Positions 1 through 64,000 of a stretch of 64,000 bases of DNA are shown here, piece after piece. Both the position numbers and the translations under genes were made by a program. This DNA comes from Macrostomum lignano (taxonomy: Eukaryota). The stretch is from NCBI GenBank assembly GCA_002269645.1, contig NIVC01000617.1:446274-510273 (forward strand), read 5' to 3'. The stretch's first letter is position 1; every line of letters begins with the position of its first letter. The notes beneath the pieces were generated by a model that did no database searches, was not told the DNA's origin, and saw only the letters and a program-made list of their open reading frames with translations.

Positions 1-123
1 AACCTGACAGAGCCTTTCTCCATCGCCAACTTCACCTGCAACGCTTTCGGCAGCGCTGTTCGAGTTCTCTACCAGCAGAGCGATCTGCTTATTCTCAGCG
101 AAGTTGAGATCTACGGCTACTGA
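1..123 (+). CDS. 3' end of a host gene, probably an F-type lectin/discoidin-like domain (partial)
   Basis: Frame 1 reads NLTEPFSIANFTCNAFGSAVRVLYQQSDLLILSEVEIYGY-stop. The LxLxEVEIYG ending is typical of F-type lectin/FA58C domains. Confidence 0.5.
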   Translation, partial: NLTEPFSIANFTCNAFGSAVRVLYQQSDLLILSEVEIYGY

Positions 124-509
124 GACGTCAAGCTCGAGTCAAATGAATAACTGATCGTTTTTCTCTCAAAGCTGCAAAACCTAACTTGGTTGTGTGATCC
201 TTCACAGTTTTAGTCCCCATGTTTTAGCCCTGGTTTTATCTTGGCATTTGAGCCACCCAAAATTCGGAGATGCAAATCTCGCCTAGGTGAGCGCGCTCTA
301 TAGCCTTGGTCCACCTGCTGTCTCCTCTGGTAGTCTCCCTGCTTTTTGTGTCTCGGCTCTCATCACTGACAGTAGTGGATTGGAGTCCTGGGGTTGATGT
401 TCGTCCCGAATCGGGAAATACCGGAAATATCGGCTGAGTCCGGGGTCTTCTTGCTCCTTGTGCCCCTCTCCAACCCCTTGGCCTGGCCCTTATATAGAGC
501 TGGATATCG

Positions 510-890
510 AAAACGCCTTGAGGCTTGCAGCCCTATAGGAGGTTCTACTTATGGCCGGCCTACCTGATAGGAGACTCGCCCATCGCAATAAGCTTCCAGA
601 CTCGCTCCAATATATAAAGCCTTTCCGTAGACTAGGATATTTCCTCTCTCGGACCGCTTAAGCTTACTCCAATATTGTTTAGAGCTGGGTAGCAAAAAAG
701 CCTTGAGGCTTGCAGCCCTGCAGAATAAGAGGTTTTCCGTTTTCTGGTGGCCCATCTGGCAGGAGACTCGCCCTTGGTAAATATGCTGCCCAGACTCGCT
801 CCAAAATTAAGCCTTCTCCGTAGACTTCGAGGTCTCCCCGCTCTCGGACCATTTTTTAAACTCCGAGCTTTTTTTGCGCGCACACTCGGG
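510..890. repeat. Two diverged tandem copies of a ~187-bp unit
   Basis: GCCTTGAGGCTTGCAGCCCT, GGAGACTCGCCC, CCAGACTCGCTCCAA and TCCGTAGACT each occur twice about 187-190 bp apart. Confidence 0.6.
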
Positions 891-2143
891 TTTTGTCGTT
901 GGGGGTGTCCTGGGTCTTAGCACCGTCCCTGATTCCACTATGAGTTGGCGGTGTCTTAGTCCATAGGCTTGGGTTGGTAGCACCAATAAGGTTTTATCCT
1001 GGCCATGACGTCAGGTCCCAATCTGGCCTGCGCGGGCTATATGCCCCTGGTAGATACGCCCCTGCTTTCTAGCGGCAGAGCCCTTCCCTGGGCTGATCCG
1101 CGGGAGCCCCCTAGGCTACCTACCCTCGTTTAACAACAACAAGCTACTTTCAGTTCAGTAACTTAAGTTAAACAGAAGCATTTTAATATATTTTTAAAGA
1201 CACGGGCAGGGCTCATTTATTGGCTTTTACCCCCGCTCCCCCCCCCAGCTTAAACCCTCAAACTTCTCACAGAACCTACCCCTGCCCCGCCACCCAATTT
1301 TTATTACCTTCCTCGGTTGTTCCAGCCTAAATCTGCCATGTACGGTACATTTCAGTGGCTAATGTACATGTACATTATTGCTGAACCAATTAGTAAGCTG
1401 TTTACGTCTGCAAGCTTGGGCTTCTAAACTTATCAAAGTCATCTAGTAAGCCTGCCTTTATTCTTATAAAATAGCTTAAGTATTCTTCTTTGCTACTGAA
1501 CTGAAAGTAAAAAGCTGGGAGCTGGGAGCGACTGGAAGAGCAATGGCATGGAGCCAGGAAATGTTTACACACGGCAACTTGATAAGGTTGTCAAGAGGCC
1601 GTACGCTATACTATTTTGTATATAGGTGCCAATCTGTCACAACTACTTGATGCAAACGAAGTCTCAACTCTCAAGTCGATCGGGTCGACCAGCACCGGCC
1701 GCAGACCCCTGAGCTCGAACACACACAGATCGCACACGAACACACAACCAGGACTTTTCTTATGCGCTTAGCCGCTTTGGGACACTTCAAGGGCCAAACT
1801 TATGAAAGTACATGTAACTGTGAACAGGGATGCTAAATCGTGTCGTATGCAGAGGGGGGCCAAAGGGGGGCCGCGCCCGCTTATCGAATTGAACTTTAAA
1901 TACAAAACCAACGACACGGACCCAATGTTTGTCACCCACCGGCCTAAGCGAAGGCCACTACCATGAGTATACATACAGTATGTTTTTTATACTGCTGGTG
2001 GTCCTTGGCATTATGAAATTGTAGAGTAGACGGCGCCGCTCTTAGTTAGCTTCTCTATACATATGCACGATGTATACTAGGGTACTTTAACATGCATATG
2101 CATCTGCATGGTAATTAACCCTTCCGAGCAAGGAACTATATAC

Positions 2144-3042
2144 TGTTGTAACCCGGGTCGGCTTGGGTGCCCAGTCCCGAGTACAATATATATTATATGT
2201 GATATAACAGGCGTTGTGACGCTCTGTCTGTACTTTTATGAATACGACGAGCAGGCGTGGCGACGCTCTGCGATAATAATTCGATCCCTCTGGTGTTGTG
2301 ACACTCAGAGTTCACGCTGCGGCTCGAGGTGTGGTGACACTCTCGAGTGCTTCTATTCTCTATACCGTAGGGCGTACGCAATATATATGGTAAACGGTAC
2401 CGTACTACAGAAGCTATATGGTCTCCCGGCGTTATGACGCTCTAGCAAGAATTCGGCCTAGCAAGCTTCCCGGAAAGAAAGGACTCAAACAGCAGGCGGC
2501 TTACCAGTGGCCAGATGACTGTTCACCGTTTATTATTCGCAGGTCTCAAGCGCAGTTTCCGACTTCTTCTTAATTCTCCAAGACTCTTCTCAATTAGGCT
2601 ATTGTGTTTCTTTTATCCAAGTAGCTAATGTTGCTGTTTCTTTTATCGAAGTAGCTAATGTTGCTGTTTCTTTTATCAGGTCTCGCGCTTGCACTCTCGG
2701 AGCACACCAAAACACAAAAAGCACGCAGGTGGTGGGCAAGAGCCAGAGTCGCACCATAAATAGCACCCAAACCCTGGGGCAGACGGCCCCACCGGCTAAG
2801 CTCACCAAAACAAACCACGCCGGCCCAGCCAATCAAAACCCCGCCTAAGGGGGGAGGGGCTGCACCCGCGCCAAAGCTGGCCCGGCCGCAGCCAACCAGC
2901 CCTGAGCACGGGGCAGGGGCACGGCTGGGGAGGGGCACGCGCAAAGCCCGGCCGGGGCCAGACCCTGCCACACCCGCCAACCCCCCCAACCAGCCCCAAA
3001 TTGCAACGCGCCCTGCCAACTGACAAGGGCGCATGCACTACA
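2144..3042 (-). repeat. 3' LTR
   Basis: Near-identical to 10956-11854, with about 4 substitutions seen by eye. TG/CA ends; AATAAA on the minus strand near 2530. Confidence 0.97.
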
Positions 3043-3054
3043 CCCTCCCCTCCT
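3043..3054 (-). promoter_or_regulatory. Polypurine tract
   Basis: Minus strand AGGAGGGGAGGG directly abuts the 3' LTR. Confidence 0.9.
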
Positions 3055-3300
3055 ACAAAAAAAACAGGGCGGAGCTCGAACCACGGCGACTGGGATTCCA
3101 AATTTTTTAAATAACAAAGCAAAAAAAATCAAAAACAAAAAAAAAAACTGGAAACAAACTAATGCAAAGGGGAAAAAGAAAAATGGTTGCCGCAAAAGAA
3201 ATATGAAAAAAAATACTGGTTTTCTGCACGCAAGTTCGTCAGAGCAACCACGGGGCACGGAATAGGCTTTACATCAAAGCTGGCGCCACAGAAAACCATC

Positions 3301-3590
3301 GCAGGTGGCCGGCAGGACGCGCAGATGGCCGGCAGGAAGTGCAGATGGCCGGCAGGGCACGCAGGTGGCCGGGCGGGACGCGCAAGTGGCCGGCAGGACA
3401 CGCAGGTGGCCGGCAGGAAGTGCAGATGGCCGGCAGGGCACGCAGGTGGCCGGGCGGGACGCGCAGGTGGCCGGCAGGACGCGCAAGTGGCCGGCAGGGC
3501 ACGCAGGTGGCCGGCAAGACGCGAAGGCGGCCGGGCGGGACGCGCAGGTGGCCGGCAGGACGCGCAAGTGGCCGCCGCAGAAGCCGGCAG
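3301..3590. repeat. GC-rich 20-21-bp tandem repeat in the retrotransposon 3' UTR
   Basis: About 14 units of GCAGGTGGCCGGCAGGACGC and variants. Confidence 0.9.
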
Positions 3591-3734
3591 GAAGCGCACT
3601 GGCGCCGCACAGCTGCTGAGCCATTCCCCCAGGAAGCTTGACCCCACTAGCATGCAAATAAACCCATACAGTACGAGCGTAACAACATACGTACAATTAA
3701 GCAGAAAATACGGTATGAATCGGAACTGGGCACC

Positions 3735-4682
3735 CTAGCGAACCCGAAGTCCAGGGAGACCGACGCAGCTTTTCAGGACCTCGAGCAGCCTGCCGGGCCG
3801 GCGCAAACCGAACAGCGGGATGAGCTCGTGACAGAGCTGTCGGACGAAACAATCAAAACTCTGCCTAGACCAGTAACGGCGGCCTGCTCTCTGACGCTTT
3901 ACCGGAGCGATATCTCTGCGGATGAAGAACAACGCCTGCAGCAGGACCATTGACAGTGCGCTCCTCGGTTCTCGCTGCGAGTCTCGAAACAGCCGTCTCA
4001 TAGCCGTGAGCACTGACACGATTCCGTCCGACTGTCCAGCCAAAATATGCTTCATCAAACGATGGCGGAGCTGACGCGCAGCTGCCGATAACGACAGCTT
4101 TTCATCATCCCATATTGCTCCCGACGCGCGATGTGAGACAACCTCCTTGCTTTCCGGTACATCGATCTCCATAGCTTCTGACTCACTACTTCCGGAGGAG
4201 CCATCCGATGCCAGCAACTCGTCTTCTTCTTCTGTGTCGATGCTACACTCATCCGACTCCTCGCTCTCATCGTCGTCCGAGATTAGAATGTAGCCATCCG
4301 CTTCGTAATCGTTCCTCTGTCCCTGTCTCCCCTGCCTGAGACCAGCTTCCTTGCGCTGAGCTTCTTCAACTTCTCGCCTTTGCTGTACTCCCTCTTCGAT
4401 GTCCGCCGGCATTCTTACACCAGTAGGAGGTATGAACGTCATTGCGAAGGTTACAGCCTCGTCATACGGGATTGATTTATCGCCCAACTGGTCGTACATC
4501 GCTCGGCGATATGGACACGATAGAATTCTACCAGCAGTCTCAATTTCTTGGAAACGGCGTCCTGCGAGTTCCTTGTCCGGGTGCTTGTCCGGGTGCCAGA
4601 AGAGCGCTAGCTGTCGATAGACTCGCCTGATCTCGGCACGTTCGGCTGTGTGTCCGACTTGGAGGACAGCGTACAAATCCAT
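3735..4682 (-). CDS. J-domain (DnaJ/Hsp40-type) protein carried by the retrotransposon
   Basis: N-terminus MDLYAVLQV...EIRRVYRQLALFWHPDKHPD...RRFQEIETAGRILS..RRAMYDQLG with HPD at 4587-4595, then an acidic tract and a helical C-terminus. ATG at 4682 is preferred over the ORF-track start at 4715. Confidence 0.9.
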   Translation of the reverse strand: MDLYAVLQVGHTAERAEIRRVYRQLALFWHPDKHPDKELAGRRFQEIETAGRILSCPYRRAMYDQLGDKSIPYDEAVTFAMTFIPPTGVRMPADIEEGVQQRREVEEAQRKEAGLRQGRQGQRNDYEADGYILISDDDESEESDECSIDTEEEDELLASDGSSGSSESEAMEIDVPESKEVVSHRASGAIWDDEKLSLSAAARQLRHRLMKHILAGQSDGIVSVLTAMRRLFRDSQREPRSALSMVLLQALFFIRRDIAPVKRQRAGRRYWSRQSFDCFVRQLCHELIPLFGLRRPGRLLEVLKSCVGLPGLRVR

Positions 4683-5096
4683 CTGCAAAGCAACGTACTC
4701 AAACCTGCGACACACTGTCCCTGACTCCAGATTTTACTCCTGCTCCCCTCTTGCCAGAGCGTCATCTCCTCGGACCGTGGCCCTGCATCGTAAAGTCCCA
4801 GCGCAAATTCGAGTTTTCACCGGATGCCAGTCCGAATACCCTCCACCGATGCATAGATTTTGTAGGCAAAATTTGATTCTCGTCAAAACTTCGATGAAGA
4901 TGCGATTAAAATGACTTAATGACGCATTAACGAATTTCTTGAATGACGCATTGGCGAACTGCTCGTACTCATGATGAATGATGCATTGATGAAGTACTCG
5001 TATTTATGATGAATGACGCATTCGCGAAATATTTTTCTGGCTTTTAACGATAATCGCATATGAAACTGATGAGACTTCACGATGACGAGTAACCCA

Positions 5097-6500
5097 TTAG
5101 AATGTCACTGGCTGGCCGTAGCGATCCGGCGGCCGTCGCAACCTTCCGGACCTTCGAGGCTCAGGTGCAGCTTCCACCGGGTTATGAGTAGGCTGCGGGT
5201 CGTCAACCAACTCCATCTGCTCTTCCAGCACCTCGGCGACTTCCTCGGCGTCCTGTGGCGGCATCAGTTGAGGCCGAGTCCAAGTCTCGCATTCCGCCTC
5301 TGTCTCCGAGTCCGTCTCGTCGACCACCTCCGGCGGTGCCGCGGTCCTAACTGGTGTTTCCAGGGCGGCCGGTCGAGCGAACTTCCGGAGGTTGTTGAAG
5401 TGGACGAACTTCGACTTTTTACGATTTGACGGGTTTTCCACTTTGAAGAGCACCTCGGATCTTCTTTCGAGCACCTTCACTGGGCCGAGCCAGCTTACGT
5501 GAAACTTTGCGGCTTCGTCTGGTTTCAGGGCGGGGCTGTAGACGAAGACATGGTCACCCTCCTGAATATCGGATCCTCGGGTTCTTTTATCGTACTGGTC
5601 CTTCTGTCGCCGCTGATAAGTATTCAACTGCTGTCGAGCAGCGCGATGAGCTGTCTGCAATTTGTCTTCTAGCTCCTTGACGAAATTTACATGCGAATCG
5701 ACAGGCTGTGGCGGCTGGTCAGTCAAGTCTATCGGTAGGCGCATCTCCGTGCCATAGACCATGTAGTGGGGAGTATAACCCGTTGCTCGATGCACGCTTG
5801 ATCGGTACGCCATTAACGCAGAGCTGACGAATTCTTCCCAGTCGTTTCGTCCTGAGTCCTCTAGGCAGCACTTGAGGATGGATTTTAAACTTTTATTGAA
5901 GTTTTCTACTTGTCCATTTCCGCTCGGATGATAAGCTGTGGTTCTGGACTTGCGGATCTCGAGTATCCTGCACATTTCGCGCATCACTTGCGATTCGAAG
6001 TTCCTTCCTTGGTCACTGTGCAAAGTACTCGGACATCCATGCTGGCTAATCCATCGATTGAAAAGCGCCCTTGCCACCGTCCTTGCCTTCTGGTTGCGAA
6101 GCGGGTACGCGTCAGGCCACTTCGTAAACGAATCTTGGACTGTCAGGAGATAAATGTTTCCAGCCTTACTCCGCGGTAGCGGCCCGACAATGTCCATCAT
6201 GACGCAATCGAATGGTGCTGCGAATGTCAACGGTTGCAGGGGTGCTCGGTTTCGCTTGCCCGGCTTTGACTTGCAGCAGGTGGCACAACCGCGAATATAT
6301 TCTTCAATGGCACGAGACAATCCTGGACGCCAGTAGCGCTGAAGCACTTTAAATTTTGTCTTCGCAAAGCCCATGTGGCCACCTCCCACTCCCTCGTGTA
6401 GGGTTTTCAAGATACGATCCAATGCCTTTCGTGGCAGCACCATTTGATACTCATCGCGCCTGTCTTTGTTTCTCACAAGGAGCACTTTCTCTTGCAGCAC
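5097..6500 (-). CDS. Pol: integrase (HHCC, DDE, GPY/F-like)
   Basis: H..GH...C..C zinc finger; MDIVG / SDQGRNFES / VENFN catalytic triad; WLGPVKV; no chromodomain seen. Confidence 0.95.
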   Translation of the reverse strand: MLQEKVLLVRNKDRRDEYQMVLPRKALDRILKTLHEGVGGGHMGFAKTKFKVLQRYWRPGLSRAIEEYIRGCATCCKSKPGKRNRAPLQPLTFAAPFDCVMMDIVGPLPRSKAGNIYLLTVQDSFTKWPDAYPLRNQKARTVARALFNRWISQHGCPSTLHSDQGRNFESQVMREMCRILEIRKSRTTAYHPSGNGQVENFNKSLKSILKCCLEDSGRNDWEEFVSSALMAYRSSVHRATGYTPHYMVYGTEMRLPIDLTDQPPQPVDSHVNFVKELEDKLQTAHRAARQQLNTYQRRQKDQYDKRTRGSDIQEGDHVFVYSPALKPDEAAKFHVSWLGPVKVLERRSEVLFKVENPSNRKKSKFVHFNNLRKFARPAALETPVRTAAPPEVVDETDSETEAECETWTRPQLMPPQDAEEVAEVLEEQMELVDDPQPTHNPVEAAPEPRRSGRLRRPPDRYGQPVTF

Positions 6501-6970
6501 CAGGTCGTCTTTTCGAGTCCAGACGGCTCTAGCCAGTGGACTCCAAGCTGTCTCGCTTTTATCTGGACTGGGTTTGAGCCAAGCGCTTCCTTTACTGTTC
6601 TCAAATCGTCGTCTTGATCCTGCTCGCTTGCCAGATTGCCGGCTGAGAATCGTTCAAATTCGACTGCATTTAGTCCTTCTGGATGCTGCGCACATGCCGG
6701 GCATGTCTCCGCTCCGAAATGTCTCCGTACTGGCTTCCTCGACATTGCGTCCGCGTTGCCATGCGATCGACCTGGTCTGTGAACGATGCGGTACTGAAAT
6801 GGAGCCAACTTCTCCAACCAGCGAGCAACCTGTCCCTCGGCGTCACTGAAGTTTTTTAACCATTGCAGGCTGCTGTGGTCCGTTCGCAGACAGAACGCTT
6901 TTCCAGCAGATAGTATCTGAACTTCATGATGAAAGTCACAACCGCTAGTAGTTCTAAACGAGTCGTACAA
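6473..6970 (-). CDS. Pol: RNase H C-terminus and linker (frameshifted segment)
   Basis: RTDHSSLQWL...GQVARWLEKL...IVHRPGRSHGNADAMSR. Confidence 0.9.
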   Translation of the reverse strand: MYDSFRTTSGCDFHHEVQILSAGKAFCLRTDHSSLQWLKNFSDAEGQVARWLEKLAPFQYRIVHRPGRSHGNADAMSRKPVRRHFGAETCPACAQHPEGLNAVEFERFSAGNLASEQDQDDDLRTVKEALGSNPVQIKARQLGVHWLEPSGLEKTTWCCKRKCSL

Positions 6971-8292
6971 TAGTTGCGTTCGGCTTGATTTAGTGTCTTG
7001 GACCCATAGGCGATCACTCGTTCTGCTCCATCTGGCTGGACTTGAGAAAGTACCGCTCCTATGCCCATCTTCGAACTGCCATCAGTATCGAGGATAAACT
7101 CTCCGGCATCCGGGGAGAAATCCGGATGAGCCATAACCTCTGAACTTGTCATTCGTTCCTTCAATGTTTCGAACGCCAGCTGCTGTTCCGTTTTCCATTC
7201 AAACTTTGCGTCTTTTGTTGTCAACCGAGTTAGAGGCGCTGCTATTGCGGCGAAATCTTTAATAAACTTTCTGTAATAGCCACACAGGCCCAAGAATGAA
7301 TGCAGCTCCGTCGAGGATCGCGGTGTTGGCCAGTTCTTCACTTCTTGAACTTTCTCCTCATCGGTACTGATGCCAGCAGCCGACAGCGTGTGACCGAGAA
7401 ATTTCACTTGCTTTTGCAAAAAGTGACACTTCTGGGGCTTCAGGCACAAATTTGCTTGCCGCAACTTGCTGAATATTTCCTCCAGTCTTCTCAGGTGTTC
7501 ATCCACGTCGGTTGACCAAACCAGTAGATCGTCGATGTAGACGAGACAGGTTTTCCACATCTGCTTGTCCAAAACGGCTGCCATCAACCTGGTGAATGTT
7601 GCTGGGCTGTTCACTAAGCCGAACGGCATAACCTTCCATCGAAATTGTCCGCGATGCGGCACTGCAAACGCCGTCTTGTCCTGATCCTGAGGTCTCACCC
7701 CTACTTGCCAAAACCCGCTGTGAAGGTCCATAGTCGAGAAGATCTTGGCGCCGTGTACTGCCTCCAGCGCATCATCGACCCTCGGCATCGGCACTGCATC
7801 CTTGACGGTGACCTCATTCAACTTCCGATAATCGACGCACATCCTCATTTCCCCTGATTTCTTCTTTACGCACACCAAAGGAAAGCACCATGGTGACTGT
7901 GCTTCTTCGATCTGCCCCTTTTCCAGCAACTCGTTGACTTGACGATCTACTTCTGGCTGTAAGTGGGGAGGCAGACGACGCGGTGGGATCTTGATTGGGC
8001 GCGCATTCTCGGTGTTAATTTCATGCTCCACCACGGTAGTTAACTTGCTTGAAGTCTGCTTGGTCGTGAACACATCGCCGTAACTCCGGACAAGGATTCT
8101 AAATTCTTCGTCTTCTTTCGTCGACAGTCCACAGTCGCCGTACGAGTTTGGTAGCAAGTCTGCTTCCGAAGGGCTGTCGCTGCCTTGGAACTTCGGCTCT
8201 TCCTGTGGATCGTCTCCTGACTCTACGGCTAAGAGCTTGATGGTGTTCAACGGTTCGGTGGATTCTAGGGGCAGAACCACCCGAGCGTACAA
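6856..8292 (-). CDS. Pol: reverse transcriptase and RNase H
   Basis: RMCVDYRKLN, DLHSGFWQV, MPFGLVNSPATF, YIDD, LDTDGS, ERNYCTTRLELLAV. Confidence 0.97.
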   Translation of the reverse strand: MYARVVLPLESTEPLNTIKLLAVESGDDPQEEPKFQGSDSPSEADLLPNSYGDCGLSTKEDEEFRILVRSYGDVFTTKQTSSKLTTVVEHEINTENARPIKIPPRRLPPHLQPEVDRQVNELLEKGQIEEAQSPWCFPLVCVKKKSGEMRMCVDYRKLNEVTVKDAVPMPRVDDALEAVHGAKIFSTMDLHSGFWQVGVRPQDQDKTAFAVPHRGQFRWKVMPFGLVNSPATFTRLMAAVLDKQMWKTCLVYIDDLLVWSTDVDEHLRRLEEIFSKLRQANLCLKPQKCHFLQKQVKFLGHTLSAAGISTDEEKVQEVKNWPTPRSSTELHSFLGLCGYYRKFIKDFAAIAAPLTRLTTKDAKFEWKTEQQLAFETLKERMTSSEVMAHPDFSPDAGEFILDTDGSSKMGIGAVLSQVQPDGAERVIAYGSKTLNQAERNYCTTRLELLAVVTFIMKFRYYLLEKRSVCERTTAACNG

Positions 8293-8879
8293 CCTTGGCG
8301 AATTCTGACTGGCTCCTCCGTGATATTGATGAGTCGAGTCGGCAGACGGCTGCCGCTATTTGGGATCACTAAGGCCTTAGCAAGCCAGCGGCCAGCTGCC
8401 AAATCGTTCGCCCCGAGATTCTCAGTTAGACCGACACACCCTCTGTTCCGTCGTCCTTTGCTCTCCAGCCTTGCTGACAGAACTGCTTGATGACCTGGCG
8501 GTATTGTGCTGGACCTTGTCGCCAAAATTCTGCAAACGATCGGGCGCTCAGCTTGCCATCGGAACGGGATTGCAGTGTCCTGCACTGAAAAGACAGCTGT
8601 CTTGTAGTCGATGACGCAACTGTTGTCCCTGCAGAAGTCGGATCCCAATACCAGTTGGTACTTCACTCCGCTGACTACCAAGGCTGGAGTATCTATTACT
8701 TTATCAGCGATTGACAGTCGCAACAGGACTGTCCTCTCGATTTCGATCGGGCTGCCGTTTGCTAAGCTAACGTAGCCTTCAGCACCGGCCAAATCTCTGA
8801 CGCTCTGTTTCGGCATACTTTGGTAAGCTTCCCGTGAGATAATGGTGCAGGAAGCTCCCGAGTCCTCTAGCGCGTTCAC
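8265..8879 (-). CDS. Pol: aspartic protease
   Basis: ALEDSGASCTII catalytic motif and LVLGSDF flap motif; the frame is open upstream of the GTG start. Confidence 0.9.
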   Translation of the reverse strand: MNALEDSGASCTIISREAYQSMPKQSVRDLAGAEGYVSLANGSPIEIERTVLLRLSIADKVIDTPALVVSGVKYQLVLGSDFCRDNSCVIDYKTAVFSVQDTAIPFRWQAERPIVCRILATRSSTIPPGHQAVLSARLESKGRRNRGCVGLTENLGANDLAAGRWLAKALVIPNSGSRLPTRLINITEEPVRIRQGCTLGWFCP

Positions 8880-8983
8880 CCTCCGCCCTGCGATTGAGGC
8901 CGTAACATATATCGACGCAGGATTGATTTGAATTGACTGAGGTGCGTTGACGGTGATTGGGCGCTGCGACTGTGCAAAACCGG

Positions 8984-9829
8984 CTAGTTGATGGTGAGGT
9001 GCAGTACCGGACGCTGGGGCTGATGAGGCACTGTACCGGACACTGGATGCTGATGAGACGCAGTACCGGACACTGGAGGCTGATGAGACGCAGTACCGGA
9101 CACTAGAGGCTGATGAGACGCAGTACCGGACACTGGATGCTGATGAGGCGCAGTACCGGACACTGGATGCTGATGAGACGCAGTACCGGACACTAGAGGC
9201 TGATGAGACGCAGTACCGGACACTGGATGCTGATGAGGCGCAGTACCGGACACTGGATGCTGATGAGACGCAGTACCGGACACTGGATGCTGATGAGACG
9301 CAGTACCGGACACTGGATGCTGATGAGATACTGTACCGGACACTGGAGGCTGATGAGACGCAGTACCGGACACTGGAGGCTGATGAGACGCTGTACCGGA
9401 CACTGGATGCTGATGAGGCGCAGTACCGGACACTGGATGCTGATGAGCCGCAGTACCGGACACTGGATGCTGATGAGGTACTGTACCGGACACTGGAGGC
9501 TGATGAGGCGCAGTACCGGACACTGGATGCTGATGAGGTACTGTACCGGACACTGGAGGCTGACGAGACGCAGTACCGGACACTGGAGGCTGATGAAGCG
9601 CGGTACCGGACACTGGATGCTGATGAGGCGCAGTACCGGACGCTGGAGGCTGATGAGGCGCAGTACCGGACACTGGATTCTGATGAGGCGCAGTACCGGA
9701 CACTGGAGGCTGATGAGATGCGGTACCGGGCGTTTGATGATGATGAGATGAGATGACGGCTTGTTCGGAGGCTGACGAATTGCAGGGGCTCACTTGCCTC
9801 CAGCTGGTGGGCCCCTCTTGCCTTTTCCC
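8984..9829 (-). CDS. Pol N-terminal linker of ~24 decapeptide repeats (HQHPVSGTAP-like)
   Basis: 30-bp tandem array (~9001-9730), open in the -1 frame of gag. The last unit PASGTAPHHQ continues in the protease frame after a 1-nt gap. Confidence 0.7.
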   Translation of the reverse strand, partial: GKRQEGPTSWRQVSPCNSSASEQAVISSHHHQTPGTASHQPPVSGTAPHQNPVSGTAPHQPPASGTAPHQHPVSGTALHQPPVSGTASRQPPVSGTVPHQHPVSGTAPHQPPVSGTVPHQHPVSGTAAHQHPVSGTAPHQHPVSGTASHQPPVSGTASHQPPVSGTVSHQHPVSGTASHQHPVSGTASHQHPVSGTAPHQHPVSGTASHQPLVSGTASHQHPVSGTAPHQHPVSGTASHQPLVSGTASHQPPVSGTASHQHPVSGTVPHQPQRPVLHLTIN

Positions 9830-10710
9830 GGCTTTGGGCACTGGAATGAGAGATGGCCTATCTCCCCGCAGTTGTAGCACTTGACACCGCTACGCTGCTT
9901 CGAGCTGGACGGAGCCGCCTGCTTGGATTGTTGCTTGTCTTGAAGGCCGGGTTCGGGCGGCTCCTGCTGGCCCTGCTGCATCTGCTCCATCCGTCGGATC
10001 TTTTCTTCCATTTCCTTTACTTTTTGACGCAGTTGGCGTAGCTCCTCGTCTTTGCCGGTGTCACCTGTCGACGTTTCGGTGGCAAAGGCATTCAGCCCAG
10101 CCCTGGGTCTGGCTTTGGACTGGGTCGAAGACGCCTTCTGGGCTGCTTCAAGTTGTCTTACTGTTCGAATGGCATCGGTGAGGTTGGCCGGCTGCTGCAG
10201 GTACAGTCTTTCTCGGACAGTGTCGGTTACTCGAACGCCTTTTAGAAATCTGTCTTTCGCCAGCTCTGTCCTGGTGTCGGCATCCGCGGTGGGGAAGGCA
10301 TTGCGCACCAACTCCAGCAGCTCGTCCCCGAAGGTCTCCACAGACTCCTTGTCTAGCTGATCTCGATTCGATAATTCAAAACGGTAGTCCTGGGCTGTTC
10401 TGTTCATGGTGAACCGCGCCAGTAGTGCATCCGTGAATTCCCCGTACTCGATGTCGTCTGCCAAGTCCAGCTTATCAACGGCAGCGTAGGCTGTTGTGAG
10501 GTCGAGTAGGCCGATCAGGTGCGGCCGCCTGGCTTCTTCTTCTATACCGACAGCCTCGCAGTACTCGTTGAAACTCTGCAGCCATAGGCTGAAATTCATC
10601 GTTGGTATGTACTTGGGCGGCTTCGAGAGTCGTGGCGCTGCTCGGTCGGCGTTGGCTCTGAGGCGCGCAGCCAGCGCATCGATCAGTTGGTCCATAGCTT
10701 GATCACCCAT
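9790..10710 (-). CDS. Gag with CCHC zinc knuckle
   Basis: CYNCGEIGHLSFQC; capsid-like QLDKESVETFGDELLELVRNAFP. Confidence 0.93.
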   Translation of the reverse strand: MGDQAMDQLIDALAARLRANADRAAPRLSKPPKYIPTMNFSLWLQSFNEYCEAVGIEEEARRPHLIGLLDLTTAYAAVDKLDLADDIEYGEFTDALLARFTMNRTAQDYRFELSNRDQLDKESVETFGDELLELVRNAFPTADADTRTELAKDRFLKGVRVTDTVRERLYLQQPANLTDAIRTVRQLEAAQKASSTQSKARPRAGLNAFATETSTGDTGKDEELRQLRQKVKEMEEKIRRMEQMQQGQQEPPEPGLQDKQQSKQAAPSSSKQRSGVKCYNCGEIGHLSFQCPKPGKGKRGPPAGGK

Positions 10711-10934
10711 GGCCGAAGTGACTGAATACCGTTGCTACTCTTTACTCTGAGGTGGTGATAGCTATCGATCTCTGATAACCAATCAGTTGTCTGTCACCGT
10801 GATCAATGTCTTTTGCGGTAGGGCAATAGCCGCAAGCGATAAGCAACAGTCGTTTTAATAAGAAAAAACGCTCACAATATGACAGCAATTTTCATAGAAA
10901 GCAACTGAGCCGACTTTCAATCTTGGGGGACAGT

Positions 10935-10952
10935 GTCCCTGTTCGGGCGCCA
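10935..10952 (-). promoter_or_regulatory. Primer-binding site, tRNA-Lys(UUU)
   Basis: Minus strand TGGCGCCCGAACAGGGAC, 3 nt inside the 5' LTR, matches the known tRNA-Lys3 PBS sequence. Confidence 0.92.
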
Positions 10953-10955
10953 ATT

Positions 10956-11854
10956 TGTTGTAACCCGGGTCGGCTTGGGTGCCCAGTCCCGAGTACAATA
11001 TATATTATATGTGATATAACAGGCGTTGTGACGCTCTGTCTGTACTTTTATGAATACGACGAGCAGGCGTGGCGACGCTCTGCGATAATAATTCGATCCC
11101 TCTGGTGTTGTGACACTCAGAGTTCACGCTGCGGCTCGAGGTGTGGTGACACTCTCGAGTGCTTCTATTCTCTATACCGTAGGGCGTACGCAATATATAT
11201 GGTAAACGGTACCGTACTACAGAAGCTATATGGTCTCCCGGCGTTATGACGCTCTGGCAAGAATTCGGCCTAGCAAGCTTCCCAGAAAGAAAGGACTCAA
11301 ACAGCAGGCGGCTTACCAGTGGCCAGATGACTGTTCACCGTTTATTATTCGCAGGTCTCAAGCGCAGTTTCCGACTTCTTCTTAATTCTCCAAGACTCTT
11401 CTCAATTAGGCTATTGTGTTTCTTTTATCCAAGTAGCTAATGTTGCTGTTTCTTTTATCGAAGTAGCTAATGTTGCTGTTTCTTTTATCAGGTCTCGCGC
11501 TTGCACTCTCGGAGCACACCAAAACACAAAAAGCACGCAGGTGGTGGGCAAGAGCCAGAGTCGCACCATAAATAGCACCCAAACCCTGGGGCAGACGGCC
11601 CCACCGGCTAAGCTCACCAAAACAAACCACGCCGGCCCAGCCAATCAAAACCCCGCCTAAGGGGGGAGGGGCTGCACCCGCGCCAAAGCTGGCCCGGCCG
11701 CAGCCAACCAGCCCTGAGCACGGGGCAGGGGCACGGCTGGGGAGGGGCACGCGCAAAGCCCGGCCGGGGCCAGACCCTGCCACGCCCGCCAACCCCCCCA
11801 ACCAGCCCCAAAGTGCAACGCGCCCTGCCAACTGACAAGGGCGCATGCACTACA
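10956..11854 (-). repeat. 5' LTR
   Basis: Partner of 2144-3042; followed by TSD ATAC. Confidence 0.97.
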
Positions 11855-12236
11855 ATACTACTGCATTACTTATTTAGTTGGCATACACACTGCATGTATC
11901 TATATTCCAAAACGAAAACCCGAAATATAAACTCACTTTCTGGAAAAATCTGCGAATCAATCAGCTCTGTATAATGCATATAGACCCACGCGTACATGTT
12001 CGATCGTTGGAATTCCTTTAAACACTATGCATAATTATAAATATAGGATAAAAATTTGCAACATTGCATTTAAATTTATGCCTTTACACAATTTTTGCCT
12101 TTTGCATGCAAATTTAAATGTTTAATTCCAAATCATACTACTCTGAATACGCAGTAGTATAAACAGAACTACTTTAGCTTGTATATAAAGTTGACAAAAT
12201 ATTTTTTATAGTTTGTATAAAGCTGCATCTCCGATC

Positions 12237-12411
12237 CAAAATGAGAGCCTGTGGGGCCAAAATGAGAGCCTGTGGGGCCAAAATGAGAGCCTGTGGGGCC
12301 AAAATGAGAGCCTGTGGGGCCAAAATGAGAGCTCGTGGGGCCAAAATGAAAGCCTGTGGGGCCAAAATGAGTGCCTGCGTGGCCAAAATGAATGCCTGCG
12401 GCGCTAAAATG
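12237..12411. repeat. 21-bp minisatellite
   Basis: About 8 units of CAAAATGAGAGCCTGTGGGGC. Confidence 0.9.
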
Positions 12412-13420
12412 GAAAATAATGTAGATGTATGAAATTAGTCATGTACACGTAGAATTATTAACTTTGTCCCCCCACCATAAATCCATGATGACGCCCCTGC
12501 TTACATTGTACATGTACAGCCGATTTGAAAGAACCGCTCCCTTCTCAGCTTCCTTGTAATATAACATATATGCACTATCAGATACAACTCAGCAGAATGC
12601 ATCTAACATGTATACCCGCGCTTGCCTTGCCAGCACAAGCGCATAAACACGCGCATAAATACGCGCGTAAGCGTTGCGCAGTTATAAAACCGTCAAACAC
12701 CAAGAGCTATATCGCTATAGCTATATCGCTCTGCATGTATAGTAGGACTAGCCTCCTGCCAAGATTAACAACCCTCCAAATTAACTGAAGCAAAGGCCAG
12801 CCGATCAAGGCCCAGTCGCTCGCCATGTTAATACACGGTGTAAAGTGAGGCTAGCTATTTGGAGAAAAAATTTTTACGACTCAAAACTGCATGCATATAT
12901 AGCGCTCTTGTGCAGCGGGAGAATTTATGATTCTTTTTAGAATAATTACGCGCTCTTATATTGTACAGCAGTGCAGTGTGTGTGTGCTGTGTTACACTAT
13001 ACACGGCGCCCCAGCTCACTGCTATACAGTTTTCTATCCAATAGCTTACGTGTATGTTTATATTTATATTTCCATACAGGGTTGCGCATAGAAAATTGGC
13101 GGCGGCTTCTTTGAACAATTTAAAAAAAAAAACTGTACTCGTAAATATAGTTACTTACCGCGCGCCAGTCCAACTCGAGCTGAATTTTAATATCATATGA
13201 GATATGTGCGGAAGATAAGAATAGAATTAGTATAACTGCTAGGCTTCACAGTAAGGGCTGGGTTAACAGCCACGCTCTGCAAGTGCTGCTTTTATTCACC
13301 ATCAAGAGTTAGAGTAAAATTTTCGTTACATATCGCTTCTCTACAGTGGTTCTCCGATTCAGCTTATCTTTGTATAAGCTCTAGGCGTTAGAAAATACAA
13401 TTTGGCAAATGTTTAAAGCT

Positions 13421-14226
13421 GCTGATGAGTAGCATTTGGCGCCGATGATGAGTAGGATTTGGCGCTGATGAGTAGGATCTGGCGCTGATGAGTAGGATCT
13501 GGCGCTGATGAGTAGGATTTAGCGCCGCTGATGAGTAGGATTTAGCGCCGCTGATGAGTAGGATTTGGCGCCGCTGATGAGTAGGATTTGGCGCCGCTGA
13601 TGAGTAGGATTTGACGCTGATGAGTAGGATTTAGCGCCGCTGATGAGTAGGATTTGGCGCTGATGAGTAGGATTTGGCGCCGCTGATGAGTAGGATTTGG
13701 CGCTGATGAGTAGGATTTGGCGCTGATGAGTAGGATTTAGCGCCGCTGATGAGTAGGATTTGGCGCTGATGAGTAGGATTTGGCGCCGCTGATGAGTAGG
13801 ATTTGGCGCTGATGAGTAGGATTTGGCGCTGATGAGTAGGATTTAGCGCCGCTGATGAGTAGGATTTGGCGCTGATGAGTAGGATTTAGCGCCGCTGATG
13901 AGTAGGATTTAGCGCCGCTGATGAGTAGGATTTAGCGCCGCTGATGAGTAGGATTTAGCGCCGCTGATGAGTAGGATTTGGCGCCGCTGATGAGTAGGAT
14001 TTAGCGCCGCTGATGAGTAGGATTTGGCGCTGATGAGTAGGATTTAGCGCCGCTGATGAGTAGGATTTGGCGCCGCTGATGAGTAGGATTTGGCGCTGAT
14101 GAGAAGGATTTGGCGCTGATGAGTGGATTTAGCGCCGCTGATGAATAGGATTTGGCGCTGATGAGTAGGATTTAGCGCCGCTGATGAGTAGGATTTGGCG
14201 CCGCTGATGAGTAGGATCTGGCGCCG
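13421..14226. repeat. 20/23-bp minisatellite
   Basis: GCTGATGAGTAGGATTTGGC(GCC) tandem units. Confidence 0.95.
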
Positions 14227-14664
14227 CGCATATTGCATCGCGAGGCGCGCGGTTGCGCTCCGCATATTAACTCTTAGCATTTGGAATTACCCAGGGCAAG
14301 AGATTAATACTTTGCTCAAGCACACACGCGTCTGGGTACTTGCATTGCTTTTTTCTATTCTGCTCTTAGTGAAGTGCGAATTTTATTGAGCATAAAATTT
14401 TGCTTACATATGATGCATTTGTGCAGTCAGCAGTCTAATGGAAACATTAGCTGAAATGCAAATATGCAAATATACGCTCGTACAAGCTAGACTGCGATAG
14501 ATGCGAGAGAATGTAAATTAAGCAAAGTGAATGGTGTCTCGTGTGCCAACTTTTCCTTACAAATAGTTGACTTAAAGGCGCCCGTTGAATGATTACAAAT
14601 ACTGCATGTTAAACTCATCATTTTTTGCTTTGACAAACAGGAAGCTTTGACTCTGAACTCAGAC

Positions 14665-15368
14665 TCAGACACAGAATCCATGCAGATGAGGACAGACACA
14701 GAATCCAGGTGAGGACAGACACAGAATGCAGGAGAGGACAGACAGAATCCAGGTGAGGACAGACACAGAATCCAGATTAGGGCAGACACAGAATCCAGGT
14801 GAGGACAGACACAGAATTCAGTTGAGGACAGACACAGAATGCAGGAGAGGACAGACAGAATCAAGGTGAGGACAGATACAGAATCCAGGTGAGGACAGAC
14901 ACAGAATCCAGGTGAGGACAGACACAGAATCCAGGTGAGGACTGACACAGAATCCAGGTGAGGACAGACACAGAATCCAGGTGAGGACAGACACAGAATC
15001 CAGGTGAGGACAGACACAGAATCCAGTTTAAGTCAGACACAGAATGCAGGAGAGGACAGACAGAATCAAGGTGAGGACAGACACAGAATCCAGGTGAGGA
15101 CAGACACAGAATGCAGGAGAGGACAGACACAGAATCCAGTTTAAGTCAGACACAGAATGCAGGAGAGGACAGACAGAATCAAGGTGAGGACAGACACAGA
15201 ATCCAGGTGAGGACAGACACAGAATCCAGGTGAGGACAGACACAGAATCCAGGTAAGGACAGACACAGAATCCAGGTGAGGACAGACACAGAATCCAGTT
15301 GAGGACAGACACAGAATGCAGGAGAGGACAGACAGAATCAAGGTGAGGACAGACACAGTGAGGACAGA
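14665..15368. repeat. 23-bp minisatellite
   Basis: AGGTGAGGACAGACACAGAATCC tandem units. Confidence 0.95.
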
Positions 15369-16073
15369 AGATTTTGGCTATTATTTAGAATATTAAACAA
15401 AATGCAAGGGTCTCATCTTTACAGAACTCGGCGCGTTTAAGTATTAAATCCTTTAAATTAATCCAGCGTTACTTGTATATGCAAATTTCAATTGCAGTCT
15501 AGACTTCAGAAGCTAAGCTATGTATCCAATGGGTATAAACATTAAGACTTGGAAAGTGAGGAAATACTTAATGCTCCTTTATAACTACATGTATGCACAC
15601 CAGAGGGCAAACCACACCGATCGTAAAAGTCATTTAACCGCGACTATGGAGGGTCGGAGGGGCGTATAAACCCGAACGGAAACTATAATATTTATGGCAT
15701 AATTAAGCTCAGCTCAGCTTCATATTGAAAGCAAGTTTGGCGCATTGTATCGCTTTTGGGGCCAGTTTTGGAGTCTGAGGGGAGGGGAGGGGAGGGGGTT
15801 GCGGGTTGAGCCGGTGTTGTAAATCATCACCCTACCCCCCCTCTCCCCTGTCTTCAGCAAACGGTCTGACGGTTTTTATTGTTTTCCGGGCGGCGGTCTC
15901 TTTGTCTTTTGTTTGTAGCTTCTAGATCGTTGTTATAATTGCGCAACGTGTCTCTTTGTGACTAGCTAGATTGAGTTCTAGCATATAAAGCTGTTTACAT
16001 CGAGCTAACAATGGCAACTTTAAGTTATAAAACAAAGAGTCAAGTTTTAATCTTAAATTCCGTTTTGTGAAAT

Positions 16074-16790
16074 TTAGGTTTTGTGAAGTTTAGGTCTTGT
16101 GAACTTTAGGTCTTGTGAAGTTTAGGTCTTGTGAACTTTAGGTCTTGTGAAGTTTAGGTCTCGTGAAGTTTAAGTCCTGTGAATTTTAGGTCTTATGAAG
16201 TTTGGGTCTTCTGAAGTTTACGTCTCGTGAAGTTTAAGTCCTGTGAAGTTTTAGGTCTTCTGAAGTTTAGGTCCTGTAAAGCTTAGGTCTTGTGGAGTCT
16301 AGGTCTTGTAAAGCTTAGGTCTGGTGAGGTTTAGGTTTTGTGAAGTTTAGGTCTTGTGAAGTTTAGGTCTTGTGAACTTTAGGTCTCGTGAAGTTTAAGT
16401 CCTGTGAATTTTAGGTCTTATGAAGTTTGGGTCTTCTGAAGTTTACGTCTCGTGAAGTTTAAGTCCTGTGAAGTTTTAGGTCTTCTGAAGTTTAGGTCCT
16501 GTAAAGCTTAGGTCTTGTGGAGTCTAGGTCTTGTAAAGCTTAGGTCTGGTGAGGTTTAGGTTTTGTGAAGTTTAGGTCTTGTGAAGTTTAGGTCTTGTGA
16601 ATTTTAGGTCTTATGAAGTTTGGGTCTTCTGAAGTTTACGTCTCGTGAAGTTTAAGTCCTGTAAAGCTTAGGTCTTGTGGAGTCTAGGTCTTGTAAAGCT
16701 TAGGTCTGGTGAGGTTTAGGTCTTGTGAAATCGGTGTCTTGAGAAATTTAGGTCCTGTGATGAAGTTTAGGTCTTGTGAAGTTTAGGTCG
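16074..16790. repeat. 16-bp minisatellite with higher-order repeats
   Basis: TTTAGGTCTTGTGAAG and variants. Confidence 0.9.
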
Positions 16791-17263
16791 TGCAAAAGAA
16801 AATGACGCGAGAATCTGTTTCCAATTTGAAATAATAAGCTGATTGAATCTGTGCATTTAAGGGAACTACTTCACTTGTTTATTTTCAACTCGAACAATGG
16901 ATGAAATATTTTATACAGATGAAAACAGCAAAGAAGCCAACGCATTTGACAAGACTATAGCAAAATAAAAACAAGAATAATTCGCCAAAAAGTTTTAAAA
17001 AATCAGCAATAAATTAATCAAGTCAGGACTCAAAGGCGGCATGCACAATCACTAAACTACAAAGCATGTTTTTGTGTTCTTAGTTTCAGAAAAAATGCCA
17101 ATTTTGAACGAGTTTAATAACTGTACAACGCGTTTCTTTCGAAAGATTACAAAAACAAACAAAGCAAAACAGTGTTTCTATAACAAAGAGTTAAAAAACA
17201 AATCATTTGATCATGTTGCTGACTCATTTTGTGTTATATATTAAAATATTTTTGCATATGTGC

Positions 17264-17420
17264 TCAGATTTCTGAGGTACCAATTCCATATATCTGAGGG
17301 TATTTACTCTGGCCTGAGCCAAGTAGCAACAGCTGCTGCTGCTGGGGCTGCTGACTGCCACTGACGCCAGTGCGGACAGGTGTGGCCAGTTTCTGATGCA
17401 TCGGGTGCACCTGTTGCTGC

Positions 17421-17453
<33 letters not shown>

Positions 17454-19327
17454 GGGCTTTGTTTGCACCGGAACAGACGAGTCAACTTCTGCTGCCAGGC
17501 TCTGAAAGACTTCCGGTTGAGCCACACAAACAGGCCAGCTGGCAGACCGGGCGCCAGCGACATGAAAATCTTCAACGCGTAGATGGACGGCGACGGTTGA
17601 GCATCGAGTCGACAGCCGTCAGCGGATGTTAGCAGGCCGCTAGAGTTGACGCAGTGAGCTCGAACCAGCAGCTTGTCGACGCTGGCCTGCCACTGGCCCC
17701 GCTCCATGAACTCGTAGACGTTGGCCGCCAGGACGCACGCAGTCGGCAAGGCGAACAGCCCGGAGAAGATGCTGATCTTCGTCATCAACGTCTCCAGGCG
17801 TCTGAAGCTGGGATTACCGTTGAATTTCAGCCGATGTCGGACGGATACGCTCGAGCAGAGCGCGCTGATTAGAAACAGAAAGCCGCAGAGCAGGCTGACA
17901 GCCGCAGGTGCGATTGAGAAGATCAACAGGTTAGTCCGGTCCGACGCGTCAACTACGCACAGGTGCGTGAGCTCGTCCGCCTCGATTCGATGCAGCACTA
18001 ACAGTACAACGCTCAGGACCAGCGGAACGCCCCAAGCGAACACGTGAAGCCACACGGAACGCTGCGCCAAAGCTTCGTGGGCCCATTTTCTCGCTGCGCA
18101 CAAGTACCAGCAGACGGTCATGAGGAGCCACCAGAGACAGCCGGCAGTGGCAGAGAAGTACAACAGCAGGAAGATGACGGCGCACCAGTGGCCGGCGTGA
18201 CGGCTCACCCGGTACAGAGACGGCCCTAGGGCCGCGTCGGTGCCGGACGCGTCGAACCGGTTGCAGGCGACCTGCGGGCCCAGGCCGGCGCGGAGCAGGT
18301 GACCCAGCGAGAAGAGCCCGTAGCAGGCGGCAATCCACACTATGGGCCGTTCGGGGAACAGAAGCCTTTCGCTGTCCATAGCAAATGTGAGCACAGCTAG
18401 CGAGGTGCATGCGAAGCAGAGTATAGCGGAGATGAGCATCCAAATTTCGGCGAAGGCTTTGTCTTTTTTAGTAAACATGAAGTCGGCGTTGCAGCGCTGG
18501 GCGCAGCTGGCGCCGCTGAGATCGGCGCCCAGTCGAACTTCGGCCGGCGTGCACGGCCCGCGAGCCGATCCCGGTGCCTCCGACGTTGGCGACGCTTCGG
18601 TAGGCGGCGTACTCTCGGCCGCTTCAGCTGGCACGAAGTGTCGAGGAGGCTGCGGCAGTTCGTGCTCGTTCATGCCGCCGACTTTGTACGAGTCGCCGCC
18701 AGGCTTGCGCAGCTCCGTCAGCTGCTGCTCAAATTCCTTGGCGTTCGGTCGCAGGCACAGATTCTTCTTGCCGGACTCGGCACTCTGCTCCGGTGGCAGG
18801 CCCTCGCACGCCAGCCCGGCCGGCCACTCGTGTCCGAATCGCAGCAGCATCGGAGTGCAGAGGTCGCGAATTCGTTCGCAGAACTCGCGACACGGCCGAA
18901 CTAGCAGAGACTCCTGGCACATCGGCAGGTGCATCGAGCAGACGAACAGGCGCATGAATGGCGCGCACGGAGCTCTGATGAGATCTTTGTACTGCTTCAG
19001 CACGTAGCCAACATCTACTCCGGATTGCTTGGTGAATACCTCAGCCGTGGTGCTGTAATAATTGTTCTTACAGGTGGGCACCTCGATTTGGGCCGGCACG
19101 CAGGTTTGAGCTGTGCCGTCAAAACCAGAAACTGCGGGAGCCGCCGCCGCAGCTGCCGCCGCAGCCGCCGCAGCCGCAGCAGCCGCAGCCTCCGCGTTTT
19201 CGTCCGGAGCATTAGGAGAAGAATCAGTAGCTGTAATCGCGTCAGTTGATAGTGTCAACAACAGTAAGATTGCTAAGCCGTTTAGACTTTGCCGCCTATT
19301 TGGTGGCGAAGACGTTGCCAACTTCAT
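17264..19327 (-). CDS. fzd: Frizzled Wnt receptor, Fzd4/9/10-like, single coding exon
   Basis: Signal peptide, 10-Cys CRD, 7TM region with PERPI and DELTHLCVV motifs, KSFRAW (KTxxxW-like), poly-Ala and poly-Gln tracts, C-terminal PDZ-type SEI. Confidence 0.95.
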
Positions 19328-19773
19328 TAAACAACTTTATCTCTTAAAAATTGCAACTCTCCTAGATCTTGTAGCGCCTTGAAGCTTGATTCTGGTTTGG
19401 CGTAGATTTTATTTTCAAACAAGTCCGACTTTTTAAAGCCCTTCCTCACCCTCTCGTTTAAAGGGGGACGAGAGAGAGAGAAAGAGAGAGAGGAGAGGCA
19501 GACCAACGGTGGTTGGCTCGGGTCGCTCTTTGACTTCTCGCTGGTGTGGGTGGCCGGGGTTGACGTGACTGAACATTTCTTGAGCCTGTGGCCAATAAGG
19601 CCTCATTGAAAAGAGTTTATAAAATTCTTCTTTCTTATCTATTTTTACACACCACACACACATGGACCGCTTGCTCTAATTTTGGTGGGCACTAAAAGAG
19701 GCATTTAATTTTTTATAAACCAAGCTTAACTAGTTTTGTATGTTTATTGTAATGTTGGCTTAATTGCTCGGAT

Positions 19774-20793
19774 TTTGGCGCCCGTTTTGATATAGATTTT
19801 GGCGTCTTTTCTGATAGCTTTTGATAGCTTTTGGTTTTGGCGCCTGTTTTGAAACAGATGTTGGAGCCTGTTGTGACATATAGATTTTGGCGCCTGTTTT
19901 GAAACAGATGTTGGAGCCTGTTGTGACATATAGATTTTGGCGCCTGTTTTGAAACAGATTTGGCGCCTGTTTTGAAACAGATTTTGGCGCCTGTTTTGAC
20001 AGATTTGGCGCCTGTTTTGACACAGATTTTGGCGCCTGCTTTGACACAGATGTTGGAGCCTGTTGTGACATATAGATTTTGGCGCCTGTTTTGAAACAGA
20101 TGTTGGAGCCTGTTGTGACATATAGATTTTGGCGCCTGTTTTGAAACAGATTTTGGCGCCTGTTTTGAAACAGATTTTGGCGCCTGTTTTGAAACAGATT
20201 TTGGCGCCTGTTTTGACAGATTTGGCGCCTGTTTTGACACAGATTTTGGCGCCTGCTTTGACACAGATTTGGCGCCTGTTTTGACATATAGATTTTGGCG
20301 CCTGTTTTGACACAGATTTTGGCGCCTGCTTTGACACAGATTTGGCGCCTGTTTTGACATATAGATTTTGGCGCCTGTTTTGACACAGATTTTGGCGCCT
20401 GTTTTGACATATAGATTTTGGCGCCTGTTTTGACACAGATTTGGCCCCTGTTTTGACACAGATTTGGCCCCTGTTTTGACACAGATTTGGCCCCTGTTTT
20501 GACAGATTTGGCGCGTGTTTTGACACAGATTTGGCCCCTGTTTTGACAGATTTGGCGCGGGTTTTGACACAGATTTGGCGCCTGTTTTGACACAGATTTG
20601 GCCCCTGTTTTGACACAGATTTGGCCCCTGTTTTGACAGAGTTGGCGCCTGTTTTGACACAGATTTGGCGCCTGTTTTGACAGAGTTGGCGCCTGTTTTG
20701 ACACAGATTTGGCGCCTGTTTTGACACAGATTTGGCGCCTGCTTTGACAGATTTTGGCGCCTGTTTTGACACAGATTTGGCGCCTGTTTTGAC
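19774..20793. repeat. ~23-bp minisatellite upstream of frizzled
   Basis: TTTGGCGCCTGTTTTGACACAGA tandem units. Confidence 0.95.
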
Positions 20794-21324
20794 TTTGCAA
20801 CTACTTTAACAAAAAGCTTTTGATTCGATTAAACAAAACTCTTGGCACTATGAACAATGACTTGACTACATGCATGTAATTTTTATGAAATCGGAATTTT
20901 GTAGTTTGATCCGCTTATTCGATTATCCGGTTATTGTGGCGCTGATGAAGAACGGCCAGAAAAAAGAGAGAGCTACGCTCGTAAAACGGTTTCAAGCTTG
21001 GCTTGGCTTATAGCCGCGACAGAAATGGCTTTAACCTCCTTTCATCCACGGAGGGGGAGAGAGAGAGAAGGGCATCAAACGAATTTAAGTAAAAAAAGGT
21101 TATAAGAAGCCACTTTGACGCGCGACACTGGGCCATCTATCACGGTGTCAGGCCAAGGCGGAGAGCCGGGCCAAAGGTAAGAATGCCAATATATTACCCG
21201 ACTCGGCCCTGCACAAGGAGATCTGAAGTCACGAGTGCTTCGGAGAACGTTCTTTGACGTAACGGGCAGGAATCAGCTGACACTTTCCTCTGTCTGTCTG
21301 ACAATTTTTCTTTAGCTTTCTTTA

Positions 21325-22470
21325 AAGTCGTGTCTAATCTCACCTTTAGAGTTGTGTCTAATCTCAAATTTAGAGTCGTGTCTAATCTCACTTTTAAAGT
21401 CGCGGCTAACCTCAATTTAAAGTCGAGTCTAATCTTACCTTTAGAGTCGTGTCTAATCTCACCTTTAGAATCGTGTCTAATCTCAAATTTAGAGTCGTGT
21501 CTAATCTCACCTTAAAGTCGTGTCTAATCTCACCTTTAGATTCCTGTCTAATCTCAATTTTAGAATCGTGTCTAATCTCACCTTTAGATTCGTAACTAAT
21601 CTCAAATTTAGAGTGGTGTCTAATCTCACCTTAGACTCGTGTCTAATCTCACCTTAGACTCGTGTCTAATCTCACCTTAGACTCGTGTCTAATCTCACCT
21701 TAGACTCGTGTCTAATCTCACCTTTAGAGTTGTGTCTAATCTCAAATTTAGAGTCGTGTCTAATCTCACTTTTAAAGTCGCGGCTAACCTCAATTTAAAG
21801 TCGAGTCTAATCTTACCTTTAGAGTCGTGTCTAATCTCACCTTTAGTATCGTGTCTAATCTCAAATTTAGAGTCGTGTCTAATCTCACCTTAAAGTCGTG
21901 TCTAATCTCACCTTTAGATTCCTGTCTAATCTCAATTTTAGAATCGTGTCTAATCTCACCTTTAGATTCGTAACTAATCTCAAATTTAGAGTGGTGTCTA
22001 ATCCCACCTTAGACTCGTGTCTAATCTCACCTTAGACTCGTGTCTAATCTCACCTTAGACTCGTGTCTAATCTCACCTTTAGAATCGCGTCAAACTCACA
22101 TTTAGAGTCGTGTCTAATAATACCTTAGAGTTGTGTTTAATCTAACCTCAGAGTCGTGTCTAATTTCACCTTTAGAATCGAGTATAATCTCACCTTTAGA
22201 GTCATGTCTAATCTCACTTCTAGATTCGTGTCAAATCTCACCTTTCGAATCAAGTCTAATCTCGCCTTTAGAATCGAATCTAATCTCACCCTTAGAGTTG
22301 TGTCTAATCTCAAATTTAGAGTTATGTCTAATCTCACTTTGGAGTCGTGTCTAACCTCACCTTTAGAATCTTGTCTAATCTCACCTTTAGATTAATGTTG
22401 GATCTCAAATGTAGAGTTTTGCCTAATCTCAGCCTTAGAGTTGTGTCTAATCTCACCTTAGAGTCGTGTC
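21325..22470. repeat. 24-bp minisatellite with a ~378-bp higher-order duplication
   Basis: GTCGTGTCTAATCTCACCTTTAGA units; the blocks at 21330 and 21708 are near-identical. Confidence 0.9.
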
Positions 22471-22636
22471 TTATCTGGTAGTTGCGAGTACTCTAGCGTC
22501 TGACAATTTCACAGAGAAATTTTACTATCAGAAATGTCTGACACTCTAGCAGCTGAAACTTGCTAAATTGTCTGACACTTCATACGTCGTACATTTTTAA
22601 CCGTAACTTTCCATTCTAGAGTGTCTGGATGTGTGC

Positions 22637-22781
<145 letters not shown>

Positions 22782-23076
22782 AGCCTACCTAGCTTAAGCC
22801 TTCTATTCTAACTCCTGTTTCCACTTTGGACACATAGCGCCACACGACTCCAAAGCACCCTCTCGGGGGGGTAATAAAAATGAGAAAATTTACAACTTCT
22901 ATTCTACAGCAAATCCTAACTTATGCGTTTTTAGCATAGCCAGAAACACACAGCAGTATCAACCTGTGTTTCGGTTCTTTTTTGCCTCATTTTTCAGGCT
23001 TGCTATCGGCAAATGCTTTTCTTGCTAGGTTGCAGGTCAGCGGAGTGCTGAAAGTAGTCAGCTGGGTGCTTGACCA

Positions 23077-24063
23077 AGTGTCAGATGCTGATAGTAAGTA
23101 TCAGATGCTAATAGTAAGTGTCAGATGCTAATAGTAAGTGTCAGATGCTAATAGTAAGTGTCAGATGCTAATAGTAAGTGTCAGATGCTAATAGTAAGTG
23201 TCAGATGCTAATAGTAAGTGTCAGATGCTAATAGTAAGTGTCAGATGCTAATAGTAAGTGTCAGATGCTAGTAGTGAGTGTCAGATGCTAATAGTGAATG
23301 TCAGATGCTAATGGTAAGTGTCAGATGCTAATAGTAAGTGTCAGATGCTAATAGTAAGAGTCAGATGCTAATAGTAAGTATCAGATTCTAAAAGTAAGTG
23401 TCAGATGCTAATAGTAAGTGTCAGATGCTAATAGTAAGTGTCAGATGCTAATAGTAAGTGTCAGATGCTAATAGTAAGTGTCAGATGCTAATAGTAAGTG
23501 TCAGATGCTAATAGTAAGTGTCAGATGCTAGTAGTGAGTGTCAGATGCTAATAGTGAATGTCAGATGCTAATGGTAAGTGTCAGATGCTAATAGTAAGTG
23601 TCAGATGCTAATAGTAAGAGTCAGATGCTAATAGTAAGTATCAGATTCTAAAAGTAAGTGTCAGATTCTAATAGTAAGTGTCAGATGCTAATAGTAAGTA
23701 TCAGATTCTAATAGTAAGTGTCAGATGCTAATAGTAAGTGTCAGATGCTAATAGTAAGTATCAGATTCTAATAGTGAGCATCAGATTCTAATAGTGAGTG
23801 TCAGATGCTTATACATGTAGTAAGTGTCAGATGCTAATAGTAAGTGTCAGATGCTAATAGTAAGTATCAGATTCTAATAGTAAGTGTCAGATGCTAATAG
23901 TAAGTGTCAGATGCTAATAGTGAGTGTCAGATGCTAGTAGTGAGTGTCAGATGCTAATAGTCAATGTCAGATGCTAATGGTAAGTGTCAGATGCTAATAG
24001 TAAGTGTCAGATGCTAATGGCAAGTGTCAGATGCTATTGGCAAGTGTCAGATGCTAATGGTAA
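23077..24063. repeat. 20-bp minisatellite
   Basis: TCAGATGCTAATAGTAAGTG tandem units. Confidence 0.96.
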
Positions 24064-24491
24064 GCCCTTAAATAAATCCCATGAATCCTTGTCTCCCTTT
24101 TCTCTCGGCCTCCGCTTCAGGCTCCTTCTTTATCTGAGTTTCGGTGTCAAAGTTCAGAGTGCAATATAGATGATATCTGCATGCTAGGAACAAATTCAAA
24201 CACCCCGTGTCCTGCGCAGAATCGTGCAGCTAGAGTCCCTTGACTTGCCCTCCGGCACTGACCCCTCAAACCCCAGGGATTATTAACCACACGGGTTGAA
24301 CCCAAGTCTATGATGTGTAGTAAGCAGATGGTCTTCGGAGGGGGTTCAGAAGCAATGGGGTCGTGTGGTCGGGATAACGATATGTGTATATATTTATATA
24401 ATTAACTGATGTATGATTCACCTTCAATTGCTAAAAGAAATGGAGAAAATGGAAATCTGGACTGCATTGTCAAGCCAATTGTCTAATCAAC

Positions 24492-27400
24492 CCGTAGATT
24501 CGTGTCTAAATCTTTCTATAGATTCGTGCCTAATCTTCCTATAGATTCGTATCTCATTTTTTATGGATTCGTGTCTAATCTTTCTATAGATTCGTGCCTA
24601 ATCTTCCTATAGATTCGTATCTCATTTTTTATGGATTCGTGTCTAATCTTTCTATAGATTCGTGCCTAATCTTCCTATAGATTCGTGTTTAATCATTTTA
24701 TGGATTCGTGTCTAATCTTTCCATAGATTCGTGTCTAATCTTTCTATAGATTCGTGCCTATTTTCTTCTATAGATTCGTGTTTAATCATTTTATGGATTC
24801 GTGTCTAATCTTTCCATAGATTCGTGTCTAATCTTTCTATAGATTCGTGCCTATTTTCTTCTATAGATTCGTGTCTAATCTTCCTATAGATTCGTATCTC
24901 ATTTTTTATGGATTCGTGTCTAAATCTTTCTATAGATTCGTGCCTAATCTTCCTATAGATTCGTATCTCATTTTTTATGGATTCGTGTCTAATCTTTCTA
25001 TAGATTCGTGCCTAATCTTCCTATAGATTCGTATCTCATTTTTTATGGATTCGTGTCTAATCTTTCTATAGATTCGTGCCTAATCTTCCTATAGATTCGT
25101 GTTTAATCATTTTATGGATTCGTGTCTAATCTTTCCATAGATTCGTGTCTAATCTTTCTATAGATTCGTGCCTATTTTCTTCTATAGATTCGTGTTTAAT
25201 CATTTTATGGATTCGTGTCTAATCTTTCCATAGATTCGTGTCTAATCTTTCTATAGATTCGTGCCTATTTTCTTCTATAGATTCGTGTCTAATCTTCCTA
25301 TAGATTCGTGTTTAATCATTTTATGGATTCGTGTCTAATCTTTCCATAGATTCGTGTCTAATCTTTCTATAGATTCGTGCCTATTTTCTTCTATAGATTC
25401 GTGTCTAATCTTCCTATAGATTCGTGTTTAATCATTTTATGGATTCGTGTCTAATCTTTCCATAGATTCGTGTCTAATCTTTCTATAGATTCGTGTTTAA
25501 TCATTTTATGGATTCGTGTCTAATCTTTCCATAGATTCGTGTCTAATCTTTCCATAGATTCGTGTCTAATCTTTCCATAGATTCGTGTCTAATCTTTCCA
25601 TAGATTCGTGTCTAATCTTTCTATAGATTCGTGCCTATTTTCTTCTATAGATTCGTGTTTAATCATTTTATGGATTCGTGTCTAATCTTTCCATAGATTC
25701 GTGTCTAATCTTTCCATAGATTCGTGTCTAATCTTTCCATAGATTCGTGTCTAATCTTTCCATAGATTCGTGTCTAATCTTTCTATAGATTCGTGCCTAT
25801 TTTCTTCTATAGATTCGTGTCTAATCTTTCCACAGATTCGTGTCTAATCTTTCCATAGATTCGTGTCTAATCTTTCTATAGATTCGTGCCTATTTTCTTC
25901 TATAGATTCGTGTCTAATCTTCCTATAGATTCGTGTTTAATCATTTTATGGATTCGTGTCTAATCTTTCCATAGATTCGTGTCTAATCTTTCTATAGATT
26001 CGTGCCTATTTTCTTCTATAGATTCGTGTCTAATCTTCCTATAGATTCGTGTTTAATCATTTTATGGATTCGTGTCTAATCTTTCTATAGATTCGTGCCT
26101 ATTTTCTTCTATAGATTCGTGTTTAATCATTTTATGGATTCGTGTCTAATCTTTCTATAGATTCGTGCCTATTTTCTTCTATAGATTCGTGTTTAATCAT
26201 TTTATGGATTCGTGTCTAATCTTTCCATAGATTCGTGTCTAATCTTTCCATAGATTCGTGTCTAATCTTTCTATAGATTCGTGCCTATTTTCTTCTATAG
26301 ATTCGTGTTTAATCATTTTATGGATTCGTGTCTAATCTTTCCATAGATTCGTGTCTAATCTTTCTATAGATTCGTGCCTATTTTCTTCTATAGATTCGTG
26401 TCTAATCTTCCTATAGATTCGTGTTTAATCATTTTATGGATTCGTGTCTAATCTTTCCATAGATTCGTGTCTAATCTTTCTATAGATTCGTGTTTAATCA
26501 TTTTATGGATTCGTGTCTAATCTTTCCATAGATTCGTGTCTAATATTTCCATAGATTCGTGTCTAATCTTTCTATAGATTCGTGCCTAATCTTCCTATAG
26601 ATTCGTATCTAATTTTTTATGGATTCGTGTCTAATCTTTCTATAGATTCGTGCCTAATCTTCCTATAGATTCGTGTTTAATCATTTTATGGATTCGTGTC
26701 TAATCTTTCTATAGATTCGTGCCTAATCTTCCTATAGATTCGTGTTTAATCATTTTATGGATTCGTGTCTAATCTTTCCATAGATTCGTGTCTAATCTTT
26801 CTATAGATTCGTGCCTATTTTCTTCTATAGATTCGTGTTTAATCATTTTATGGATTCGTGTCTAATCTTTCCATAGATTCGTGTCTAATCTTTCTATAGA
26901 TTCGTGCCTATTTTCTTCTATAGATTCGTGTTTAATCATTTTATGGATTCGTGTCTAATCTTTCCATAGATTCGTGTCTAATCTTTCCATAGATTCGTGC
27001 CTATTTTCTTCTATAGATTCGTGTCTAATCTTCCTATAGATTCGTGTTTAATCATTTTATGGATTCGTGTCTAATCTTTCCATAGATTCGTGTCTAATCT
27101 TTCCACAGATTCGTGTCTAATCTTTCCATAGATTCGTGTCTAATCTTTCTATAGATTCGTGCCTATTTTCTTCTATAGATTCGTGTCTAATCTTCCTATA
27201 GATTCGTGTTTAATCATTTTATGGATTCGTGTCTAATCTTTCCATAGATTCGTGTCTAATCTTTCCACAGATTCGTGTCTAATCTTTCCATAGATTCGTG
27301 TCTAATCTTTCCACAGATTCGTGTCTAATATTTCCATAGATTCGTGTCTAATCTTTCCACAGATTCGTGTCTAATATTTCCATAGATTCGTGTCTAATCT

Positions 27401-27860
27401 TTCCACAGATTCGTGTCTAATATTTCCATAGATTCGTGTCTAATCTTTCCACAGATTCGTGTCTAATCTTTCCATAGATTCGTGTCTAATCTTTCCATAG
27501 ATTCGTGTCTAATCTTTCCATAGATTCGTGTCTAATCTTTCCATAGATTCGTGTCTAATCTTTCCATAGATTCGTGTCTAATCTTTCTACAGATTCGTGT
27601 CTAATCTTTCTATAGATTCGTGTCTAATCTTTCCATAGATTCGTGTCTAATCTTTCCATAGATTCGTGTCTAATCTTTCCATAGATTCGTGTCTAATCTT
27701 TCCATAGATTCGTGTCTAATCTTTCTACAGATTCGTGTCTAATCTTTCTATAGATTCGTGTCTAATCTTTCTATAGATTCGTGCCTAATCTTCCTACAGA
27801 TTCGTGCCTAATCTTTCTATAGATTCGTGTCTAATCTTTCCATAGATTCGTGTTTAATAT
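24492..27860. repeat. ~23-bp satellite with higher-order structure
   Basis: TAGATTCGTGTCTAATCTTTCCA and recurring variant units. Confidence 0.97.
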
Positions 27861-27879
27861 CTCTTTATTTATGTGTCTA

Positions 27880-28075
27880 ATCTCTCTTGATATTCGTGTC
27901 TAATCTCTCTCGATCGATATTCGTGTCTAATCTCTCTCGATCTATATTCGTGTCTAATCTCTCTCGATCTATATTCGTGTCTAATCTCTCTCGATCTATA
28001 TTCGTGTCTAATCTCTCTCGATCTATATTCGTGTCTAATCTCTCTCGGTCTATATTCGTGTCTAATCTCTCCTCT
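27880..28075. repeat. 27-bp minisatellite
   Basis: TATTCGTGTCTAATCTCTCTCGATCTA units. Confidence 0.9.
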
Positions 28076-28618
28076 CTCTTTTAATTTGTGTCTACTCTAT
28101 CTCCAAAGTCGTGTAAAATCTTTATCTATTCTCATATCTAATCTCCCTCTCGATATTCGTGTCTAATCTCTCACTAAGATTTACATCTAATCTCGCTCTA
28201 GACCCGTGTCCAGTCTTACGGGGTTTCTCCAGGGATTTTAGCGCGAGATTACTTATGCTGAGTGCCGTTAATACTAGGTAGACCAGAGTTGGCTAGAGAC
28301 TTATTAATTAGCCAGAAGCCAAGCACCCGTGAGGCAGTGACGATAAATTTACCAGGACAGCCTCCATCCAACGCCGGTTCATTCCGCGATTGGGGATCTA
28401 ATCTCAGGGGGGATGCGCACAGCTTCCTAGCTTGCATGCAGGCAAGGGTTCAAGGGATTTATTGCTGTTTGTGCATGTTGTGGGCACCGAGGAAGCCTAG
28501 AACGAACCCAATCCCCCATAGGGACAGGCAACTTTAGGCTGACTGCATTTCTTCAATTTGCACGCGAAATACAATACAATAATTGTTTCAGAAAAAATGG
28601 CAATTACTCCGAAGGGGC

Positions 28619-28860
28619 AGGTTTGTGATATTTCGGGTTTGTGATGTTTCGGGTTTGTGATATTTCGGGTTTGTGACATTTCGGGTTTGTGATATTTCGG
28701 GTTTGTGATATTTCGGGTTTGTGATATTTCGGGTTTGTGATATTTCGGGTTTGTGATATTTCGGGTTTGTGATATTTCGGGTTTGTGATATTTCGGGTTT
28801 ATGATATTTCGGGTTTGTGATGGGAAGTGCTTTCGGAGTTGTGATTTTTCGGGTTCATGA
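28619..28860. repeat. 16-bp minisatellite
   Basis: TTTCGGGTTTGTGATA units. Confidence 0.92.
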
Positions 28861-29024
28861 TGGCGACCCCTTACTCCCCATTAAAAGGAAATTCAATTGT
28901 CTAAAAGTGGAAGATACATGTATGATAACTTTGATACAGGGGTAGGTCAACTCCGGCCCCCGTGGGCCACCCGCCCTCGGGTTGGTTGAAGCTTTGCAAT
29001 GCGCTCCTAGGAATCAAGTTTGTG

Positions 29025-29345
29025 TCTCTTCTCTGTTCTCTTCTCTCCCCTCTCTCATCTCTCCTCTCGCCACTATCGTCTCTTCTCTCCTCTCCTCTCC
29101 CTTCTCTTATCTCTCTCCTTTCCTCTTCTCTCCTTTCTCGCAATTCTCCTCTCTCCACTCTCGTCTCTTTTCTCCTCTTCTTCCCTTCTCTTATCTCTCC
29201 CCTCTCCTCTTCTCTCCCTTCTCTCATCTCTTCTCTCTCCACTCCCGTCTCTCCTCTTCACTCTTCTCCTCTCCTTTGCATTCTCTCCTCTCCTTTCTTT
29301 TCTCTTCTCCTCTATTTCCTCTTTTATTCCCTCTCCTCTCTCCCC
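29025..29345. repeat. CT-rich low-complexity tract
   Basis: Degenerate pyrimidine repeat. Confidence 0.9.
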
Positions 29346-29949
29346 TCGTGAAACTTACAGTCATGCGCTAGATTCTCTATCTGTGGCCCTCTAGGTAAAA
29401 AAAAATTATCGACTTAGAACAATATCAGGTCAGCCTACTGTTGTCTGAAACTTGATTTCGTGTTTCAGCGCTTGAGGCCGGGGGCGGAGGGGGTTAAGAG
29501 GGGGGGGGGTGAGGGAAGAGAGCGGTCAAGCGGGGCATAAAATGCTGGGGTTTTATTGCCACTTTCAACTGAAAGGGTCGCAGCAGATGTAGGAGATACG
29601 GTATAATAGAGGAGCCGCTGTATTACTGCATGCTGGTAAGAAGAATTGGGTGTTGGATATTTCTTTAGGCAGTCAACAAAGGATTTATTTGTATATTTTC
29701 TCTTACAATAAATCCGGCTTTAGGGGCGTTTGGCACGGATTTGGGTTCAAAATGATGATTCAATGGTCTGAATTTAATAGCTTTATTAAATTTGCTAGCG
29801 GTGTGCGCGTCATTCCGAACACTTTCGCGGCATTAACAATAAAGAATTGTGACCATTAAAGTGTTGATAGATTAATGAAATAATATTTTATAACAGGGTA
29901 AATCAACACTGAGAATTCTCAATTGATAGGGGAATAAAGAGAGAAGTAA

Positions 29950-31920
29950 TCTAGAGAAAAAAGAATCTAGAGGAAGAATCTAGAATCTAGAGGAACAGAA
30001 GGAATCTATAGAGATGAATCTAGAGGAACAGAAGGAATCTATAGAGATGAATCTAGAGGAAGAGAAGGAATCTATAGAGATGAATCTAGAGGAAGAGAAG
30101 GAATCTAGAGAGATGAATCTAGAGGAAGAGAAGGAATCTAGAGAGATGAATCTAGAGAAACAGAAGGAATCTATAGAGATGAATCTAGAGGAAGAGAAGG
30201 AATCTAGAGAGATGAATCTAGAGGAAGAGAAGGAATCTATAGAGATGAATCTAGAGGAACAGAAGGAATCTAGAGATAGGAATCTACAGAGAGGAATCTA
30301 GAGAGAGGAATCTAGAGATAGGAATCTAGAGCCAAGGAATCTAGAGATAGGAATCTAGAGATAGGAATCTAGAGAGAGGAATCTAGAGCGAAGGAATCTA
30401 GAGATAGGAATCTAGAGAGAGGAATCTAGAGAGAGGAATCTAGAGAGAGGAATCTAGAGATAGGAATCTAGAGCCAAGGAATCTAGAGATAGGAATCTAG
30501 AGAGAGGAATCTAGAGAGAGGAATATAGAGAGAGGAATCTAGATAGAGACAGAGGAATCTAGAGAGAAGGAATCTTGAGAGAGGAATCTACAGAGAGGAA
30601 TCCAGAGAGAGGAATCTAGAGCCAAGGAATCTAGAGATAGGAATCTAGAGATAGGAATCTAGACGGAAGGAATCTAGAGAGAGGAATCTAGAGAGAGGAA
30701 TCTAGAGCGAAGGAATCTAGAGATAGGAATCTACAGAGAGGAATCTAGAGAGAGGAATCTAGAGAGAAGGAATCTAGAGCGAAGGAATCTAGAGATAGGA
30801 ATCTAGAGGAAGAGAAGGAATCTAGAGAGAGGAATCTAGAGACAGGAATCTAGAGAGAGGTATCTAGAGAGAGGAATCTAGAGAGAGGAATCTAGAGAGA
30901 AGGAATCTAGAGAGAGGAATCTAGAGGAAGAGAAGGAATCTAGAGCGAAGGAGTCAAGAGAGAGGAATCTACAGAGAGGAATCTAGAGACAGGAATCTAG
31001 AGACAGGAATCTAGAGAGAGGAATATAGAGAGAGGAATCTAGAGAGAGGAATCTAGAGAGAGGAATCTAGAGAGAGGAATCTAGAGAGAGGAATCTAGAG
31101 AGAGGAATCTAGAGAGAGGAATCTAGAGAGATGAATCTAGAGAGAGGAATCTAGAGACAGGAATCTAGAGAGAGGTATCTAGAGAGAGGAATCTAGAGAG
31201 AGGAATCTAGAGAGAGGAATCTAGAGGAAGAGAAGGAATCTAGAGCGAAGGAATCAAGAGAGAGGAATCTAGAGAGAGGAATCTAGAGACAGGAATCTAG
31301 AGACAGGAATCTAGAGAGAGGAATATAGAGAGAGGAATCTAGAGAGAGGAATCTAGAGAGATGAATCTTTAGAGAGGAATCTAGAGACAGGAATCTAGAG
31401 AGAGGTATCTAGAGAGAGGAATCTAGAGAGAGGAATCTAGAGAGAAGGAATCTAGAGAGAGGAATCTAGAGGAAGAGAAGGAATCTAGAGAGAGGAATCT
31501 AGAGACAGGAATCTAGAGAGAGGTATCTAGAGAGAGGAATCTAGAGAGAGGAATCTAGAGAGAAGGAATCTAGAGAGAGGAATCTAGAGGAAGAGAAGGA
31601 ATCTAGAGCGAAGGAATCAAGAGAGAGGAATCTACAGAGAGGAATCTAGAGAGAGGAATCTAGAGAGAGGAATCTAGAGAGAGGAATCTAGAGAGAAGGA
31701 ATCTAGAGAGAGGAATCTAGAGAGATGAATCTAGAGAGAGGAATCTAGAGAGAGGAATCTAGAGAGAGGAATCTAGAGAGAAGGAATCTAGAGAGAGGAA
31801 TCTAGAGAGATGAATCTAGAGAGAGGAATCTAGAGAGAGGAATCTAGAGAGAGGAATCTAGAGAGAAGGAATCTAGAGAGAGGAATCTAGAGAGTAGAAA
31901 TCTAGGGAGAACAAATCTAG
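29950..31920. repeat. 14-bp (5' part 30-bp) purine-rich satellite
   Basis: GAATCTAGAGAGAG units. Confidence 0.96.
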
Positions 31921-32464
31921 AGCGATACGGTGAAGACATCTAGAGCCATCTAGACGAATTCCGAATCAGACAGTGGCTTGAATTCGCAAGTTTATGTGTT
32001 TATTTCTGCGCTGCTGAAGATATTTCATGGTTAAACATAAAAATTCTTGCAACAGTCGGCGCAACCGCAGAGTTCATAAAGGATGAAATTTTCGCATAAA
32101 AATCTCTCAATCGCAGCAGATTGAAATTGTAAAATGCTTGCAGACCCTCCGTCATCATGGGTTCATGGCAGATATTTCGCGGGCCTCTTTCATCTTGCTG
32201 CAATACGCAGGCCCTAAAAGTTCGAATGATCAGTGATCCGAACTTGAAGCTTCTTGATTCAAAATGTTTTCAGTTGTTGCCAAAAAAGCATGCATTGACT
32301 GGGACCACTGTTTGGGGAGTTTTTATGACAAGATATGAAATAAAGTATGGTGAAGCTGCGGAGATGAAGTGATGTTAATCTGCAGCACCCCACCTCTAAT
32401 TCAACAGTTGTTACGGATGACAAGGAGATCCAGGAAAGAAGCCTCTGGCGTGTCAGTGGTCAGT

Positions 32465-33035
32465 AGTCACTGGTCACTGGGTCACTGGGTCACTGGGTCA
32501 CTGGTCACTGGGTCACCGGTCACTGAATCATTGGTCACTGGGTCACTGGTCACTGGGTCACTGGGTCACTGGTCACTGGGTCACCGGTCACTGAATCATT
32601 GGTCACTGGGTCACTGGTCACTGGGTCACTGGGTCACTGGTCACTGGGTCACTGGGTCACTGGGTCACTGGTCACTGGTCACTGGTCACTGGTCACTGGT
32701 CACTGGGTCACTGGTCACTGGGTCACTGGTCACTGGGTCACTGGTCACTGGGTCACTGGTCACTGGTCACTGGGTCACTGTTCACTGGGTCACTGGGTCA
32801 CTGGGTCACTGGTCACTGGGTCACTGGTCACTGGGTCACTGGTCACTGGGTCACTGGTCACTGGGTCACTGGTCACTGGGTCACTGTTCACTGGGTCACT
32901 GGGTCACTGGGTCACTGGGTCACTAGTCACTGGTCACTGGGTCACTGGTCATTGGGTCACTGGGTCACTGGTCACTGGTCACTGGGTCACTGGGTCACTG
33001 GGTCACTGGGTCACTGGGTCACTGGGTCACCAGTC
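32465..33035. repeat. GGTCACTG(G) short tandem repeat
   Basis: Mixed 7-9-bp units. Confidence 0.96.
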
Positions 33036-33604
33036 ACCGGGTGCAGGCCACAGTGATCCAATACTGCTAGTGACTATCGACTTGATTTGAGGAGTCAGGT
33101 GCAAAAGTCACGCTCACATTCGTGTGTCTAAAGCTTGCTTTTAATGCGTCAACACTCCATATTTTGCATCTCAGAAGTTTTTGAATCTTCTAGGCCAACT
33201 AGAGGTCACTTCCGCAGAAGCTTTGGATAACAAACTCTAGCCAAAGCTGCTTGGATCCAAACGAGTTTTATTGACCAGCCCTCCCCCCCCTCTGTTGTCA
33301 AATATTTTTACGATCTCGACTATGATTCGTAGCCTGGCTATATAGAATTTTCAGTTTCCAAGGAAAAGTCCCCCCCTTGGTCAAGAAAAGCAGCATTTGT
33401 GACTGGTTTTATGATTTCAACTACAAAGCCAGGAAGCCGAAAGCGCGCCTCTGTGGTTCTTATATAGAGGGCTAATTTTTATTTTGTCTGAAGAGTTTCC
33501 TTCCATTTTTCCTATCCTCTGGGCTTGCCGGATGAAATTTATCAGTTATTTTAGTGCTGCTTTAGTTCGAATAGCTAGCTTTGATGCCTTCCTGTGTGAG
33601 ATAC

Positions 33605-34980
33605 GGGCAGGGCAGAGAATAGAGAGACAGGAGGGTGAGAAATAGAGAAATAGAGAGACAGGAGAGTGAGAAATAGAGAGACAGGAGCGTGAGAAATAGA
33701 GAGATAGGAGGGTGAGAAATAGACAGACAGGAGGGTGAGAAATAGAGAGACAGGAGGGTGAGAAATAGAGAGATAGGAAGGGGAGAAATAGAGAGACAGG
33801 AGGGTGAGAAATAGACAGACAGGAGGGGGAGAAATAGAGAGACAGGAGGGTGAGAAATAGACAGACAGGAGGGTAAGAAATAGAGAGACAGGAGGGTGAG
33901 AAATAGAGAGATAGGAAGGGGAGAAATAGAGAGACAGGAGGGTGAGAAATAGACAGACAGGAGGGTGAGAAATAGAGAGATAGGAAGGGGAGAAATTGAG
34001 AGATAGGAAGGGGAGAAATAGAGAGACAGGAGGGTGAGAAATTGAGAGACAGGAGGGTGAGAAATAGACAGACAGGAGGGTGAGAAATAGACAGACAGGG
34101 GGGGGGAAATAGACAGACAGGAGGGGGAGAAATAGAGAGACAGGAGGGTGAGAAATAGACAGACAGGAGGGGGTGAGAAATAGAGAGACAGGAGGGTGAG
34201 AAATAGACAGACAGGAGGGTGAGAAATAGACAGACAGGAGGGGGGAAATAGACAGACAGGAGGGGAGAAATAGAGAGACAGGAGGGTGAGAAATAGACAG
34301 ACAGGAGGGGGAGAAATAGAGAGACAGGAGGGTGAGAAATAGACAGACAGGAGGGGGAGAAATAGACAGACAGGAGGGTGAGAAATAGACAGACAGGAGG
34401 GGGAGAAATAGACAGACAGGAGGGGGGAAATAGACAGACAGGAGGGGGAGAAATAGAGAGACAGGAGGGTGAGAAATAGACAGACAGGAGGGGGAGAAAT
34501 AGAGAGACAGGAGGGTGAGAAATAGACAGACAGGAGGGGGAGAAATAGACAGACAGGAGGGTGAGAAATAGACAGACAGGAGGGGGAGAAATAAACAGAC
34601 AGGAGGGTGAGAAATAGACAGACAGGAGGGGGAGAAATAGACAGACAGGAGAGTGAGAAATAGACAGACAGGAGGGGGAGAAATAGAGAGACAGGAGGGT
34701 GAGAAATAGACAGACAGGAGGGGGTGAGAAATAGACAGACAGGAGGGTGAGAAATAGACAGACAGGAGGGTGAGAAATAGACAGACAGGAGGGGGTGAGA
34801 AATAGACAGACAGGAGGGGGAGAAATAGAGAGACAGGAGGGTGAGAAATAGAGAGACAGGAGGGGGTGAGAAATAGAGAGACAGGAGGGGGTGAGAAATA
34901 GAGAGATAGGAGGGGGTGAGAAATAGAGAGACAGGAGGGGGTGAGAAATAGAGAGACAGGAGGGGGTGAGAAATTGAGAA
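33605..34980. repeat. AG-rich ~21-23-bp minisatellite
   Basis: GAGAAATAGA(G/C)AGACAGGAGGG(T/G) units. Confidence 0.95.
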
Positions 34981-35407
34981 ATGAAGGTAAGATATACAAA
35001 AAGAGTAAAGAAAAAGCGCCTTCTAATTTCTGGTTAGTTAAAAATAGATTTCATTTTCTATAATTATGAAGCGAAATTTCTCAACTAACATACGCAGCAG
35101 GCTTAGCTTACAATATTGCATACCCACCTGTAGTCTGCAGTTTGCTTATTGCGTATTTGGTGCAACAACATGCTACGCTCGTATAATATTAGAATTTCCC
35201 CGAATACTTTTCAAGTGAACTTAAAAACATTTTTGAAACATTTTCTCTCTCCTGCAATCAGAAATCGCTACTTTTTCTTAAAACCATCGACCAACTGCAG
35301 ATGCGGAGTTCAATTTTTAAGAATAAAGAATTACTTCACTGGAGGTCTGAAATGAAATGACTGCTGTTCCTGAATTTTGATTGTTTAAATCATAAATTTG
35401 TCCAGCA

Positions 35408-35930
35408 AACTGTTTGGCGCTAAAATTACAACAAACTGTTTGGCGCTAAAATGACACTAAATGTACTGTTTGGCGCTATAATGACAGTAAATGTATTGTT
35501 TTGGCGCTTAAATGATAGTAAATGTACTGTTTGGCGCTTAAATGACAGTAAATGTACTGTTTGGCGCTTAAATGACAGTAAATGTACTGTTTGGCGCTTA
35601 AATGACAGTAAATGTACTGTTTGGCGCTTAAATGACAGTAAATGTACTGTTTGGCGCTTAAATGACAGTACAAGTACTGTTTGGCGCTTACATGACAGTA
35701 AATGTAGTGTTTGGCGCTTAAATGACAGTAAATGTACTGTTTGGCGCTTAAATGACAGTAAATGTACTGTTTGGCGCTTAAATGACAGTAAATGTACTGT
35801 TTGGCGCTTAAATGACAGTAAATGTACTGTTTGGCGCTTAAATGACAGTAAAAGTACTGTTTGGCGCTTACATGACAGTAAATGTAGTGTTTGGCGCTTA
35901 AATGACAGTAAATGTACTGTTTGGCCTTCA
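35408..35930. repeat. 30-bp minisatellite
   Basis: TGTTTGGCGCTTAAATGACAGTAAATGTAC units. Confidence 0.96.
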
Positions 35931-36469
35931 AATGACATCTATATCGATCGGTATGCATGGCTACTGGAATCTTTATGAATCGAAATCTCTATAAGTCAGC
36001 TGTTTCGAACTTGTTTTGAAAAAGTCCCGTCATTTTAGCCCCGTGCAGCTGGTCACAACAACAGCTTGCTTATCTACATACGAGCTCGATAGCTGGTAGC
36101 TGAGATGATTACGTAACATCTCGCTCTCGCAGTTGCTGTGTAATCCTGTGTTGCAAAAGACAACAGAGAACAAAAGTCGCGCCAATGTGTGTAGAGCTGT
36201 CACAAATATGAAATATTTGGCTACTATACCCAGTAAACAGAAATACCTAGCCTCGATTATATGCAAGTATCTATATGAAAGATTTTTTTTTCAATAATAG
36301 TGAAGTCTGGGCACGAATCTCTTGGCCTGTTGCTATCATAACACTCTTTTTTGTTTATCATATACCAGATGATGGATTGCTGTATGCTCTGGTGCTATAT
36401 GGCTTCCTTCGCAACCATTTGGGTGGAAAGGTATATTGAGATTTGCCTTCAGTAATATTAAGGAGAGAT

Positions 36470-36910
36470 GTTTTTGTGGGCGGCGCGCCAAAAACAAGGG
36501 TTGTGATTGGGAGCGCCAAAAAAGGGTTGTGATTGGGGGCGCCAAAAAGTGTTGTGATTAGTGGCGCCAAGAAAGGGTTGTGATTGAGGGCGCCAAAAAC
36601 AAGGGTTGTGATTTGGGGCGCCAAAATTGTTGTGATGGGGGGGGCGCCAAAAAAGGGTTGTGATTAGTGGCGCCAAAAAGGGTTGTGATTAGTGGAGCCA
36701 AAAAAGGGTTGTGATTAGTGGCGCCAAAAAGGGTTGTGATTAGTGGCGCCAAAAAGGGTTGTGATTGGGGGCGCCAAAAAGTTTTGTGATTAGTGGCGCC
36801 AAGAATGGGTTGTAATTGAGGGCGCCAAAAATAAGGGTTGTGAATCGTGATTAGGGGCACCAAAAACAAGGGTTGTAACTAGGGGTGCCAAAATAAGTGG
36901 TTGTGAAGGG
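36470..36910. repeat. ~25-bp minisatellite
   Basis: GGCGCCAAAAAGGGTTGTGATTAGT variants. Confidence 0.9.
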
Positions 36911-37351
36911 CGCCACTACAAAAACTGAGATTGTGTGAGATGTGTAAAGCTACTCTGAATATCGTATTGAAGCATAAGAATTATTATTTATTTCATCTAA
37001 ATACAGCAAATTTACATGTATGAGCCTAATATATATTATAATTCAGACTGTCTGAATAATTCATTTAGTACATGTACTTTAGCTCTTGGCTTGGCTTTGA
37101 GAGAAAAAAAAGCATGATGCATCGCTCGGGTTGTCAAGCACGGAATAGATCTGCATTCGATGCAAATTAGCGTTTTATGCATAATAATGCATTTTGTTAA
37201 TATAGTAAATTGCCTTGTGCAGTGGGCGTTAGCTATCTATATATTAGAAGCCAATGGAGAAACACTGTCTGATTGATGATCGATATTTTTGAGGACGAAT
37301 TGAATTCCAGTCTCCAACTCCAATTCGATGTGACAGCCTCTTGGTGGGTAT

Positions 37352-37920
37352 AGGCGCTAAAACCATTTAACTAAATCGGCGCTAAAACCATTTAACTAAA
37401 TCGGCGCTAAAACCATTTAACTAAATCGGCGCTAAAACCATTTAACTAAATCGGCGCTAAAACCATTTAACTAAATCGGCGCTAAAACCATTTAACTAAA
37501 TCGGCGCTAAAACCATTTAAGTAAATCGGCGCTAAAACCATTTAACTAAATCGGCGCTAAAACCATTTAACTAAATCGGCGCTAAAACCATTTAACTAAA
37601 TCGGCGCTAAAACCATTTAACTAAATCGGCGCTAAAACCATTTAACTAAATCGGCGCTAAAACCAGCTGTCTAAATCGGAGCTAAAGCCATCTGTTTAAA
37701 TTGGCCTAAAACCAGTTATCTAAATCGGCGTCAAAAACTAGCTGTCTAAATGGGCGCTAAAACCTGTTGCCTCGATCTAAATCGGCGCTAAAACCATCTG
37801 TCTTAACCGGCGCTAAAACCAGCTGTCTAAACCGGCGCTAAAACCATCTGTCTGAACCGGCGCTAAAACCAGCTGTCTAAACCGGCGCTAAAACCAAATG
37901 CCTAAATCGGCGCTAAAATC
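37352..37920. repeat. 25-bp minisatellite
   Basis: GGCGCTAAAACCATTTAACTAAATC units, diverging at the 3' end. Confidence 0.95.
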
Positions 37921-38299
37921 AGTTTCCACTCGTAAAACGGCCCGCTGAATAAAGGAGGCAAGCTATACGTAGAATGCACAACAAAATAAAATGCTTAAAG
38001 TTTTACTGCAAGTAGCAATCTTGGAACGTGCATGAAATATATACAATATATATATATACTACAATTGAGTGCAAGCCTAGCCGAATATAGGTTCGCTTAT
38101 CTTATCTGTGGCAATTGTGACAAGAAAATTTCCAGCTAGCTAATGAGACGGATGTTTTTTATTATTGTCAGGTGCCGGGCGCTGGGCGAATCAACGGCCC
38201 GCCTAAATTGGCCCTGCAAGATGAGCAGCAGGACGTGCTATTGAGGCTGGGGGCAGCAGCTCTCGGCCCGGTTCACGTGGCCTGACACTTTCGTCAGCT

Positions 38300-39165
38300 A
38301 GGGAGAGACATCGAGTGAGAGAGAGGAAGAGATTAAGAGGGAGAGAGAAAGCCGGTGAGAGGGAGAGAGAGTCAGTGGGTGAGAGGGAGGGAGACAGAGG
38401 GTGAGAGGGAGGGAGAGACAGCGGGTGAGAGGGAGGGAGAGTGAGTCAGTGGGTGAGAGGGAGGGAGACAGAGGGTGAGAGGGAGGGAGAGACAGCGGGT
38501 GAGAGGGAGGGAGAGACAGCGGGTGAGAGGGAGGGAGAGACTGCGGGTGAGGGAGATACAGCGGGTGAGAGGTAGGGAGAGAGATACAGCGGGTGAGAGG
38601 GAAGGAGACAGCGGGTGAGAGGGAGGGAGACAGCGGGTGAGAGGGAGGGAGACAGCGGGTGAGAGGGAGGGAGACAGCGGGTGAGAGGGAGGGAGACAGC
38701 GGGTGAGGGAGAAACAGCGGGTGAGAGAGGGAGGGAGAGTCAACGGGTGAGAAAGGGAGGGAGAGACTGAGGGAGGGAGAGACAGCGGGTGAGAGAGGGA
38801 GGGAGAGTCAACGGGTGAGAAAGGGAGGGAGAGACTGAGGGAGGGAGAGACAGCGGTTGAGAGAGGGAGGGAGAGACAGCGGGTGAGAGAGGGAGGGAGA
38901 GTCAACGGGTGAGAAAGGGAGGGAGAGACTGAGGGAGGGAGAGACAGCGGTTGAGAGAGGGAGGGAGAGACAGCAGGTGAGAGAGGGAGAGACAGCGGGT
39001 GAGAAAGGGAGGGAGAGACTGAGAGAGGGAGAGACAGCGGATGAGAGAGGGAGGCAGAGACTGAGAGAGGGAGAGACAGCGGGTGAGAAAGGGAGGGAGA
39101 GACTGAGAGAGGGAGAGACAGCGGGTGAGAGAGGGAGGGAGAGACTGAGAGAGGGAGAGACAGCC
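38300..39165. repeat. GA-rich minisatellite
   Basis: GAGAGGGAGGGAGAGACAGCGGGT variants. Confidence 0.92.
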
Positions 39166-39639
39166 GGGGAGTGCGAACAAGAAACACAGGCCTTGAATTG
39201 TAACTTTCAATTTAGACCACATTTCGCGAGCGAGATTAATAAATTTTGTCCAAACAAGCCGCAGCCCAGCTCTGCTCTTATTGGTCCACCAACCATGGAG
39301 TCTGCAGTGCCCCCGATAAGCGGCACAGTGCAGGCAGTTGCCTATATTTTTCATTTTTACTCTGAAAAGCCTCTTTTAGGCCATTTTTATTACTCTGCAT
39401 TTTTCACTGACTCCTAACTACGTACCTTAATAACTCAATCTCAAATCTGCAAAAGTAAGTTAAAGGTAAAGGTAAGTTGGCTTTATTTGTAACTGCCTGA
39501 AAATTAAGGCGACAGCGGAGATAGGCAGGCTTTAAGTAAAGTTCACTGATTGCTGAGCACTGAGCACTTAACTCACAGCTGCACTGACTTTCAGGGCATG
39601 TACGCACAATTGAGTCTTGTGTTGGCTCTCGTGGGCCAG

Positions 39640-40622
39640 CGTAGCTACCTCACAAGCTACCTCACAAGCTACTTCACAAGCTACCTCACAAGCTACCTCA
39701 TCAGCTACCTCACAAGTTACCTCATCAGCTACCTCACAAGCTATCTCACAAGCTACCTCATCAGCTACCTCACAAGCTACCTCACAAGCTACTTCACAAG
39801 CTACCTCACAAGCTACCTCACAAGCTACCTCATCAGCTACCTCACAAGCTACCTCACAAACTACCTCACAAGCTACTTCACAAGCTACCTCACAAACTAC
39901 CTCACAAGCTACTTCATAAGCTACCTCACAAGCTACTTCACAAGCTACCTCACAATTTATCTCACAAGCTACCTCACAAGCTACTTCACAAGCTACCTCA
40001 CAAGCTACCTCATGAGCTACCTCACAATTTATCTCACAAGCTACCTCATGAGCTACCTCACAAGCTACCTCACAAGCTATCTCACAAGCTATCTCACAAG
40101 CTACCTCACAAGCTACCTCACAAGCTAACTCACAGGCTACCTTACTAGCTACCTCACAAGCTACCTCACAAGCTATCTCACAAGCTACCCCACAAGCTAC
40201 CTCACAAGCTACCTCACAAGCTATCTCACAAGCTACCTCACAAGCTACCTCACAAGCTATCTCACAAGCTACCTCACAAGCTATCTCACAAGCTACCTCA
40301 CAAGCTACCTCACAAGCTATCTCACAAGCTACCCCACAAGCTATCTCACAAGCTACCTCACAAGCTATCTCACAAGCTACCTCACAAGCTACCCCACAAG
40401 CTACCTCACAAGCTACCTCACAAGCTATCTCACAAGCTACCTCACAAGCTACCTCACAAGCTATCTCACAAGCTACCTCACAAGCTATCTCACAAGCTAC
40501 CTCACAAGCTACCTCACAAGCTATCTCACAAGCTACCTCACAAGCTATCTCACAAGCTACCCCACAAGCTATCTCACAAGCTATCTCACAAGCTACCCCA
40601 CAAGCTATCTCACAAGCTACCT
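39640..40622. repeat. 12-bp minisatellite
   Basis: AGCTACCTCACA units. Confidence 0.97.
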
Positions 40623-41093
40623 ACATGGCGCTTTAAAAGCTTTAAAAGAAAATTTCTATGCGCCTTAAAGATTTCCATAGCCAGCCTCAAACAAAGCTCA
40701 TCTCAAGTACCCCAATCGGACTGATTATATTTGCAAATTTCATGACCATCTGTAGTTAAATCTTTAGGAAAGAATTCTACCGTCCGTCCATCAATGGAGT
40801 TAATTTTTCAAGCCTTGTGAGGGAGCAGATGCAATGCTGGCTTAGAAATAAATAAATGAAATAAATAGAGAATATCCTATAGAAGACACAGAAGACACAG
40901 ACACAGGAGCTTAAAGCAACGAGGGAAGAGGGAGGGGGAGTGCAGTCTGACACTTGCGTGTGAGCCTGGGCCACCTGCTGCCCATGCAGTGCTGCTTCAC
41001 GTATTTGTGCTCGAGTCCCAGAAGTTAGGCCACTGTGCTTTTGCAAATCTGCGGATATGAAAGCTATAAGCTTAAGGATGGATTAGATTAAAT

Positions 41094-42511
<1,418 letters not shown>

Positions 42512-43407
42512 AGTTTGCAATGCACAATGCCCTATATCTATTAGAGCCAAAGCACTTAGCGGTTGAGAGCCCCTATCAAAGGGGTGTTTTATCCATAATG
42601 CTAGTTAATACAGTAATAAACCCAGTTTCATTGATCTACATTCTGCGGCAACACTTCCGTCATCCTTGAGCCGTCAGAGCCGTGAACTGTGAACTGTAGC
42701 TGGATAGAGACTCAGCTGATTTATGCTGCTCACGTCTTCTTTCACTATATTTCGACTTTTTCTGGTTTTTGTGTGCCCTGGTGTAGACAGAACACAGAAT
42801 AATCTCAGCTGATCCAGCGAGCAGAGGACTAATCTTCATTCCCTGTTCAATAGGCTGAGGCTCTTTCTCTAAACTCTAGATATGAAATCGATTTTGCTCA
42901 AACTATGGTCATATAAAGCTCTATTAGGTCCAACACGAATTGAAAAAGTTGAAGTTGTTCAACAAAGGAAGGCTTTTCGAGACATAATGAGACATGCTAC
43001 AGACAGACAGACAGACTTAAGTTATTAATAATCAGTTACTGTTAATTAAACATATTTATACAGCCAAGTCCAAACCTTTGTCCACTTAATAAAATCTTCT
43101 ACAATTAAATCAATATAGCTGTTCCTGCTCAATACAAAGCTGAATATAAAAAGCAGAACGTTTAATAACACACAGAATGCAATTTAGGCACAGAATTTAG
43201 ACATTGTGTACATTTTTCTGTTTAACTACGTGGATTTTACTCAAGCCAAGTTAAATTCGTGATCTAGTTTAGTTTGTTTTACCTATTAGAGGGCAACTGC
43301 CGCGAATCTAAAAGCGAAAGTCGACCCGCAGACAGCAAGGAGGTAACAAGCGTTCAGGCACATGCTCACTCAGGGTGCATGAAAAAGAGCGCGCATTAAA
43401 ACGCGTA

Positions 43408-43892
43408 TCTAGTATCGAGGCGCCAGATCTAGTATCGAGGCGCCAGATCTAGTATCGAGGCGCCAGATCTAGTATCCAGGCGCTAGATCTAGTATCGAGG
43501 CGCTAGATCTAGTATCGAGGCGCCTGATCTAGTATCCAGGCGCCAGATCTAGTATCAAGGCGCCAGATCTAGTATCGAGGCGCTAGATCTAGTATCGAGG
43601 CGCTAGATCTAGTATCGAGGCGCTAGATCTAGTATCGAGGCGCTAGATCTAGTATCGAGGCGCCTGATCGAGTATCGAGGCGCTAGATCTAGTATCGAGG
43701 CGCTAGATCTAGTATCGAGGCGCTAGATCTAGTATCGAGGCGCCAGATCTAGTATCGAGGCGCCAGATCTAGTATCGAGGCGCTAGATCTAGTATCCAGG
43801 CGCCAGATCTAGTATCAAGGCGCTAGATCTAGTATCGAGGCGCTAGATCTAGTATCGAGGCGTCAGATCTAGTATCCAGGCGCCAGATCTAA
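43408..43892 (+). repeat. 20-bp array, left arm of an inverted pair
   Basis: CTAGTATCGAGGCGC(C/T)AGAT units; the reverse-complement array is at 51625-52172. Confidence 0.95.
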
Positions 43893-45511
43893 TACCGCTG
43901 TCTCATTTCCATTCGTGCCGTACAAAACACCAGCTTCTGCTAAGGCATCATATCTCGAACACTTCGCGAGCGGGAATCGCACGACAGTCCTTCCCCTGCT
44001 GGCCAATGTACGAGAGCTGCATAATTAATGCGGCTACAGTCGCAGGGAATCGAGCTCGGGTGCCTTCCTTCCTTATTGATTTTTAGCCAGCAGCAATGCA
44101 TTCTAGAACCTCATTAAAATTTTTAATAAAAAAGTCGCCTTTCTCTTCAACAAGTGCAAGCGTCAGATTACCATCCATTGCATCGGCGCTAAACATGGAT
44201 TTTGTTTAAATGAACACGCCCATTTTCACTGCGCATTGCATTTTGAAACCGCAATTGCATTAGGAAATCTATAACTACCAAATTTTTAATAGAATTTCTA
44301 GACTTGGGAGTTCATCCGAAGCTCTTCACTTACAATATAGACTGGGTCTTAACAATGTGCCTGGAGTTGCGTTGCAGTGGCTTGAATTAAAAATATGCTG
44401 AATGCAGTTGAGATCGGTTCGACCCACTAAAAACGGGTTATCGGATTGACATCGGAATCTGGCCGGATTTTAGCAGGGCAATCGGAATCTGGTGGAACTA
44501 GATTTGCAAGCAAAAAAACGATGAAAAATGTGCTCCAATGACATCCAAAAACTACACAAAGTATTTCCTGGCTTTCTTTGCTTCTCGGAAGCACCCCGGA
44601 AACATACCGGAATATGAGGCTCCATATTCCGACCGGAATTTACACTGCACCCGAGCCGTCACTTTCCGACAATAATTTTGAACGCAAGCTTCGCAAAAAT
44701 ATCAGCATACTTATCAACTAGTATGATGACTGTCCACTTTGAAGAAAAAACTCTTTTAGACGGGAATTCTGCGCCCTCGCAATTTGCAAGAAGAACAGCT
44801 AGCAAGCTTTGTTTTACGCGATCAAGTGTTGAAGCTATTGACCAGTTTAATTTGCACACTTCCATTTTCACTAATTTGCGCTCGCTTGGAACATCAGCTC
44901 TTTTGAACACAGCTCCTTTAGCCAACACAGGACAGTGAGACCACAACTTTGAACTCTCTGCAACTTCATCTGTGGTTACACGCAAATACTATACTAGTAT
45001 GCTACTCCTTTCGTTCATTTAGTGCATTTCTTTAGTCTCCTATTATCTTGTATGCTTGAATTTTTTACTGGCGGACTATATAATCGCTAATTTCAGTAAT
45101 AAAATATATTATTATTGTTTATTTGTGATAACAGCTAGCCAAAACTATTATACTATACCTAAAAAGAACAATTTGGTATACTGCAATACTGCATAGTGAG
45201 TTTTGACCATAGTGGCACTTGCAGAAGCTTATTAATATTTGAGTACAGTATATGATAGGCACCAATTGTCCAGCTATACATAATATATACTGACATTGTA
45301 CTATACTCATAGCCAGTTTCAATTCAGACCATCGCAAAGTAGTAAACAAGGGCCAATTCTATAAATTCTATCTAGTGCTAGTCCTAGATTTCTCATATTG
45401 AAAGAGACTGCAAATTAAAATAATTGACTACATTGTGTACTAAAAACATATAAGGCAAAAGCTAGTTCTAATAATAAATAAGTATTGTCATTTATTGATT
45501 AATTTGATTTA

Positions 45512-47422
45512 ATGGCTTTGCCAAGTCGTGCATCAAATAGACAGGTAGCCAGGGAAATGCAAGAAATACTACAAGAGCTTCCGACGATTGGGGCTACAAA
45601 TATTGAGGCTAGGCTAGATCTAGAAAATGTGATGGGACAAAATGAAGATACAAAGAGCAATGCTGAGCCTGAAGAGACATTCTTTGATGCAGTGGGTCCA
45701 ATGCCAATGGACTTTGATAGCCAAATGCATGCTCTTTTTGAGGAAGAAATGGATGAAGAAGTTGAAGAACAAGATGACTCTCTTGGCTATAATAGACCTC
45801 CGCCACTTACTTTGGTGCAAGAGTTACTATTGTTTTACATAACATTCAATATTACTAGTGCTGCCATGAATTACCTACTTCGGCTTTTGGCTCGTTTCTT
45901 CACTGACATACCCACTTCTGTCTACATGCTTAAGAGGCAGTGTCCAAGCACAGAGATCACGAGGTTCAATGTCAATAATGGTCATGTTGCCTTTCTCTCC
46001 ATTGTGGACAATTTGAAATTTTTACTTGATTCCAAAATCCTTACAATTCCATCTGGAATTACAAACTTCTTTGTTTCCTTAAGGGTAAATGTTGATGGTC
46101 TTCCTTTATTCAAGTCATCTAGAATCAATCTTTGGCCTATATTGATGCTAGTAAATAATTGTTTTAGACCTGTGCCATTTGGCCTTTTTTGTGGCATTGG
46201 AAAGCCTGACCTACATGTCTTCTTAGAAAGGTTTTGTTCTGAAATTGCAGGTCTACAGAATGGTTTTGACTATAATATGAAAAGAATTTTTATTAAGTCA
46301 ATTGTCTTTATCTGTGACACACCTGCTAGAAACTTTATTCAATGTTTGAAAGGTCATTCCAGTTATCTTGGCTGTAGTTGGTGTCGTCAAGTAGGAAATT
46401 ACACAGGTGACAGAATTTGTTTTTCTAATACCATTGCAGAGGCTCGAACAAATCAAGATTATGAACAAGGGCGTGAAAATAACCAACTTGGTATTTCTCC
46501 ACTAGCCAGGATTGTTCCAATGTATTCCAATTTTGTACCCGACCCAATGCATATTGTCTACTTAGGGGTTGTAAAGAAGTTGCTCAAATTTTACTTCCTT
46601 GGAGCAAAGCACATTCGACTTGCTTGCAAGTTGTCATCCCAATTAAAAGAGGAAATAAATAGAAAAATAATGTATATTAAGGAATTTGTTCCTTCAGATT
46701 TTCAAAGACGGCTTCGCACTTTTGCTGACATTGAATACTTTAAAGCAACGGAATTCCGCCAATGTCTTTTGTACTTTGGTCCGTTCCTTTTTAAGAATAC
46801 CTTGCCAAAGGTCTACTTTAATCATTATCTATTATTGCATTGGTCAATTTCAGTCCTTAATTCACCTGAGTACTGTGAAATTTATTTTGATGCTGCTGAG
46901 GCTTGTTTGAAAAAGTTTGTTGCTGAGGCACCAAGCCTATATTACAACAGTGTAGTTTCTTATAATTGGCATGCTCTGTTGCACCTTCCTGAGTTTGTGC
47001 AAATGTATGGCCCACTTGACACGTTTTCAGCTTTCCCTTTTGAAAACTACTTGCAATTGATCAAGAAGAGAATTCGTTGTACCAATCATGTTTTTGCCCA
47101 ATCTGTCAACCAGTTGTTGAATGTGAGATTTTTATATTCTAATGACAAGTTGGGTGACATTGGTTTTACTAATAAGAGTCCTAATAACTGTGCTATTGTT
47201 GATGGAAAGGTTGTCATTGTCACCAATTTAAATGATGGTCTTATTTCAGGCCAGGTTCTCACATTTGATAGAAGCCTTTATTCCTATCCATATCCATCAA
47301 AATCAATTGGCATAGGCTACTATAAGCATTCAAAGACATTTGTATCCAACTTGCAACCTTCTAAGAAGGCCATTCTAATTCCCTTTGGCGGAGACTATCT
47401 GGTCATTCCTTGCATCAAGTAA
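45512..47422 (+). CDS. EnSpm/CACTA-type transposase
   Basis: NVDGLPLFKSS..LWPI, FICDTPAR..GH..Y.GC..C, DPMH...LGV, KATEFR..LLY.GP, YNWHALLH....GPL..FSAFPFEN. Confidence 0.93.
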   Translation: MALPSRASNRQVAREMQEILQELPTIGATNIEARLDLENVMGQNEDTKSNAEPEETFFDAVGPMPMDFDSQMHALFEEEMDEEVEEQDDSLGYNRPPPLTLVQELLLFYITFNITSAAMNYLLRLLARFFTDIPTSVYMLKRQCPSTEITRFNVNNGHVAFLSIVDNLKFLLDSKILTIPSGITNFFVSLRVNVDGLPLFKSSRINLWPILMLVNNCFRPVPFGLFCGIGKPDLHVFLERFCSEIAGLQNGFDYNMKRIFIKSIVFICDTPARNFIQCLKGHSSYLGCSWCRQVGNYTGDRICFSNTIAEARTNQDYEQGRENNQLGISPLARIVPMYSNFVPDPMHIVYLGVVKKLLKFYFLGAKHIRLACKLSSQLKEEINRKIMYIKEFVPSDFQRRLRTFADIEYFKATEFRQCLLYFGPFLFKNTLPKVYFNHYLLLHWSISVLNSPEYCEIYFDAAEACLKKFVAEAPSLYYNSVVSYNWHALLHLPEFVQMYGPLDTFSAFPFENYLQLIKKRIRCTNHVFAQSVNQLLNVRFLYSNDKLGDIGFTNKSPNNCAIVDGKVVIVTNLNDGLISGQVLTFDRSLYSYPYPSKSIGIGYYKHSKTFVSNLQPSKKAILIPFGGDYLVIPCIK

Positions 47423-48123
47423 ATCAAGTTATTTGCCTGAAGTCCATCGTCCATAATTGTGTCTTGCCTAAGTTGTTTACAAATGTAATTGTGTATACAG
47501 TCAGCAAATATAATTTAATTAGGTCTAGAATAAAAAAATATATAATTCCATATATATTATATAATATTGAAGTAGTATAGCCATTATAGCCATTAACAAA
47601 CTAAAGCATTTGTTCGGATCATGGTATGAAATAAGATGATCATTATTATTTTTATTATTATTATTAATTAATTTTATTACAAAAAACAATTATTATTGTT
47701 TTGTATAATTTCTATGCTTTATTATAACCTTCCTAAGTGCTTGCAAATATGAGTACGTATTATTTAAGTAATGTGTCCTTCAATGTGAATGTCCTAGTCA
47801 GACTATTTATGATTTTTGTGGCAGAATTCTAGTGTAAATGTATTTTGACAAGTTGTCTACTAGTAAGTTAGCAAGTAGCAATAGGCCCCTATGAACAATT
47901 CAATAAACATTTTTTGTGTATCCTCTAAATTTGTAACTCACTTGTTCCAATGGAATAATTACATGTTATGTGCCATATTATGCTGTAAAAACTTTAGTTA
48001 CTGCTTGGCCAACATTACACCACAATGAGTAAATAGTCCTTCTTAGTACATGCAGTGTCTTGTGCAGTTGCTAAATCATTAAATAATAAAACTTTAGTTC
48101 AGTAATCTTGTTGCAGTGACTCA

Positions 48124-50634
48124 ATGAAGTTTATTGTGTATTTTACCTCTGACTATGAAGTAATAGAAGCTGATGAGGAAGATTGCCTTCTTGGCTCTTT
48201 TACTAAGTGGACTATTGAGCAATGGAGGCAAGTGGACAAACTTGAAGAAGTTCATATTCAGGTAATATATAATGACAAGTTGGAAGATTGCATTGTTTTG
48301 CAAGTTGTTCCACATGCCTGTGACACCAGTGACACTGTTGCCATGCTACGAGCTGTGGTCAAAGAGAAGCACTATCGTCCAAGCAAGCTACTAAAGATTC
48401 TGCCAGATCGTGTTCGATCCAACAAAAGACAGACATTTCCTCCTATGAAGAATCTTGAGACAGACAATGATGCAACAGATATTGATGCTGTAAGTATAAT
48501 GTAAAATAATATTTAATTTAATATTTAGTATACAACTAAGGTCTGCCACGTGCGTTAATATAAAATATAAAATAATATAATTGTAGGTTGCTGATGCAGC
48601 CAGCCATGGACAAGCCAACCGGGGTCCCACACAGAGAAGTGAATCATTGTCTGGGTCTTCTGGTGTTGTTTGCCTCCCTCCACTGCCAACTCTGCAAGCT
48701 TCGGGAATTGCAGAAGTACGTGCTTACATTTGTGTCTATTTAAAAATGTCAAGCATTTATAGTCTTTATGTATTCATGCATTTGGAGTACAGTATGCTTA
48801 TTAATTTCAAATTATTGCACTTGGCAGTTTGCCAGACATATTACAAAATGATTGAGACAGTTTTAATAGTTTGGATTTTATTCTTTTCTTTAATTTCTCT
48901 AATCTAACACTGTCTTCACCTCACCCCAATGCCAGGCTAGCGTGACGGCTTGTTGTCACACATCACATTGTTATGTTTATATCTATACACCTCTGTTATG
49001 TCTGCATCATCTCATTCAATGCGTGTATGGTTACTGTTGAGTATATCATTTCTCCTACTATGTTACAGATTAACGTGCTGAGAAAAAAATTATCTATTCT
49101 AATCATTTCTTTACCAACCCAGGCCTACGACGGCACAATGGCGCAGAGCACTGTCAGGAAACTTCAGAACCGCACCTCCATGGCACCTCCACCAGAACCG
49201 CAGTCGATCGACAGCCCAGCCTTTGAGCGACTGCACCCTCAAGCAGCTCTCAATTCGTCTGGAAGCTCGACGCCTACTCGACACCCGTCTAGGCAGTTTT
49301 CGTGCACTCCAACTTCAGCCCCAAGAGCCAGCTTCTCGCGCGAACAGCTGCGACAGCCTGCGCAGGTAATTTGTAAAACTCGTTTCATGAAGTCTTGCAA
49401 CAGTTTTTTTCAGAACTTGCCACGGTTTCTAACGAAAATTTAATCCACAGTTTTCAGCTCTGCCTCAGCTGGAAACGCAAGCCAGAAGCCAGGTTGAGGC
49501 TTGTGGGTACACGTGGGGATCTGTTGAAGGTAATGGAGTTATTGTTATTGACGCTGAGATAGCAGTAGTTGACAACAGCCGCAAAATGTAACTGGTGACC
49601 AGCGCACACTCGTTGCTTGAACAGCTAGGTGGATGAAATCGACAGCGTCTAGCTTGGAACTGGCACGTAAATTGAAGTTAATTTACTATGCAACTTTCAA
49701 CTCATTATTCAGGGCTCTACTGTCTGCAGCTCTTGAGCATTCGCGAACTCATGAAGCTAAAGGCCACGATTGAGTCGTCCAGTCTCCGGGGAGCTGCTGC
49801 GGCACCCACGCTCGAAATTCCATTCGGGCTTCCTGTCGCAAACGAGGCCGACCTCAACAGTGCAGTCGAGAAGATTTCTGCCAGTGCGGAGGCCAAGACT
49901 GCGCTGGTTAGTTAATATCTTATGAGCATTTCTCTTACTATTAAACTTCCACCATGCGTTCGGAACTTCGGTACTGTAGACTCGGGGAAATGGTCCAGAC
50001 GCTTTCATGTGTGAATTTTAGACTTCGTTCATTCAGAAAAAGTGCCTGGGCCCTTCTGTGACTCAGTCTGTTCGCTATGCGATGAACGAGCTTCTGGCGC
50101 GAGACTTCCAGCAGCGCTTCAATCGCACTGGCGGCAAGGATGCCCGAGGCCGTGGCCAACAAGAGAACTCCAAGATGTCTTTCGACAAGTGCTTTGGAGG
50201 GATTGTGAAGGGTAGGTTATGCTTTACTGTCGCATATGTACCAATTACCAGAGTTGATTCTTAATAGTGATATCAATAGTGATATACTGTCTGATACAAC
50301 GTACTGATAAATGTACGGGGTGGGTACTGCCATAACCATACGTATTCATGCCGTAATTCATACATGTATTTCTCTCAGGTCAACAGTTGTGGACTTGACA
50401 ACCTGCTTATGTTGTGATTGTCAAATTTCAGACGCGTTGGGCTCTTCATTTACGCTGCACGACATCAATAAGGCAATCGAACGGTTCTTCGATGGCGTCC
50501 GGAAGCGTCGAAGCCACGAGGGATCAGCTGAATCGGACGTGGCCGGCGGGCATGGCGCCCCCACTCCAAGCAGGCGTCGCTCGACGATGCGAGTGCAACG
50601 CATATCCGACAGCACTGACGAGGAAAATATGTAA
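48124..50634 (+). CDS. Spliced accessory gene, DUF4806-like C-terminus
   Basis: Phase-consistent GT-AG exons at about 48124-48489, 48587-48715, 49123-49365, 49451-49529, 49713-49906, 50037-50211 and 50432-50634; exons 4-5 are the least certain. The C-terminal pattern (LP....DL...V..I / SVRYAMNELL...F..RFNRTG / K.SF / INKAIERFFD) resembles DUF4806. Confidence 0.72.
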
Positions 50635-51624
50635 CTTGGTGGCATAGTAAAAAATTGTCCCTTTCGTCGAAACTTCGCGCTAACTTAAATTTTAACTGCT
50701 CCGAGACCGAAATGCTAGTGTAGTACAACTGGGTTTGAAGGCCGCGAATTTGAACAGTTTCACTACAGCAATTTAACGTCTTCAGTTCACTCGCAGCGCA
50801 GCGCCTTACAATTGTTCACTCGATTGCAGCGCGCTTTTCAAACTGGTGCGATTATATTTTAATTAGACAACGATTAAAATAATTTATAATTAATATTTGC
50901 TTTATTTTCAAGGGTCAAAAAAGTAGAAATTAATAACATAATAATGCTATTTGCAATTGCTATAGTTACTATATAGCAACAATTAAATATTTAGTGCAAT
51001 TTTAACAGAACATTTTCAGCCGCACTACACTAGGCCTAATCAAATTGACCTAACAACTATAAAATACTTGTCGAACTGTCTCCAACCTGCACCCTATTAG
51101 TGACTGCTTTGGTGGCCCACCACGCGTTGCTGCAATGTTCTATTTTGTAAACACTAAATAAACACTTATTATTCCTTTCCATCTGCTGCCATTGAGCAAT
51201 TTTGTATTTGATGTAAAATGATGCACACCCGGTCTTTGTGTCATTGAATTTTCAGACGGGATCGGGCTGTCTAAATGTACATGCGTGACTGCGTGTACAC
51301 TGATCTTCGGCTACATTGTAGCACATGCATGTTTGTACTCGCTTTGTGCTTCGTCATTTATATCAGCTCGGAAAGTGAAACGAAAAGCTCTGGATGAGTC
51401 CGATCGTCAAATCCGATCAGAATCCGAATGGATTTCCCGGGACAAATTTCCACTCGGTTTCCGAGCTGCATTTCCGATCGGAATCCGACCAAGCTTTTTT
51501 AGTGGGGAGTGCCTGCATCGGTTGGAGTGGATATCATGTGAATTTCTTTAAAAGGATTGTACCTCTCAGGGTAATTGAGAAATTCTATGCTTTTTGGGGA
51601 CGGATTTGTCTCCCAAATAACGCC

Positions 51625-52172
51625 CCTCGATACTAGATTTGGCGCCTCGATGCTAGATCTGGCGCCTCGATACTGGATTGGGCGCCTTGATACTAAATTC
51701 AGCGCCTAGATATTAGATCTGGCGCCTTGATGCTAGATGTGGCGCCTCGATGCTAGATCTGGCGCCTCGATACTAGATCTAGCGCCTCGATGTTAGATCT
51801 AGCGCCTCGATACTGGACTGGGCGCCTCGATAGCTCGTACTAGATCTGACGCCTCGATACTAAATCTGGCGACTCGATACTAGATTGGGCGCCGCGATAC
51901 TAGATCTGGCGCCTCAATACTAGATCTAGCGCCTTGATACTAGATCTAGCGCCTCGATACTCAATCTAGCGCCTGGATACTAGATTTGGCGCCTCGATAC
52001 TCAATCTAGCGCCTGGATACTAGATCTAGCGCCTCGATACTAGATCTGGCGCCTCAAAACTAGATCTAGCGTCTTGATGCTAGATGTGGCGCCTCGATAC
52101 TAGATCTAGCGTCTAGATTCTAGATTTAGCGCCTCGATACTAGATCTGGCGCCTCGATACTAGGTCTGGCGC
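51625..52172 (-). repeat. 20-bp array, right arm (inverted relative to 43408-43892), cut by the Polinton
   Basis: CGCCTCGATACTAGATCT(G/A)G units ending abruptly at TGGCGC|AGTAGT. Confidence 0.93.
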
Positions 52173-52437
52173 AGTAGTGGAGAAAAAGACGAGTACAGAC
52201 CCAGAGCACTTTTTTAATGACCGTTTTAAGGGTCTAGAGGGGGGACACGGGGGGTAAATAAAAAAAACACATCTAATCACCATTAACACAAAAAGACATC
52301 TAAAAACCCCCTAACAATAAAAATCATTCCCAACACTTCCAAACACTCCCCAACACTCCCCTCGCGTCCCCCCTCTAGAACCTTATAAACGGCCATTAAA
52401 AAAGGTCTGATCTGTACTCGTCTTTTTCTCCACTACT
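52173..52437. repeat. Terminal fold-back: 27-bp perfect, ~80-bp imperfect inverted repeat
   Basis: 52173-52199 AGTAGTGGAGAAAAAGACGAGTACAGA is the exact reverse complement of 52411-52437; similarity extends to about 52255 and 52355. Confidence 0.92.
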
Positions 52438-52534
52438 ACACATCCCAACACTCCCCAACACTTCTAACACTTCCAATTCTCTATAACCCCTCGCCCGCGC
52501 CGCAGGCGCGAAGGGTCTTTTTCTGTTATAAAAA

Positions 52535-52849
52535 ATGAACCGAGTTTACACCTTTTCTGTTAGTGATACTTTTGAGACTGTTGCTAAAAATGCAGAGATA
52601 ATAAAACAACATATTTTGAATGGAATAATTGATGAAGTTTATTTAAAATATGACGACAAGCACGACCTAAAACTTTATCCATTAGAGCTAGATGAGATGT
52701 ATGATTTAGAACAAGAGGGTGAGTTAATATTTCAACTTGGAGATTATTTAAATTCGGATGATTGGGAGGTTAGATCAACAGATTCCGAATCAACAAATAG
52801 TTCATATGAAACCAGTGATTCAGAGAATGAAAGTGAAATTTTTATGTAA
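52535..52849 (+). CDS. Polinton small acidic protein, unknown function
   Basis: 104-aa ORF with AAAAAATG start; similar to the next ORF. Confidence 0.65.
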   Translation: MNRVYTFSVSDTFETVAKNAEIIKQHILNGIIDEVYLKYDDKHDLKLYPLELDEMYDLEQEGELIFQLGDYLNSDDWEVRSTDSESTNSSYETSDSENESEIFM

Positions 52850-52852
52850 AAA

Positions 52853-53083
52853 ATGGAATTATTTAACAGACCCCACTTTTCAATAGTTGAATCAACTCAA
52901 ACAATATTTAATGCACTTGATTCAATAAAAAAATTAATAAAGGATGAAATACTAGACGAAGTATATATATTTCCATACATAAAGATATATCCGCTTGAAA
53001 TTGGAGAATTAGAGTATATTTGGGATAAGGGGGAGCAAAGTCTTCTTTTAGCACAATGTTTAAATTGTGAAAAAAATATTTAA
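52853..53083 (+). CDS. Polinton small protein, paralogue of the preceding ORF
   Basis: Shares IK..I...I.DEVY...K.YPLE..E with 52535-52849. Confidence 0.6.
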   Translation: MELFNRPHFSIVESTQTIFNALDSIKKLIKDEILDEVYIFPYIKIYPLEIGELEYIWDKGEQSLLLAQCLNCEKNI

Positions 53084-53086
53084 AAA

Positions 53087-53311
53087 ATGAACTATTATTC
53101 TATAACAGAAACGACATTTATTGTGAAAAATATATATAAAAAAATGAAGGTAAACTATTCCTACATCGGAAATGTGCCGGTTAATGAACTTAATCAAAAT
53201 TTAAGTCTAATCACTGTTGAACAAATGTCAATAATAATATTAGTAACAATAATAGTAATAATATTGTTTTTGTTTGTTATAAAAAATTTACTACCCTGTT
53301 GCCTTAAGTAA
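53087..53311 (+). CDS. Polinton small membrane protein
   Basis: C-terminal hydrophobic stretch IIILVTIIVIILFLFVI. Confidence 0.6.
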   Translation: MNYYSITETTFIVKNIYKKMKVNYSYIGNVPVNELNQNLSLITVEQMSIIILVTIIVIILFLFVIKNLLPCCLK

Positions 53312-53321
53312 TTGTTCAAAC

Positions 53322-54936
53322 TTAGTTTGCAGATAATATCTGATTCTCATAAAAAGAACCCAATATTTCTTCACCATCCTTATCAGCAATTATATAGGTT
53401 GTAGGATTTGTATTTAAAACTTTACTGATGGTAAATTTCTCACTTATTTTCCAATATCCTTTTCTTCCTTTTTCAAACTTATCTTTCCATTTATAGATAT
53501 AAACAGAATCACCAACCTTAAAAGATTTCTTTTTAGTTTTATTTTTTTCAAATTTTCCAAAAGTAACTTTAACGTTATCAGGATTGTTATAAGCTTGTTG
53601 AGGAGCCATCTTTATGGTCGAATGATATGAATTGTTATAATCTTTTACAACGTCTGGTAATATTTTTACCCACTTTTGGTTACCATTAAGACTAAACTGA
53701 AACCACAATTTCTTACCTAAAGTTCGATTAAATCTTTCTATTAATGCGTTTTTACTTTCTCCATAAATAGAATAAATTTTATTAATATACTCCCCATTCG
53801 CGTCTTTTTTCCTTTCTTGTCCTTTTTCAAAATTATATAATTTATACATATGAGGATTGTAAAATTCTTTTCCCTCATCAACACACAACCGTTCACTTTT
53901 TTCTCCAAGACTTCTAAAAGCAGCAGCAACCTCCTCTCCCTTTTTGGATTTTAAAGGAACAGCCCACGCGTATCGAGTAAAACCATCTAATATGGTTAAG
54001 ATATATTTATATCCTCTTTCGTTCGGCATCGACATTAAATCAGCATACCAAATTTCATTCTTTTTGAAGTTCATGATTTTTCTATAAAATTTCGGTTTTC
54101 GATATTCTTTATGAAGAATCTTTGCCTCATCAGAACTTAACCCACCACCACTTAATAATAAACACTCGACACAATTATTTCCATGTTGGTTGTAATTAAT
54201 TCCCAAACCAAATTTAACTTTAGACTGCAAGATCTTTTTAACCATCCACCTAGTTAATCTTTGCCCTACCGATAATCCCTGCAAGTTATCTAATCCTTGA
54301 ATCATTTTTTGATCGGCTTCATGTTTTAATCTTAATGCTTCCTCGGGCGGGTTCTTGTCAGCATCTCTATATGCTAAGTCGTGATAGTATGCTAACCAAT
54401 CAATCCCATTTATTGGAATTGAATCAGCTTTTGGAGTATTGTCAGGATTTAATCTTAAATCCAAACGAGTGCCGGGTAGTTTACCCCCAATCTTTCGAAT
54501 GAGGCTGGAGCACACCTTAAGCGGATAAATTACCGCCCATCTCCGTCTGCTCTCTGAACCTTCTCCTTATATTTAAATACTTAGGAGCTTGGCTGCGCAT
54601 TGCCACCATGTCTTCAAGCTTTTTACCATTGGGAAGAGGAGTTACCTCTGTTCCTTCAAAAGATTTCTCAATTGAAGTGGTACTTGAAGCTGTATGACGG
54701 GTTTCACGCAATTTGGAGACATCGCCACTAATAGTGACTAGCAGTAGCTTTGCTTCTACCACTCAGGCCACGGGATAACCTGTGAAGTTCATTGATGGCA
54801 GGTGTAGCTCACCCGTATACCTCCCAGTAGTAAATATTGGTGGTAAGCTTGTTAATCCTTTTTGAACATCTAACAATCCTCCTTCAAATACTAATTGGTC
54901 GAACCTTCGGTTCGCATGCGTCGCATGATTGCTCAT
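53322..54936 (-). CDS. PLA2-integrase fusion in two exons (54936-54778, 54476-53322), 437 aa after splicing
   Basis: Joined reading GELHLPSMNFTG|PGTRLDLRL...DWLAYYHDLAY...ADQKM (parvovirus-type PLA2), then an rve DDE core (WYADL, CVDEGKEF, IERFNRT) and an SH3-like tail. Confidence 0.88.
54477..54777 (-). ncRNA. Group I intron ribozyme, IC1-like, 301 nt, no internal ORF
   Basis: Hand-folded P1 with U.G at the splice site, P2, P2.1, P3 GUCUCC/GGAGAU, P4 UGCGUG/UGCGCA, P5abc with A-rich bulge and GAAA loop, P6/P6a with CCUAAG/UAAGG receptor, P7 G-A-GAGCA/UGCUCC, P8 GGGCGG/CCGCUU, P9.0 and P9 with GAAA loop. Confidence 0.9.
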
Positions 54937-55483
54937 TTTTTATAGCCTTAAAAATACATGATAGCACCAATTGTTTTGCAAATTCTTCAATTGTTGGTTG
55001 TTTAACAAATTTAGTTTTATTATCAATAGCAGCTAAGTATCTTTTATTTGTCCAATGTTCAGACTTTTTCATATGATCTTCGTCTTTGTAATTAAATGAA
55101 GAAGCAGGAATAAAATGATCAATATGTAAAGCACCACCATAGTCTTTTGGAACATAATAATGTTTTGTGAAATTTAACCAATCAATAAAGAATTCAATTG
55201 AGCAACCAAGGTAATCAATAGTATGATTATTTTTTTGAGCATTATTTGATTTTAATAGTTGATTTATTCTATTTCGTGAGGTGATAATAAGTTTGTAATT
55301 TTCATCAGTGTGATATTTATTTTTTATATATTCTTTATTGTTTTTATTCCAAAGTTTTGATATAACTTTCTCACAAGATCGACAATCATTTCTAAATTTT
55401 TTTGAATCATTTCTCCATCTAAAAAAATCTTTAGTCATTGGTTTCTCTTCTTTACATCGACTACAAATCTTTTTAGTTTCCAT
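54884..55483 (-). CDS. Free-standing HNH (beta-beta-alpha-metal) endonuclease with N-terminal zinc finger
   Basis: CSRC...CRSC N-terminus; LHIDHFIP...HWTN...L...DNKTK resembles HNH proteins of large DNA viruses and phages. Confidence 0.78.
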   Translation of the reverse strand: METKKICSRCKEEKPMTKDFFRWRNDSKKFRNDCRSCEKVISKLWNKNNKEYIKNKYHTDENYKLIITSRNRINQLLKSNNAQKNNHTIDYLGCSIEFFIDWLNFTKHYYVPKDYGGALHIDHFIPASSFNYKDEDHMKKSEHWTNKRYLAAIDNKTKFVKQPTIEEFAKQLVLSCIFKAIKNEQSCDACEPKVRPISI

Positions 55484-55510
55484 TTTATAAAAAATAAATT
55501 TAACAATTAA

Positions 55511-56188
55511 TTAAACACCAGTATGTCCAGCAGCTTTCGCAGCAGCTAATACAAGTTTTCTAGGAGTTTTAAATCCTTCACCAACAGCTGGTTTGTTATT
55601 TATAGAAATAATAATTCTTTTATACAAACTTGTATTTTTAACAGCTCCTCCTAACTCATCATAAAAAATTTTTGCACTTACTAATTCATCCCTAGTATAT
55701 AAATCCGGGTTAAATTTTACCCTAGGGTTCATAATAATATTATATGCTCCACCCAATTCTGTATATAGTTCATTTCGATCTTTATCAACGTTACCAATTC
55801 GATAATTATTATTACCTAAATCTGTAACAGCAATACTAGGTGGTACTCTTGGAAATTGTTGCCGATCAACTCCATCCCTAATCTCTTCAGCCCTAATCTC
55901 TATAACTCTCAATTGTGCTTGAGCAACACCATAAGCAGGCGGCTCATCATCCAAAATTTCATCCTCTTTTGGCTCAGTATTTTTAGCAATTTTTTCCAGA
56001 AGGTCTTTATCTGTTTTTTCTAGTTCACTAATTTTCCCCGTAATAGGATTAACAAAAGGAGCAGCAAATTTTTCACCAGCTAATTGTATTCCTAACTTTC
56101 TTTTTTGTAAATTTCTAACAAAATCAGAATATCTTTGCTTCTCTTTATAAATCGCTAACTCTCCATCAACGTCCATAAATTGACTCAT
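55511..56188 (-). CDS. Polinton protein, unknown function
   Basis: 225-aa ORF with AAAAAATG start, divergent from the major capsid gene. Confidence 0.7.
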   Translation of the reverse strand: MSQFMDVDGELAIYKEKQRYSDFVRNLQKRKLGIQLAGEKFAAPFVNPITGKISELEKTDKDLLEKIAKNTEPKEDEILDDEPPAYGVAQAQLRVIEIRAEEIRDGVDRQQFPRVPPSIAVTDLGNNNYRIGNVDKDRNELYTELGGAYNIIMNPRVKFNPDLYTRDELVSAKIFYDELGGAVKNTSLYKRIIISINNKPAVGEGFKTPRKLVLAAAKAAGHTGV

Positions 56189-56222
56189 TTTTTAACATAA
56201 AAAACTTTTTTAACTTAAAAAA

Positions 56223-57695
56223 ATGGCTGAAACAAAAACTATGTGGAGTGATAAATTTCATTTCAAAAAGCACCGACAGTATATTAATGAGGTCAGAGCA
56301 AGAGATTTAAATTATACCCTACCAACAAGTGATAATTCAAATAACTTTACTACTGGAACGGTAACTTTTGACATCGGCGCAACCAACACTATATTGGATA
56401 TGAAAAATGCATTTTTCCGTGTTAGATGGTTGTATACTAGAAATGATGGAACTGCTCTTGCAGCCGGAGATATCGCAGATCGATCCGGAATAATAATAGA
56501 AAATGATTGGTTTTATAAATGTTTTTCCCAAGCTCAACTAACTGTTAATGGTGCTGAGGTTGAGACATCATCAAACCCCGCAGAGATTAATGGAGTTTTG
56601 AAACATTTAAATTATACTTATTTATCAAAACAAGTTGGTGATAATGTTGGGTGGATGCCGGATAAAGGTAACGGTCAAGCAGTAGTTTTCCCTAATGTAC
56701 AAAACGCAGCTGGTGCAGATACTGCAGCTCTAATTGTTTACCTTAATACCAATATAGTTCCAGTTGTAACCCCTATGACTAATACAAAAGCTATTAACAC
56801 CGGTTTTATAGATCGTCAGAATAAATTCCCAGTCGCGGTTTTAACCACAGCAACAGCATATGAGCAGGACTTTTCAATCTTTCCACTATTTGGGTTTTTC
56901 TCACCAAATCGGGTATGGAAAGGATTAAAATTTGGGATACAGTTGCAAATATCTGGTGGATATCAGCCTAGGATACTTTATGGAACCTCAATTTCAACCG
57001 ATATAGCAGTTCGTATAGATTCAATTCAATTAGTCGTACCAACTATTGAGGTAACAGCCCCACTTTTAAAACACATCGATAATCAGTTAACGCATGATCA
57101 GGAAATATTTTATTTGAATCGTAGACACTTTATGCGAACCATTAATAACAATCAGGATTCATTCCAGTGGCAAATACTGACATCAAAACGTCGGGTGAGA
57201 TATATTTTTGTTTGGTTTAAGATAACAAATAGAAGGAGTAAAAGAGCAAATGGGGATTTATATTGGCTTCAATCCGGTGCCATAGCAGAACAAGCAGCCA
57301 CCGCAACAGACAATGCGGCTGCAGCTATTAACGAGTTTAATGTTCAGAATATCCGCCTGCAGGTTGATGATCAATATTATCCGGTTAAAGACCCCCTAAA
57401 TTTAAATATAGCAAATAATGATGTTAATGATTTTATAAAATATTATCAAGATTATGCCAAAAATGAAGCATATGCCGTCCCTCAGTACACACCCACAGAG
57501 TTTCTAAACATCCATCCAGTGGTTGTTTATGATCTAACGGCACAGAAAGAAAACATAGCCAATATTGGACTTAATTATATGTTAGAGATTAATAAAACCG
57601 GTAATCAGGCAATCGACGCCCACGTATTGTTTCTAGAGGAATATATGTCAATTGCTAAAGCTGATGGCACGGTTGTTCGGGACGCGCCACTTTAG
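56223..57695 (+). CDS. Major capsid protein (double jelly-roll, PY-like)
   Basis: 490 aa, beta-rich, FSQAQLTVNGAEVE motif, located next to the ATPase and penton genes. Confidence 0.8.
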   Translation: MAETKTMWSDKFHFKKHRQYINEVRARDLNYTLPTSDNSNNFTTGTVTFDIGATNTILDMKNAFFRVRWLYTRNDGTALAAGDIADRSGIIIENDWFYKCFSQAQLTVNGAEVETSSNPAEINGVLKHLNYTYLSKQVGDNVGWMPDKGNGQAVVFPNVQNAAGADTAALIVYLNTNIVPVVTPMTNTKAINTGFIDRQNKFPVAVLTTATAYEQDFSIFPLFGFFSPNRVWKGLKFGIQLQISGGYQPRILYGTSISTDIAVRIDSIQLVVPTIEVTAPLLKHIDNQLTHDQEIFYLNRRHFMRTINNNQDSFQWQILTSKRRVRYIFVWFKITNRRSKRANGDLYWLQSGAIAEQAATATDNAAAAINEFNVQNIRLQVDDQYYPVKDPLNLNIANNDVNDFIKYYQDYAKNEAYAVPQYTPTEFLNIHPVVVYDLTAQKENIANIGLNYMLEINKTGNQAIDAHVLFLEEYMSIAKADGTVVRDAPL

Positions 57696-57778
57696 TGTCG
57701 CAGTGCAAAGCACGTCGCCCCCGCTGTAAGCGGTGCAGGTCTCCGACCGTCGCGCCTATTTAAATTATTTCTTTAAAA

Positions 57779-58543
57779 ATGGTAAAGGCAAAACACGATA
57801 AGATATTTCCAAATGATCCTTTTCTTTGTTTAGTAATCGGTGGATCAGGTAAAGGAAAAACACACTTTGTTTACGATTTATTAACAACAGATGGAATGTT
57901 AGACTATAATAATTTAATAATTTATACTAACAAACCTAGAATAAAATATTATGAATTTCTTAAACATGGATTAAAAAACAAATTAAAAAAAGATGTCTTG
58001 TTTAGAATGTTAAGAGCATATGAGCAATATGAGGATGATGACGAACCGCGATTTACACTCGATGACATTGAGGATTTATGTAAAACAATGGCACAACAAC
58101 CAGAAAACATCACCGAACGAGCCCCAACTGTTAGAGTATCAACCCGATTAGCCTATGATCAAATTCCAAAACATGATAAAACACTAATTATTTTTGATGA
58201 TTGTATTAATGACGGTGATCAAGAATTGCAAAAGGAAATTTTTGTTAGTGGTAGAGGAGATGGAATTGGAGCTTTTTATCTAACACAGTCCTTTAGAGAA
58301 TTAGAATCGATTATAAAAAAGAATGCAAGTTGTTGTGTAATGTTTGATTTAGATAATTATGATTTACAAAATATACACGCTAGATTTAATCCTGGGTTGG
58401 ATGCAAAACCATTTAAAAGTATGTGTAAAAAAATTTGGGATGATAGCCAATACAAACATATTTATATCAATCCGAGGTTAGAAAGGAAAAATCGAATCTT
58501 AAAAGATCTTATAAAAGAAGACGATGAGGAAGAAGAAGAATAA
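57779..58543 (+). CDS. A32/FtsK-like packaging ATPase
   Basis: Walker A GGSGKGKT, Walker B LIIFDD, SGR, LTQS. Confidence 0.93.
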   Translation: MVKAKHDKIFPNDPFLCLVIGGSGKGKTHFVYDLLTTDGMLDYNNLIIYTNKPRIKYYEFLKHGLKNKLKKDVLFRMLRAYEQYEDDDEPRFTLDDIEDLCKTMAQQPENITERAPTVRVSTRLAYDQIPKHDKTLIIFDDCINDGDQELQKEIFVSGRGDGIGAFYLTQSFRELESIIKKNASCCVMFDLDNYDLQNIHARFNPGLDAKPFKSMCKKIWDDSQYKHIYINPRLERKNRILKDLIKEDDEEEEE

Positions 58544-58557
58544 TTCCCACTATAAAA

Positions 58558-59343
58558 ATGGCTACAAATTTAGATACTATAAAACAATTGGTAGATCGAA
58601 CTAATTCAAAATTTAGTACAACATTACAGTTTATAATGACAACCAGTGAACAACGTATTCAATTGCGCGATCCGTTACAACTCGATCAAAGCCTAAGTTA
58701 TCAAATAGGTTTAATACTATTTTCGGTTTTCAACATGCCTCAATTAATTAATGCAACAAATAATCAATTTAGATATTCTAAAGATTCCGGAGCCAATTGG
58801 ACAACATTTAGCGTTAACCCAGGAGCATATTCTTATACCGATTTGAATGCTTATATAGAAGGAGAATTAACATCTAACGGCGATTGGGTAGCAGGCGCAA
58901 TTGTTATAGGTGTTGATTTACCATCTGGCAGATTCACACTATCACTCGAATCCGGATATCAGGTTGATTTCACAATTGCAAATTCACTCAGAACCATACT
59001 TGGATTTAATTCCCGAATAGTTACCACATCAAGCACCGGTGATACAGTTGGAAATATAGAGGGCGGAGTAAATACAATTAATATAACAACCGACATTTCA
59101 AACGGTGGTTATATAACAGACGATAACGGAGTTTTGGTTCAACGTGGAATTATTTATTCAATCCCATTTCTTGCTGTTCCAATTGGAGAGAAAATGATTG
59201 TATCACCTCAAACCCCAATATATTACCCATTAAATCAATATAATGTTCAATCAATTTATATTAGGATTGTAGATGAAAGCGATAGATTAATAAGTTTTGG
59301 TGGGCAGTCAATAACAATAATTTTACGGATAAAACAGGTTTAA
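58558..59343 (+). CDS. Minor capsid protein (penton, PX-like)
   Basis: NNQFRY...PGAY...N, LRTILGF, IIYSIP...P.GEK...P...YYP, SIYIRIVD...I.F.G pattern. Confidence 0.85.
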   Translation: MATNLDTIKQLVDRTNSKFSTTLQFIMTTSEQRIQLRDPLQLDQSLSYQIGLILFSVFNMPQLINATNNQFRYSKDSGANWTTFSVNPGAYSYTDLNAYIEGELTSNGDWVAGAIVIGVDLPSGRFTLSLESGYQVDFTIANSLRTILGFNSRIVTTSSTGDTVGNIEGGVNTINITTDISNGGYITDDNGVLVQRGIIYSIPFLAVPIGEKMIVSPQTPIYYPLNQYNVQSIYIRIVDESDRLISFGGQSITIILRIKQV

Positions 59344-59387
59344 TCGTTCCGAAGGAACGCGGACTTTGTCCGTTTCCTATAGTAAAA

Positions 59388-59567
59388 ATGGGTAATAATA
59401 ATAATAATTTACTAAAAAAACAATCAGAAAAAGTTAAAAAAGCTGAAGATAATTACGAACTAGAACTAGCAAAATTAAGGCAGTTACAAGCTGATAAAAT
59501 AAGAAAGGAATTGTTAAAACCCACACCTACTAAACTAACTAAAACCAAGAGTTTTTCAGGAACATAA
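59388..59567 (+). CDS. Small basic 59-aa ORF absent from the ORF track
   Basis: Manual translation MGNNNNNLLKKQSEK...SFSGT-stop; AAAAATG start; fills the gap between the penton and protease genes. Confidence 0.55.
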   Translation: MGNNNNNLLKKQSEKVKKAEDNYELELAKLRQLQADKIRKELLKPTPTKLTKTKSFSGT

Positions 59568-59568
59568 A

Positions 59569-60066
59569 ATGACCATGACGTGGGATGATTTTAAACAACG
59601 ATATGGAACAGACACAACAAGCAATATCGAATTAACAAATTGGGCGCGGCAGTTAAAAATAAAACCATTTAGATGTGTTATGCGGGATGAGATAAAAGAC
59701 TTACCACAATATGGATCTTTCATTGTTAATATTGAAACAACAAAAGAAAATGGTGTTCATTGGTCAGCAGTTTATTCAAAACCAAAACTTGTTTATTTTT
59801 TTGATTCATACGCGCTTCCTCCGTTACAGGAAATAAAAGATAAATTTAATCATACTAAAAATCGTTTATGTGGAGATTATCACGAACAATTTCAAACATT
59901 TGATAAAAGTTATTGCGGGCAAGCGGCGTTGTATTTTTTATATAAAATTAATAACTCGAAGGAAACCCCCGAAGTATTTAAGATGATCATGCAAAGCATG
60001 CGTGCCGATGGCACGATCGGACGGAGTGCGCGAACCTTCGGTTCGATTTTAGACTCTATAAAATAG
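59569..60066 (+). CDS. Adenain-like cysteine protease
   Basis: GVHWSAV, YFFDSYA.PP, Q.....YCGQ catalytic pattern. Confidence 0.92.
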   Translation: MTMTWDDFKQRYGTDTTSNIELTNWARQLKIKPFRCVMRDEIKDLPQYGSFIVNIETTKENGVHWSAVYSKPKLVYFFDSYALPPLQEIKDKFNHTKNRLCGDYHEQFQTFDKSYCGQAALYFLYKINNSKETPEVFKMIMQSMRADGTIGRSARTFGSILDSIK

Positions 60067-60076
60067 ACAGTAAAAA

Positions 60077-62113
60077 ATGTTATTTTCTGGAACACCCTCA
60101 TGGAACGGAACATCAAGTACTGGTGGTGGTACTTCTGGTGGAATAAGTGTTACATTCGGAGATAACCGATATATTAATGAAGATGAAGGTTATAAAAAAA
60201 GTGAAGTTGATACTAAACTAAATTTAAAAAGAAATGTTGCAGATTCCTATACCAAAACTCAAATAGATAATTCCCTAAATTTAAAACGGAACGTAGCCGA
60301 TTCATATACAAAAACAGAGGTTGACAATGGGTTAAATTTAAAAAGAGATATAACTGATTCTTATTCTCGAACTCAAATAGATGATTCATTAAATTTAAAA
60401 CGCAATACGGCCGATTCTTATACCAAAACTGAAGTTGATAATTCCCTAAATTTAAAACGGAATGTTGCTGATTCCTATACCAAAACTGAAGTTGATAATT
60501 CCCTAAATTTAAAAAGAGATATAACTGATTCCTATACCAAAACCGAAGTTGATAATTCCCTAAATTTAAAAAGAGATATAACTGATTCTTATAGCAAAAC
60601 TGAAGTTGATAATTCCTTAAATTTAAAAAGAGATATAACTGATTCCTATACCAAAACGGAGGTTGATAATTTAGTTGGGGGTGGAGCCCCAAAACAAGAT
60701 CGATTCCAAACGGTTGAAACCGGACACGTACCAACTATGGCAGCTTGGAGTGGAAATGGTTTTGCAATATCCGCAAACACAGCATTTAATACAACTGATT
60801 TTGCAAGTTGGAAAGCGTTTGATGGAAATGATTCAACAGATTGGGCAACAAATAATACTCAAACCGATTATTGGATTCAAGTCCAATGCCCTTCCGCAAT
60901 AATGTGTTATAAAATTGATTTACGTGGTAGGCCATCACCTTCAACCGAGCACCCAGCATCATGGCGATTTGAGGGAAGTAATGACAATACAAGTTGGGAC
61001 GTATTAATACCTGCGGATAGTTCTGTAGCAATAAATAACTCAACTCAAACAATTAATGTCACACAAAATTTTGATAAAACATATTCATATTTCAGATTGT
61101 TCTGTCTTACATCAACTCGGGTTCAACCAACCCGGGTCTGTCAACCTTCCAGATTTATAGACAGACGTTTACAATTCTTGATTTAAATTTGGGAGTGGTT
61201 AATCAATCAATTGATATGGGAGGTAATACAATTACTAATATCTCTACTATAAACAATAACAGTTCTGTTGTTACTAAAGGTTATGTTGATACGCGAGTAA
61301 CACAAACGGCGGATGGCCGAATGTCTTTTAACGATAAAATAAAATTGGATGGAATACCTGCAATCGATGCCGCTTTGTACGAGCCTGTATTTGCAATTGG
61401 ACTGGATATCAAAACCCAACCACAGCCGGTGATATTTTTCCAACTGGAAGTTTTGTTGGTAGCGCTACTTATATTGATTATCAAAATGGAGCCAGAATTA
61501 CTGATGAAGCAAGTGGTCAGTCTGGAGCGTTGCAATTTAATTTCACCCATTTTCGTAATATCTCCGCCTCCTTCTATTTCCGAGTTGCTAATGCTACAGG
61601 AAGTGGTGCTGATGCGGTTTGGTTTTATGCATATTGTCACGAACGTCCAACAAGTGAATTTGGATCCGGGTTAACAACCCGCGCCGGCTTGATTGTGTTT
61701 GCGAGTGAATGGCATGATAGAGTTGGGGTTGTTTGGAGCAATATAAAATCAGACGGTGCAACAGCTCGTAATGATGTTCTTAATGACGCAGATCAAACTA
61801 TAACTATGCTAATATTGATAACGGCGATTGGCATCTTTTGAATTAATATTTTAAATCAAAGAGTTTGGTATCAAATAAGCACATACAATGTATCAGCTAA
61901 TACATATACGCTAATTGGGCAAAACTTTTTACATATGAAGTGGAACTTGGGGAGATTTAGATAAAACGGGAACCTTATGGTTTTGGTGCTCGAACTGGAG
62001 GAGCAGATGCCGCACATTTTATTCGTGGTGCAGCCGTTTGTGGTAGCACATCAGCAGGATATGATTTTGCTGCGACCGCATATTTGGAACGGCCACAAAC
62101 CGAAATCGCCTAA
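60077..62113 (+). CDS. Fibre/spike-like protein with several frameshifts: shaft repeats, discoidin-like and L-type lectin-like domains
   Basis: 19-aa SYTKTEVDNSLNLKR(D/N)xxD repeats; AWKAFDG...W..EGSND domain. Alternate frames continue SGSTNPGLSTFQIY, GSGADAVWFY, DNGDWH and GFGARTGG..AHFI to TAA at 62111-62113. Confidence 0.7.
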
Positions 62114-62556
62114 GCTAAAGCTAAGTCGCGAACCAAAAGGTTGATACCTTAAATATTTCTATATAAAATGGCTTTTAGTAGAATCCTCGATGCGGCAAAT
62201 AATGTTATTATTCTATTCCTAAACAAGAATCAATATAAAAACATTCAAATCTCATACCAAATTTTTATTTAGTACTGTAAATGTTCAGGATAATAAAGAA
62301 CTTCAAGAATTAATTAAATTGTTAAAAATCATATTATACTTCAAGAGTTTTGGAAATAGGATTTAAATGGGAGAAAAAAAAGAATCACTCCAATACAATA
62401 CCTATTAAGCTCCGGGCAAATACCCCAAAGAGCGTGGGAATTCATTTTGGTGTATTAAAAATAGACGAGAATGTCGGTATCTGAAGCAGATAAATGGGAA
62501 CGCGACGGTTCAACCAACGTAAAGGTCAGATGTTAAGTAATGTTGATCGATAAATT

Positions 62557-62994
62557 ATGATTATGATTTATATGCTAAAAAGTAAGAAGAGTTTCAAACC
62601 ATATAAGAAATATGGATTTTTCAATATTGGATTTGGAAGCTTATCAATGTTATGTGTAATCGTTTTAGGTATTTTACAATCTATTCCAACTCTTAATTTA
62701 TCTCAATTATTTTTAGGTATTTCAATTGGCTCAATATCAGGTTTTGAATTGATCAGGAACTTATCAATACTTTTAGCAATTAAATTATATCTTAAAAAAA
62801 GAAAGGAAAAATATAAATCTTTAAGAGATGTTGCAAAACAATATAAAAATCAATTATATTTATATGTGCAAAAAATATTGGATGATGGAGAGATAACGAT
62901 TCATGAATTATCAACCGCGGTTGAATTATATGAAAAATATTTAAAAGATAGAAATAGAATTTTGATGTTGAAACTTTTACCGATATGGAATTGA
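62557..62994 (+). CDS. Polinton two-TM membrane protein (resembles the adintovirus GasderminX-type ORF)
   Basis: Two hydrophobic segments, then K..KY.....A......L...VQKILDDGEIT..E.....E.YEKY. Family assignment is from memory, not a search. Confidence 0.5.
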   Translation: MIMIYMLKSKKSFKPYKKYGFFNIGFGSLSMLCVIVLGILQSIPTLNLSQLFLGISIGSISGFELIRNLSILLAIKLYLKKRKEKYKSLRDVAKQYKNQLYLYVQKILDDGEITIHELSTAVELYEKYLKDRNRILMLKLLPIWN

Positions 62995-63208
62995 AGGAAT
63001 TGCGTTTGGACAAACCCAAAGCTCCACTATAGATACATTAGGTATTTACGAACCGAAACTATTGTAGAACTTCAGGTTGTTTAGTTTTTCTAATGCATAT
63101 GTTATATATTCTTCCCAAAGTGGTAACTCTCTTCTGATCCTAGGTTTAAATTTTTTATCAATACATAAAAATTCCAATGACTTTTTCAATAACATTTCGT
63201 TAGGTATG

Positions 63209-63559
63209 TTACCTATCCTTATAAACTTTGTATTCTCTCGAATAAGAAAATTGAAATAATATCCAACTAAAATTAAAATCCTTTCGGTCTTTCGAACTTA
63301 ATCCCTTTCCTTTATTTAAATGGAAAAAGTTATTATATAAATAAACATTATTTCCGGGAATTAAAATTGGATTGGAAATGTCTCTTGTAAGATTTCTTAA
63401 AATTGTGTTTTTAAAATAGTAATATGAGTTTTCAATCTTTTTTATTTTTTCAAATTGATATATTTTAGAACATGAATAACACATATGATATATATCTCCG
63501 TTGCTGTTTGCTCTGTGCATAGTCACATTACATTTATTACAAACATAAATGTCTTTCAT
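63209..63559 (-). CDS. Small zinc-ribbon protein
   Basis: CNKC...CYSC pairs; A-run before the ATG. Confidence 0.45.
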   Translation of the reverse strand: MKDIYVCNKCNVTMHRANSNGDIYHMCYSCSKIYQFEKIKKIENSYYYFKNTILRNLTRDISNPILIPGNNVYLYNNFFHLNKGKGLSSKDRKDFNFSWILFQFSYSREYKVYKDR

Positions 63560-64000
63560 TTTTTTGTTATTTTTTTAGATTAAAAATGGAGAGCTGGTTC
63601 AAAACCGATTCTAATGTGATTAATTATCTCACACCCAATATGTTGGAGAATAAAGAATATAATATTATATGTTTGAGACAGGTTAAATTTATTGGGCTTC
63701 AATCATATTTTTACAATTAGATGGGAAAAAATTTTATGTCTAAGCGGAGATGATGTTAAAAATTTTCCTTTTTAGTTATTAATAAACCAAAAGCGTTTGT
63801 TATGAAATACAGTATGAGGGTGGGTTGCAATTTAAACTAAAACAACAAAAAATAAAAAAGAGTGATAGGACTGTAAAATTGGCTTCGGTTGGGAGGATGA
63901 CCGAATAAGTTTAAATTTTTTATAAGAAAATGGAGACATCGTGCAAAGCACGCGTATCGATGATACGATAAAAATCCTTATCACTAAAGAGGCGCGAACT

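Follow-up and report, generated by a model that had tools for sequence, protein, structure and literature searches.

Group I introns in protein genes of endogenous virus-like elements have been reported from the Polinton-like viruses of three protists, the Rhodomonas lacustris cluster C3, Paulinella and Desmodesmus (PMC12220804). They are RF00028 introns of about 300–380 nt, as is the intron described here, but according to the accessible part of that report their hosts are protists, they interrupt a 50-aa ORF that precedes the capsid gene, they were found by scan only, and neither a nuclease link nor a site purge is described. Giant viruses also carry such introns, for example in polr2a/b of Bodo saltans virus, and interference with intron-less rivals has been proposed for them (PMC5871332). 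These share the ribozyme type and occur in nuclease-bearing and ORF-less forms. In the accessible text, however, their enzymes are of the HNH and GIY-YIG types and not of a type II restriction family, and the virus is a cytoplasmic virus of a protist that is not integrated in animal chromosomes (PMC5871332).

In phages, collaborative homing is known (Zeng 2009 and Bonocora and Shub 2009, both as cited in PMC11296320; also treated in 10.64898/2026.10.13.758929), and the intron nuclease gp210 of PhiPA3 has been shown to cause interference between phages (PMC11620839). As far as the accessible parts of these sources go, a free-standing nuclease beside an ORF-less intron, intron-encoded forms and competition between co-infecting elements are common to the phage systems and to ours, whereas the phage enzymes are long-site enzymes acting in bacteria, and here both arrangements and two nuclease families meet at one locus of a eukaryotic integrating virus. 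Eco47II is listed as a bacterial restriction enzyme (PMC3424549), and its homologues have been tied to GGNCC (PMC10305163). Judged from the accessible parts of the papers, the Eco47II-family enzymes (PF09553) and the chlorovirus systems resemble the nucleases described below in their PD-(D/E)XK fold, family match and probable GGNCC target (PMC3424549, PMC10305163, PMC7019647). In contrast to them, ours comes with no linked C5 methylase and is intron-encoded, and protection apparently consists of site loss plus the intron.

Among animals, the accessible part of a 2025 database of 42,459 group I introns has such introns only in placozoans, corals and sponges, mostly in mitochondria (PMC11835236). 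Like ours, these lie in an animal protein gene, and ND5-717 is also found without a terminal G (PMC6545197); they are mostly of type IB4, whereas the intron described here is nuclear, virus-borne, IC1-like and present in more than 100 copies (PMC11835236, PMC6545197, as far as accessible). The accessible texts of four animal Polinton papers describe no such intron (10.1101/2023.08.22.554363, PMC8502044, PMC11071296, PMC11131425). In the open-access literature we found neither a group I intron in animal nuclear DNA nor an Eco47II-type intron nuclease. The initial annotation had supposed the phenomenon to be undescribed; this stands for the setting in animal chromosomes within that literature, but not for Polinton-like elements at large, for which protist cases are known (PMC12220804, accessible part). 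What is newer lies in the nucleases and in the GGNCC purge.

The window, that is the whole 64,000-nt stretch of Macrostomum lignano DNA that was analysed, contains, of the two ends of a Polinton, only the left one, and the contig stops inside the element at 64000, before PolB. In eight sister copies (on contigs C3469, C506, C2140, C2506, C3109, C4889, C955 and C166) PolB (PF03175) lies about 9–11 kb from the intron site. The features of the element in the window are as follows:

52173–52437, plus strand: Polinton left end, starting with AGTAGT and folding back on itself (inverted repeats, one of 27 nt and perfect, one of 45 nt at 78%)
52174–64000, no strand: Polinton part of the window, free of GGNCC (none in 11,827 nt, up to the contig end at 64000)
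53322–54476, minus strand: exon 2 of the PLA2-integrase gene, 384 codons starting with Pro, with the rest of the parvovirus-type PLA2-like domain and the rve integrase
54477–54777, minus strand: group I-type intron of 301 nt without an ORF, with IC1-like periphery and A as its 3' base (RF00028, helices, covariation, intron-less alleles)
54778–54936, minus strand: exon 1 of the PLA2-integrase gene, 53 codons, the last one Gly (colinear with intron-less alleles)
54884–55483, minus strand: free-standing HNH/endonuclease VII-like ORF overlapping the start of exon 1 (phrog_1035, E 2.4e-11)
56223–57695, plus strand: major capsid protein, double jelly-roll (low-confidence model, pLDDT 52)
57779–58543, plus strand: A32-type packaging ATPase (PF04665, 30.1 bits, cut-off 22.8)

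The integrase domain PF00665 (rve) reaches 31.9 bits in the window, with a cut-off of 32.6 (E 1.6e-7), and 39.5 bits in the second intron family described below. PF08398 scores 18.9 bits on exon 2 alone, and 33.4 and 35.4 bits on two intron-less alleles. The top fold matches of the capsid model, whose pLDDT is 52, are the capsids of Sputnik, an iridovirus and mavirus. The stretch 59569–60066 has no relevant Pfam match; by its motifs it may encode an adenain-like protease. The ORF at 60077–61186 is fibre-like, with repeats of 19 residues and an F5/8 type C domain at its C-terminal end. Unlike a plain terminal repeat, the left end of the element forms an inverted repeat in its own right (52173–52437 in the window; 357–457 in locus L025).

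The search with Rfam RF00028 that the initial annotation had proposed gave a match at 54787–54486 on the minus strand, with 64.1 bits and an E-value of 6e-16 in a scan of 651 nt (gathering cut-off 50 bits). The same program missed the intron when it was given 64 kb or 20 kb, which we put down to filtering, and this blindness on long inputs may be why genome-wide surveys overlook such introns. The insert falls between the Gly and Pro codons of the PLA2-integrase gene, and an in-frame TGA is its fifth codon. Five of ten fetched stretches were intron-less, reading an unbroken F/Y-A/T-G-P-G-T, and a motif search yielded 23 intron-less alleles in the same genome. Because these alleles read uninterrupted Gly-Pro-Gly-Thr, the ends of the intron are 54777 and 54477. 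The 301-nt insertion in the PLA2 motif, its in-frame stop and the intron-minus alleles that were to be looked for are thereby all borne out. The G at 54486, where the RF00028 model ends, was considered as 3' splice site and rejected: it would add three residues missing from every intron-less allele, and it falls inside P9 and costs P9.0.

A full group I core had been claimed for this insert, and we found P1, P2, P2.1, P3, P4, P5, P5abc, P6, P7, P8, P9 and P9.0 all to pair at the positions given. The folding z-score is -2.89, and none of 100 shuffles was equally stable. Across 13 aligned homologues of 59% to 99% identity (one short locus left out), 92.7% of the cells pair, a figure lowered by four P5c pairs that stand one column off in the alignment, and two-sided changes occur in 31 of the 96 pairs. 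In the control, with the partners slid by 1–3 columns, pairing was 39–48% with 4–11 two-sided pairs. Covariation is located in P2, P3, the P5 extension, P6a, P7 and P9. The parts of the fold are:

54764–54782, minus strand: P1, exon 54782–54778 paired with guide 54768–54764, with U.G at the 5' splice site (13/13 homologues)
54724–54763, minus strand: P2 and P2.1; four P2 pairs change on both sides, and the P2.1 loop is the position of the nuclease ORF in the relatives L025 and L096
54559–54710, minus strand: P4–P6 domain, including P5abc, an A-rich bulge and a GAAA tetraloop whose presumptive receptor lies in P6a/b (pairing, covariation)
54507–54554, minus strand: P7 (54552–54548 with 54512–54508), 3' strand of P3, and P8
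54477–54506, minus strand: P9.0 (54506–54505 with 54479–54478), P9 hairpin with GAAA loop, and the terminal A at 54477

The U.G of P1 and the compensatory P7 had both been claimed beforehand and hold up: in P7, three of five pairs change on both sides, the first two are invariant in 13/13 homologues, and the guanosine-binding G-C pair is intact and invariant (13/13). P9.0 pairing supports the 3' end at 54477. P10 had been called plausible; by eye, four of its five pairs form, and it is weak. Characteristic features of IC1 introns are P2.1, P5abc with an A-rich bulge, and a GAAA loop with its receptor, and a P9.1/P9.2 extension is typical of them. The former set is present in the window intron, with a presumptive receptor motif in P6a/b. 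P9.1/P9.2 is absent from the window intron, which has only 8 nt after P9 (the 3' part is longer in L096), so the earlier label is kept as IC1-like and dropped as IC1. We are practically certain that this is a real group I-type intron. Some introns of the two families (L064, L067, L089, L025) have a 30-nt insert between P5c and P5a, and a hairpin-like sequence akin to it also occurs near the start of exon 1 in contigs assembled from sequencing runs.

Copies of the intron with 93–100% identity were found at no fewer than 40 places on 40 contigs, and exon 2 has at least about 130 close matches; these counts are lower bounds, as 40 of 173 and 150 of 510 candidates were scored. More than 100 contigs carry copies of the element, and some of these contigs approach 1 Mb. 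Wnt genes stand on contigs with intron copies, in one case (C952) 23 kb from the intron, and in the window a Frizzled gene is located 33 kb from the left end of the element. The presence of a Polinton-borne group I intron in an animal nuclear genome, as claimed initially, is thus upheld. Prospero-type genes are a bilaterian marker, and the 764-Mb assembly contains both Wnt and Prospero-type genes; mir-124, sought as a marker of lineage, gave no match, nor did its control. Moreover, the window stretch recurs in 19 runs of 6 studies under one organism label (one of the studies may be the source). The window contig does end inside the element, as a mis-join might; given the copies on large contigs, one copy near a Wnt gene, and the recurrence of the stretch across studies, contamination is very unlikely. 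The spliceosome might be imagined to remove the insert, as a GT precedes the 5' splice site by two bases and seven AG acceptors are in frame. This was rejected: the four stop-free acceptors would leave 26–30 surplus residues in the PLA2 loop. Spliceosomal removal, contaminant and mis-join together are scarcely credible.

To our knowledge, the terminal G of group I introns is near-universal. The last intron base of the window copy is A (54477) where the canonical base is G, a point that the initial interpretation, otherwise supported, had omitted along with the associated nucleases and the GGNCC purge. Among the 39 of 41 family-1 loci that could be parsed for it (two left out), family 1 being that of the window, the terminal base is A in 26 and G in 13. 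It is G in 28/28 copies of family 2 and in L096. The G-ending alleles are group I introns, and the window copy is an IC1-like, A-ending, non-canonical variant.

That the family splices is very probable, and the A-ending copy of the window, too, rather probably does so. In A-ending copies pN/pS is 0.05 over the first 57 codons of exon 2, before the first Met, and 0.32 over exon 1. Such low values might also reflect selection on G-ending or intron-less backgrounds, with recombination afterwards. This touches on a tentative alternative that concerns the window copy and its A-ending sisters: they would splice poorly or not at all, travelling as passengers through recombination and helped in trans, with only the G-ending copies active. 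It draws on the rarity of other terminal bases, on the uniform G of family 2 and L096, and on the mosaic nature of the copies, in which the same intron occurs with different exon-1 haplotypes. Set against it, most copies end in A; these are found on several exon haplotypes and with introns of two lengths, and in most of them exon 2 still has 381–387 codons. In vivo, exon ligation by a coral intron that lacks the terminal G is exact, although less efficient (PMC6545197, accessible part). The passenger alternative is also compatible with a shield at the DNA level. Contigs of four presumed-RNA runs contained no joint across the intron and bridged its borders; such contigs show presence, not absence. 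Intron diversity is 0.045, as compared with about 0.16–0.25 at fourfold exon sites in six of seven bins and 0 in one bin. We looked for a co-conversion gradient, and there was no dip of diversity beside the intron.

The RF00028 search of the genome revealed family 2, with 28 copies at the same site and scores of up to 91 bits. Its host gene is 58% identical to that of the window (about 50% for exon 1), and its introns are 836–895 nt long and all G-ending. An ORF of at least 200 codons, sitting in the P2.1 loop, is kept in 16 of the 27 fully parsed introns (one of the 28 loci lacks a parsed 5' end). An unrelated metagenome contig of 1755 nt (L096) has a G-ending intron at the same site of a PLA2 gene. 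This intron holds an HNH/EndoVII-like ORF, with an in-frame stop, that is 28% identical to the HNH-like ORF of the window. Elsewhere, the introns closest to that of the window come from giant viruses, where they interrupt capsid and RNA polymerase genes; one in a capsid gene is 59% identical to the window intron. No relative turned up when viral contigs were scanned by protein, and the matches in the phage collection were limited to four of 47 nt.

Close relatives of the window intron were seen on giant-virus contigs (L092 and L094 from IMG/VR, and L095), which have four RF00028 matches within 20 kb in the major capsid gene and a tandem pair in an RNA polymerase gene. A third intron type occupies the same Gly|Pro site at L080, L081 and L082 (genome G000, contigs C1307, C103 and C87), with RF00028 scores of only 32–33 bits. 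It has P2/P2.1 and P5abc in common with the window intron and differs in P3, P4, P6 and P7. It was present in 3/3 checked of 24 exon-2 matches that start at residue 3, where the exon-2 frame is offset at the start. It looks like a core swap between two ribozymes.

Nuclease genes of two types occur both inside and beside the intron. The family-2 intron ORF matches RE_Eco47II (PF09553) with 30.1 bits (cut-off 25.9). A free-standing protein 65% identical to it, which at 21.7 bits stays below the PF09553 cut-off of 25.9, is encoded directly upstream of exon 1 in 34 other family-1 copies; in the window, this upstream slot holds the HNH/endonuclease VII-like ORF. In 34/34, the free-standing Eco47II-like gene lies 453–519 nt from exon 2, a spacing that implies the presence of the intron between them. 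A free-standing nuclease adjoining an ORF-less intron is the collaborative-homing arrangement, and it is present here. Eight homologous nucleases from other samples, among about 157 screened, run into the same intron core. HNH-like genes are found as neighbours more often, with 128 matches versus 113 for Eco47II-like ones. Intron-less alleles stand beside an Eco47II-like gene in 0/34 cases and beside an HNH-like gene in about 3/90, a difference that is not significant (p 0.56), and no contig has both one of the 23 intron-less alleles and an Eco47II-like match.

A structural model of the Eco47II-like nuclease (pLDDT 88.7, from 11 sequences) has its best match in EcoO109I (Z 9.6, rmsd 3.9, 167 residues aligned), the only one with Z of at least 8 among 48,161 chains. 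EcoO109I (TM 0.61–0.67) and AvaII are among the first seven Foldseek rows; the best Foldseek E-value belongs to DdmD, which is not a restriction enzyme, and a PDB sequence search with the nuclease profile returned nothing significant. EcoO109I recognises RGGNCCY and AvaII recognises GGWCC. Family membership and the modelled fold indicate that the target of the nuclease is probably GGNCC. For C5 methylases (PF00145) there were 12 matches on 9 contigs, none together with an element match, and one distant homologue of the nuclease (P0047) is fused to a C5 methylase.

Gly-Pro codons always spell GGNCC. In the Polinton part of the window this sequence occurs 0 times in 11,827 nt, where codon shuffles of the element's genes expect 10.3 ± 3.1 (none of 2000 reached 0) and a stricter Markov null expects only 6.0. 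It is the most depleted of the 16 palindromic 5-mers, and the 3076 residues of the element's proteins include no Gly-Pro dipeptide. Other parts of the window served for comparison: the host flank has 86 sites versus 97.8 expected, and the observed and expected numbers are 14 and 21.2 in a gypsy element, 13 and 8.2 in Frizzled, 3 and 3.0 in a transposase gene, and 3 and 3.0 in an AT-rich stretch. Since host DNA keeps GGNCC, integrated copies must keep the nuclease silent, or its action must be confined to a lytic phase. Of 50 family-1 loci, 49 are without any GGNCC; in family 2, nine of 28 loci have 1–2 sites, mostly in flanks or decayed copies. In both of the two intron-less copies examined, the sole GGNCC in 5.5 kb is the intron insertion site. 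The insertion site by itself is not special, since GGU/CC is also where a group I intron of coral mitochondria is inserted (PMC6545197, accessible part).

These observations can be brought together in one scheme, which we hold to be the best explanation overall and, with moderate confidence, probably correct. A giant-virus-type mobile group I intron would have invaded the PLA2-integrase gene at a conserved Gly|Pro, which is a GGNCC site. The ribozyme would splice the transcript, so that the protein retains Gly-Pro while the DNA loses GGNCC. The Eco47II-like enzyme would cut GGNCC without a methylase partner, and its carrier would be spared in that all other GGNCC sites have been purged and the last, protein-constrained one is masked by the intron. 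When two elements replicate in one cell, an intron-less one would be cut once, at the insertion site, and would then either disappear or be mended with the intron-bearing copy as template (homing). The window copy would represent the ORF-less shielded form with an HNH-like gene in the upstream slot. Splicing and cleavage are what we infer; fold, site, copies, nuclease genes and purge are what we observed. The combination of a GGNCC nuclease with shielding, taken for itself, seems slightly more assured than the whole scheme. Several findings count against the scheme, among them that the sequenced part of the window's element has an HNH-like gene and not an Eco47II-like one, that 23 intron-less alleles persist in the genome, and that there is neither a co-conversion dip nor significant exclusion of intron-less alleles (p 0.56). 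So do the prevalence of A-ending copies, the sub-cut-off Pfam score of the free-standing protein, the lead of DdmD in Foldseek, the lower expectation under the Markov null and the low GGNCC count of a giant-virus contig without this nuclease. A stronger form, in which an animal virus has made a five-base restriction enzyme a methylase-free weapon of homing and competition and has cleared GGNCC from its entire genome, to the point of shunning Gly-Pro in its proteins, and ribozymes with two cores, one of them often A-ending, hide the last site by splicing RNA polymerase II-type transcripts in an animal nucleus at more than 100 loci, falls somewhat short of an even chance in our estimate.

Ordinary homing by long-site endonucleases, either HNH-like or Eco47II-like with a longer site, would account for the intron and leave the purge to another cause, such as the restriction enzyme of a helper or competing virus. 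The prevalence of HNH-like neighbours and the HNH-like ORF inside the L096 intron speak for it, as does a giant-virus contig without this nuclease that is also GGNCC-poor (6 versus 12.9); giant viruses are reported to carry restriction systems (accessible parts of PMC7019647 and PMC12220804). Nevertheless, three lines of evidence, independent of one another, single out one 5-mer: the assignment in Pfam, the structural match, and a complete purge that only the insertion site has survived. Moreover, an HNH-like gene stands beside three intron-less alleles and so does not act against that site. We consider ordinary homing unlikely. More improbable still is that the nuclease serves mainly to destroy host DNA in the lytic phase, as in chloroviruses, whose restriction enzymes are thought to degrade host chromatin (PMC7019647, accessible part); site avoidance and the intron would then protect the element itself, and homing would be a side effect. 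In its favour, host DNA does keep GGNCC at the expected rate. However, about two thirds of the family-1 copies are without the gene, still GGNCC-free and mostly intron-bearing, which fits pressure from rival elements, and the location of the gene inside the intron fits self-spread. Host destruction is compatible with the methylase-free GGNCC nuclease shielded by the intron, and differs from it in the main target.

With more than 100 chromosomal copies, group I splicing of mRNA in an animal nucleus becomes testable, and the rule of the terminal G can be tested directly on alleles that naturally end in A or in G. If the nuclease link is true, a restriction-enzyme family joins the homing endonucleases, and site loss plus an intron in place of methylation would be a new form of self-immunity. 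It is also implied that these Polintons meet and recombine as co-replicating viruses.

Outside the Polinton, the gypsy element used for comparison extends over 2100–11900 of the window, with gag, protease, RT and integrase between two near-identical LTR-like repeats, and a DnaJ-domain ORF is found inside it at 3735–4715. The Frizzled gene at 17264–19327 is intronless, and the transposase-like ORF at 45512–47422 encodes 636 aa.

Follow-up and report, generated by a model that had tools for sequence, protein, structure and literature searches.

Collaborative homing, in which an ORF-less group I intron lies in a conserved motif and a free-standing nuclease gene adjoins the exon, is described for T3/T7-like phages, for F-CphI of cyanophage S-PM2 and for the ICP1 terminase locus (PMC2988022, PMC10448857). 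A locus with this arrangement, which would also resemble the intronless homing of phages (PMC2988022), was analyzed here in Macrostomum lignano and, as is described for phage loci, different nuclease classes (HNH versus PD-(D/E)XK) swap in one slot (PMC10448857). Unlike in phage collaborative homing, the carrier is a Polinton integrated in an animal genome, the HNH gene is not co-inherited with the intron, and the likely partner of the intron comes from a restriction-enzyme family with a 5-bp site. Also unlike in the phage systems, intronic and free-standing nuclease states occur in one genome, and the tree favours the intronic state as the older one.

A restriction-type PD-(D/E)XK fold encoded in a group I intron has precedents in I-Ssp6803I and I-Bth0305I, and the same source lists Eco47II as a bacterial type II restriction family and not as a homing family (PMC3424549). 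I-Ssp6803I is described as reading a 17-bp site (PMC3424549), whereas the uniqueness of the Polinton target appears to be due to the purging of a 5-bp site. Genome-wide loss of a short palindrome is likewise described as restriction-site avoidance in prokaryotic viruses (PMC6286503); unlike there, the candidate nuclease is encoded by the element itself, no methyltransferase was found on the contigs of the examined elements, and an intron covers the last site.

With regard to the carrier, protist PLVs are described as having ORF-less group I introns of ~300-380 nt in protein genes, and HNH genes occur in them too; these introns are reported from protist hosts only, in a short gene upstream of the MCP, and the passages on them identify neither a linked nuclease nor a target site (PMC12220804). 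For the helicases and replicases of PLVs, collaborative homing has been raised as an idea (PMC11296320; 10.64898/2026.10.13.758929), and nematode Polinton polymerases are described as containing HNH domains (PMC10748475). As at the present locus, the PLA2X genes of alpha adintoviruses encode a parvovirus-like PLA2 domain, and the carrier is an animal Polinton that also encodes an rve integrase and an A32 ATPase; the fusion of PLA2 with the integrase and its interruption by an intron, which are seen here, are not mentioned in the passages on PLA2X (PMC8502044). For nuclear introns of group I, a restriction to the rRNA genes of microbial eukaryotes is described (PMC3679873), and a search of literature that included few subscription journals returned neither an Eco47II-like homing nuclease nor an animal Polinton with a group I intron.

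Anatomy of the intron-split PLA2-integrase gene

The window, that is, the whole stretch of 64,000 nucleotides that was analyzed, contains the left part of an element that starts with AGTAGT, which we take to be a Polinton end. The features of the element are as follows:

52173..64000, no strand: body of the Polinton in the window, free of GGNCC and running past the contig end
52173..52437, plus strand: left end of the element, starting with AGTAGT, with 27-nt perfect inverted arms at 52173-52199 and 52411-52437
53322..54476, minus strand: exon 2 of the PLA2-integrase gene, with the remainder of a parvovirus-type PLA2 and an in-frame rve integrase, 384 aa
54477..54777, minus strand: ORF-less group I intron of type 1a, 301 nt, last base A
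54778..54936, minus strand: exon 1 of the PLA2-integrase gene, 53 codons, C-terminal end ...NFTG, start within the 3' end of the nuclease ORF
54475..54780, minus strand: split target, GGT (54780-54778) and CC (54476-54475) giving GGN|CC (Gly|Pro codons) with the intron between
54884..55483, minus strand: putative free-standing zinc-finger HNH (beta-beta-alpha-metal) nuclease, 199 aa, assigned by profile, residues and model
55511..56188, minus strand: 225-aa ORF of unassigned family, found upstream of the nuclease slot as its constant neighbour
56223..57695, plus strand: 490-aa ORF, probable major capsid protein as judged from size and position, with no family match over the cut-off
57779..58543, plus strand: A32-like packaging ATPase (Pox_A32, E 4.3e-07)
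60077..61186, plus strand: fibre-like protein with an F5/8 type C domain (domain match)

The rve integrase, the A32 ATPase and the left terminal repeat are Polinton/adintovirus features, and the presence of Wnt genes in the same genome identifies the host as an animal. The polymerase of the window element lies beyond the contig end; in a copy of the related family B (L253), pPolB (DNA_pol_B_2) was found. A domain search placed PLA2 and rve integrase in one frame in exon 2, and an uninterrupted family-B homologue of 452 aa confirms both the PLA2-integrase fusion and the insertion point G|P.

The first-pass annotation had described an ORF-less group I intron in the PLA2 motif of a Polinton and, directly upstream on the same strand, a zinc-finger HNH gene overlapping exon 1 by 53 nt and ending about 100 nt from the splice site. 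This anatomy holds: there is no ATG ORF of at least 60 aa in the 301 nt of the intron, which splits the Gly|Pro codons, the HNH ORF of 199 aa with its two CxxC pairs runs from 55483 to 54884 on the minus strand, the overlap corresponds to 54884-54936, and the stop codon was measured at 106 nt from the 5' splice site. In a scan of short stretches (as locus L031) the window intron matched the Rfam model Intron_gpI (RF00028) with 64.1 bits (cut-off 50, E 2e-14), while the same intron gave no match in a scan of a 14-kb stretch. P1, P2, P3, P4, P6a and P7 are all fully paired; P1 is formed by CAGGU with GCCUG (5/5 pairs), with the terminal U of the 5' exon paired with G, and P7 shows compensatory changes between the window (GAGCA/UGCUC) and family B (GACUU/AAGUC). 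The intron boundaries agree with natural intron-less copies, which read straight through F[TA]G|PGT. A spliceosomal or group II identity of the insert was considered and rejected, the ends not fitting and Rfam indicating group I.

By its sequence, then, the insert is a group I intron, for which self-splicing is predicted. The canonical last base G is absent from the window intron, which ends with A; among type-1 copies the last base is A in 82/110 and G in 28/110, and it is G in 11/11 family-B copies. Natural A-ending group I introns exist, and 54 copies with an A-ending intron keep exon 2 open over 270 codons. Contigs from four runs, whose RNA status was guessed and which are possibly DNA, listed no exon joint at the intron boundaries; contigs in two of these runs (X2, X3) cross the splice junctions unspliced. 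Contigs of this kind cannot show an absence, and these data speak neither for nor against splicing.

In the HNH protein, D122, H123, N146, N155 and K158 are invariant across 106 aligned relatives, and a profile search matched it to PHROG 1035 'endonuclease VII' with an E of 2.4e-11. A Pfam search with the protein gave zero matches and a PDB sequence search gave no significant nuclease match. In a structure model with a pLDDT of 92.8 (an earlier one built on 17 sequences was poor, pLDDT 54) the key residues are carried by strands 119-123 and 147-151 and by helix 152-158. Searches with this model were weak: Foldseek gave a best E of 0.07 with Cas9 HNH domains on top, and a VIA fold search a best Z of 5.2 (rmsd 2.3, 41 aligned) for the Hpy99I zinc finger. 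The profile, the invariant residues and the model fold agree in assigning the window protein as an HNH nuclease, with activity predicted. The family is very large, with 38,376 cluster representatives at E ≤0.001.

Census of the intron and of the nuclease slot

In this genome 170 distinct PLA2 loci were classified, 139 of family A (including two unresolved ones, L199 and L213) and 31 of family B, whose PLA2 is ~58% identical to that of family A; three loci without an exon-2 match (L027, L139, L140) had been left out before counting. The counts come from 150 of 504 and 150 of 784 candidates that were scored, and the family-B loci are the top-scoring ones. Counts are inflated by haplotype duplicates, with Wnt exons present 2-4 times in the assembly, and since the copies are related, counts and r2 values do not represent independent events.

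Among the 137 resolved family-A copies listed, the slot is occupied by HNH in 100 and by an unrelated Eco47II-like gene in 37, and no copy has both or neither. The intron is present in 134 of these 137 copies, in three variants (1a in 82, 1b in 28 and type 2 in 24), each of which occurs with both nucleases. All three intron-less family-A copies listed carry HNH; in two of them the ORF is full-length and the junction intact. The distance from the stop codon to the splice site is 106 nt in 59/66 full-length HNH copies and in 17/25 full-length Eco47II-like copies. Of the 31 family-B loci listed, 20 are intron-less and without a nuclease match, and 11 have an intron at the same G|P site that contains an Eco47II-like ORF; HNH is absent from all 31. 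Four more family-B copies agree in having the Eco47II-like ORF within the intron, while in one decayed copy the intron has no ORF.

The GGNCC purge and the Eco47II-like nuclease

A Gly codon followed by a Pro codon always gives GGNCC. The window contains 96 GGNCC sites, the last of them at 51114, and zero in the 11.8 kb of the element; three more element stretches of 8-10 kb each had no GGNCC. Over four non-homologous element stretches (28.4 kb), 1 GGNCC was observed when 30.8 were expected (P 1.3e-12), and this lone GGNCC is the intron insertion site of an intron-less copy. Observed and expected numbers in the 28.4 kb were 0/17.9 for GGWCC, 1/12.9 for GGSCC and 27/30.9 for CCNGG; GGCC (17/32.3) and GGNNNCC (20/30.5) were also somewhat low, so the depletion is strongest for GGNCC and not wholly limited to it. 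Synonymous resampling attained the observed GGNCC count in 0/300 trials, and 1 Gly-Pro dipeptide was found versus 11.7 expected, compared to 17 Pro-Gly. In the host flanks GGNCC was at or slightly under expectation (observed/expected 12/10.3, 11/15.0, 15/18.7 and 23/34.0). In a scan of 1792 patterns GGNCC ranked first, but by itself it was not significant after correction.

The intron-less junction reads GGNCC in 3/3 family-A and in 17/20 family-B copies. Around the locus, GGNCC was found in none of the 37 copies with an Eco47II-like slot and in none of the 11 family-B intron copies; 11 stray sites among the 97 intron-bearing HNH copies all fall in 3 copies with broken nuclease ORFs. In the related copies of family B, r2 with intron presence reaches 1.0 at positions -6, -4, -1 and +3 and decays on both sides, a linkage peak that fits co-conversion; two old clades could mimic such a gradient.

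The alternative slot occupant is an Eco47II-like protein of 167 aa. The Pfam model RE_Eco47II (PF09553) matches 6/6 members of its alignment (A4) weakly (E 4e-7 to 2e-3), with 26.2 bits for P0004, over the cut-off of 25.9, and 18 bits for P0005, below it, and the D...(E)xK motif is kept in 24/25 full-length copies. GGNCC is assigned to Eco47II homologues in one source (PMC12376442) and 'without certainty' in another (PMC10305163). From this we infer GGNCC recognition by the Polinton protein, a family-level specificity that may not carry over. The ORF sits in the P2.1 loop of the family-B intron, at the same site as the family-A intron, and 10/22 outside homologues end in a read-through of the core of the same intron family. 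In a tree with midpoint root and no outgroup the free-standing alleles of family A fall within the intron-encoded ones (support 92/90, moderate), which favours an escape from the intron over an entry into it. A search for C5 methyltransferase (PF00145) gave 12 genome matches, none on contigs of the examined elements, and the Eco47II-like protein found no counterpart among the plasmids and phages searched.

We consider it somewhat better than an even bet that the locus is a three-part selfish system, consisting of an Eco47II-like homing partner, the GGNCC purge together with the intron, and an exchangeable HNH gene. The likely partner of the intron is the Eco47II-like nuclease, not HNH. This PD-(D/E)XK enzyme would keep its GGNCC specificity and act as homing partner from within the P2.1 loop in family B and from a free-standing position 106 nt upstream in family A. 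The elements would have purged GGNCC, Gly-Pro included, everywhere examined except in the PLA2 motif, where coding forces GGNCC. In a cell with two elements a 5-bp cutter would then break an intron-less sibling once, at its sole GGNCC, and repair from the intron-bearing copy would spread the intron, which would also confer immunity. The intron, if spliced, would restore the PLA2-integrase frame and stand in for a methyltransferase. HNH would be another free-standing nuclease of the homing type, probably active, which takes turns with the Eco47II-like gene in the slot; its cassette would be swapped independently of the intron and gain from the intron's protection, and its target need not be the intron site. 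With the intron near-fixed in family A, the slot may have become open to turnover, and HNH alleles would now swap there; a comparable path of slot turnover is suggested for phage loci (PMC10448857).

Besides the caveats given above, three further points count against this three-part system. A 5-bp cutter would also cut host DNA, where all GGNCC sites of the window lie; the purge is also found in copies that lack this nuclease, so that an outside GGNCC nuclease could be its cause; and an HNH relative (the P0013 cluster) is intron-encoded too. We give roughly equal weight for and against the full conjunction in which a 5-bp homing cutter is single-site by virtue of the purge, an often A-ending intron replaces a methyltransferase, and a modular, fast-changing HNH gene with an intron-encoded form competes for the slot.

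Long recognition sites are understood to be a requirement of homing endonucleases. The present locus, a protein gene in a virus-like element of an animal, suggests another route to specificity, in which a short site becomes unique by being avoided genome-wide, and the cut site of the Eco47II-like enzyme is predicted to the base. The purge and the conversion peak would imply encounters and recombination between these Polintons as free DNA inside the same cell, a point of relevance to the question of whether Polintons of animals are active viruses. As one genome holds empty, intron-with-nuclease and intron-plus-free-nuclease states, the debated order of mobile-intron origin becomes testable.

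Alternative roles for HNH and the slot nucleases

The first-pass annotation had proposed that HNH and intron form a collaborative pair. In a form of this idea that we consider rather unlikely, HNH would cleave alleles lacking the intron, at the junction or close to it, and would spread with the ORF-less intron, perhaps alongside the Eco47II-like enzyme. Its geometry with respect to the splice site is fixed (106 nt in 59/66 copies), the intron is near fixation where HNH dominates, and the catalytic residues are kept, with DH in 65/66, both Asn in 66/66, and catalytic and zinc residues in 65-66/66 full-length copies in the genome. However, HNH is missing in 37/134 intron-bearing copies and present in 3/3 intron-less ones, two of which combine a full-length ORF with an intact junction (Fisher p 0.56, of low power with only 3 intron-less family-A copies). 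By this test HNH and intron are distributed independently, the outcome that the first-pass annotation had itself named first as speaking against its pair. Silent junction positions differ in the HNH copies without an intron, whose HNH alleles are singletons, so that these copies could be immune.

Allele distances point the same way. Over 51 copies, HNH and intron distances correlate with a Spearman coefficient of 0.11-0.17, the two halves of HNH correlate with each other at 0.76 and with flanks and intron at 0.09-0.37, and the two flanks correlate at 0.46 across HNH, which is the segment least correlated with the intron. These sequence comparisons indicate that HNH moves as a unit, uncoupled from the intron alleles. 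What survives of the proposed pair is a selfish-nuclease slot adjoining a real group I intron, and what is not supported is HNH plus intron as a co-inherited unit. No flanking site is linked to the slot type (r2 ≤0.24 at every site in 72 de-duplicated copies), and no clear HNH target signature emerged from a scan of 1792 gapped 4-base patterns.

Relatives of HNH elsewhere leave the proposed pair some weight, though at lower odds. The P0013-cluster HNH, 40% identical to the window HNH, is encoded within an intron of the same intron family, its tail reading into an intron core that is 58% identical at the protein level to that of the window intron; among 167 proteins tested P0013 is the sole HNH cluster with such a tail, and in the tree it is not sister to the family-A HNH alleles. 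On a giant-virus contig (L259), a ubiquitin gene with related introns is directly followed by an HNH gene of the same broad family. Viral contigs searched with five protein queries gave no confirmed locus for outside homologues. Among metagenome contigs, 1/169 stretches (L263, 1234 nt) gave an HNH context, with HNH directly after a polymerase-like ORF and with no intron or PLA2 visible.

It is unlikely, on our reckoning, that the slot nucleases serve mainly as weapons, destroying co-infecting elements, a virus that acts as helper or competitor, or the DNA of the host late in replication, with purge and intron as self-protection and the spread of the intron as a by-product. A genuine 5-bp restriction activity would predict a purge across the whole element, no methyltransferase matched on element contigs, and interviral competition is raised for PLV HNH (PMC12220804). 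HNH alleles fall into 16 clusters with 55-93% identity between clusters and are mosaic, and the pN/pS is 0.57 overall versus 0.08 for exon 2 at similar pS (0.28 and 0.21), being highest in the zinc finger (0.74) and linker (0.65) and lowest in the C-terminal helix (0.08). The picture is that of an exchanged cassette with changing DNA-contact parts, relaxed and diversifying selection not being separable from these data; the fast change and the mosaic alleles would also fit an arms race. However, the nuclease is intron-encoded in family B and in the 10/22 outside homologues, which is the usual mark of homing, and the linkage peak falls on the insertion site. The weapon and homing readings are not exclusive.

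Finally, it is very improbable that HNH serves as a housekeeping nuclease of packaging or replication, or is carried along as a passenger while selection on it is relaxed, with an incidental proximity to the intron. A role of HNH proteins in the packaging of phages is cited in PMC12220804, the overall pN/pS of HNH is 0.57 and 34/100 copies lack a full-length ORF, but broken ORFs are expected in integrated copies, an unrelated nuclease replaces HNH in 37 family-A copies, HNH is absent from the 31 family-B loci listed, and full-length copies keep the key residues, with a pN/pS of 0.08 in the C-terminal helix.

The integrase gene and the intron 3' end

In both families of Polinton PLA2 loci from M. 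lignano, the PLA2 and rve integrase regions form a single ORF (window 53322-54936), and therefore splicing of the intron at the Gly|Pro site would control integrase expression. Within 110 copies carrying the type 1 intron (variants 1a and 1b), the last base of the intron (window 54477) was A in 82 cases and G in the other 28. A-ending and G-ending type 1 introns have an identical P7 5' strand, and the exon-2 codons that adjoin the intron tend to covary with this last base. A second, distinct intron, type 2, was detected in the family-A locus L106 (3309-3642) and in 23 further copies of the same family. Type 2 is similar to introns of giant viruses and has its 5' splice site in common with type 1. 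The 3' splice site of type 2 is ambiguous, and copies with this intron have residues other than PG after the junction.

Three intron-less family-B copies (L155, L156 and L157) lack GGNCC, the presumed target of an Eco47II-like nuclease, because their junction reads GGC-CAA; at least L155 is decayed.

Short repeated modules

The overlap between the HNH gene and exon 1 (window 54900-54935) carries 0-2 copies of short modules, each roughly 30 nt long, that are in frame and extend both encoded proteins; some of these modules are palindromic. Intron 1b differs from intron 1a by a single 30-nt block at position 148 of intron 1b. The family-B locus L244 (1810-2290) harbors a decayed intron without an ORF, in which P6 contains an array of tandem units of about 30 nt and the 3' core has been lost.

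Neighboring genes and element edge

One contig assembled from sequencing run X3 omits 617 nt across the HNH gene (window 54899-55517; side 30 nt), possibly reflecting an allele in which the nuclease-gene slot upstream of exon 1 is empty or differently occupied. In the family-A copy L255 (32-1354), an ORF of the polymerase region contains an endonuclease VII domain (E 2.9e-07), which matches the description of such a domain in some Polinton polymerases. Directly 5' of an intron-less family-B PLA2 gene, L097 encodes a Prim-Pol-like ORF (2635-3312; E 0.001). At its left end, the Polinton of the window is adjoined by a tandem array of units of about 20 nt (window 51630-52172). The host side contains an ORF of 636 amino acids (window 45512-47422) with a weak match to DUF4218, which we take to be transposase-like.

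Related introns and HNH genes in viral contigs

In the IMG/VR contig L259 (3000-5139), a ubiquitin gene is interrupted by three intron-like inserts of the window-intron family and is directly followed by a free-standing HNH gene, the product of which is related to the HNH protein of the window (E 1.5e-15). Similarly, an intron-like core followed by HNH was observed in L257. Another viral contig, L262, carries two Rfam group I introns (3815-4138 and 4596-4981, minus strand) akin to the Polinton introns, with an ORF of 432 amino acids located between or across them.
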